Of a stretch of 64,000 bases of DNA, positions 1-64,000 are shown in pieces. The position numbers and the translations under genes were made by a program. Under the pieces are notes generated by a model. The model did no database searches and was not told where the DNA came from. It was given only the letters and a program-made list of their open reading frames with translations. This DNA comes from Cycas panzhihuaensis (lineage: Eukaryota > Plantae > Cycadophyta). Each line of letters starts with the position of its first letter. The stretch's first letter is position 1. Location of the stretch: NCBI GenBank assembly GCA_023213395.1, contig CM041465.1:127603741-127667740 (forward strand). Direction: 5' to 3'.

Positions 1-334
1 CTTTCATGTGCATTATGTGTAATTTCATTTCACCTAACTCAAATGCTCCCTCTCTCAATATAAAAGTAAAGCTCAATGGAGGAGATTCATTCTTACCTCC
101 CCATTTTGTGAGAGCTACTTTCTTTCTCTCAAGTCTCTCTTGCTCCCATGTTTGCCTTTGTGTTTAGTGCATGGAGATGAAGGATAGGTCCACTCTTTTC
201 AACTACTTCATGAGAAAGGTAAGGGGCTAAGGAATACCTTGAATTGGTTTAATTATTAGCCATTTAAGAGTTGGCTTATGTGAGCCCTTTTAGCTTGGAA
301 AAAGGTATTTCCAATCGAGTTCATCTAAAGATTA

Positions 335-420
335 TTGAGATAGGGTTGATTTGGGTCCCTTATACTCTAGATAGTGTTATTATGTAGAGCTTATTTGAGA
401 TAGGGTTGAGTTGGGTCCCC
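335..420. repeat. Two copies of a 26-bp motif at 60-bp spacing inside degenerate, probably LTR-derived DNA
   Basis: ttgagatagggttgatttgggtccct (335-360) and ttgagatagggttgagttgggtcccc (395-420); surrounding 1-1347 ends in gggttgtgaca, a typical Gypsy LTR 3' end, but no partner LTR is visible. Confidence 0.5.
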
Positions 421-2986
421 TATGCTCAAATTATTCATGGACTCAATACTTGAAGGAGGACTTTAAGTGAGTCAATCCTCATTCCTATAAGGATTGAGTA
501 AATCCCCTTTACATCATTCTTGGTGAATACTACTAAAAACTTGGTTAGTTAATGGGATATGCATGTAGGTATGGTCTATTATTTTTATCTCCTTGGACTA
601 CTTTATGGGTGTTGAATTTATAATTTAAGATGGGGTTAAACTAAGTCCCTTGTATACTAATTATTATTATACATGGGGTTAAGTAGAGTCCTCTCTCATT
701 TATGATAAGTGGCATGGTGTGAGACATAATGATTACATAGTGAGGTAATCCACTAAGATTTCTTCAATAGTGAGAAACATGTGGTGTGGCATTCTATGAT
801 TTGGGTTTAAAAGGTGAAAAGAGTATGAAAATTATAAGAAATTATAAAAGGGATTGTAAAGTTTATAGTAGTAGATGATTTAAGAACTATAACCCAAGGA
901 AGACTTCTTTAAAGGGTTAGTCAGGGTTTGAGTGAAGAGTGAGTTACTAGCACTCCAATGTTCATATCAAGTGCTCTAACTAGGGGGCAATTTCCCTCTT
1001 CAAGATTGTGATTAGTTGAGTAGTGAATCCCTTTGTAGTTGGTTCTTCTCCTTGATATATATCTTTTAAATTGTCCTATTTAAATAATGCAAACCTATGT
1101 TCTCTTATATTGTATTGGTTATATTATGGTAGACAAATAAAATATATTATAAATGCATAAGCACCCCTATTCAGTTGAGCTTATCACATCTACTAGGTGC
1201 ATATTTCTACTATAATTATAACATTTGACCTAAACTTTTTCAAATTTAAGCTTTTAGACAACTTGGTGCTTATCTTCTTGAGTAATTGAGTCAAGTTATT
1301 AATAAGACATTTGTCATGAGTATTTTGAGCTTAGAAGGGTTGTGACATAGATCTAGTGTTAGTTTAAGGACCTGCTAATATGCTCATGCTTGTTTAAAGT
1401 TGTGACAATTTTGGGGCAATTTGCATTAAATTAATAGAGAGAACTTTATTTTTTTTATGGATCTTTATTATGCATGTGGCCCCTATTTTAAATATATCAA
1501 TGACTATGTTTATCCATATAAATTAATGAACAAAAGTTTATTACTTTGAGTCCTCAATGAAGGTATTATCACCATGCATTGGTGGATCAAGTAGCAATAG
1601 GCATGGATGGTTGTATCGTCATATTATACAAAGAATGAAGGTTTTTTTTGCTTATTATAAAGGTAGTTATGAGTGTCCTAGTGGGGATTTATTGTCATTG
1701 TGAGTAATATATATTTTTAATGAATTAGATAATATACTCACCATTAAATTTGAATGAAAATCTCTTATAAAGTAATTTGTTAAAAATACTATTTAAATAA
1801 ATGAAGAGATATCATGATATTATAATCTAGTATATATGAAGAGGGTGGTAATTAATTGAATGGTAACTTTGTTAATCATTTTATGGCAACAATTGAGGCT
1901 TAAAATCATTATAGTAGATTAATATAAAAATTAGGTTATTTTTACATGCTTTGATCTTATTTTCTACCATTTTTTATTTTATATAAGGGTATAATATTAA
2001 GTGATTATTATATAAATGAGAAATCTATATTTTACAAGAAGTTTTTTTGAAGAACAATGATTGTTAGGCATTGGGGGTCCTCCATGTCCATGGGCATTTT
2101 TTGGGTAATTTAAACATTATTTTAGCATTTGTTAGCTTTTATGGAGGGTGTTACAAAGTGTAGATGGTAGATTTACACTCAAATCTACCATCTCTATTAA
2201 AAATTTATTTAAACAAAAGGGTTTTTATGGCCATTAAACTATTCTCCTTCTCATGGGGATATAAGATAAAACTTCATATACTTTCATTCATTCTTGATTG
2301 TTTTTGTTAATATAAACTTACAAATAGGTTTATCTTTGTTAGGTAACCATGTGGGCAAACTTTCATTAAAATCTATGATTGTTTGATGGAGAAATTTATG
2401 ATTAAAGAGCCTTTGATTGTGTTTAAGCCAAAATCTCAACGATTAATTATTTTTTGATGAAATTATTTGACCTAATATTATAAAGTTTAATTGAGATATT
2501 AAATTACTCTAGAATGTTATTTCAAATCTATCAAAGTTAATAAAATTAAAATCCATGGTCTTATGATGAAGTTTGATGGGAGTTAAGCCCCTAACAAAAT
2601 GGGTTAATTCATATTTTTTGAGAAATTTATAATTTTTTATAAGTTGTAGTATTTCTATCATAATTTTTTTAACATAGATTGAAATTCACTTTTGACTTTG
2701 CCATTAGAAATTGGACTCAGGCACAAATGAAATTAGTAGTTATATAAGTAATTTTAAAGAATATTTGATATATTTATTACAAATCAAATTTGATAAAAAT
2801 AGATATATGGTACATAAACTTCTAGGAATTCAAAGTTAGTAATTTGGAGTCTAATTTTATAAAAGACTTTTTTTTTTTAATCTGTACATTTTGTTGAGCT
2901 CTATATTTGTACAATAATAATTTTTTAAAATTCATAGTTTTGGCTCATGAGAACCTATTTTATTGAAAAAAGTATAAAAAATATTT

Positions 2987-3035
2987 TGTGTGTATGTGTG
3001 TATGTGTGTGTATGAGAGAGAGAGAGAGAGAGAGA
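2987..3035. repeat. Compound (GT)n/(GA)n microsatellite
   Basis: tgtgtgtatgtgtg... followed by gagagagag... Confidence 0.9.
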
Positions 3036-3154
3036 TTAAAAGATTAAATTCTAGATAATATGATGTTATTGATTTAAGAATTTAGAATTTAATATTGATA
3101 TCATATTGAAATATACTCATTATATATATTAGAAGTATATCAAAGATGTATAAT

Positions 3155-3600
3155 TGTTAGAAGTATTAATGTCACTTTTATGTTATTCTTAAGTTATTAT
3201 TTAAGTCACATGTGTAATTTATGATTTAAGTGATTCTAAAGTTAAATGTTTAGAGTTTTATTTAATTATTATATGGAAGGTCATTGAAATGTGTAACTAC
3301 CTATTTCAACGAACCTTTCTTGGTATTAATTATTCTTCTAGATTCAAGAATATGGTTCCTGGAATCTAGGAGGCTGTCTAGAAGCCTATCTCAAGGCTGG
3401 TTTTATCTTTCATAGGTAGTTTTATTTATGGTTGATGTATAGTATTTCTTCTTAATAAAATTCTAGATTTATGAGGTGGTTTTTCTTCCCCAGAAGGGGT
3501 TTTCCACCTATCAACCTTGTGTACATGTGCATTGTCTCTTTCTCTTATATCTTTTCTGTTCCTGTGATGTTATGACTTTGTACATGTGCCTATTCTATTA
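3155..3600 (+). repeat. Copia-1 5' LTR
   Basis: Direct repeat of 10224-10658; begins TG, followed by PBS. Confidence 0.95.
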
Positions 3601-3612
3601 TGGTATTAGAGC
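3601..3612 (+). promoter_or_regulatory. Primer-binding site (tRNA-iMet) of Copia-1
   Basis: tggtattagagc, 11/12 match to canonical tggtatcagagc, abutting the LTR. Confidence 0.92.
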
Positions 3613-3901
3613 TTTAAGAACAAAAATGTCCAAAACATTCCATGAAGCAGCCAGTATTCTAAGGAATGATAGCCGGCTAATGGGAAGGCTGTTTAGAATT
3701 GCATGAATTATCATCATCATCTTTTTATAGTATAGGCTATTCTTCCCTTACTTTTAAAATGGACAAATTTGTTCCGTTGGCTTCCTGACCATCCCCTTCC
3801 ACTTTGCTGGAACCTTGGTTAAGTTGAACCCATCCTTTTGAACTTTTGGATGTGGAATTCTAGATACCTTTTCCTCAAGCAGAAGTTGTTTACTTTCTCT
3901 A

Positions 3902-3994
3902 TGGAAACATGCCAAAGAATCTCTCACCGTTAGAAGGCACCTTATCGCCTGCTTCTGCTTTGAATACACCACCTTCTTCCCATCTCTTATGCAC
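3902..3994 (-). pseudogene. Captured fragment of a cytosolic leucyl-tRNA synthetase gene (N-terminal region just before the HIGH motif)
   Basis: Minus strand reads VHKRWEEGGVFKAEAGDKVPSNGERFFGMFP, ungapped against the eukaryotic cytosolic LeuRS pattern VxKxWExxxVFxAExxxxxPxxGEKFFxxFP(YPYMNG) recalled from memory. Confidence 0.8.
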
Positions 3995-4347
3995 CATATT
4001 TGAAGAAGCCAGACCATTCCAAATACACAATTATTTTTAGAGGTGAGAACATTAATAGTGCAAGAGTGGAATCTGTTCCTATTCCAAGATTATTGAAGCT
4101 GCTATTGCTTCTCGGTAACATCTTCTGTGAAGAGAAACCTCTGTGCTTTTGTTAACATAGAGAAAAATAATGGTAGTCTGCACGATAATGTGACTTTAGA
4201 GGCTGAGGTTATCTCAAAGCCCTTTTGGTCAGCACAAATAGCACTATCCACCCAAAGAAGAATTAGCCAAAGGACTAGGCCCTCCATCTCGAGATCTGCC
4301 TGTGGCGATAAGAAGCCAAACCCTAGCCCATATGTGACTATGTAGAT

Positions 4348-4447
4348 CTGCACCAAATTCCACCATTCGAGAGAAAAATCCTCCACCTGGGATGAAGAGT
4401 AGAGCGTTAGGATTTAAAGTGGATCCTGCGTATGATGTAATGGCCAT
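4348..4447 (-). pseudogene. ERD15: Captured 5' fragment of an ERD15-family (PAM2-motif) gene, frameshifted by a short internal deletion
   Basis: gccATGG start, MAITSYAGSTLNPNALLFIP, then frame change to QVEDFSLEWWNLVQ; matches the ERD15 signature STLNPNAPLFIPxxxRQVEDFSPEWWxLV. Confidence 0.88.
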
Positions 4448-5083
4448 GGCGATCTTCAAACAAATCCTAGGTCAACTCATCTCCAACCTAAGCTTCTAGG
4501 CTGAGTCTTCGGATGGCCTAAATTCTCCTACTCATGCTTGCTTGTGTTTGGTTGACGCCATCAACCAAATCTTCATGCCTGCAAGCCCTCGCCACTGCCT
4601 CAATTCAACAAAACCAGGTAGGGTCTCGATTAACCTACCCCCCCCCTTAGACCTCAATTCAATTCAAATTCGATTCTCTTTAGTATAATGTAATTCCCCA
4701 TCGGGTCTGTGAACTCCAATTTTTTCATTTCCTTTTTTTTTAAATTTCATTTTTTTTAATATATAATCTTATATATATATAAACGTTTAATTAAACCTAA
4801 GTTTTTTTTTTATTAAATATTAATAAATAAACCCTTTTTTTACCTTAATAAACTCTCATTTACAAATTAAAATCAATATCTCCCCTTCTTCAATTAACCT
4901 TTAGTACTTAAAATCAACATTGCCTTATTATATGACATTTAATTAATCATTACAAAAGCTTTCCCCCTTTATATATTATCACATTTAATTATAAAATCAA
5001 AATAAACTATTTCCCCTGCCTAATATCTTACTTTATATTCTATTTATATGTCATATATAAGGTATGTATCACCGTTAAAACAT

Positions 5084-5233
<150 letters not shown>

Positions 5234-5253
5234 TATTAATAAAGCCTAGATCA

Positions 5254-5297
5254 ATACCTTTCTCGGCCTTTTTTGGCTAAGATCAAGTGTATCATCT
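5254..5297 (+). pseudogene. U2: 3'-truncated U2 snRNA fragment (first ~42 nt)
   Basis: atacctttctcggccttttttggctaagatcaagtgtatcatct versus plant U2 5' end ATACCTTTCTCGGCCTTTTGGCTAAGATCAAGTGTAGTATCT; starts at U2 nt 1, similarity stops just after the branch-point-pairing region. Confidence 0.9.
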
Positions 5298-5963
5298 ACT
5301 CTATAATGGTGTTACGCAGATTACATTTGTAGTTTTGTCAAAAAAAAAATAAAAAAATTCTATACCTAGTATAAATACCACTAGAATTTTCATAAGTCTA
5401 ACAATTTTAACTTGGGAAAACTACATGTGTTACATAAATATGTTTTAATGTCTTCTAGCTTTTAGTAGATGTTATTCTCACATCTTTTACAAGATTTCTT
5501 CAAGGTACCACAAACATGCTACCAATTTCATCATGTGGTTGGTAAATATTATTGAGGTACATTTTATTTAGCTAATTTAATTCTCATTTTTAAAGGCATT
5601 AAAATAAATAAATACTCGTTAAGTTCTTTTTGAATTACTATATTCTTTGCCTTATTTGCTAACCAACAATAGTAAAACATAGGAATTTGAACACTTATTT
5701 TTAAGGGGAAGTATTTATTTTTTAATTAAGGAGAACTATTTCTTTAAGAGGGACTATTTTTTTCTAAGAGGAATTATCTATTTAGGAACATGTGTTTTTT
5801 AATTAAGGGAAAAGCCAGTAATACATGCTGTAATGCTTTCTTTTTCATCTTTTAATCATTCCTGTTAAAATGTTAATTTGATGATTAGTAATCTTACTAA
5901 GTGATTATTTTTCTACCTACCCTTAAATCCTTCAATTTTCAATCAAACTTGATAATTCCCAAT

Positions 5964-8900
5964 ATGGTGTTAATGCCAAGAACCACCACCTGCATTCCAA
6001 TTCTGGTATTAACTGGCTCAAACTATGCCGACTGGAGGAATCACATATCCCATCAACTTAAACAATAAAAGATATGGTGATATGTGACAGGTGAATTTAA
6101 AAAACCAAAAGATGAAACTACAAAGAGTTATATGGTATATCTAATAAACTCAGATTCAGCCTTAAGCACCATATTAAACTCACTTTCACCAGAAATCAAT
6201 CGACAGTTTTTTGAAACAGATGACCTAGCCACTGTCTGGAGAACTCTGCAAGAAAAATATGATAAGGTCGATACAAATCAACTAGCTATCTTAGAACAAT
6301 AACTGTATGATCTTACTTATGATGATTTTACCAATGTTGGGGATTTTTTATGTAAAATTCAATTAATTAATAAAGACCTAAGTAATTGTATTAAATCTAA
6401 AACTAAAGAAGGTGATATTGAAAAAATAATCACGCATGCTAAAGAACACGATACATTCATCCATCTTGCAATAAACAAATTGCTAAAATATTTTAATTTT
6501 TTTAAAACTACTAGACAATAAGCTAACAATCCTCCGATCACATTCAATTAGTTAACAAACCAACTAGTTGAACATCAAACAATGTTGATTTAAATAGGTA
6601 TATTAAAAGATCATTCATAGGCTTTGTTTTCCAAAACTAAGCCATAAAATAAAAATAAACAATAAAATAATTCTAATCCAAAATTTCAGAAACCTCCTAG
6701 AGGTTCTCAATTTAATTTTTAAAATAATACTAAGCATTCTGGTCCATCTAAATATCAGAATATTTCTAATTAGTCATTTCCTAATCAGAACAATATAAAT
6801 CCTTCTTAGAACACTAGTTGTGCCTATTATCATAAAAGAGGTCGCACTATTAATGTCTGTAGAAGTAGAATCACTTCGGAGATATGGAAAGCTTCTAAGG
6901 GATTACAAAATTGACCTTAATCCTGACCATAATCCCAATCTCAAAACTGATAAACTCTTAATCGTTCTTTAATGGCAACAATCTCTGTATTTGTTGCCCT
7001 AACTAATCAACCACCACAATGGATCCTTGACTCTGGTGCATCCCACCACATGACTGGACACCAAAAAAATTTACCCACTTATCAATCTAAAACTAACTCT
7101 AAAGAAGAGATTTCTTTTGGATGTGGAACTCAACTTAGGATTAGGTGATGTTATCTTAAAAGACAGTTCGATAACACACATCTTCTATGTACCAGATTTG
7201 TTACAAAACCTACTTTTTGTTTATTAAATCTACGAGAAAGACCTTATCGTCAAATTCTGGAAAGATAAATTTATCATTAAAGATCCATTAAACAAATTTA
7301 AATGTATTGCCTTAGGACCTTTTAATCATAACACATGTCTCTATAGTTTAACAAGTCTACAAAATAACAAAACAAAACCCTTTAGTATTTTTATTGCCAA
7401 ATTTGACTCAGTTAGAAAACTTTGGCATGTACGATTTAGCCATACAAGTTATGGCAAACTTCAATATCTAAAAAACATGAAATGGTTCATGGTCTTCCAT
7501 CCTTAAACATTGTTTATGGTGTTTGCGAAGCCTGTGTAACAGGTAAGCAACACATGGACCTATTTCCACATAAAACACAATTCAGAGTGATAGTTCCACT
7601 TGAACTTATTCATTCTGACATATGTGGACCTTTTCATGTAACATCATACTCTAGCTCTTATTATTTTGTTACATTTATTGATGATTATTCAAGAAAATAC
7701 TGGGTTTACATGCTCAAAGCACGCTGTCAAGTGTTTGATATTTTTGTTGAATTCAAAATACTAGTTGAAAACCAATCAAACTCAAGAATCAAAATTTTTT
7801 GATCTGATAATGCAAAGGAATATTTAAGTGGCAAAATCATTTCTTTCTTTAGAATTCACAGAATTCAGTTCCAACATTCCATTGCATACACTCCTCATTA
7901 AAATGGTGTTGCTGAACGCAAGAACCGTACTCTTATTAAGATGACTCATTACATGTTACATGCAAAGAATCTTAACCTAAAGTGATGGGCAAAAGTAATT
8001 GATTGCTCCAACTATCTTCTAAATAGTTTACTTAGCAAATGCTTACAAAACGTTACTTTAGAGCAAAAATGGTCTAGAAGAAAACCATCTATCAATCATT
8101 TACGAATCTTTAGAAGTATTACGTGGGGATACATCCATAAAGAAAAACGCAAGAAACTAGATCTTAAAAGTCAAAAATACATCTTCATTGGATATAACAA
8201 AGAAAGTAAAGCTTATAGACTCTTGGATCTAGTTACGCATTAAATTTTAATTTTGCATGACGGAATATTTGATGAAGAAGGATCTTCTTCAACATCTACT
8301 TATGTAGAACTTCCTGTTGAAAATTTGTTAACCAACACTTATTTGGTTGACCCTTCTGACAAATAAGCTGATCCAGAAATTATAGAATTTTTATCTACTC
8401 AAGTCCATAATTGGACTCTATCTGAATCTACTGAAATAGATTCTTCCTCCTAAGCTAGTTCTACAAATCAACTTGTAACTTCAGAAATAATTACTAACAA
8501 ACATCCTATTTGGGTAACGAAAATGCTTGCTAATGATGGATCTGATGTAGGTAATCCTTAAGGTACTAGACGAAATCGTGCCTAAAAATTATATGCTAAC
8601 TTTACCTTAATGGTAAAAATAATGGATAATAATGATCCCATAATATTTAAATAAGCTAGCAATAATCCTGTATGGCAGGAAGCTATGTAAACTAAATTCG
8701 ATGCTTTAACTAAGAATCCAACTTAGGATCTCATACCACTCCCACCTGGGAAAAATGTAGTCGACTATAAATGGGTTTATAGAACAAAATATAACTCAAT
8801 AGGCGTAGTTAAAAAATATAAAGCTCACTTAGTTGCGAAAGAATTTTCTCAAATTGATGGAATTGACTATAACAAAACCTTTGCCCCTGTTGCAAAGATG

Positions 8901-10177
8901 AACATGATTAAAATAATTATTGCTCTCACAGCCAAATTTGGTTGGGAAATCCACCAAATGGTTGTCAAGAGTGCTTTTTTGAATGGTGATCTCAAAGAAG
9001 AGATCTACATGTCCTAGCCACCTGGCTTCATTGGTAATCCTAATTTAGTTTGTAAATTAAAGAAATCAATTTATGGATTAAAACAAGCTCATCGAGCTTG
9101 GTATACTAAAGTTGACGATTATTTAATTCAAATTGGATACACTAGATGTACTAGTGATCCAAATCTATATTTCAAATATAAAAATAAAAATATTACTATT
9201 TTAATCTTGTATGTTGATGATATTATAATTACTGAATCATCAACTAATAACATTCATAGTTTAAACTCTACTTTAATGAATAAATTTGAAATGACTGATC
9301 TAGGTATCCTAGATTATTTTCTTGGATTACAAATCTATCAATATGATTCAAGAATCACAATATCACAACCTAAAAATATTTTATTCTTAATTCAATTGTT
9401 TAACATGGAAAATGCTAAATTCGTATCTAATCCGTTACAATCAGAAGTTAAATTATCTACTAATTGTTCATCACCTTTATATGACCCTACATTATATAGA
9501 TAACTAATTGGTAGTCTTATTTATTTAACTCATACCCATCCTGATATTTCCTATGCTATCACTTTATGTTTACGTTATATGCAACAACCATATGAATCTC
9601 ATTGGAAAGATGCTAAATGTATCTTACGATATCTTAAGTATACTATTTTTTATAGTCTAACTTATAATTTTTGTAGTAAACCTCTAACTTTAACTGGATA
9701 TACTGATTCAAATTAGGCAGGCGATATAAATGATCGAAAATCTACATCAGGTTATGTATTTTTTATAGATTCTTCACCTATTACTTGGTCTAGTAAGAAA
9801 ATATAGGCACTAGTTTTATCAATGACTAAAGCTGAATATCGTACACCTGTTGAAGCTAGTAAAGAAGTACTTTAGCTCAAATCTCTACTAAATAAAATTG
9901 GTCTATCTCTAACTCTTCCATTGAACTTAAAGTTGATAATCAAGGTGCCATTGGTATTGCTACAAATCCAGTTTCACATTCTAGGAATAAACATATAGAA
10001 TTACATCAGTATTTTATTCCTAATCTTATTACTGATAACATTGTTTCCTTGTCTTATTGTCCAACAGATCTATAGGTTGCTGACATACTTATAAAGTCTT
10101 TAACTGAAGTAAAGTTTCTAAATCTATGAGATCTGTTAAAGATAAAAGAAGTCTCCATCAAAAGAAGATCAACGTGA
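5964..10177 (+). pseudogene. Copia-1 gag-pol polyprotein, multiple stops and frameshifts
   Basis: LTGSNYADW (gag), CAYYHKRGR..NVC (degenerate knuckle), WILDSGASHHMT (protease), CEACVTGKQH / LELIHSDICGP / FIDDYSR (integrase), LYVDDII (RT), LTGYTDS..AG and HSRNKHIE (RNase H). Confidence 0.95.
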
Positions 10178-10223
10178 TGAAGACCTTATTTTTCTCTAGC
10201 ATAAATGTTAACATTAAAGGGGA

Positions 10224-10658
10224 TGTTAGAAGTATTAATATTACTTTTATGTTATTATTTAAGTCACATGTATAATTTATAATTTAAGTGATTCAAAAGT
10301 TAAATGTTTAGAGTTTTATTTAATTATTATGTGGAAGGTCGTTGAAATGCACAACTGTCCATTTCAGCGAATGTTTCTTAGTATTAATTCTTCTCCTAGA
10401 TTCAAGGAGATGGTTCTCGGAATCTAGGAGGTTGTCTAAAAGCCTATCTCAAGGTTGGTTTTGTCTTTCATAGGTAGTTTTGCTTATGGTTGATGTATAG
10501 TATTTCTTCTTAATAAAATTATAGATTTAGGAGGTGGTTTTTCTTCCCTAGAAGGAGTTTTCCACCTGTCAACCCTATGTACATGTGCATTATCTTTTTC
10601 TCTTATATCTTTTCTGTTCCGATGATGTTATGACTTTGTACATGTGCCTATTCTATCA
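10224..10658 (+). repeat. Copia-1 3' LTR
   Basis: TG...CA, preceded by PPT, followed by TSD ATAAT. Confidence 0.95.
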
Positions 10659-13600
10659 ATAATCAATGAATCATATCACGAGGAAGGTACACAAATTATA
10701 TATCCAGGGTAAATATTGAACAACAACATTAATAAAGTATAAATAGATTAAACATACAATAATCATTCACCATAAGAGATAATGGATTTATACGTGAAAA
10801 GCTTAGTGTAAGAAAAACCACAGGAGAAAGTCAGAGTTGGAAACTCCTCTTAATGATATTAAAATATTACATCTCTAAATGAGTTCTTCCTCTATTAATC
10901 CTTTCTTAAGTTCTTAAGTGGTGTGTGTATCTATTTATAGATATGTCACCTCACAAATATCCTATAATATCTCTTGAGCTTTTTCATCATCCAATAGGAT
11001 ATGCACATGAATAATCATGTATATTATATTTATTAATACTTTTGGTGACTAGGATTTTATGTGGATATATAACCATATATTAAATATTAGATATAAAAAT
11101 ATTATATATTCTAACATCCCCCTTTAATATTTAATATTTTTAAATCTTCAAATTTTATTTTCAACCTTAGTCTTCAATATCCTCTACTTTCCTTGTATAT
11201 TGGAATCTATAAACTTGTATCAAATTGAATAAAATTATATCACCTACAACCTATAAATCTATCAATATCATGCTTATTTTCAATAAGAAATTATCTTGTA
11301 ACCTATATATAGTTATCTGTGATCATTAATGACTAACTATGAATAACCAACCTGTAATATACTTGTATACGAATCATCAATTGTTTATTAAACATCAACT
11401 AATATACATGGCTCTTACTATTATATTTATATAAAGTATTCTCTTGAATAACTTTATATCTTCACTTGTAAAGTTGTTATCAATCATCGACATCTGCAAA
11501 CCTATTATCTTAACAATTTTAAAAACTAAAATGATTATTACTATCCATATAAAATAATAACCATTTATTGAAATATATGGATAAATGATTATTGTAATTG
11601 TTAGTTCTCTAAGATGTACTTCTTGTATGTAGTTCATTAGTAAATAAGAGTAGCATAAAGTATCTAACCTCTTACATATGAGACTAATAATATACTTTGT
11701 ATGTTGTATAAGGGTAGTCTCATTTACTCACCTTTTGCATATGAGTAAATAACTTGTATGCTGCCTCCATCAGTACTTTTACACACATCTTCTATAGCTC
11801 TCTTTTAGCAACTATTAAATAACTTATTAACATCAACAAATTAATCATCTAAGCATACTAACTCTAGGAACCTGGCATACTAGTTGGGCAAGATAAGTTA
11901 GTTATAACAAGGTAATACAAATAGTGTGTTCCAATGCTTCTTATCATAAATTTCTCATTGAAAATATATATTATATATTAGTTAGACAATCTCAATAATT
12001 GAATTTTGGTACTAAGTAAATAATATATGATACTTTTCTATGTCTCATAAATAGGTAGAAATTTCACTGAATTATCATATCAACTTATTTCTCTAACAAA
12101 CAACAAATGATGTGCCCCTTATCATTTAGGGGGTGTCTTTAATCTCAAATAGGTGTCTAATAAACTAAGTGAATATAACATTTGATTATTGTTATAGTCA
12201 CTTTCTCAAATGTACTCAATACAAAGGGGGATTTGTATTATATCCAACATATGTCAAAAGATTTCCACATCAAATTTATTCCATATATTTAGGTTTTTAT
12301 TTATTTTGAGCTTTAAATATTATAAGTAAGACTTTATATATTTAATTTTAAATGAAACTTCATTTTTCATTCATCATCTATTGATAATAACATTATCATG
12401 ATCTCTAGAGTCTTTAAAAACAATAGAATATACCAAAATAGATTTGAAAAATGTTATAAAATGCAACTTTTATGAAGTTAAAACTATTTTACTAAACTTT
12501 ACCTATTAAAATATTTATTAATTAATCTCTAAAATATCCCTTGTGACTACTCATTCAACCATCTAGAAATTCTCTTTTTAATGCAATTGGCGACTTGAAA
12601 ATTAAGCACTTTAATGAAAAGATATTATAAGAAAACTATTAGTATATCTTAGAAAATCATGTGGTCCTTTAGAAAATGAGTTTAGCTTCTTTTAGCTAGG
12701 TTCTTGGTCACATTAGATCCTCCACATGACTGATTGTTGATGACTTGGGGGCTTACTGATGGATTGCATAAAAGATTTAAATTTAATTAAATATATTAAA
12801 ACATCATGTCCACTTAATAACACATACCTCATGGGTTACTATATATCTACTAGTATATGCATATTGCTTATTTTATATAAATCATTTGCTGATGGTATTA
12901 TTGGTTCACTTACTTCATAACTTCATTTATTATTTATAACATCTTTAAATTTATCATCTTCTTCATATCTCTCAACAATAAATTTATTCCAAAAATACCT
13001 TTGATTGGAAGAAAATCCACAAGCTAAAGTGGATAAAAAATATCATAAATGAAAATTGGGTAAGAGAGAGGCCATAATTTATCTTATCTAATCTTTCTAC
13101 TATTAATTATGAAATTTGGTGAGGTATCTAGTCTCATAGAATCTTAGTCACTTTTGTAGGTAGATGGCCTATATAGGTGAATGCAACTAGTAATAATATT
13201 TCTCTCATATCTTCTTCATTGGTGGACTAACTTCAAACCTACATGCTCATGAATATAGGCCTACACACATAAATATATATCCACAATAAATTTAATATCA
13301 ACATATCATCAATTTGCTATATTCTTAATGCATCATTATCTCCTATATATAACTCTAATAAACTTAATCTTACCTTAGACTCTCAGTCATATGTCATTGG
13401 TATAAATGGTATAATTAGCTTTTGTCTTATAAAAAATATACATCAAAATGGCTCATATACTAGCTCATATATTAACTTTGTCACTAGTTCAACTAATATC
13501 TCAATATGATTATGTATAGGTTTGTTGCTTGCTTCCACAAGATCTTTTATAACATGGCTCTAATACCGTGTCAGAATTTAGAATTTAACTGTGATACCAT

Positions 13601-16600
13601 ATTGAAATATACTCATTATATACAATGGAGGTATATCAAACACATATAATCAATGAAATATATCATGAGGAATGTATATAAATCATGCATATAAGATGAA
13701 CATATCAAGTAATAATATAAATCATAAAGTATAAATAGATTAAGCATGTAATAATCATTTACTATAGGAGATAGTTGATTTATACATGGAAAACCTAATA
13801 GGAAAAAAAACATGGGACAAGGTTAGAGTTATGAGCTCCTCTTAATGATATCTAAAGGGGAGTGGTAGTTTGTGTTAGCTTCCACCTAAGTTTAAGTCAC
13901 ATAAAGCAGTAATAAAACAATAATAAAATATATGTATGAAAGATAATATAAGGAGGTTAAATTTATCAATCCTCCAATATTGAAATATTTCATTAATCAC
14001 ATACCATATTACATTAATATTATGCCTCGTATATATAAAATATTGATAGTTATGAGAGAGGCATGAAATATGAAGGGTTGATCATATAACATGATATTTG
14101 GCACCTTATATGATTAACTTATAAAGGCGTTACAATGAGTTATGAGCAAATATGACCCCTCGTACTTAGGCTCATAACCTCAAGTTATAAATTATCATAA
14201 ACATGAGACTAATACCCTTATAATATACTAATTTACTAACATCACTTCAATATTACAAATACATATTACATTTACAAAATGACTAATATTAAATTAATGA
14301 AATCAATATTAATTCTTCTATCACCCTTCGTTAATGATGAGTTTAGTAATTTTGATACTGAGGCTAAGCTAAAATCATTCGAATTTGTCATGAGGAAGTG
14401 CTTTGGTGAAGATATCACCAATTTAATAATTAATTGGCTTGCAAAACAAATTAATCTTACTATCCTAAACATGCTCTATAAAGAAGTGATGGTGAACTTT
14501 GATATGCTTTATTTTTATATGGACACATGATTGTTGGTTAATTTAAGAACACTCTATTTATCATAGAAAAGAGTAGTGACCTATGTCTGATTAATACCAA
14601 GCTCTTTAAGAATCCTTCTAAGCCAGATAGCATTAATAGCTAAATTAACAACAACTTTATACTTTGTTCAATGGAGGATAAGGTGACATTTAGTTGCATT
14701 TTATAACTCTAAGAAATAGAGGCAAAACCTAAGTTAAAATAATAGCCTAAGGTTGATCGATTACCATCCTTGCATCTAGCTCAATAAGCATCTATGTAAC
14801 CTATCAACAAGGGATTGTCCACCTTACTATAATTAAGTCCAAACTAAAGTTAACCCTAAAGATATCTCAATATCTACATAGCTACTTTCTAATGTGAAAT
14901 CTTGGGCTAAGTCATAAACCTTAAGAAAATCCCAATAACATATGAGATATAAGGTTGAGTATGTGTGAGGTAAATTAATTTCCCCACAAGCTACCTGTAC
15001 AAAGTAAATTCTATAGGTTTACCACACTCATCAATAACTACCTTTAATCTAGTCTCTATAGGAGTTGGTAATGTCTTATATTCCTCTATTCTAAATTTTT
15101 TAAGGATATCCCTTGTATATTTGGATTATAAAAGGAAGATATGGCTTGACTATTGTCAGACTTCCATGCCATAAAAATAATAAAACAACCCAAGGTTAGT
15201 TATCTCAAAAGCTCTCCTTGGAGGTATGAAATCCACTCTATGTTATTGTCTGTTATCAACAAGTCATAAATATATAGTATAACTAGGATGATTAAATTAT
15301 TTTAGATTTTCATATATAAATTTAGATAATAAGATGAATATACAACTCTATGCTTCTAAAAGTACTTATTTATCTTCGTATACTAAGCATAATTTGACTA
15401 ATTAAGGTTATCTAGATCCTTCTTTAGGTTGTAGACTAGATGTTCCTTTCCATAAACAACTTAGCTAGGAGGTTGACTTAGGCATACTTCCTCTTATAAA
15501 TCACTATTCATAAAGGTACTTTTTATATCCATATGAAAATAAGCTAGTTAAACTAAACTACTAATGCTAAAATAAGCCTAATAATGGTCTTGTTGGCAAT
15601 AGGGAAAAATGTATCATCATAATAAATGCCCTCAATCTATTTCAAACCTTTAGCAACCAAACATGATTTATGATGTTAAATAGAGCCATCTATATAAAAT
15701 TTTATTTTATAAATCTATCTATAATTAATTGGTTTCTATCCTTTAGGAAACTCAACTAGCTCCTAAGTATTATTTTACAAAATAAAGTCCATCTTCTCAT
15801 TCATAGTTGCTTACCACTTTTGATTTGTAATAACTTCTTTAAAAGTGATAGGTTTAGGAGTTGATAATACTTTTACCATTAAGGCAAAGTTGGTAGATGA
15901 CCTATATTTAAATTGCTTTTAGTTTATTGAGGAGGTGATGGAACATAAGAGATCATTTACAAGTACCATATAGGGAGCTACTTTGATGTGACCTCCTCTT
16001 AAACATCTTTTATAGGACTTATTGATATAGATATTGAAGTAGACGATAGAGTGTAAACAAAGTACCAAGAGTATATGACATTGATAGAGGTAATTGAATT
16101 ATTGGAATATTTTGAGCAGCAGGAGGAAGAGGAGCAAGAGCTTCTGTAGGATGTTCATCAAAGAATGAAGGTTGACTCATGTCAAAGTCCTAGTTATCTT
16201 CTAAAAAAATAACATCTCAAGATATATACATTTGTTTAGTAGCAAGATCATAAAGTTTGTATGCTTTGTAATTCGACTAGTAACTAATGAAAATATATTT
16301 CTTGCTCTTGTCATCAAGCATTTTTCTTTATTCTTTTGGTATAAGCATTTATGTTATAGAACAAAAAGTATAGCAATATGAGACCATGGGTTTTTGACCT
16401 GATTAGGCCTCCTTAGGTGTAATATTTAAAATTGCCTTGGTTGGACTTTGATTTATAAGGTAAGGAATTATATTAAGGGCTTTAATACATAATTAAAGTT
16501 CTAAATTTTTAGTAGAAAGCATGGCTTTTCCTTTGTTAAGCAAGGTCTAATTCATACGATTAGTAACTCCATTTTACTGAGTTATACAAGGGGCAAAAAA

Positions 16601-16779
16601 CTACCATTTAATGCTATTATCTTTGTAAAATTAAGCAAACTCTCTTGAAGTGTATTCACCTCTATACACCATGCTTAAAATTTCTAATTTTTTAAAATGC
16701 TTTTAATTTCTTGATCCAGGAGGATCTACCATATGTTTACAGGATGATGAAAATGCTAGGCATTGGCATAACTAAAAGA

Positions 16780-17325
16780 GATATGGCCAAATGGTATCAA
16801 AATTCTATGATTTTTTTTTTAAAGGGATAAGACACATCTCACTAGATGTGTACAAAAGGTGGGGTTCAGAAAATATCATTTGATTAGAGTTCAAGCCTTG
16901 TCTTTGCATAAAAATTAATCCCACAGCTAGCAGAAAAAAATAGAAAATATATATTATGATTATATGAATAGAAACATGGCCAAATGACATCCAAATGAGC
17001 TAAAATTTTGAGGAAGCGGAGGAGACATGCGTTCCTATACATATAACAAATTTGAGCTAAACTGGAGTCCGTTAAGGTCAGTTACAAGCCATAACTTGCA
17101 AGAATTGCATGAAGGCCACTTAGACAGCAGAAAAATAGCAAATACATATTATTATTAAATGAATAAAAATGTAGTCAAATAACATCCAAAGGAGCTGAAA
17201 ATTTAAGGAAGCTGAGGGGACATGCGTTCCTATAGGTGTACCAAATTTGAGCCAAATTGGAGTATGTTAAGATCTGTTACAAGCTACAAATTTTTAAGAA
17301 TTGTATGAAGGCCACTTGGACAACA
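16780..17325 (+). repeat. ~195-bp tandem repeat (2 clear + 1 degenerate copy) within Gypsy C LTR; also at ~22435-22980
   Basis: Unit ...caaatgacatccaaatgagct(a/g)aaa..ttgaggaagc...acatgcgttcctata...aaatttgagc...gttacaagc...gaattg(c/t)atgaaggccactt recurs at ~16980 and ~17176, weakly at ~16788. Confidence 0.85.
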
Positions 17326-17898
17326 TGCATTCTGGTGGTTAGTGGTTATACTTGCATGATTGCCACTTGTTAAACATGCAATTCAGGTTTCTTTCTATAA
17401 ATTGAGCCCTTCTACAGGTTGGAGAGGTGGTTCTTGGAGACTTGACTTGGGAAGCATCCTTGGAGAGGCATTTGGAGGGTTGGAGTCCCCCTTATGGTAT
17501 AATTGTAACATTTATTCCTTGTAATTTTACCATTCTTTTGCTAGTTGATTTCTCCACCATTAAATGGAGATTTTTATGGTTTAATAAAAGTATTACTCCC
17601 CATACTTTTGGATGAATGTCAAGAATAAATGATTTGGTGTAGAATTTTCCTTTCATGGGCTCATTGTTGTTTTGATGTTATTGAGCTTTCTACACTAACT
17701 CCCAGGATCTCAAGGAGGAAAGGTTGATAATTGATTTCTTCACCAACTAAGATCTTTTGGGATCATATTTTGGTATCAGAGCCTCTGATCTTTGTTGTAG
17801 GGACTTGAATGGTATAAACAAGGAAAGGATACAAAGAGAAAGGTGAAGACTTTCTTGTGTTGCAATCACCAAGAAGACAAAGAAAGAATCCAAGCACC

Positions 17899-20800
17899 AT
17901 GGTCAAAAGAAGATGGAGAAATTAGATTTGAAAAGCTTGAGAAGAACGTAGAAGCCTTGATGCAAATGATGACCCACCTTCTACCTCTAGTCAAAGGAAA
18001 GGCAAAGAGAAGGAATTTGAAGGAGGATCCACATATGACCACGACCATGAAGAGGAAGAGGAGGAGACCTTAAAGCACTCTTTTGAAGAAAGCAAGGGTA
18101 CTTCATCTCATCAACCCTTCAAGGTGGAGGCAAAGTTGGATATTCCAACTTATGATGGAGAGGTAAATGCTGAAAAGTTGGACCATTGGTTGGATCAACT
18201 TGAAACCTACTTCACAATCTATGCTTATAGTAATGCTCAAAAGCTTTCATTTGCTAGGCTCAAGTTGTGTAAACATGCATTGACATGGTGGAATGCATAT
18301 TTGAAAACTCATGATGTATCTTCTTTTCATGGAGGGATTTTAAGAAAATAATAAAGAAGCAATTCTACCCCATAGGTCATGAGGAAGACCAATGGGTCAC
18401 TTGGCAATATTTACGCCAAGGAGAGGTGTAAGTGTCCAAGACTATACTTCTTTATTTTTAGGCATGGCATGCTACTTGGTATTAATATGGATGAACATGT
18501 CACTCTTATGAAATTCATTGGAGGATTACATGAATACATAAGGAAGGAACTAAGGCTTTTTAAGGTTCAATCCATTGGAGAAGCAAGTAGGATGGCTATG
18601 GCAATAGAAAGTAAAAGTAAGAAATCTACATTCATATCTAAAGATTCTACTTTTACTTCTAATAAGTATGAAAAGAATCCTAAATTGCACTCATCAAAAA
18701 GACAAGAAGGAAAGAGGAAAAGAACTAATTTTGTTAAAAGTTCTAACTATTGTGAGCATTGTGATATTAGTGGTCATATTACAAAAAGTGTTGGAAGTTG
18801 CATCCGAACTAAAGCCAAGCATATCAAGGATATGGAATTAAGAAAGAAGAAAAAAGGGAAAGCACTACTTTCTGAGGTGGAGATTCAAAGTGAAGGAGAA
18901 GAAGAGAAGGTCACTCTACTTACAAATTATGAAGATGATGCTACAGGAGGAACTATTTCACTTGAAGCTTCAAGTAGGAAATAGTATGATTGGTGCCATT
19001 ATAGATCCGGAAGCCAAAAGAATTTGATCTCGAGAAAGTTTGGTAAGAGCATTGGTTTGGTAACTACTCCTCACCCTCATCCATATCCTCTTGGTTGGAT
19101 CCATAAAGATGTGGAAATGCAAATATCAAAGCAATGTACACTTAAATTTTCCATCACTAATGATTTTGTTGATGAGGTAATATGTGATGTGGTGCCCCGG
19201 ATGTATGCCATGTTGTGCTTGGAAGTCCCTACTTGTGGGATCGAGATGCACTCTTCTATCGAAGGGAGAGAAAGTATCGATTGATGAAGGATAACAAGGG
19301 CTTCATCATAAAGGCCACAAAGAAGCACTTGGATAAAATAGCATTAATTTCAGCTACTCAAGCAAAAGGATGATCAATGCATGTGGTAAATTTGTCATCT
19401 TAATGGTAAGGAGAAAAGAAGAGCCAAGAGATGAAGAAAGTCCTTCTACTCACACTCTTCTTATATCACCTAAACAAATGCAACAAATTGAGGAGTTAAA
19501 GACAAGGTATGATATTCTATTTCAACATGTTGATGGGCTTCCACCAAAGAGAAAGATAGAGCATGAAATCACTCTTGTAGGAGATGCACCATTACCTAAT
19601 GTTGCTTTGTATAGCACTCCATTGTAGAAAATAATGAGATAAAGAGGCAAGTTGAGGAGTTGCTTGATCAAGGGGTCATAAGACCTTCATGTTCACCTTG
19701 TGGGTCACCAATTGTCTTGGTGCCTAAGAAGGATGGAGGATGGAGAATGTGTATAGATTTTCGTGCTTTGAATAAAATTACAATTAAAAATCGCTACCCT
19801 TTGCCTCGTATAGATGATTTGCTTGATCAAATTCAAAGATGCTTGTTATTTCACTAAATTGGATTTAAAAGTGGTTATCACCAAGTTAGGGTCAAGGAGG
19901 AGGACACATGGAAGACGGCCTTCAAAACAAAGCAAGGACTCTTTGAATGGATGGTTATGCCTTTCGGATTGTGTAATGCTCCGCAACATTCATGAGGCTA
20001 ATGAATGAAATATTAAGGCCTTACTTGGATAATTTTGTGGTTTACTATCTTGCTGACACTTTGATTTTCAAGAACACATGGGAGGAACATTTGCACATAG
20101 AAGAAGTTTTAAAGACTATGGCTAAGCATCATTTGAAGCTTAATGTGAAGAAGTGTGAATTTGGCAAGGAGAACTTGATCTTCTTAGGCTTTGTGGTTGG
20201 AGGAGGAAAGTTAAGCATTGATCCACTCAAGACTCAAGCCATCCTCAAATGGCCTAGGCCAACAAACATCACAGAGGAGAGAAGTTTTTTAGGAGCTTGT
20301 CAATACTTGAGAAAGTTCATTCTTCATTTCTCACAGGTTGCAACACCTCTACATGGATTGACAAAATCTAGTAGAAAGTTTACTTGGGGTTCTAAGGAGG
20401 AAGAAGCCTTTCTTCTTTTAAAGAAGAAAATTTGTGAAGCATCGGTTTTGGCAATGCCAAATTTGCAAAGGCCTTTTGAAGTAGAAGCTGATGCAAGTGG
20501 AAATGCGATGGGAGTTGTCCTTATTCAAGATGGGAAGCCTATTGCGTACCATTGGAAGTCTTCACCCTCAAGTGAAGAACTACCCAACATATGATCGAGA
20601 AATGTTCGCACTTCATCAAGCATGCAAGCATTGGAGGTCATACTTGCTTTCGGAAAAGAGGTTGTAGTTCATACCGATCATAAGCCTCTTCAATTTTTAC
20701 AAACTCAAAGTAAATTACAAAGAAGCAAGACACATGAAGTGGATGAGTTATTTACAACAATTCAATATTGTAATTAAGTATAAAAGGGATCTAATAACAA

Positions 20801-22345
20801 AATTCGATATGTTATCTAGACCACCTTGTTCCACTTCTTCTTCTACTTTTGTATGTAGTTCTCTTATGAGTTTGCGGGTGGAACCAATGCATCATGAAGA
20901 GTACAAAGACTTGTACCATGAAGATGAAGCTTTGAAGGAAGAATTAGAGAACCTAGCGAAAGGAAGACCTTCCCACTTGCTTGGAAGGATGGTCTACTTT
21001 TCAAAGGAGAGCGACTCTGTGTTCCATCAAAAGGAGACAAGATCAAGTGGCTTAGAAGCCCATACTTCTAAAGTAGTGGTCACTTTGGTATAGAAGACTT
21101 TAGCAAACTTGAGAAGATATGTTGTATGGCCAAAATGCAAAATGATGTAAAAATATGTAAAAGGATGTGTAATGTGTAATACTTCTAAGCCTTCTTCTAG
21201 AAAATTAGGATTGTATACACCACTACCTATTCCCACTAGGCCTTGGGAAAGTATCTCCATTGATTTTTAGGGGACTTCCCATGACTAGGAAGGGACATGA
21301 TTATCTTTTGTTGTTGTAGATAGGTTTAGTAAAATGATATGTCTAATACCTTGTAAGAAGACAATCACAGTGCAGGGAGCATTTGAGTTATTCTTCGAGC
21401 ATGTATGGAAGAATTTTGGCTTGCCTTCTTCCATCATTTCGCATCGTGGACACTCGATTCCTTTCATCATTTTGGAAGTCACTATGGGAGATGATGGATA
21501 CCAAATTGAAGAGGAGTACAAGTTTCCATCCTCAAGCAGATGGACAAACCAAGTAGTGAGCAGAACTTTGGTACATCTATTGAGGATACAATTCCAAGCA
21601 TCCAAAGACTTGGGATGAATCATTGGCTTTTCTACAATTTGCTTTTAATAGAGCAATGCATGCATCACACTCTAAAGCACATTTTGAAGTTTTTTTGGGA
21701 TACTTACCTCAAAGTCCATTTGACTTAGAGTTTTCCATGCAAGCTAAGGAAGGATCCGTCAAAGAGAAGGAGGAGCATGACAAGGCTTTAAGATACTTGG
21801 AGAAGATCCAGAGAGTCCACAAAGAAGTACATGATCAACTTCTAAGGACTCAACAAAAGTACAAGGAAAGACATGACAAGTATAGGCAAGAGTGTACTTT
21901 CCAAGAAGGAGATTTAGTATGGTTATACTTGAGCAAGGAGAGGTTAAAAGGAGAAGGTAAGAAACTCAAACCTATAAGGTATGGACCATTCAAGATTTTG
22001 AGAAAAGTAGGTGGCAATGCTTTCCAACTTGATCTTCCACCTTATATGCAAATATATTCTGTAGTAAATGCTGAATACTTAAAGCTCTTTGAGCCCTCCA
22101 TGCTAGATGAGGAACAGGACCAGTTCACTTTACCTTGATTGATGATTTGTATTTGGAAAGTGAGGAGCCTCTCAAGGAAGATTGTATCTTGAGAGAAAAT
22201 CTTCCAAAACAAGACATAAGACACATGAATCTTTCAAGATTGGAGTAGCAGGGCAATTGCCTAGTAAGGCCAAGTGGTTTAGTAGGAAACAAGGAGAACA
22301 AAACTTCCCCCATCTCCAATTCTAAGCCAAACAGGAGTTGGCTAT
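17899..22345 (+). pseudogene. Gypsy C gag-pol, broken by many small frameshifts (ends approximate)
   Basis: ORF pieces: KLDIPTYDGEVNAEKLDHW (gag), CEHCDISGH (knuckle), IIDP/SGSQ (protease), [28 protein letters not shown] (RT), VEADASG (RNase H), PWESISIDF and YGPFKIL (integrase). Confidence 0.93.
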
Positions 22346-25300
22346 TTTCCAAGGAAGGGGGAGCCATGATCCAGGAGGATCTACCATATGTTTACAGGAT
22401 GATGAAAATGCTAGGCATTGGCATAACTAAAAGAGATATGGCCAAATGGTATCAAAATTATATGAAATTTTTTTTAAAGGGATAAGACACATCTCACTAG
22501 ATGTGTACAAAAGGTGGGGTTCAGAAAATATCATTTGATTAGAGTTCAAGCCTTGTCTTTGCATAAAAATCAATCCCACAGCTAGCAGAAAAAAATAGAA
22601 AATATATATTATAATTATATGAATAGAAACATGGCCAAATGACATCCAAATGAGCTAAAATTTTGAGGAAGCGGAGGAGACATATGTTCCTATACGTGGA
22701 ACAAATTTGAGCTGAATTGGAGTCCGTTAAGGTCAGTTACAAGCTGCAACTTTCAAGAATTGCATGAAGGCCACTTGGACAGCAGAAAAACAGCAAATAC
22801 ATATTATTATTAAATGAATAAAAATGTAGTCAAATGACATCCAAATGAGCTGAAAATTTGAGGAAGCTGAGGGGACATGTGTTCCTATAGGTGTACCAAA
22901 TTTGAGCTAAATTGAAGTACGTTAAGATCTGTTACAAGCTACAACCTTTTAAGAATTGTATGAAGGCCACTTAGACAACATGCATTCTGGTGGTTAGTGG
23001 TTATACTTGCATGATTGCCACTTGTTAAACATGAAATTCAGGTTTCTTTCTATAAATTGAGCCCTTCTACAGGTTGGAGAGGTGGTTCTTGGAGACTTGA
23101 CTTGGGAAGCATCCTTGGAGAGGCATTTGGAGGGTTGGAGTCCCCCTTATGGTATAATTGTAACATTTATTCCTTGTAATTTTACCATTCTTTTGCTAGT
23201 TGATTTCTCCACCATTAAATGAAGATTTTCATGGTCTAATAAAAGTATTACTCCTCATACTTTTAGATGAATGTCAAGAATAAATGATTTGGTGTATAAT
23301 TTTCCTTTCATGGGCTCATTGTTGTTTTGATGTTATTGAGCTTTCTACACTAACTCCCAGGATCTCAAGGAGGAAAGGTTGATAATTGATTTCTTCACCA
23401 ACTAAGCTCTTTTGGGATCATTTCTACTTCAAAAAAACAACCTAAACTTTTCAAGAGTAACTATCAATAAATTTAATAAAATATCGATAACCATTGAATA
23501 GTGTTTGAGACATGGGTTTACAAATGTTGAAATGTATTAGGCCCAATAGTTCCTCAACATGCTAAGCTCTTCCATTTGATCTGAATGGGGCCTAATGATA
23601 TTTACCCATAACATGAGCCTCATAAATACATTTGGTCTACTTAATATTTGGTATTTCATATACTATATTCAATTTGAAAAGTAGATGAAGGTTATCCATA
23701 TTCAAATGACGAAGGCATTGATGCCACAATTAGTCATTTGGAAGTCTTTAAGAAACAAGTGTTTTTAGACTAGATTGCTTATTAATATTTGAAGTTGAAG
23801 AAGAAGTATTTGAAGTAGAAGCTATATTACTACAAGAGATAGTTTTAGTTGGCAAAAATAAAGGTCTTGAGATTGCATCAAGCTTATATAAACCTTGGTC
23901 TTTATATCTAAAAGTAATCAAATTACCATTCAAATATTTAATTAAATATTTTCCAAGGTGACTTAATAAAACATAGAACTTTTACTTATTTATCTAGCTA
24001 ACTCATACTAGATTACATGTCATATCGAGGACATAAAAGACATTATTAAGATGATGTCAAATATCAAAATTATTCAGAGATATGGGAGCATTATTGATCT
24101 TAGAAACCTCTAAAATAGTATCATTATCAAATATAACTAATTGGTTCTGTAATAGCCTTGTATTTGTAAGTAGTTCTTTAGAACTTGTCATGTGATGAGA
24201 GGCTCCAAAATCTATCAACCAGGGTTTATTAGAATGATATGAAGTTGATGTAACAAGGAAAAGAACTTCTAAATTATCCATGTGGCCATCTTGATTCTAA
24301 TTTCATCTTTGGTTATGATTTCTATTTTATTGGTTACCTAAAGGGGCATTTTAATTTTGTCTTCTTAGATCTTGATAGGCACTTTAGTTTTACCTTTGTG
24401 GCCCTTGATATTTACCACATCTATAATTCTAACTACTTTGTGTAATAAGGTGGTTTTAATGCTATTACTATTGAAGATTAGTTTTCTTCTTCCTATAATT
24501 AGGTGCAATATGACTAGGTTTTTCATAGTAGTGACAAACAACCTAAGTGGGATATTATGGTCATTGTTAACATTATTGATATGGATGTTGGTTAAAATTC
24601 ATTAAACTAATTACATAGTTAGATGTGGATGCTATTATCTCCCTCTATGATGTGATGTAAAGGCTAGAGATGAAGAGGAGGCACTTGAATTTGCTAGTTT
24701 GTTAGAGTAGAAGACCTTCAAAGGTGTTGAATTCAAGCATGGCAAGATGATCTATATAAGATAGGTTAGATATGAGGTAATCATATCCATCTAACAAAAA
24801 AATGATTATACAAGATATAAGATCATTGTTATATAATATTTATCCCATAACACTCAACTAGTTCTTAATCAATTTGATCTATGTTAGATGGAATGAAATT
24901 GATGCATCAAACATTATAGAATAGAGTTGAGCTTTGAGCATGACAACTCTTCCATTATCCTTTCTCTTGTATAATATATAGATTATATTCCAAGTTGCAA
25001 CAAAAGGGGGGGGGGTATGTTTAATATTTTTCTCAACATTATCTTTATAGGATAAGTGTAGGAATAAAAGGACAACTTCATCAGATTCTTTAAAGGTGAT
25101 TAAAGTATCAAGATCAACAAGAATGACAACATCAAGATCATTAGATCTCTGGTATCTTTAGGCATGGGAATTAACAAAAAACATAAGCCCATAATTTGTT
25201 TATTATTAGAATATTATTAATTTATTTCTTTTAAGCTAAGAAATTATCACTACTAGATAGTTTAATTATGTTAGTTGGACCATTTGAAGTGCCATTTTAT

Positions 25301-25818
25301 CTCAAGGATGTGTTTTATCTACCTAGAAAGGTTTACTAGTCTAGTAGCTATAATCTTTATCTCCTTTCCTAATAGCCCTTAGTAGTTGAGACAATTCTAT
25401 CTAATGGCATACTTACTCATAAGTAATAGCTTAAGGACCATATATACCCAAAAGTACATAGGTACTAGTGAAGGCTCTATTGCCCCCTTAACATTGCTAA
25501 CCCACTCGCACTAGATTTATGGCCTAATTGACAAATCCTTGTCTAAGGGTATACTTATAAACAAGGCACTCACATTCTCTAAATCTAGCCTAGTCTCCAA
25601 AATCTAAGGTTTAAGTAAACATCTCAGCTTACCACTCCATACACCTTATAGCTATTGCCTCCCCCTATAGTCCATAGAGTTTAAGAAAGAATAATAATGT
25701 ATGCGGGAGTGGTAAATTTAGGGGTCCTAACTAGCCTCCTTGAAAATCTTGTAATTAGGGTGGCTCACTTAGGAGTTATCTTATTTAATATTTTAAGTTT
25801 TTTTCCCCTTAAATTTTG

Positions 25819-25942
<124 letters not shown>

Positions 25943-27342
25943 ATTTTTAAATAAAAATATATCAAAAACTAAAAAGGTCCCTAAAAACTAAAAATACTAC
26001 TTAAAATAGATTAAAAAATAAGTTTAACATTACTAAAGATGGGCTAAAAAATGATTAAAAATGATAAAAAATAAAACTTTAGGTTAACACTAAAATTAAA
26101 AAGGGAATATTCTTTGAATATACTAAAATATATAACTTAAAGTTTTGAAACTGTAGAAATAAAAAATCAAATGATGAGTTTAAAAAAAAAGAGTGATTGA
26201 ATGGGAATATAGAGGGTGATTTCTCTCCATTAAAGCTATGAATTAAAGAATTGGCATTGTATTTGGGATGGGGATGCTACAAGGATCTCATTAAGTGGTC
26301 ATAGTGCACAATTTTATCCATCACATTATGAACAATAAGCCATTAAAAAATGTGAAGTCACCTAAATTACTTTACAACTCAATCGATTAATTGATTAATG
26401 AGTGAGCATTTACCATGCTTGAAGATTAGAATCACCCTCTACTTAAGTCTTAATACTTGTTGTAATTTTATAATGTTTGCCTTTCTTGCTATAATAAGGA
26501 ATATACCTAAATGAAGTTGTTGCCATAATATAATTTAGATAAAACACAAAAAGCTATTTATCTATAAAGGTTCAACCAACTAAATTGATATGGAAGGGTT
26601 TTAAACATATAAATTCATCTCTTAAACACTCAAAACTCTTGAAAGAATCCCACGGTTGGAGATGTTAAAGCTATAAAATAGGAATTCACTTACGGGTCAT
26701 GAGAAATAAGATATGGTCGCACTAAGGTTTATAGTCAACAAAACCTAAAAAGATCTATAAAATAACAAAACCTATCTACCTTATGTAAATAACTAGAATC
26801 CATAATAATAGTAAAGCTAGAGATAATATCAACAACATCCCCACCTGGATTAGAAAAATCTTAGTGAGAACTGAGATCAACCTAACCTAGAAATGGAAAG
26901 TTAAAAAATGCCTATTAATTAAGACTTTGATATATGTCAACTTTACTAAGAACTATTATTAATAAAGGACTACGTTTTTAGCTCCTTTTTTTGTTATCAT
27001 TGAAAACAAATGGGAATTTAGTGGCTCCCATGTTATAATTAAGATTTAGAAAATTTTTGACAGAAAGCCTAACTCTTTAAGTTATATAAAGTAGAATAGT
27101 ATTTGCTAGAAAACTCTTTATGTGTGGCATTTACAACTAGTCAAGGAAATATGCCCCATTCAATCTGAATGCCATCTTCCACATAGATATTCCATTCCTT
27201 CTATGAATTTTGTGAGAGGTCGAGTTATCACCACAGCCATACTAATTCGCAATTCAACTCCATATCTGAAAGTGTGAAGAGTATTTCCAAAAGCATAGTT
27301 AGGATAAATATTTGTGATTTAAAAAATATGAAAATTCCATCT

Positions 27343-27474
27343 AGAATGTTTACTAATTTGGGCCTAAATGAAGCTAAGGAGTTAGAAGAGAAAACACATG
27401 CTCTTCTAAATAAAAGAGTTAGAAAAGTAGAAGGTAAGTAGATTAATGAAAATTTGAAGGCATTGACTGCCAAA
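27343..27474 (+). pseudogene. RPL12: Captured fragment of an organellar-type ribosomal protein bL12 (L7/L12) C-terminal domain, antisense to Copia-B
   Basis: RMFTNLGLNEAKELEEKTHALLNKRVRKVEGK*INENLKALTAK aligns without gaps to bL12 consensus RxxTxLGLKEAKxLVEKxPxLLKxGVxKEExExIxEKLKAxGAK. Confidence 0.85.
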
Positions 27475-29280
27475 TAAACAATCAACTTGTCTTTAATACT
27501 AAGGGAAGGGGAGTGGTAGTTTGTGCTAGCTTCCACTTAAGTTCAAGTCACATAAAGCAATAATAAAACAATCATAAAATATACACATGAAAGATAATGT
27601 AAAGAGGTTAAATTTATTGATCCTCTAATATTAAAATATTTCATTAATCACACACACCATATGACATGAATGTTATACTTTGCATATATAAAATATTAAT
27701 AATTATAAAAGGGACATGGAATATGAAGGATTGATCATGCAAGTTGATATTTGGGACCTTGTATGATCAACTTACAATAATGTTACTATGAGATATGAGA
27801 AAATATGACCCCTCGTACTTAGGTTTATAACCTAAAGTTATAACCTATCACAAACATGAGACTAATACCCTTAGAATGTATTAATTTATTAACATCACTT
27901 CAATATTACAAATAAACATTATATTTATAAAATGAATAATGTTGAATTAATGAAATCAATATTAATTCTTTTATTAATATCAAAATATTATATATCTAAA
28001 TGAGTTCTTTTTTTCTTGATCCTTTCTCAAGTTCTTAAGCAATATGTGTACATATTTATGGATATATTACCTCATGAATATCTTATAATATCTCTTAAGC
28101 CTTTTCATCATCTAATAGGATGTGTACATGAATAATTATATATATTACACTTATCAATGTTTTTTGTGAATAGAATTTTATGTGGGTCTGTAACCTTATA
28201 TTAAACATTAGATATATGAAGATAACATATATTTTAATAGTTAAATGTTGATTGATATTTAATCAACTTTGGCTAATATTTTGGCTATGTGGAAGCTTCC
28301 TTTGAGATCACCTATTGTTTTTAGTACCTAAGTTAATGATAGAATTTGATTAATTATGGTGATTAAATAGCAAAATTCCTTGATTATGGTATTTAAAAGG
28401 AAAAGTTCCATATGATTTGGAGGATAGAGTTATTTGTGTGTTTCTAAATAAAGTTACTAAAGAAGCTGCTATTTTTATGCCCATATACAAAGGAGTGGAA
28501 TGTTGTTAATCTTGTGTTCTCAAATTGTTCATCTATCCAAGTGATTTGGACTATTCTTAAAATGGTAGATAAATGTTGATTGACTCTCCTAGTGAACTAA
28601 AAGCTACAATAGTTGGTCACCCATGTAGTTTGGTAGATGGTAAAGTTTTTATATGGGTATTAACAGACTCATTGATGTGGATGTATTCATAATGTAACTT
28701 ATAAAGAATGGGTTTTCTAAGTAGTAGTGATTACTAATATATTGATGAACATTATTTTAGGATTGACAGTATTTTTTGGTGGTGACTTGAAGATGAAGGA
28801 GAAGGCAAAGAAGAATGATGTTCCTCCTTATGATCCAACAAGAAGATAAAGATTAATATCTTATGTAATTAATTATTATTAGAGAGAATATTAGAAATAA
28901 TAATTAATTACTTCTTTGTAAAATTATATCTTATAAGGTTAAGTTGTGTCTCCAACTCTCTTATTATGTATCATTACTAATTATGAGCACCATTAATATA
29001 TATGCATAGCTCACATATTTATGTAATATTGCATTAGTGGATTTATAGTTCTTTTATAGTATTAGTTAGATATAAGGTCAATTATATTTATAATTATGTA
29101 TATTTATCGAATGTTATTCTTTAAAGGGTAGTCATTCTTTCAATATATAATTATGTCCTTAGTGTGCATGTTTTATTTTCCTTTGCTTCCATGTTCATCT
29201 TATAATGATCTTATTATTTATACTTATATTTATGAATGCCACTTATTATATTATTTTCTCCAACATAATATATCAAGCTA

Positions 29281-29327
29281 AATTTATTTCTAACATATGG
29301 TATTAAAGTATTTTTTATTTTCTAACA
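29281..29327 (+). mobile_element. LTR 3' end plus degenerate PBS of an ancient element that probably hosts D and G
   Basis: ...ttatttctaaca ta tggtattaaagt; faint Gypsy gag-like residues at ~41430-41620 (TLEGKIK); partner LTR not found. Confidence 0.4.
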
Positions 29328-29912
29328 TTTAAGACTTGGGATATGGGAGGGAAATATCCTTTTCAAAGAATACTTTGATGACCTAGGGATAATAAGTAGA
29401 GATTTTTTCCCTTCCTTTTAAAAGATAGAGGATGCTTAAAATTTTAAGGGTAGATTATATGTTTTGTATTAAGTCAAAGACCTATTATAAATTAGTGAAA
29501 AGTGATTTGTTAAACTAAGACCTTAGTATTTGTTAGAGTATGGAGAATATAGCAGAGCAGGTAAACATACAAATCAAAGTAACATTTAAGCTATATTGAG
29601 AGTATATATTATAAAACTCATTGTATTAAGCCATATTTAAAGAGAGTACATATAAATTCTTTTGTGTAGGTAGTGTTGAAGAACATCGGGGTTTTGCACC
29701 CTATAAAATATATACTTGGGAAGGAGGAGGGAATCCTCCTCAACCTCCAAAATTTAAAGTAATATAAAATAATGACTTAACATTAAAATAATAATAATAC
29801 ATAATAAAATAATCTCACCTTAACTTACCATGAGGATATATGCACTCACATGTTCTTAAAGTGGGAGTTAAGTGAGGGATATTAACCCCAACATACTCCC
29901 CCTTAATGTTTA

Positions 29913-30445
29913 TCACTTCTTCTTTAGTTTCTCTTTGAATTTGTGGTACAAGTACTTTAGGTATACTTTGACAAGGTGATTATACTTATGTCCTTTGGCT
30001 TTATCATCTTTGAAGTGGTCAATAGCTTGTGTCATTATCCTTTTTATGTGGTCTTCAACAAAATATAGTTCAAGTGTAGACCTAAAGTATATCGTTAATA
30101 TCATCTGTCTCACAAAAAACACATCGTTAATATAGTTAAAATTTATTTAAATATAAAATTTCTCTCCCATAAAGTGAGTCTCGGGTATCCCAAACTAATT
30201 TTGATGTGGTTAAATCACCAACACTAGTGAATACATCATCATATAGTGTAGAAAATATTATAGCTAAGGCTTCATTATTTTTTTTTAAAGTTTTCTATAA
30301 AATTAGGTTCATTCTCAAGATAACCATCACTTAAATAATGTCATAAATTATTTACAATGAGATGGGTTTTTAAAATATATTTCCAAATATGAAAGTTAGT
30401 CCCATCAAATATGGGAAACCTTAAGTTATCTTCATTCATTATCAT
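29913..30445 (-). pseudogene. Truncated Copia-type Gag of element D with a novel C-terminus
   Basis: MIMNEDNLRFPIFDGTNFHIWKYILKTHLIVNNL*HYLSDGY...EALAIIFSTLYDDVF (Copia gag N-terminus), ending HLVKVYLKYLYHKFKEKLKKK. Confidence 0.75.
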
Positions 30446-32792
30446 TGTAATCAATAAATCATAACCTTGAATGAGAAATTAATCTTGAATGAGCAATAAA
30501 AAAGTGGTATATCTCTTTAAATAATGAGACAAATAACTAATAAACAATCCTTTAAAATTAGATTCAATGAATGATATGTGTAAAGTACCTTTTATAAGAC
30601 TTTAAAATAGGTTAATGTTCCTTCAAATAATCAAATGTAACTTTGAAATACTTTTCAAAAAATGAGAAAAATTGATCCTTTAATTTCAAAATCTTATTAA
30701 GAGTAAATAACCATCAAATAAGCCTTTCAAATCAAAGACAACATGCAAATAGTTATGAATGTGTGCTCCTTAAAAAATAATATAAATAACCTTTATTAAA
30801 ATGAAACTAAATAAGGAGCTAAAAATATGAGCCTTTAATATTCAAATGCAAAGTAATAAAACTTTGAAATGATGATCAATATTCAACTTATAATCTTTTT
30901 AAGTAATGATGAATATAAAAGTCCTTAAAATGAAGAACTATGATGTATGTATTTAAATATAATGAGATGCTTAAAAGAAATGAGCCTTAAAAGCATAAAG
31001 CAGCCAAAAAATAACTTACAACTATGCAATGTAATGCACTTATGAAGCTTAAAAAAATATAATGGCTTTAAGGCAAACAAAATGTTCCTTTTAACTTGTG
31101 AGCTCAAGATATATAAAGTTGTAGCAAATGTTTCTAGAAGCAATGTAAATGAAATGAAGAAATGCTCTTTTGTAGATTCACATACAAACTAGGTGCAATC
31201 TTGAGGTATTCAAGAAGGAAAAAGATCTTAAATAACAAAAAATGCTTAAGGAAATTTCCTAGATTTAATTTTATATATTAAAGAAAGAAAATGATAATGA
31301 TAAAGAGTAACAATTTGTCACTTTTGATTCAAATAACACTCTTGATCTTCAAAAAGCTAAAAATGATGCTAAAGAGTTGAAAAATAACTTGTAAGCTTAT
31401 AAAACCAAGTAAATATTATCAATAATTAATTAGTATACAGATAATAATTAAATATATTAAGTTAGAATAAGAAATTTGGCTTAAAATATCAAAGAATGTG
31501 TTTAATTAGGACTGAAACAGAGCCTTAATTTCAATGGCTTTAAAGACTTGTAAAATAGTGTCAAATCATGATAAAACCTATTCTAATATGTAGATAATAA
31601 AAAAATCTTTCTAATGGATATAGTCGCTTGAAATATGGGCTCTTGGATCGAAAGTTATAACTATTTTAAGAACTTTACTACTAGGGTTTCTAAGGGCTGT
31701 AATAATACCTAGTGGTAAAATACTAATAACTTTTTACTCCTACCTCTAATTGGCCTCGAACCTCTTCTATTTGAAAGGAAATTCATAAATGCATAGAAAA
31801 AAAAAAATTTATAGTCATTTGGATACTTATAACCAAAGTTATGTCTATTTTTAACCGAGGTTATAGAATTGTGCCAAAAGCACATTGACTGAAAATAAAG
31901 TTGAAGTTAAATCTAATATAATTTCTATAAATTTTTATCAAAACCAACACTATAATTGCTCGAAATTGATGGCACAAGCCTTTTAATCTCAAATTCTCTA
32001 TTGATTCTTCAAAAATATTTTAATTTTACTCCCAACAAGTAAAACTTTCATATATAAGAAATCGAAGCAACTCTGCTAGGGTTCTGGTTTTTGAAGGCGG
32101 CGGTGACTTCTGTATGCAGAGATGACCTCTATTATGATCTGGGAGGACGATCAGCCATCTAGACTCATCTGGAGATGGCAAACGAAGACTTTTACCTTAG
32201 TTTTCCAAGCTGAGCATGAGGCGTGGGGGTAATGCTTTCATCGCGGGGGTAGCTTGTAACGAAGAGGGTTCAGATGTGACCATAACGGTGGAGCGAGCCC
32301 TCTGGCTGCTTATCTCGAGGCCCAAATAGGAGATACAGGCTGGAAAGAGTGATAGTAGAGTGGAGTGCCTAGATAGGGTTCATGATTCTAAAGAGCATCT
32401 AAATATAAACATATAGGAAGGGAAGGAAGTTGAGAAGACCGGGAGTGCTCTACACTAGACATAAGGTGCGTTGCTAGAGCCGAAGAGCAGGAATGAGGAT
32501 TCCCTCAAGTAGTCTACTAAGTTTAAATAAGATCTAGATCTTAACCTGGGGAGGTATGCTCTAGACTTTCATTGGAAATCTAGTTGCAGATGGTGTTTTA
32601 TAGGGAGAACAGGATCTTGGGTTGCGATGTACAATAGTAAGATACTCTACTCCATAAGAAGTCAGATCTCCTTTCATATATTTTATTTATTTTTTAAATA
32701 TAGATAAGGAACAAATGATTTAAAATTAGTTTAATAACTCTTCCTTGGGTAAATCCTACTCTAAAGTTCTAAAAGCTAGAGAAGAGGAAGAA

Positions 32793-33990
32793 ATGTTTTA
32801 ACCCCCATCACTCAAGATAATAAAGTAAGGCTAAAAATCCCAAAAAACTTGGTATTGAGAGCAGAGAAACTATGGGAGAACTGCCTAGTTGGCAAATTCT
32901 CTAGCCCTAGACCAAGGTTGGAAGCTATTGAAGCTAGACCAAGAATAAATGGAGGACAATAGGGAACGTGGAAGTCATAGCTATGCCAAAAGGCTATGTC
33001 CTCTTTAAATTCACTTCCTAAGAAGACATGACAAACATCCTCTTAAGGGCCCCTTAGATGTTAGGTAGGAAAGCATTGATTTTAGAGAAGTGGTATAGAG
33101 AATTCAACCCATCAGTTCCTATGGTTAAACAGGCCCCTATCTAGATTTAGCTACCTAGCCTTCCTTTGTAATATTAGAACATGGAAGTCTTGAAGGGGAT
33201 GGCGAGAGTTGTGAGCCCCTCCTAGCGATTGACTCAGTAACCAAAAATAAGAGTAGGTTTATCAATACCAGGTTTTAAGCTCTGGCTAGGATCGACAAGC
33301 CTCTTATTGATGAAGTATGGATGGACATGGAGGAATAGAGTTAGGCCCAACCACTGATATAGAAAATGGATAACTTTAGATGCTCGATTTGTAGAAGGTT
33401 GGGGCACTTACCTTAGAAATGCCCAGGAGAAAAGTAAATAGAGGAAGAAAAATAGAAAGAAAACATAGAGCTAAAAGATAATATCTAGAAGGAGGAGGAT
33501 TCCCTTGAGTTGGAGCAAGGAAGGTGTGCTCTTGGGCAAGAAGAGCGTCCTCTTGAAATACGAGGAGAGTGCCCTCTTGAGATGAAAGGTGAAGACCATC
33601 TTGAGTTACAAGGGGTAAAGGACTTTGGTTTAAAGCCCAATTTGGAGGACACCCTCTCTAATTTAGGTGATCAGGAAATCCAAGCACCGAGCTCACTAAA
33701 GCGATCCAAAGGTAAAGACAAAGCAGGGGAAGTTGTCCCAAAAGGAAAGAGCGAAGAGATCCTATTATAGGTGGTCCAGTGTGAAGGGGCCCAGAAAAAG
33801 GCTCTGGATGTCAGCGTCAAAAAGCAGGTAGGCAGGCCCCCTCTGAGAATAGTCTGGGAAAGGGAGGTGGCTACACAGGTGGATTGGAGTAACCAGAAAA
33901 CCCTCAATGAGGGCTTCTTGGAAGGTCTGAGACTCAGATCTATAATTGATGGATGAGACCCTGCAAAGGGGAGGTAACGAAGATTTGGAA
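32793..33990 (+). pseudogene. LINE ORF1 (DUF4283-like plus CCHC knuckle; ends approximate)
   Basis: WENCLVGKF..PRP, KGYVLFKF, LEKW..EFNP, I*LPSLPL, RCSICRRLGHL..KCP. Confidence 0.85.
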
Positions 33991-34005
33991 ACAAAGGAAA
34001 AAAAG

Positions 34006-37000
34006 ATGAAACTCATCTCATGGAATATTAGGGGATTGAATGCCCCCTTCAAACAAAGGATCCTAAGAGATATAAGAAGAAGGGAATCCCTAGATCTTAT
34101 CTTTTTACAAGAGACAAAATTAAATTTGGAAAATAGCTTAAACACTAGGATCAAAATCTAGAAAAAAATGGAAGGCAAAAGAGTTGGCAATAATCAAGGG
34201 ACTGGAGGTCTAATGGTGATGTGGAATCTAGATGAATGGATTGGGGAAACCTTTGAGGAGGAAGATTCCTTTTTATCCATGTGGTTCACTAGTAGGAGAA
34301 ATAACATGAAATGGCTGACCATAAATGTTTATGCCCCAAATCACCACGAGGGTAGGAAGAGATTGTGGGATAGGATCATGGAAGTCTATTAAGAATGTGG
34401 TGCTCCTTGGATGGTTGCTGGAGACTTCAATACGACTCTCTATCTAGAGGAAAAGAAAGGGGGTCAAGAAGGATGGACAAGCAACATGCATAACCTCGGG
34501 TGCTTCATGCAGAAGGGGGGCCTTGCAGATGTGATGTTGAGAGGTGTACCTTTCACCTAGTTAAATAAAAAGATGGGCAACCAATTGATTTAGATCAAAT
34601 TGGACAGAGTCATGGTAAACTACGAGTGGAGTAGGTGCTTCAATAACTTTTATCTAGGGGCACTTCCTAAAATCAGATCAGATCATTCCCCTCTTCAACT
34701 CTGATTCTCTAATATGGAGAAGCATAAGGGGTCACCTTTTAGATTTGAGATGATGTGGATCAAATACCCAGACCTCATACAAAAGGTCAAGGAATGGTGG
34801 AATGTCCTAATTCGGGGGCACACAATGTATAGATTCTCAAAAAAGCTTGATTAGGTGAAAAGGCAAGTGAATGTTTGGAATAAAGAAACATTTCAGAATA
34901 TTCATCTTCTTAAGGACCAAACTATTAAGAATCTAAACGAAATTGAGAGAAGGGTTCAGAACGAAGGTAGAACCCAGGTCTTAGATAAAACAGAAAGAGA
35001 CTTGATTGAAAACCTAGAAGAACTGCTATTACAAATGGAGATATAAACACCAAATTCTTTCACATGACTGTAGTAAAGCATAGAGCTAGTAATAGAATTA
35101 ATAATCTTCAAAAGGATGACAGTTCGCTAGTGACCTGCATAGAAGATATTAAAGACCTCGCATGTGATTACTTTAAGGAATTATTCATAGAACCAAAGGG
35201 AGGAGGGAGGGAAGCTAGAGATACCTTCCTAAGATCTATACCCAGTTTGATCAACGAGGCCCTAAACCATTCATTGACTGCTCCCTTCACTCAAGATGAG
35301 GTTAAGAAGGCCATGTTTGGAATGAAGAGGGACAAAGCCTCTGGCTCAGATGGTTTCCCTCTCAGTTTCTTCTAGGAATTCTGGGACATAATCAAGGCTG
35401 ATCTCATGGAGGTAGTGCATGAGTTCTACTCAAATCAAAAGATTCTTCAAGAATGGAAAGCTACGTTTTTTGTTCTCATCCCGAAAAGGGAGGAAGCTGA
35501 GAGCATGGAGGACTTTCACCCCATCAGTCTTTGTAACGTAAAATATAAAATCTTAGCTAAGGTGCTTACCAATAGGTTGAAAAGGATCATCCCATGTATA
35601 ATCTCCCAAAATTAGGATAGTTTCGTGCAAGGTAGGCAGATCACAGATGGTATTATTGTGGTCCATGAAATACTGCATTCTATAAAGAAGAGGAAGGAGC
35701 CAACTATGCTAATAAAAATAGATCTTTCGAAGGCTTTTGATAGAGTTTCCTGGGACTATCTTCTGGAGTGCTTGGATGCATTTGGGTTTGAAGAGAAGTA
35801 GAGAACTTGGATAAAGCTTTACGTCTTAAATTAATAATTCTCGATCATTATTAATGGTTCTTCATCTAGGTTCTTCTCAGGGCATAAGGGGCTAAGACAA
35901 GGGGATCCCTTATCCCTCTACCTCTTTATTATCATGGAAGAAATGCTAGGTAGGACCATAGAGGATACTAGAAGATGAGGTTACATCACTAGCTACAAAC
36001 CAAAAGGTAAACCTAAGAAAAAGTAACGTTTACTTCATAAACACCCTGGGGTCCACTCAAAGAAGGATCAGTGAAATTTTGGAAATGGATATTAAGAGGT
36101 TGCCTACTACATATCTTGGTATGCCACTATTTGTGGGAAAGATAACCAAGGACTTGTGGAATCCCCTTATTGATCAGATATAAAGGAAGTTGGCTAGGTG
36201 GAAAGGGGCTCTTCTTAGCCAAGCTGGTAAGCTCCAACTCGTGGCTACCTCATTACAAAGCATTCTTGTTTATTAGATGTCTATTTTTAGAGTCTCGTCT
36301 AAGGTCTCTACTATGCTGGAATCCATCCAGAAGAGATTCCTTTGGTGTGGGATGGAAGAGAAGGAAAGAATCCATTTGGTAAACTGGAGCAAAGTTTGTA
36401 CTCCAAAATGGCCTAGGGGATTAAATCTTAGAAGAATGTCTATATTTAATTTTGTCCTTGTGGCTAAGCTAGGGTGGTAGCTAATCAAAGGCTGTGGGAG
36501 ATTATGGGAAAAAATCTTAACTCAAAAGTAACTTTAGGGAAGTTCCCTTCTTGAGAACATTGTTCCCCCTCCTGGCTTAGTTATCTAAAGGAGCATCCTT
36601 AGTATCAGGCCCATGGTGAAAGCTGGGTTGAAGTGGAATGTAAGGGATGGAAACACCATAAATTTTTGGGAGGATGCTTGGTGTAGTGAAACATGCTTAA
36701 AGAACTATCCTATATTAGCTCCCCTTCAACCTACCTATGAAAGATTATTTGACATCCGTGCAAAGGATTATTTGATAGGAAGGGGTAGAAGGAAAAGATA
36801 GAGGAATTTCGAGGAACTTCAGGTGGGGTCTTTTTCCTAGGAAGGTGTTAGAAAGCTTAAAGAGATTCTTGGTAAATGTTATATACCTAAAACAAATAAG
36901 GCAGACTCAGTAGTCTGGCCCTCTATCTAAAATGGGAAGTACTCAGTTAAGCAAGGTTATCTCTATCTCTGTTCAGAGAGGGGGATTCAGAGGAATGAGA

Positions 37001-38027
37001 TTTTGGAAGGTGTTTGGAAGTTGAACCTTATCCCAAAGATTGTTGTTTTCTAGTGGACCTACCTCAAGAATAAAATTTTAACAGTGGATAACCTCATGAG
37101 GAGGGGTCACCATCTATCTAATAGGTGTATCCTATGTTGTACCAAGGAGGAATCCGTGGGCCATATTTTTCTCTGGTGCTCCTACTCAGGTGAGGTTTGG
37201 AGACTCCTACTCGACCTCTTTGAGGTGAAGTGGGTCTTTCTTGGCAACATAGTAGATTAATAAATTTCTTAGCTAAGCCCCTTCAGGAGCATAGTCTTAG
37301 GTTATGTGTGGAAAAATGCACTTCCTGTGCTGCCTTGGAACCTATGGAAGGAAAGGAATAGAAGGATATTTTGAGATAAACAACTAGACCCGAAGTCTAT
37401 CTTTAATGTCATATACACAGATATTAAGGAAAATGTCAGAAGCACATAGTAGAAGTGCTTGGTGCTGACAAAAGGCAAGATCCTGTAGAAGTGGGGCATG
37501 CAACTGACCATCAGGGATGAGACATTGAGAAGAAGTCCCTAGAATCCCCTTGAGGAGCACTGGCTAAAAATAAATTTGATGACACCTCAAAAGGTAACCC
37601 CAGTGAAGCTGATGGCAGTGGTATCTGTAGAGATGACAAAGTCAACTTCATATGGGCCTTTACAGAGTACTATGATCAATAATTGAACAACTTTGCAGAG
37701 ATGGTAGCTATGCATAAAGCTGTGAACTTAGCCCTAGAAGGGGACCTTCGTAAGGTGATCATTAAGGGTGACTCCCTGAATGTAATAAATATGTTAAAAG
37801 GCATATTGACCCTAGAATGGAGATTCTAATCTATGATTGAAGATGCCCAGGAAGCACTAAAGGACCTTAGAAATGTTCAAATTCTGCATACATCTAGGGA
37901 AGGCAATAAAGTGGATGACCTCCTGGCAAACTGGGGGGTTAGGAATAGGAGCTTTATTATTTGGAATGAGGATTTACCTATGGAGATTATGAAACTAGTT
38001 GAAATTGAAAGGACTCATGATAGCTAG
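34006..38027 (+). pseudogene. LINE ORF2 (endonuclease-RT-zinc finger-RNase H), disrupted
   Basis: MKLISWNIRGLN, LQETK, GDFN, SDHSP, KASGSDGF, FHPISLCNVKYKILAK, DLSKAFDRV, GLRQGDPLSLYLF, CILC...ESVGHIFLWC, HTSREGNKVDDLLA. Confidence 0.95.
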
Positions 38028-40439
38028 CTATGGGGCTTATCGTAACAAAACTCTATTTTTGGTTTGATACTTAGGTCATGGGGTTGTTACGGTCTAGCAT
38101 GACGTGGATTAATTTTCATTGATGTACTAGGTTGTGGGATCCTATTACAAACCCATATTAATTTATTTTACCTTAACAAAAAAAAAAGTAAAACTTTCAT
38201 ATGCTAAAAACCCTTGAAAACCTCATAAAATTAGTAAAAATGATTAAAATCATAAAAATATTAGTTGAAATACTAATGTATTGGCTCTAAATAATTGTTG
38301 GGCTAATTATGACTATAAACTCTACATAAATCTAAGAAAATACTGATTATTTTGAGTATACAGATTAAAATAGTCAAACCTTTAATGAAAATAATTTGAA
38401 AACTGTCAATAAGCTTTAAAAAAAATGGAATAAAAACCAATATAATGGTTACCATGAGTAGTTTTATAGATCTCCCTTTCAAAAACTTAATAGATCTTGT
38501 AAAAACTCAATAGATCTTACTTTGATTCTAGATGAAGCCAAATGATGAAGCTTCAAATATAGTCTAAGATCTAAAATGCTAAATGAAACTATGTAGGCTA
38601 AGATCAAGATGCCAATGATACAAAATGTTGCCAAAATCTAACTCTAATATGATGTTATAGTATGGAGAATAGAGCGGAGTAGGTGAACTTTCAAATTAAA
38701 GTAACATTCAAGCTATATTGAGAGTACACATTATAAACATCATTGTATTAAGCCATTTTTGAAGAAAGTACATGCAAATTCCTTTGTGAAGGTGGTGTTG
38801 AAGAACACCAAGATTTTGCACCCCATAAAATATATACTTGGGAAGGAAGAGGGAATCCTCCTCAACCTCTAAAATTCAAAGTAATATAAAATAATAACTT
38901 AATATTAAAATAATAATAATATATAATAGAATAATTTCACCTTAACTTACCATGAGGATGTATGCACTCATATGTTCTTAAGGTGGGAGTTAAGTGAGGG
39001 ACATTAACCCCAACAGTATTAATGTCATTATTAATATAAAGGCCTTTTAATGGTGTCCTCAAACTTGGGGCATATTTGTCATTAGTATATACTATGCTTA
39101 ATAACATTCCCTTATTAAAAAATCCTATAAGCCTCTTTGGTTCCTCATTATATGGAAATTGAGTGTGAGCATGTGAGCATGGAAACCTTAATTGAAGTTT
39201 GGTAATTAGGGGTTCTTTAATTGACTCATTTCTTTGAAAATGTTTGGTTTTAACCAACCATGTGCATTCATTGTTAAGAAGGTTAATTAGGGCTATATAC
39301 TTTGATCTTGATCTTAGGCTCTACTAGACCTATAACTCTAGGGAGTTTACTTAGTATAGGTTTAAGGGAGATTAACATAAGGTTGAGGTTATATATTAGG
39401 GGATTCCATCTAATATTTTATTTTTATTTTATTCATAAGAAGCAACTTGGATACCTGTAGAGACCTATGACCTCAAAAATAAATACAAGTGGCAATAGTC
39501 ATTATCCATCTTATTTGACTTTGTAAAGGTTTTAAAATAAAAGTAAAAACCAAAACTAGAAACAAAATTAATTAATAAGTCTCCCTTAGTTTTTTTCCAC
39601 CTTTATATTTCTATTTTATTTTTAGTTTATTTTATTCACCTTTTCTTTATGTAATCTATAAAGAATGGTGCTTAAAATACATCAAATGGTAAGATGTCTA
39701 AGAAGGTTACTAAACCTTTCACTTTATCAATCCTCTCATACCTCCATAACCATGCCTACTAAAGCTCTAGCTTTTAACCTTAATGAAGATGAGCCTAATG
39801 TAAGCATGGGAATGCCCTCACTTACTAATGTGGCTTGGAACCTATATGAAAACTTGTTTATATTAAGGATGTATTCCCTTGAAGAACTAAGGGAACACAC
39901 ATCAGTAAAATGCTTAAATCAACCCCACTACTACATATCTTTCTAGGATCATCCCTTAATCATCTTTAGAGTCCTTTTTTAACTTGCTTACTTTCAACAT
40001 CAATCCATCTAAAAGTGATTGGAAAGCATACACTTAAGAGGCTTCCAAGCCTCTTATTAATCCCTGGATACCATCATACATCTACCCTTAACATGCTGCC
40101 TTGAAGGGATTATCATAGGAGTAGACTATTTGGAGAATGACAAGACTCTTTATGAGCATTTGCTAATATATTTCTAATCCTTCTAGACACCCATCATAAG
40201 ATTAACTCTTACAAATTAGTCTTGATATGTAATTCTCCCATATAATATCCCTATAAGGCTAACATCACCTCTAAGTAGGTTAACTCCCTTTTTCCTTTAG
40301 TATCCAACATCCTAGTTAGCTTTAAACAACCTCCTCTTATTGAGCTTACCCTATTTTACTTTAATAAAAGTAATATGATATTGTTGGGAGAGATCACTAA
40401 CTACCCAAAATCCCAAAACTTAATACATACTCAATGAAT

Positions 40440-40880
40440 GATCCTAAACTACAACACACTCCTCTAAGAGTATAAATTAGATACATACATAGTAATGAGC
40501 TAAAGCTATGGTTCCTCCATAATGAGGCTAATCTAATTGAACTCCCATATAAGTTTGAATTAGACATCACTTTGTAATGAGTTTAAACTATGATCTCCCT
40601 TAAATTAATCACTTAGGGGTGTACTTACTTTAAAATGAGGGTAAATTATAAAATATCCTTAAGTAGATCACTTGGTTCTGCTACTCCATAATGAGTATAA
40701 ACTAATTGAGATCCCTTATTAGTCTAAATTAGGCACCACTCTATATTGATCCTAAACTATGACATGCCTCAAAATCATTACTTAGGGGCATTACTCTAAC
40801 AAGAGTATAAATTATTACTTATGCTTTAACATTAGCTAAAATTATAAACACTCACTTTATGATGAGTATAAACTAGTTAT
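40440..40880. repeat. Degenerate tandem repeat (~170-bp higher-order unit built from shorter ...atgagt(a/t)taaacta... subunits)
   Basis: ctccataatgag...aattga...aattag(a/g)ca(t/c)cact...taaactatga...acttagggg at ~40515 and ~40685. Confidence 0.6.
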
Positions 40881-42422
40881 GTATTGGTGCTTAATTTTTA
40901 AGTAACCCATTATCAACCTAATACATGAAGAGGCTTTTTTCCTAATTAAAATGTTAAGTTCTTTAGGTCTTTACTTTTAGTTTAGGCTTCTATTCATTCT
41001 TTATCGCATTTATATGTTTATATGGATTCCAAAATCATTAAGATTAAACTCAACACTAAATTTTAAAGTAAGTACACTTGGCACATAGATCAAAGTTTTA
41101 CTATTGGTGGCCTTATTCATGTTGTTTAAAAATCTATTAATGTTTATAGTTAAATGCCTCATTTTTAAGTCATCATTCCAAATTTAGTGACCTTTCTTGT
41201 TACTCCTACATAGTTTGAAAATTGATTCTTTAAACTCATAAGCTTTTACTAGCTTTTAGGAACTAATAATCATTCATGACATAATACCCCTACACTTGCT
41301 AACAACTTGGTTTGAGTACTAGAAAATATGATCCATGCCCAAATAATAAGTAATGGTATGTATATAGATTCCCTATTAGTGGTTAAGTAATAAACATAAT
41401 AAAAGACCCTTTGTACCTACTTAAAGCTTTAACATTCCATGGCAACTTACTAATGTCCCTTTCCTTGATAAATTTTTGTTACTTTTGCATACTCTAGAAG
41501 GTAAGATTAAGAAATTATTAAAATGAAGATCCATTATCCCTAGATTAATAGGGAGGAAAAACATCTTGCCAAAACACTCTATCTATAAGCATTTGCATAA
41601 AACTAGGCTAAGATGAGTACTTATATATAAGTTTTAAGTCACGCGTCTTATTGTTGAGTACTTATTGCCTGGGCATCTGAGGTAAGTTACTTGATGACTT
41701 CATCCTCACCTATCATAACATAGTTTAAATCTAGATTAAGTGTATAATTCAACAATTTTAAATTCTACTCATGGCTTGCCAAGCTCTTTTTATAATCAAA
41801 TCATTCTTAATTAATGGCAATAAGGGCTAATAAAAAAATTGTAATCAAATATATCATCTAAGCATGTTGGGCAACCTATGTTGATAATCTCATCCCAACC
41901 TACTAGTTGGTAGTTCATATGTAGATTAAATGTAATGCTTAAAGACTTTGGGTTTAATAGTGTTCAACTTCTTTACTACACTCATTTAGATGAAATCTTG
42001 CTTTGGCTTTTGCTTATTAGGTTCCCATAGTTATTTATGATTACCTTCTTTAAAACTAAGACAAGCAACCATCAACAATCTTCCTCCCAATTATTTTCTA
42101 AAACTCACTCATTTATTTCACAAATATCTCAATATATCTTCTTATGTTGTGTTGCATATTCATGGTATTTATCATTTATATATATAAGGGAAGCCATGGA
42201 AACCCTGAACCTTTGGAAACAACTTGAGTTATAAAGAATATAGCAAGTTAAATAGTAGTAAGTGTAGGGTTGTTCTGTCCCATTGCAACTAACAACCTAA
42301 CTCAATATACTACAATTATATAAGCACTATAAGATGTAATCCATACCCAAATAATGAGTGAAAACTTATGCATAAATTTTCTCTTAATGGTTTAATAACT
42401 AGTCCAAACTTGTTAGAGATGT

Positions 42423-43544
42423 TAAAGTCACAACTTCACCCTTAAGCTCAAACCCAATAGGTTATACTAGGGTGATGTTAACTGGCTCATCGAATCCCTT
42501 AACTCTATAAAATTGTGAACTCAACAAGGTTCCTAATTGCACACTTTTTATATAACTAGATCTGTTACATCTTAAGATCCCAACATAATAAACCAAATTT
42601 TCTAGTTAAAAAGATATTTTAAGAAGTTAATTTAAGACCAACATATTAGTAATGTTAAGTATCTTATATCACTTATCTGAAGAGCTTCCATTACCAAGGT
42701 GACAAATGTTTACCAATTTCTAGCACCCCTAAAGTGACCTAAGGTGTTGACATTAAGGATGAAAGAGTATAAAATATGGATAGACTCTAACTTCTTTATT
42801 TAATATAAAAAAGACTCGATTCCATCACCAAATATCTTGAAATGGGGTTATTTATTTAGCTTTTGAGTTTAAAATTTATGTTATTATAGTATAAATATTA
42901 GTTAATAACTTTAAGAAAATGAACTTATAAGTATTTACTCTTTGATGTGACTAATCAATGTTGTTTAATTTATTTTTATAAAATAATATATATTTCCTCC
43001 TCATAATAACCATTAATTCAAACTAAAAAATATATGATAATTAAGGAAATAAGTAGCCTCAATGATGAATAACTCAAATTATTTAATTTCTTATAAACCC
43101 CCTTAATATTCTATTGATTTCGTCAAGTTCTATTATTTCTACTACATTTTTCACTCATTGCAATTTTTGTCTAAACTATGATGTTTGTTGATATAATATC
43201 ACATCAAATTTTGTTAACATTTATCATGGTTTTCTATGAAAATCATAATTTTTTATTAAGCCATGATGGCTTGAAAAGTTTTTCATGATTTATGTTAAAG
43301 ATCATACATTAGAGACCATATATTTTAGCCCCTACAAAAGTACTAATAATTATTATGATGCCTTAATAATTGATTCAAGGCCAATTTAAGCCTTGAATGG
43401 TTAAAATTAGTTAGTGGGAGTTAATATCTATAATGGAGTTAGCAAGGATTTTTAGGTTATAAAATTCCCTCCCTACACCCTAAAAGGATATATCTATTAA
43501 AGTTATTGTTATATAGCCAAAATTTCTACATGAATTACTTGTTT
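42423..43544 (+). repeat. Copy 1 of a ~1.12-kb direct duplication
   Basis: Colinear with 49068-50186 from agtcacaacttcaccctta to aatttctacatgaatt(a/g)cttgttt. Confidence 0.93.
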
Positions 43545-43559
43545 ATTAGATCACGACAA

Positions 43560-44122
43560 ATTACAAATGAGCATATTACAGTCTGAGTAAATCATGACTG
43601 TTTGATAGACGTTGCAAGCAGGTCGTGATTTAGATTAACATTATGAGCAGGTCACGATTTGGGTTAAGGTTACGAGCAAGTTGGGATTTAGATTGACATT
43701 GCGAGGAGGTCATAATTTAGATTATCATTGCGAGAAGATCGTGATTCAAGTTAAGACTGCAAGCATATTACAATTCACACTAAGCTTGCAAGTAGATCAC
43801 TATTTGGATTATCATTACAAGTATATCACAATTTAGGTTAAGAAGATGAGTAGATTGTGATTCATGCTGAGATTGCGAACAGATCATAATTTAGGTCGAG
43901 ATTGCAAACAAATTATGATTCTGGTCAAGATCGTGAGCAGATCATTCTTCGGGCTGAGATTGTGAGCAGATTGCGATTCGAGTGAAGAGTGTGAGTAGAT
44001 TGCGATTCAGGTCGAGATTGCGAGTAAATCGTGATTAGACTGAGATCGTGAGCAAATTGTAGTTAGAGTCAAGATCACGAGCAAATCGTGATTTAAGTCA
44101 GGATTGCAAGCAGATCATAGTT
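43560..44122 (+). repeat. 29-bp minisatellite, ~19 diverged copies, in the putative LTR of Gypsy G
   Basis: Units such as ttgcgaacagatcataatttaggtcgaga, ttgtgagcagattgcgattcgagtgaaga, tcacgagcaaatcgtgatttaagtcagga in near-strict 29-bp register. Confidence 0.92.
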
Positions 44123-44247
44123 TACCAAAGAATAATGTTTAAATAAATTATATTTTATATACATGAGAATTAGCCATTATACCTATTGTAACTTATTATG
44201 GTTGAGGCCATTAGGAATCATGTATTTAAAGGAAAAGGGAAAGGATG

Positions 44248-44613
<366 letters not shown>

Positions 44614-47600
44614 TTGTACATAGTAAGAGGTAGTTGGTTAAGATACCTTTTTGGCCTAGAATTCTCATCCTAGTGTAAGTCAGTTTAGCTATCTATTTTC
44701 TATGTACTATTAGGTCTATGTCTGGTTATAACAGGACCAGGTGCAATTCCCTATCATAATGATATCATGTTTGCATATATTGATTATCCTTGTGCTTGCA
44801 TAATTCAATGACGTAATGGATAACTACGCAACATACATTAGTTCAATTGCCTATTGAAATCTAGAGGACTCGACAATATTAGAATGGATAGATCTGAGTA
44901 AATAATAGGACCTCTTCCATTCCACCCAGGGTGGAAAAAGAATCACGAAAAGAATACAAAGAGTATTAGGAGAATGAGAGACTCTAGGCTCAAGCAAGAA
45001 AGTTGAGATTTGTAATCATGCTAAGGAAGCAAGTGAAGAGGCAACCACTTGCTCACTTGAGTTTAGGACGAAAATTGATTAAGGAAGAAGATAGGCAAAC
45101 ATAGGTAGAAATATTAGAGGAGCCTATCGGAGAAAAGATAATCAGAATAGAAAGTATCTAAGGATATGCATTAGAAGAGGATCCCCAGGAAGGACAAGCT
45201 TATGTAAAGGAAAGTCATAAATAAATCACAGAAGAATTAGTAATACAAGAGAAAAGAAATAGTTTGATTAAACTAGAATTATATAGCACAATAAATAGGG
45301 AGTGGAACCATTATTTGATGGAAGTCAGAACTCCCTTAAGCCACATTTTGAATCCATTATTTAAAGTTATAATGGCAATCTCTGGAGGAAGTGCATGCGG
45401 GGGAAGTACATGACCAGGAGAAAACTTAGGAGGTGGTAGATCATCATCGAACTAATCACTATTTATAAATGTAAGAGGAAGTGACAATCCACCATTGTAA
45501 GGAATAAGCTAAGGAATGGATCAGGATTAGTGAGACCTTATATAATTTTGTAAAATGATTCTGCCTTTTTGAGCATGTGATTTGACGAATCGACAGAAGC
45601 TATAGATCATTTAGCATTATTTAAAAATATGCTAAAGATAAAGAAAGTCACGAATCTAGAGGAGATAAAAGCTTATTTCTTTTCCACCTTATAAGGAGCA
45701 ATAGTTGTCTAGTTATAGTATGTTGCAACATAGAATCTATCATGGGATAGATTATAAGATCAATTTCTGGATTGATTTCAAAAATTGAGAGACCCTATGG
45801 CCATTTTCCAGGCCCTAAAAGAAATAAAACAGTATTCAGGAGAATTTGTAAATGATTTTGATGGACAAATATATATAATAATGAGTAAAATACAACTAAT
45901 AATAATAATTAGCCCAATGTTAGCAATGAAGTATTTTTTATAAGGATTAATTACACAATTGAGAGATAAAGTTCTATTACATCTGATGAATAACTATGAA
46001 CAAGTACGCAAGTCAACTATGAAGTTTGAGAATCAAATGAAGACTGTGTACTCTCAATGGGCTAATCAATAAATAGGGTAAATAGGTCTAATCCCTTCTC
46101 AACTAGTATGGGGAGCACAGTATCAAACTAAAACAAATCTAAAAATTGAGGCACTAAGAAGAGAAGTGAAAGTATTGAAACAATAGCCATTAGTAGCAAA
46201 ATCAACTAATATATACCAAAATCAAGAGATGGGGAACCTACATTTAGAATTAGCTAAACTGCATCTAGAAAAATCATAAGCAAATATATGGTGTCTACCA
46301 CCATGTAATCAAGAAGGGTATCTACAAAACAAACATAGTAAACCATCAGCATGGTGCGAGTATTACAAGAAAACGAACCACGATACATTGGAGTGTTTTC
46401 CTCGTCCTAAGAATGATATTCATAATGTATTCTTGTAAAAGACAGAGAAAATAGGAAAGTAATATAAAGGGAAGACCAAGACAGTTAGATGTTTTCTATA
46501 CCAAAGATGGGATTATTTAAGATTATAATGCCTATTAGAAAAGAAAGGAGGAGAATTCATTTGTGAAGAGTGTAGACTAGCAGACCATAAATGGGTGAAT
46601 TGCCCAAAGAATAACATACAAAATATAAATTTGGCCTTGATTATTCTAGATAAAGAAGTGCCTCTCCAATTGCAAATTCAAAGTGGAAAGACAACCTCCA
46701 CACCTATCCAAGATGCCTTCTCAGATCTAGTAGTGGAAAAGCAAAGACTTCAAGAAGCTGTCAAAATCTTATAAAATATAAGGAGTAAAGTATCATAAGA
46801 AGAAGCTCATCAGGAAGGATAATTTAAAGGGCAAAGCTATAAGTAATGACCAACCCCTAAAACCATAGACAAAAGAAGGTATTAATCCATGGTCAAGGTT
46901 CTAAATGGTTAAAGATTTATTGATTGAGTTAGGAATCTCAATTCTGATTACAGAAGTATTCAAATGGTGGGAAGCTGGCTATTTTCAGCAACTGATTTTA
47001 GATTAGATAGAGAAACCTATCATGACAACTGTCAAAGAAAAAGGGGTTGATCCAAGAGTGCCAATGATTATTTTTGGCATAATGTTATGTAAAATAATTG
47101 TGGATGGAGGATCAAGAGTCAATGTACTCCCTAAGTCTTTTTGGATAGAATTGGAAAGGCCAGAGATGGTAGCCCCCGACTATTCAATTAGACTAGCTAA
47201 CCAATTGCAAGTGAGACCAATGGGAATGTTAATGAATGTTCTAACCACGATTCTAAGAATCACTATTTTATTAGATTTCACAATGGTGCAAATGTAAAAC
47301 AAAAGAAAAAATGTATCTAGCTCTATTAAGGAGACCGTGGTTACTAGCGATGAAAGTAATTCAAGATTGGGGAGAATTCACATTCACACTAAAGGATAAG
47401 AATGAAGTAGTGATCTTACCATTATGCTCAGATGAGCCTCAGATGGAAAATATAGCTGATGAAGAACAAGCTTCATCCACAATAGTTGGATCAGAATCCA
47501 CCATCAACCCATGTTCATAAGTGGTATATCAACTTCAAACAAATGTACTAAGTAATGCATCATCGGCATATATGATGAATTGGTTGTAGAACACTTAGGG

Positions 47601-49067
47601 AGAGATAGAATCCGTTTCATGTTATAAGCTGGAAGCATGTATGGACCCTTCATAATCAAATGACAAAATAAGGGAAGAAGCAGCATAATGTGCACCAAGC
47701 TTGGAGGAAAAATTTAGCAATGGAAGAAATTTTAGGGACAAGCAAATGAGGCTAAAAATCATATAGAATATTGTAATCAATTGTTAATAAAATATAATAA
47801 GCATCAAGATTTTTGTTACTTATTTGCATTGTCACTTAAGGGTCAAGATATAACATGCTTCTTAAATAATAGTAGCAAGTTTAATTCATGGCATGAATTA
47901 TGCAAAAGCTTCTTATTAAGATTTCAAAAATAGGATAGTAACTTGACCATATTTCGAAACATTGATGATTCTTAGAGCAACACCCCTAAAATAGGAATTG
48001 AGTTAAATTGTAATCAAATTGAAGTGGAACAAAAAAGTGGTGAATTTCCTAAACAATATTCTAATATAGAGTATGGGAATAGAATAATCAAACAAACACT
48101 AGCATATATGTTGGTGCAAGACAACAAGACGATATAGAGTGAACAATTATAGATACATCACATAGATGTGGGCATAAAAGAACATCCCCAAATAATCTCA
48201 ATAGAAGACTATTAGGATAAGGAGATTATGTAATAGGCCATAAGTCTGTTCTCTAAATATAAAGATGTTTTTGCCTACTCTTATCAGGACTTAAAAGGAA
48301 TACCACCAGAATTGGGAGAACATCGAATTGAATTAATAAAAGGAATGAAACCTATTCGCCAGCACCCTTATGTGATGAATTTGAAATATAAAGAAAAGAT
48401 CAAAGCAAAATTGGATAAATTGCTAGAAGTCAGATATATTTTTGAAGTGGAAACCAGTGAATGGGTAAGCCCAGTAGTGGTGGTACCCAAAAAGAATGGG
48501 AAGCTTCATCTTTGCATGGATTAAAGAGCCCTTAATAAAGCAACGAAAAGAGATCCATTTCTAATACCCTTCATAGAGGATATTTAGAAAAGGGTAGTAT
48601 GTCATGAAGTCTACTCATTCACATATGGATTCAACAGATTTAATTAGGTGAGAATTATGGAGCAATTCCAGTTGAAGACAACCTTTGTTACTGAATGGGG
48701 GATATATAGGTATAGGGTGATGCCATTTGGGTTAACAAATGCACCAGTTCATAGAATCATTTTAAACATTTTCTGATAGGCAATAGGTAAGTCCATTGAA
48801 GTGTTTTTAGATGGTTGGACATTATATTCACTGCTAAAAAATCACCTGACGAATTTGACAGTAATGTTGGAGATGTGTTAGAAAAGCAAGCTTTGTTTAA
48901 ATTTGACAAAATGCACGTTTTTAGTTTTGTTTAGATCTCTTTTAGGGCATATCATAAGCAAGGAGGGCTTGTAGATAGATGTAGGTAAGGTTACAATAAT
49001 TCTAAATTTCCCAGTACTAAAAATAATAAAGTAGGTGAAGGCATTTTTGGGCATGACATGGCCTTTT

Positions 49068-50186
49068 TAGAGTCACAACTTCACCCTTATGCTCAAAACC
49101 AATAGGTTATACTAAGGTGATGTCAACTAGCTCATCGAATCCCTCAACTCTATAAACCTGCATACTTAACAAGGTCCCTAATTGCACACTTTTATATAAC
49201 TAGATCTGTCACATCTTAAGATCCCAATATAATAAACTAATTTTTCTAATAAAAAAGATGTTTTAAGAATTTAAGTTAAGAACAACATATTAGCAATGTT
49301 AAGTATCTTATATCACTTGTCTGAAGAGCTTCCATTGCTAAGGTGGCAAATGTTTATCAATTTCTAGCATTCCTAAAGTGACTTAAGGTGTTGACATTAA
49401 GGAATAAAGAGTATAAAATATGGATAGACTATAAATTCTTTATTTAATATAAAAAAGAATCAATTCTATCACCAAATATCTTAAAATGGGGTTATTTATT
49501 TAGCTTTTAAGTTAAAAAATTTATGTTATTATAGTAGAAATATTAGTTAATAACTTTAAGAATTTGAACTTATAAGTACTTACTCTTTGATGTGACTAAT
49601 TAATGTTGTTTAATTTATTTTTATAAAATAATATATATTCCCTCCTCATAATAACCATTAATTCAAACTCAAAAATATATGATAATTAAGGAAATAAGTA
49701 GCCCTAATGATGAATAACTCAAATTATTTAATTTTTTATAAACCCCCTTAATCTTCTATTAATTTCATCAAGTTCTATTATTTCTACTATATTTTTCATT
49801 ATTGTAATTTTTGTCTAAACTATGATGATTGTTGATATAATATTACATAAATTTTTGTTAATATTTATCATAGTTTCCTATGAAAATCATAAATTTTTAA
49901 TAAACCATGATGACTTGAAAAGTTTTTCATGATTTATGTTAAAGATCATACATTAGAGACCATATATTTTAGCCCCTACAAAAGTACTAATAATTATTAT
50001 GATACCTTAATAGTTGTTTCAAGGCCAATTTAAGCCTTGAATGGTTAACATTAGTTAGTGGGAGCTAATATCTATAATAGAGTTGGCAAGGATTTTTGGG
50101 TTATAAAATTCCCTCCCTAAGACCATAAAAGGGCATATCTCTTAAAGTTGTTATGTAGCCAAAATTTCTACATGAATTGCTTGTTT
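49068..50186 (+). repeat. Copy 2 of the ~1.12-kb direct duplication
   Basis: Colinear with 42423-43544. Confidence 0.93.
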
Positions 50187-52145
50187 GAGTGGTTCCTATA
50201 CATGCTTGAATGTGTGAGAAAGTGACTTCTAACTTGATAATTTAGTCTCTTTTTACTTGCTAGTTCGAGTTAAGCTTGATTCTTTTGGATGCTTTTAAAA
50301 TTATCCATTATAGAAGTGATGAGTGTGTTGCTTATCTAAGCTCTCTTATCACTTAATCTTGCTAATCATCTCTTTGTTTGGATCTACTTACTTTTTCTCT
50401 CACTTGTTTAAAGCACTAATTTTGTCATAACTCTCTTACTATCTCATTCTACTATTTCTCTTTTGTTTGTGTAGGCCTCTTAGCTGTTTAATATTTTTGA
50501 GCATTGATATATAAGGAGATTTGAGACACTATGAAGTTGGTTTTGATTTGAGCTATTTTATCTAAAAGGTTATAGAGAAAACTTGTTGTATGGAAATGTA
50601 TTAGTTGAGGCTACTCCCCATTCCCCTCTTTCTCTTTCTTTCATTACATATCTTTAAATTGGTCAAAGTATTTAATTGGAACTTGGAAGTGGACTTTTAA
50701 TAAGAGATAATGAAGAAGCATAAATGAGAATTGAACGTAATGAGAACTAATCAAAGTAAACTTTATTCTACCTACTTTACTACTCTCTTTTATTTGATTT
50801 ATTGACTTGAGAAGTAGATATAGCCTCTTATTTTCTTCTTATTCTTTTATTATTACTTGTATATCTTTTCCTCAAGAAGGAGGTTTTCTTTAACCTCTCT
50901 TTTTTTGGTAAGTATACCCCTCTATATGTGTGCCTTCTTGATTTATTTGGTAAGAGTCAAGGAGTTCATTAGCCCTAAGAGAAGAGCATAAGACATTGGA
51001 GCACATTTGGGTAAGAGTAGACCTTGATCTATCTTAGATATGAATGCTTTTTTAAAATTACCTATGCTTATTATTTTATGATTTTAAAGGAAAACATGTT
51101 ATTTAACTTTGAAGAAGAAAGGAAAGAACACACTAAAGTAAGTGCATATTATTAGAATATTTATGCATTAGAGAAAAATAAGAAGAGATTTTTATGTAAT
51201 GCATATTTATTCATGCAAACCACAAAAGGTGGTGGGCCACACATGAAAATAAGTTATACTATATCAAGAAATCATCATATCATTATTTGTATATAATTAT
51301 AACATTAGATTACACATTGATGTAATGTTCTAAAAAGTCAATAAAATAAAGGTATATTATTACAATTATTGCACTATATTATTTATTCATTTAATAGTTA
51401 TGTTCATGATTATTTTATCAATTATTATTTAATCATAATATCCAAGTATATAAATTTATTATGGTATGAGAGTTCGTATAAGAATTTTAACATGTTATTA
51501 GGGGATAGATGCGTAACTTTACACATATAAATGAGGGCTTCAAAAAATGATGTACACACAACATAACTCCATAATATAAACAATAGTCGAAATGATAAAA
51601 AATAGGAAATAGATGAATAAAAATAGGTGATCTTTAATGGATAGTAAATAGATTCAAATAGATTTTTCTTTCCATAAAGTCTCAATGAAATAACACTTAA
51701 TCAACCTGAGACAAGATCTAAATCATGCATTACTACCACTCAACTAAGAATCTATTTTTTGAACTATCTAAACCATTGGAATTTTAACTCTATTAGAATT
51801 GCTTAAAGTAGTAGGTAAAATCATGTAACTCAAGCCATATTTAAAATACATTTGTGAATCAGCATTGCATTAATCCATTGTGAAGAGAGTGTACAAGATT
51901 TCCAATAGTTGATGGTGTTGAAGAACACTAGTGTTTAAAACCTCATAAGATATATACTTTTGAGGAAGGAGGGAAACCTCCTCAATCTCCAATTCAAAAT
52001 AATATAAATAATGCTAATATACAATAAAATAATCTTACCTTTACTTACCATCAAGTAGTGTGTGGTCACATGTCTCTAAGGTAGGAGTTAGGTGAGGAAT
52101 ATTAACCCTATCATACTCCCCCTTAACATTCATCATGATTGTCTT

Positions 52146-52825
52146 CTACTTTTCCTTGAACTTGTGGTATAAATACTTGAAGTATACTTTGAAAAAGTGA
52201 TTGTGATTATGTCTTGTAACTTCATCATCAACTTCGAAGCGGTCTTTGATTTGCACCATTGTACTTTCCATATAGTCTTCATCAAATTGTGATCTAAATA
52301 TAGGTGTGAGTTGCTTCAAATGAATATGAGTGCCTTCATCCTTGAGTTTATTCTTTTGATGAGAATTAACTGGGTTAGATGTAGATGTAGTTTTATCAAA
52401 TGTATCATTATGTTCATCAATCTTATTGGAATCTTCAACGTTGCATGCCATGTTAGACTTTTTATCAAGAAATACCTATTCTATCATTTATCTCACACAA
52501 AATGCATCATCGATATAGTTAAATCTACTTAAATCAGAAGATTCTCCCCCATAAAATAAATTGAGAGTATCCCAAATAAATTCAGATGTGTTCATATCAT
52601 AAACATGAGTAAGTATATCATCATCTATGGTATAAAGAATTAGTGCTAGGGCTTCATTATTATTTTTAAAGTTTTATCTAAAATCTAGTTCATTCATTAG
52701 GTAACCATATTCTACAAATTTCTAAAGGTCATTTATAATAAAGTGTGATTCAACATATATCTCCAAATCTAAAAATTTATCCTATAAAAAATGGAAAACC
52801 TAGTTTTAATATCATTCATAGCCAT
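52146..52825 (-). pseudogene. Truncated Gag of element E with the same novel C-terminus as D
   Basis: MAMNDIKTRFSIFYRINF*IWRYML...NNEALALILYTIDDDIL..., ending HFFKVYFKYLYHKFKEK. Confidence 0.72.
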
Positions 52826-55387
52826 TGTAATTAATGAATCATAACATCAAATGAAATAAGAGGTATATCTTCCTTAATCACTGTAAGATAGATGTTTTCT
52901 TTTGAGATGAGACAAACTTTTCAAAGGATATGTATGAATCTTAAAATTTAGGAGCAATGTAATATGTTTGAGATTTTAAATATTATAGAGATGGCCTTAA
53001 CTTAATTTGAATGTTCCTTTCACATGAGAATAAAAGAATTTGAAATATATATAAACAATTTTTAAATTACTACTTCCATAGATCAGAAATAACTTGATAC
53101 TAACAAAAGTATATCCTTTTAATAAATGCTATTTATACATCAAGTTTTATAAGACTTAAAAAGTGAGCTTAAAATAATATGCTTTTAAATAATCATATGT
53201 AATGAAGTATAACTTGAAATGCTTTTCAAGTTGAAATGGAGCAAAGTGATCTTTTAATTTCAATTACTTATTAAGAATAAGTATCTGTCAAATGAGCCTT
53301 TTTAAATTAAAGAAATTATGTAGATAACCCTAAAATATACTCCTTGAAACATAAAGTAAATAACTTACTTGAAAGAGAGAAAGATGAAAAGATGTATACA
53401 TGATCTTTCAAATGAATACTTTAATGTAAAGTAGCTTAACCAATAAACAAGGTGAAGGTTTTCTTATGTAAATTTTATCTTTCAAAAAATAGAAGAAGCT
53501 CCTTGAACAAATAGCTTTAAATAACTTTCAACAAGAATATATTTAATTTCAATGAGATTATATTCAATGAATCAATAACAAGCTATAAGTAAATGAATCA
53601 AGGAGATGATCATTTTAAATACTCAAATAGTCTTTTAATCAAGGAGATAACCTACCTTCTTTCAACATTATAATTAAATAATACTTAAAGTAAATCAGAT
53701 TTGAAATGAAGACTAAACTAATAATTCTTTTCTAAAATGATGAATATAAATGGCTTATAATCTTTTCAACAAGGATGCATATAAGAGACCTTATAATGAA
53801 AGATGATGTATATAAAGATGCAATGATATCTTTGAGTAAAAAGAGCCTTAAAGCTTAAAATAATTAAGAAACTATAACCAATAACTTATGTAATGGTGTA
53901 CTTATATGATTTCAAGAGATATGAGGGCCTTAAGACAAATAAAAGTTCCTTTAATTTATGAAATAATAAGCTCAAAGTGCATAAGATTGCTTGCAAATGC
54001 TTTTAGATATATTATAAGTGAAATAAAGGTGAGCTCTTTAGTGGATTCTTTTTTAAACGAGGTGTACTTATTAAAATAATCAAGAAGGTAAATGGCCTTA
54101 AATATGCATAAATACTCAAAAAAGACTCCTTAAATAGGTAAAAGATGCTTAAAGAAATCACTTAGATTCACTTTTAAATGTAATGGAAAAGAAATAATGA
54201 GGTAAGAGGTACTCGATTATAGCTTTTGAATGTAATTGAGCTCCTACTGCTCTAAAAGCCAAAAATAAAGCTAAAAGGTTGCAAAATAGCTTGTAAATCC
54301 TATAAACACTAGAAAATATAGTTAATAATCAATTAGTGTATAAACATTAATTAAATATATTCACTTGGAAAAATGTTTTGGCTCAAAATATCTTCAAAAG
54401 TATTTAACTAGGACTAAAATGGAGATTTTACTTTATGGATGTTAATGACCTACAAAATGATGTTAGAATAAGATGAAACCTATTCTATCATGAAGAGCTC
54501 TGAAAAATTCTTTCCAACAATTTAGATAGCTTGAGAAATAGAGTTGCAGAACTCAAGTTATTAATAAAATAATGAAAAGACTTGTTTATGACTAATGAAA
54601 TATGAGTAATAAATGAATGTTAACTTTGACCTGATCAAACTCTATAAATAATGGCTCAAATCAATAAATAAGGACTTTAAGCTATAGAGATTTGAATCAG
54701 CTTTTTGACACTTTAGATATTTCATAAGTTGGATAAATGGTTATAGATATATTGTAGAAATAGTGTAGGTACCTTTTTTGAGGCTTGTGTGACTTACGCG
54801 TAAAACTAATAAACTAAAGTAGAAGTACAGAACCATAACATGGGATCAAATAGCCTCAAAATGAGATGAAAATTTAGAGAAAGGGATGCAATGATGATAG
54901 TTACCTAGTAGATGTATAATGTTTTAAAAATAAGCTTGTATTGAGGGGAATGGAGTTGTGGAAGTCTAAGGGGCTGTAGGAGCCCAATTGAGCAAAATAA
55001 AGCCTAAAACCACCTCAAATCTCTTTTAATAAGCATTGAAAATAGGATTAGGGCTACCAAAATGACAAATAAAGCTTTAACAAGAAGAAATTATCAATAT
55101 TAGGCTTATAATGAATGAAAAACGTGATTTTTCATTCGTTTTCTTTAGAAAACTTCGATCCAAACTCTAGATGAGTGTAACCAAGTTAAGGGGCTACTAT
55201 AAGAGGTTGTAAATGATTGGAAATGTTGGGATAAATACACATACTATAACTGTAAAAATCTAAAGAAAACCATAATTAAATAGATCATATATATCAAAAA
55301 TAGCCAAATATTAATAAAAAACTATATAAAAATGTTAATAAATTGATAAAATATCAATGTAAATGCTTACTATGAAGTGAAATCAAT

Positions 55388-55515
55388 GCTCTAATATAGG
55401 TGGCCAAGATCTATGCTCTAATATAGGTGGCTAAGATTTATACTCTGATACCATAATATAATTGATCAAAGTGCTTTGATACCAAATGTAGGAGGCCCAA
55501 GAAGCTTTGATACCA
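55388..55515 (-). repeat. Array of five PBS-like copies (three full, two partial) with short spacers
   Basis: rc PBS starts at 55388, 55415, 55442, 55473, 55504 (periods 27, 27, 31, 31). Confidence 0.88.
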
Positions 55516-58500
55516 TGTTAGAATTGCTTAAAGTAGCAAGTGAAATCATGTAAGTCAAACCATATTCAAAATACACTTGTGAAGTAGCATTATATTAATC
55601 CATTGTGAAAAGAGTATACACGATTTCTAATAGTTGGTGGTGTTGAAGAACAACAGGGTTTAAAACCCCATAAGATATATACTTTTGATGAAGGAGGGAA
55701 ACCTCCTTAACCTCCAGTTCAAAATAATATAAAAATTGCTAATACACAATAAAATAATCTTACCTTTACTTACCATCAAGTAGTGTGCGATCACATGTCT
55801 CTAAGGTGGGACTTATGTGAGGAACATTAACCCCATCAGACTCAAAGTACTTTGTTATGAGCTATGATTTAAAGTATTTTGATGCTATTTTAATAGAGAA
55901 ATTTCAATTTAAATTTGATGCATTATACTAGAACCTTATGAGATAACTAGGGAATTTCATCTTTGAAAGTAAATAAACATTCTTTCTACTAGTTTTTAAA
56001 TCTACAGGAGCTAATTTTAAACCCTCAAAGTGTATTATAAAATTAATTTCATTAAGAACAATCATAAATATATTTTGGGTCTTGTTATAGATAAGGAGGT
56101 AGAAGGAGATTTAAAACTTAAGGATAGGAGATACATGATTATATCTTAAATATGATGAATTAGTATGTTTACTTACTTGGTTATGTAGTTTCTTGTTGTA
56201 CTATTAGCTGATTTACACTTATAATCATGGTTGAATACATAGATCTATTTAATATACTAGTTCCCAAATGTCACAGAGGAAACTATATTATGCGAATACA
56301 TAAAATAAAAGCTTATCTCAAATTTAAGCTTCTATGGAATTTGGGTATTAATTTTCCTATTTATCCTAATAATCTTTTGATTATTGATGAACTTAGGAAG
56401 AAAGACAAAGAAGCACTCTCTATTCTATTTTTTGCCATGGATGAAGCATTACTTCCTTAAATTTATCATATAAGTACTTCAAAAGAAGCATAGGATATTT
56501 TAAATCTATCTTTAATCTAGATGTTAAGTTATCTAATGAAAAGATTATGGTTATTAAAGAAAGAAACCAAGATTTTCATGAGAATTTAGGATAAGTTATT
56601 GATCAAGTTATAAGCTTGAGTGGGAGTTTCAAAGATTTTAGGTATTTTCAAGCATATTTTAAAAATTTCAAAAGATTAAGATATTTTTAACCATATTGTA
56701 GGAATGTTCAAGTAAAATTTTAAACATAAGATTCTCGAACAAATTTTTGAGATAATATTATAGGTGATTAATATACAAGTAATTAAGATTCTCAAGCAAA
56801 TATAAAAGTTCATGTTGAAAAGGTATTTCAAGAACATAATGAGAATGTATGTGCAAATAACATGGTTGATGAATCTACTATTGAAGAACTTATTATTGAA
56901 TGCATTACTAAATCTACTAATAAGGCCATTACTGAGACTACTACTATTGTGTATATTGAGTATGATGAACCTATTATTGTTTATGAAGAACCTATTAATG
57001 ATTATGATAAAGAAATTCAAGATGTCAAAGTTTCTTTACTTATTGTTATAAATGTTCTTATTACTTAAAATAAGATTATATTTGAAGTTGACAATGAATT
57101 AAATGCACTTTTATATACTGATATTACTAATGATTCAAATACAAGATCAAATAATATTCCTATTTTAAATACTAATTCAAGTTTGAGTATACAAAGTTTA
57201 AAAGATGAATGGTATAATGATTATAATTATTTAAGTATTGAGAAGGATTTGCAAATTAATGAAGATAAACAAGTTGTTATTAAATCTACTACAGGTGATA
57301 TTCTTGATATAAATTTTGATAAAAAAATGGCAATATCTAAAATGACAAAGTTGAAGTAGAATACAAGGAAGTTGAAGTAGGAATTTGTGAAATAGTTTAC
57401 CTGAGAGAGATACTAAAAGATCTACATCAAAATAAGAATGAACATACAGAGATTTAGTATCATAATTAGAATACTATACAGATGATGAAGAACCAAATTA
57501 TGCAAAGCAAAATAAAATATATCAAGATCAAGCATCATCATTACATTCAAGAGTTGATACAATAAAGACAAGTTAAAGACCAAGTTTTAGATATCATTTT
57601 CAAGACATTTCCAAAGAATAAGTGTTGTAAATTCAAAGCAACATTTATGTTCCTAAATATGCATTAAGGGGGAGTATTAAAATATTGATGTATTAGAGAA
57701 GAATAAGGAGAGATTTTATGTAGTATATATTTATTTATGTAAGCCATAAAAATTAGTGTGCCTTGCACAAAAATAAGTTGTATTATATAACGATAACATT
57801 ATATTATCATTTATACATAATTGTAACATTAGATTACATATTGATATAATGTTCTAAGAAGTTAATAAAATGATGGTATCTTATGATATTGTTTATGATC
57901 CTTGTATTGCACTTATTGCACTCTATTGTTTATTCATTTATATTAGGTTCATTATTATTTTATCATAGTATCAAAGTATATAAATTTAATACGGTATTAA
58001 TGTATGTAAAAAAAATTTAATATATATAAAGTCCTTGGAATCTTTAGATATACATACACTTAGGAAAGGAACTTAGTTTACGTTTTCAAATTTTTTTAGT
58101 TGCTTTCCTTCTTAAGAAAAGAGGTGCTTAGAATCTATACTATACTTTAATTTCCCATATTATTACCTTAGCCTCCTTTATCTTTTCTAGGATTAATAGT
58201 GAATAAGAGAGTTCTAGTTGAGGAATAGTTGTACCAATTAATTGCATACATTTACCTTATTCAAGGGGTTTGAGTTATAAAGGTAACCTTGTCCCTCTTA
58301 CTTTAAAATAGAAAGAGGTCTTGGCTTTCAAGACCTGGTTTTGGGGAGGGAAATTCACTTTATTAATAACACTATATGATATCAATCTACTTCATAGATG
58401 TAACAATTTAGCAAATGAGCACTTTAGCAAGTTATTCTAAATCATGATCTAAGTTAAACATGCATATATAAAAATTTTATGTTAGAATAATACCTATCTT

Positions 58501-59627
58501 AGGCTTATACCTAATGCAAATATATTGATTTATGTGGTGTTTATCAATTATTGACTTTAAGGAGTGTGTTGATGGCATCATTGTTCTACTTATTTATATT
58601 ATGAGATCATTGACCTTAGTGTTTATAAACATCACCTTCATTGCAAATTTATTATCCCTTCAAGTCTTATATTCTATGTTATTTACTTTGCATTTGTATG
58701 TCAGGCCCTCTACACTAATATTTAGCATATGAGTTATATTAGGTAATGTAGATTATTTGTTGTAACTTATATTTGTGATCTTACCTATGCTTTTCCATAG
58801 TGTTATGGAGTTATATCTATGATCTTTGTTATATATTTTATCTTTCACATCTCATATCTTGCATGTATCTTTAATGTTTATTTGGGTTCTCAAGTTTGAC
58901 TTTCTATTTAACATGATTCTCTCTTTACTATGATTGTTTTTGTATAAAGTTATTTATTCTCCATTATCTATAATTTGTGTGTGGAATTTATGGACATTGT
59001 TAGACTTGTTTCTAATTTGTCTCATTCTAAGGATCAATATTAGGGTCATGCTTGGTCTTTATGTATATTTTATGGGCAATAAAATCTTCTACCATGTATT
59101 AAAATCCTTGTTTAGTATATTGTCTACGTCTAAGTGATCTTTGATATCCTGATCTATTCCAAGTAAAACGTAATATCCATATTTATTATCTGGTTGGTGA
59201 ATACTTATTAAAATCTTCCATCTAGTATTAGTTGTATCATAAGAGTTTATATGTGTTTCTAGTATCTTTCCCATCTACTATTAACTACATCATTATAGAT
59301 TGTATGTGGCTTTGGTATCTTACTTATTTTACCATTTGTGACATACACCCTATTACATCTACATTTAGATTAAATTTGTTGATGGTCTTTAACCTTTACC
59401 TATCCCCTTAGTAGTGCGTTAACTAAAGTACTAATCATACTATGTTTATAATTCGATTCAGGGTGCTTACTACTTACCCCCCTATTTAGTTTAAGGTGCT
59501 TATCCTCTCATCCTTAAGAAGGGCAAGTATATATTATTTGGTTTTGGGTGATTATCCCCCTTGACCTTAAGAAGATTAGGAATACATTAGTGTGTATTGT
59601 ATTTTATTCATGAAGCCCTTCTCTGTC

Positions 59628-62410
59628 TATAGTAGATCTGACATCCACCATAAAAATAAATATAAGTTTGGTAAATATTTCTTTGAAAAAATAAATTATA
59701 TTATATTAAATAAATGTGATAATTTTACATGATTTTGGGGGCATATTTATACAAATAAGGCACCTCTTTATGAGAATTCATGATAATTGATAATTAGTTT
59801 ATTAATATTTATAATTGGTTGCAAGGTTTATAATAAGTCCCTTCCCTTTTGAAATACTTTACCTTTAAAGCATAAGAGGTCTTTAGAAACTTCATATCAC
59901 CACTTCCTATTACTGTTAAGATATCCAAAGTGGTCCTATTACTCTTGTGTCAATTTATTAAAATTGTTACTATATAATTTACTAGTGAAAAGTGATGTAG
60001 GTTATATATTATTTCTACTAATTTATTTAGTGAGTTAAGAGGGTGTGATCCCATTGGTCAACTATCTACATTAAAAGGGTGTGGCCCCATAGCATAATAA
60101 ATTCTAGACTCATAAAAATGGAGATATGAATTCTCCTTATGATAAATCATATTATCATTTTTATGTTGTATGGGATGATCCTAATTCTATTCAAGCATGC
60201 CAAGTCTATGAGTGTTTTGCTCAAGCATGATAATATGTATTTTATAAGGGAGAAAGTCCAGGCCATCATCTAAAATTTTACCTTACGCAAGAGGAGAGTC
60301 TACCTTATCATTCAAAGGTTCTTCTTGCACTGCAAGTAGCACATCACATCCTTTCCAAATATCTAGTTCCAAGGGGATCATATTATTATTAAATGGGGAT
60401 ATAAGTAAAATAATGTCCTTAATAGGCTTATTAAAATATGTGAAAGTGGGAAATTAGCCTCTATAATTAGCATGTCATGATATCCAATCTTTACTTTAGA
60501 TAGAGTCACCTCATAAGCAACTTGATACACTATTTCTTAAAGCTCTAAGACAAAGGTTCCTCAATATAATTATGTTGTGAAGAGTACCATGTCCTAGCCT
60601 ATGTGAAGAGTTGATCTTATTAAAAATATGATGTGATTAAGATCCATAAACCTTCATTCTTGAATGAGTGATTATTTTCTTCAAAAACTTCTTCCAATAT
60701 ACCAAGCTAATCGTAAAGACTTATAGATCCATTTCTCTCAAAATTGGAAGGTCACTTGTAAGGATCATTTTCTCTCTTTTTATTTTATTTTATTTTATTT
60801 TATTTTTTGAGGGGGAGAAATAATGAGTTAAAATGGTTGTGATATATGTACATATAATATAATATATGTATTATCTTAAAGCAATGTATATATACCTTAT
60901 AAGTCTCAAAACTAATGATATATTCCAAACTTTAAATTAATGACTATATTTGATAGACAAGAGGGCATCGCCAATTTGATAATTTTATATATAATATATA
61001 TTTATGTACACCTCAGAATATTTATTAATGGACTTAAAATGGGGGTCGTGATAGAGTATAATTATTACTAAACTTAAATATTTATAACACATACATTTGA
61101 CAGTTATTATCATTAATTATCTAATCGATTTGACTATATATTAAATACTCAAGTATTATAATTAATTGGTACATAGTTAGGGAAAAGAAGAAGAAGAAGA
61201 TATATGTAGACTTAGGATATTTGATGGCATAAATTTAATATATATTTATTAGCATGGATGCTAGTATTCAATGACTATTGAATTGCTTATTTCCCAATGA
61301 GGAGGCCATGTATATATTTAGGACCAAATTTATATGTTTAGGTGTACGTATTATATTAACATCATTTAGGTAGGCATATATATTGATATTGACTTATGTA
61401 GATACAAAGTTTGTTTCATCTGGCATTCATAAATCGATATATGGTCATCGACTTATGCAAAAGTAATATTTATATCAACCAAAATTTCATGGATAGATTA
61501 ATATATTCTTAGCATGGAGGCAGTGGATATATGCTTAATGTAGAGGAAGGCATTCAAATAAGATAGAGTAATCACTATACCAAAATTGATATCTACATCC
61601 TTGATAGATTTATATAATTAATTAATCACTTGGCATAATAATAGGTAGCAATGTTAATAATTAGGACTAATATAGGTTTGTATATCATCTTGATGCTTGG
61701 CAAGCAACATGATTAATATGGGTTGGTTTATGGCTCAATGAATGATATAGTATTATGCATAGGATAATTTATTTTGCATAAGTAGATCAATGACTCAACA
61801 TAAAAATATGAATAACTTTGATGATTATCGAATGCTAAATGCTATGTAAGGCTTGAATGAAGGGAGATATTAAGTTGCTAAATATAGGTTTATAAATCTC
61901 CACATAGATAAGGACAAAATACAATATAATTATTATGAAGGTGAGTATTATGATGCCAAAACATAAGTATACAAATGACCACATAGATAGTAATAGGAAT
62001 GGGATGAAATGGCAATTATTAAGGTGACATGGGTGTGCTAATATGTGTAGACTTTAATGAAGTAGGATAAAAATAGATGAAGAATAATTGTAGTATAACA
62101 TAGAAGTAATTAGTGTAAGGGATTAAAGGATGGATGCAATAAAATGTTGAGGATGATTATGTGAAGACAAATAATAAGTTTCCCAAGAAGGGCTCTAATA
62201 TCACTTATAGTAGATTTGATGTCCATCATAGAAGTAAATATAAGTTTGGTAAGTATTTCTTGAATTAAAAAAAAAAAGTATTAAATAAATGTGATGATTT
62301 AACATGATTCTAGGAGCATATTTATACAAATTAAGTACCTCTTTATGAGAAGTTACAACTATTGATAAGTAATTTATTAATATTTATAATTGGTTACAAG
62401 GTTTATAACA
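59628..62410 (-). mobile_element. Element H: ancient short-LTR (~205 bp) non-autonomous Gypsy derivative
   Basis: LTRs 59628-59835 and 62206-62410, TSD CTGTC/CTATC, rc PBS gctctaatatca 62192-62203, rc PPT cccttcccttt after 59835, faint integrase C-terminal residues (HTLFNVD-like ~60080). Confidence 0.8.
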
Positions 62411-63460
62411 CTATCTTCCATTTTGATTCATGTCCTTATGTCGAAAGCCCCAAATGATAGACATTAGTTAGATTTCCACTAATTAAAGACAAATCTTTTA
62501 CTGTAGACAAATTAATAATGACCACACTTTTAGATCTAAGCACTTTCCTATGCAATAAGTTTGTAGGAAAATCAATAAATCTAAAATTGAGAGATATTAA
62601 AAGATTTAATGAGGTAATCAAAGAGAAGACATAGATAAAAATTTTAATTAAGAGTGATTTAATATTTTCTATAGTTTAAAAAATTTAAATTAATTTCATA
62701 TTTTTCTTTAATTTCATAGTAAGTACCCCTTTATCACTAAGTTACATGTCATATAATGGAGCTAGCATAACCAAACACTTATTTAAAAGGAGCTTATTAG
62801 TATTTTAAAGGAGCCTTTTTCATTTTTAAATATGTACTTTTATTTAGACAACTGTAGCTTTCATGTTTAGACTCCAATGTTTTAACTAGTTGACTTATTG
62901 TAATCCTTATTTCCACCACTTCAAAATGAGTAGTTTTATTTATATGTTGGGTTTCTTTTTTATAGTCATTTTAATATCTAAAAGTTAAAGAAGTTTTTTA
63001 TAACATTTTTATTTATCAAGAGGGTTTATTAAAATTATTGCTTACTTGTACTCTTGCAGTTTTAACTTTCTTATATGATTTTAGAATTTAATTCCATTTA
63101 ACACATTAAATTCTTGACTCATTCACCTTTAAGACCAATGGTCATATTCTTATATTTAACTTTATTTGATGTGAAATTTTAAATTAAAAAATTAATGCAT
63201 ATTTTATAATCTTCCTTTGAGATGACCTAAGTAAAAAATTACTCATTATAATCTAAAATTTAATTTAAAAATTATTATTTTAAGGTGTTAGAATTTTAAT
63301 TTAGATATGTGCACATGTCTTGGAGTTGAAGTGGGATAACTTGTGGTGTAGTCTAGTGATTTTTAGTGAATTTCATTACATTTCCCTTGATTTTCAAAAT
63401 ACCTTTTAACTTTACTTTTTAAAGTATCTTTTCATCATGTCTTTAAGCATCAATAATGTG

Positions 63461-64000
63461 ATGGTTCTAAACTTTGATGGTTCAAATTATATAAATTAAA
63501 GTAGGCAAATAAAGCCTATATTTATCTCTAAGGACATGTGGGATTTAAATTGCAATGTCTATAATGTACTAGCTCAGAATGCTCTTATAAATGAAATTAA
63601 ACTCTTCAAAGAGAATGAAAAGAGGGATAATAAGGCACTTATCTTCATCTTTTATGCTTTTGAGGATTACATCCATTTAAGACAAAGTGATACAAAGACT
63701 TTTAAAAAAGATTAGGATATGTTCAAGACTATATATAAGATAGTTTTGAGAATTATTGAATAAGTCATATCAAGTGAGTCATAAACTATATCACCAAAGT
63801 TCAAGGGCTAGTCAATCGAATGAGAGATCTAAGGGAAGATACTAATGAGTAAAGAATAGTGGAAAAGGTATTAAGAAATGTAAGAAAAGTTAAGAAATTT
63901 AAGATAGTAACTACTTGTATGAAAGTACTAAAGGACCTCACCATAATGAAGGTTAGTAAACTAGTAGTTTTTTGCTTATAATAGAAGAAAATAAGAATGG
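63461..64000 (+). pseudogene. Copia gag remnant running off the window
   Basis: MVLNFDGSNYIN, KRDNKALIFIF, LVNRMRDLREDTNE*RIVEKVLR, KDLTIMKVSKLV. Confidence 0.75.

Follow-up and report, generated by a model that had tools for sequence, protein, structure and literature searches.

A variable GC-rich array with probable host-gene fragments directly behind the PBS of a decayed plant Copia element

The window, that is, the whole 64-kb stretch of DNA analysed here, consists of nested, decayed retroelements of a land plant, with a GC content of 30.7% and a CpG observed/expected ratio of 0.20, which denotes strong CpG loss. One of these elements, Copia-1, lies on the plus strand. Its 5′ LTR (3155-3600) and 3′ LTR (10224-10658) are 90.8% identical over 433 columns (K2P 0.10), and it is bounded on both sides by the 5-bp TSD ATAAT (3150-3154 and 10659-10663). 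The 5′ LTR is followed by a PBS (3601-3612) with 11 of 12 matches to a Met-type motif, which we take to be of the Met-initiator type, and a PPT (10216-10223) precedes the 3′ LTR. The gag-pol region (5964-10190, +) has decayed, with many stops and frameshifts, and carries on the plus strand, in this order, Retrotran_gag_2, Pol_BBD, rve, SH3 and RVT_2 domains. Direct LTRs, TSD, PBS, PPT and a Copia-type domain order place the element in Ty1/Copia; it is full-length in outline, though decayed. From the PBS to the reference point in RT we measured 5.4 kb, giving a long leader; in distant Copia loci this distance was 2.9-4.0 kb (15 of 79 loci having a PBS motif at such a range, the distances being worked out by hand from two tables).

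Copia-1 and a second element, Copia-B, each interrupt one LTR of an older minus-strand element (3077-28237). A younger Gypsy-like element (16712-23421), whose LTRs are 96.6% identical, is nested inside Copia-B. A GC-richer insert (32080-38190, +), LINE-like by eye, with endonuclease-, RT- and RNase H-like stretches and an A-rich end, sits within an element having LTRs at 29531 and 38653. CpG-rich degenerate tandem repeats (43560-44120) lie behind the 5′ LTR of the 42422-50186 element, and a PBS-like motif (57985-58000, +) after the second LTR of the 51150/57675 pair suggests a tandem or recombined arrangement. Pfam searches on 12500-13572, 39016-40402, 54500-55522 and 1-3002 gave no convincing match and, apart from the pieces described below, no other host gene was found in the parts of the window scanned.

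Directly 3′ of the Copia-1 PBS stands a GC-rich variable array (3613-4640, +, right edge approximate), followed by an AT-rich, higher-copy part of the leader (4641-5230, +) which ends in a (TA)73 run (5084-5230). As the first-pass annotation had noted, this block of about 1 kb is richer in GC than its surroundings: 41.8% over 3613-4620, against 30% in the LTR and 23% in the following 440 nt. The mean for 1008-nt windows was 30.7 ± 5.0%, and besides the array, windows of at least 41% GC occurred only in the LINE-like insert. The GC step of the leader coincides with the PBS. The 79 Copia loci mentioned above, fetched by their RT and only 32-45% identical, showed no similarity to the array, and a search of metagenome contigs with the LTR-end/PBS pattern gave 0 matches.

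The best characterized piece of the array (4348-4447, minus strand, antisense to Copia-1) corresponds to the N-terminus of ERD15/CID1 from its start codon, and comprises a PAM2 and the adjacent motif in a frameshifted reading. A 41-aa piece matched PAM2 with E=8.6e-4 (19.3 bits, cut-off 20). Compared by eye with ZmERD15c, as given in the supplement of PMC9779859, it has 9 of 11 residues of the PAM2 motif and 11 of 13 of the adjacent motif, in the correct order; the layout described for the family in the accessible part of PMC4574140 is PAM2, then PAE1 (a search for the motif letters in the supplements of that paper, where alignments may be pictures, found none). About 14 nt are missing from the window copy at the frameshift, which splits the two motifs and matches a short deletion in this copy. 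A sister contig covering the piece (X1 record 8) shows 14 gap letters in the alignment. A word-based protein search with the second ERD15 frame, which requires exact shared words, was blank, and a library-wide phmmer search with the LeuRS/ERD15 frame returned 0 proteins at E<=0.001. The assignment of this piece to ERD15, also made in the first-pass annotation, is well supported by its sequence. The GC-rich stretch upstream of its ATG (4448-4640, −) may be ERD15 5′ UTR and/or a further piece.

A second piece (3902-3994, −), likewise antisense to Copia-1, had been read as leucyl-tRNA synthetase (LeuRS). It would cover part of the N-terminus and stop immediately short of the HIGH region. We searched with a LeuRS N-terminus profile built on 81 archaeal loci, 3 of which were verified as LeuRS; removal of short and duplicate rows left 77, and the HIGH-region motif used for fetching was trimmed off, save its first two residues. 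The piece ranked first of 6384 six-frame windows of the 64 kb, with 11.6 bits, the next site scoring 5.7, and a whole-window E of 0.07. In the Atlas, 3 of 30 matches had a named family, tRNA-synt_1 stood on 11% of members, and recognition was below threshold. Five other sequence searches with the piece, including the word-based search and phmmer, were blank, and LeuRS peptides sought in a tobacco proteomics table were not found. The earlier identification thus has moderate support, from the profile rank and from the Atlas result, a weak lead to the same superfamily.

The identified donors account for about 200 of the 1008 nt of the array, about 80% being without an identified donor. Next to the PBS is a stretch (3614-3790) missing in one sister form and retained in others. 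It is followed by the most deeply covered piece of the array (3791-3891, −), which may reach back to about 3760. A VPAKWKG motif in it presumably recalls subtilases; a subtilase identity was tried and dropped, since Pfam on sliding pieces, PDB and a further search gave no support. Between the LeuRS and ERD15 pieces, 3995-4347 consists of pieces without a donor match and holds most of a 111-codon stop-free minus-strand frame. Stop codons on the minus strand of the array number 52, against 65 ± 5.7 in mononucleotide shuffles, a weak depletion. Apart from PAM2, the 48 sliding pieces submitted to Pfam produced only four chance-level matches; the word-based search of one minus frame (again by exact shared words) was blank, and PDB searches, made with two minus frames and two short pieces, found no meaningful match, the best, NDUFA12 at E=0.71, being rejected. 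The further coding-looking pieces announced by the first-pass annotation therefore found no donor by Pfam, PDB, word-based or phmmer searches.

A comparable arrangement is found in Copia-B, on the opposite strand. Its 5′ LTR (27974-27506, −) is followed by a degenerate PBS (27501-27490, −, 8 of 12 matches) and a leader of about 2.4 kb (25100-27490, −), similar in length to that of Copia-1. A C-terminal fragment of ribosomal protein L12 (27343-27483, +), antisense to this minus-strand element, lies 6 nt from the PBS; the gap of 14 bp previously given had been counted from the last clear codon pair. The L12 assignment, resting on profile matches (PF00542, E=1.3e-5; TIGR00855, E=1.7e-3), is solid. 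Pfam on 42 pieces of this leader gave L12 only; 26600-27340 may contain further decayed pieces. As had been stated, the two elements are unrelated in the sense that they have no DNA-level similarity, and they have in common the leader layout: PBS, gene-like piece, AT-rich tract, long TA run, gag.

Sister copies were looked for in public sequencing runs, eleven of which contain a small share of the stretch; none of those listed was of RNA, which has no bearing on expression. Contigs from four runs (four organism labels, four studies) were aligned to 3050-5050 at 80% likeness; these data being all contigs, depth is a rough guide only. In the three deep runs, 30 of 30 bins were covered, with 2-13 contigs per run at several array sites. 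Diverged contigs carrying parts of the mosaic came from all four runs. Three listed records span the junction at 3891, three span that at 3994, and the right edge of the array, at about 4640, is bridged by one record with at least 31 letters on each side. Since several diverged copies bridge array junctions, the mosaic is not private to the window copy. An X5 contig over 3856-4054, 99% identical over 199 nt with 2 differences and far nearer than the other contigs, represents either this very locus in a near relative or a duplicate of recent origin.

A block of this kind could have arrived when a Helitron or Pack-MULE carrying gene fragments landed 3′ of an ancestor's PBS and was then amplified along with the element; in the accessible part of bioRxiv 10.1101/777037, several fragments are reported in 68% of maize Helitrons and 50% of Pack-MULEs with captures. 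However, neither terminal inverted repeats nor a flanking duplication (Pack-MULE type, 8-11 bp TSD) was found around the block, and no Helitron-like end (TC start, hairpin and CTRR, A/T site) was seen by eye at either edge of this old sequence. In addition, the boundary is the PBS end, and sister forms break at that base. Such an insertion is very unlikely: no separate DNA-transposon termini were seen, and sister contigs carry the mosaic.

In the three deep runs, summed depth exceeded 1e4 in the best LTR bins, was 39-1211 in the AT-rich leader, whose low complexity may inflate it, and mostly 3-160 in the array. Array depth being below that of both LTR and AT-rich leader, the array is the variable part of the element, and breaks recur at the PBS end. 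Within the array, depth neither rises nor falls steadily: 73-382 over 3787-3987 versus 2-21 over 3988-4255 (three deep runs), so that the proximal piece is commoner than the distal one. Most of the 12 listed joints (7) are internal to the array; 3 begin at the PBS end, and the other 2 begin in the LTR. The PBS followed by 6 other letters and then 3791, without the first 177 nt, is a form seen in 5 contigs from all four runs, which fills two of the three listed PBS-end joint rows. A joint from 3613 to 4802, which brings the PBS to the AT-rich leader, is weak (1 contig, 22-letter side). Besides these three rows, a further jump leads from 3613 back to 3579, that is, from the PBS end into the LTR end. 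PBS-anchored joints are more easily detected, the PBS side being deep.

The direction of these changes can be read in two ways. At 3629, contigs with the proximal stretch number 6-13 per deep run, and the form without it is represented by 1-2 per run. The minus-strand reading across 3791 appears continuous by eye, in the subtilase-like pattern that the searches left unconfirmed; if so, the PBS joint truncates a piece and marks no edge. The window and one sister form differ at 3891 in that each has letters missing in the other, which requires two deletions or recombination, and a joint from 4389 to 4544 deletes most of the ERD15 piece. In murine leukaemia virus (MLV), faulty plus-strand transfer gives deletions from the PBS into downstream sequence (accessible part of PMC3185545). 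PBS-anchored deletions being a known class of error, the 3613-to-3791 joint fits loss as well as gain, and shows that the PBS end is rearranged but not in which direction.

Elsewhere in the window, at 55453-55515 (−), three PBS-like motifs spaced 31 nt, then two partial copies, lie behind the 5′ LTR of a minus-strand element. They resemble the back-jump from PBS to LTR end in the Copia-1 family, and may result from repeated out-of-register plus-strand transfer.

Taken as a whole, the pieces are very probably host-gene fragments in a variable, PBS-adjacent region of the Copia-1 family: they lie within an LTR element and are co-amplified with it. An RNA source is favoured by the presence of two conserved coding pieces within 550 nt, in a window whose scanned parts gave no other host gene. 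The three identified protein-coding pieces (ERD15, LeuRS, L12) are all antisense (n=3, p=0.125 one-sided). A switch onto mRNA during minus-strand synthesis usually gives a sense copy (PMC7264820, and the model in PMC5131818, as far as their accessible parts go), and this orientation is found in none of the three.

For the origin of the array, we give an even chance to faulty plus-strand transfer that captured antisense copies of co-packaged mRNA, together with later deletion. Plus-strand strong-stop DNA terminates in a copy of the PBS (PMC12789967). At the second strand transfer, RT would run off the tRNA primer and onto a co-packaged mRNA. Extension of the plus strand on an mRNA fragment would necessarily place an antisense copy behind the PBS, and microhomology near the former leader start could bring the extended strand back onto the minus strand. 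Repeated in successive active ancestors, such events would move earlier captures inward, and these would be trimmed and shuffled by slippage and by recombination between sister RNAs. Extension on mRNA would explain strand and position by one step, and the same leader layout in the dissimilar Copia-B fits this step. Against it stand the sense U2 piece described below, the 7 of 12 joints internal to the array, and the non-monotonic depth. The RT jump at the PBS proposed in the first-pass annotation thus agrees with the antisense pieces, the position of the block and the sister variation at the PBS, and is weakened by the U2 piece and by a joint that fits loss. Its second proposal, ordered addition, is consistent with the PBS joints and with the wider sharing of the distal AT-rich leader, and is at odds with the internal joints and the depth profile.

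We consider it rather unlikely that, instead, one or a few old chimeric captures occurred anywhere in the leader and were then eroded, the PBS joints being ordinary deletions without polarity; the captures would have come from repeated switching onto antisense or double-stranded RNA (e.g. RDR products) or from cDNA-templated repair. Chimeras that combine several donors and carry de novo bases at their junctions have been described (Tan et al. 2016, accessible part of PMC5131818), and PBS-anchored deletion is, from what is available of PMC3185545, an error already known. Internal deletions prevail in the joint list, the depth profile is non-monotonic, and the sense U2 piece would be a capture distant from the PBS. 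This account, however, has to assume something more to make all three coding pieces antisense, and leaves unexplained the antisense piece abutting the PBS of Copia-B, dissimilar to Copia-1 at the DNA level.

Capture at the DNA level, by double-strand-break repair with templated genomic filler in the insertion-tolerant leader of an active ancestor, appears decidedly improbable. Filler-DNA repair typically leaves short pieces with few extra bases at joints, and the short pieces seen here, with few extra joint bases and without TSD or poly(A), fit this; a non-exonic origin is also possible for the roughly 80% of the array mentioned above. Yet templates drawn at random from a genome full of repeats would seldom be conserved exons, no preferred orientation or position would be expected, and the GC content of the array is above that of its genomic surroundings.

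The U2 piece, which the first-pass annotation had overlooked, corresponds to the 5′ ~47 nt of U2 snRNA (5254-5300, +). It is sense to Copia-1 and lies just after the TA run. Its Rfam match (E=1.2e-4, 40.4 bits) is below the gathering score of 46. The only sense piece of the set, it needs a different route. Truncated U2 retrocopies are a known LINE product, and this piece may be one of them; with the LINE-like insert in the window, it is what speaks for successive LINE-driven retrocopies inserted into the leader as the source of the whole array. But no LINE-type 3′ poly(A) or TSD was found for any array piece, and the ERD15 and LeuRS pieces come from 5′ coding parts, not 3′ ends, which makes this source extremely unlikely. 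More generally, TIR, inter-unit repeats and poly(A) were looked for in the array and none was evident (poly(A) partly by eye), and the earlier remark that neither TSDs nor poly(A) separate the pieces holds.

Published work already covers gene-fragment capture by LTR elements, chimeras of several donors and the silencing conflict; for the first, see also PMC7264820 and PMC3726574 (accessible parts). In LTR-mediated retroposition (Tan et al. 2016, PMC5131818, and maize Bs1 cited there), judging from the available text, partial mRNA pieces of several donors are found inside an LTR element, with short de novo joint bases and amplification with the element, as here. There, pieces replace part of the internal ORFs, whereas Copia-1 keeps gag-pol; and transduced pieces are usually sense (accessible part of PMC7264820), unlike the Copia-1 pieces of about 100 nt, antisense and starting at the PBS. 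The main text of PMC5131818 does not contain the terms ‘PBS’ and ‘orientation’. Exon fragments in Copia elements, as in Copia-1, are described in gymnosperms (Bao et al. 2026, PMC13477047), where 13.68% of host TEs contain two or more captured fragments, and in maize Sireviruses (Muyle et al., bioRxiv 10.1101/777037), where the corresponding share of capturing elements is 15%, and a conflict involving siRNA and methylation is proposed in this connection; both are cited from their accessible parts. The Sirevirus captures show no orientation bias there, unlike the antisense coding pieces here. PBS anchoring is unreported in the accessible parts of both studies, and the main text of PMC13477047 has no ‘PBS’, ‘antisense’ or ‘orientation’. 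In the MLV deletions (Mbisa et al. 2005, as summarized in the accessible part of PMC3185545) the left break is the PBS end, as in the Copia-1 forms; those are losses in a vector assay, whereas Copia-1 carries a heritable stack of host-gene inserts. By analogy only, possible addition of foreign pieces at the leader-proximal end recalls CRISPR arrays. Unlike these, the Copia-1 array has no fixed piece length or dedicated integrase, and a search for constant repeats between its pieces found none.

Our literature search, largely confined to openly available papers, found no account of PBS-anchored or antisense capture, in line with the first-pass annotation. Older retroviral work appears to have dealt with cell-derived inserts near the PBS. 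A PBS-anchored antisense stack would be an undescribed form of the known LTR gene capture.

As to function, the array most probably persists as a tolerated passenger of the long leader, without being a selected system; passenger status is the default reading. That Copia families add antisense mRNA pieces singly at the PBS, as an ordered record of the transcriptome, and keep this cargo from housekeeping genes for blunting silencing or for regulation of the donors in trans, we find improbable. An siRNA/methylation conflict that makes silencing costly has already been proposed (Muyle et al., accessible part of bioRxiv 10.1101/777037).

About 400,000 TE-captured gene fragments are present per large plant genome (accessible part of PMC13477047). 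If true, the second-strand-transfer route predicts a genome-wide signature: captures that are antisense, PBS-adjacent and intron-less, the youngest nearest the PBS. Antisense copies of essential genes would then sit at the 5′ end of element transcripts, a cargo that would sharpen the published epigenetic-conflict model. If ordered, such stacks would also date and order family lineages, and would sample the RNAs present where the elements replicated.
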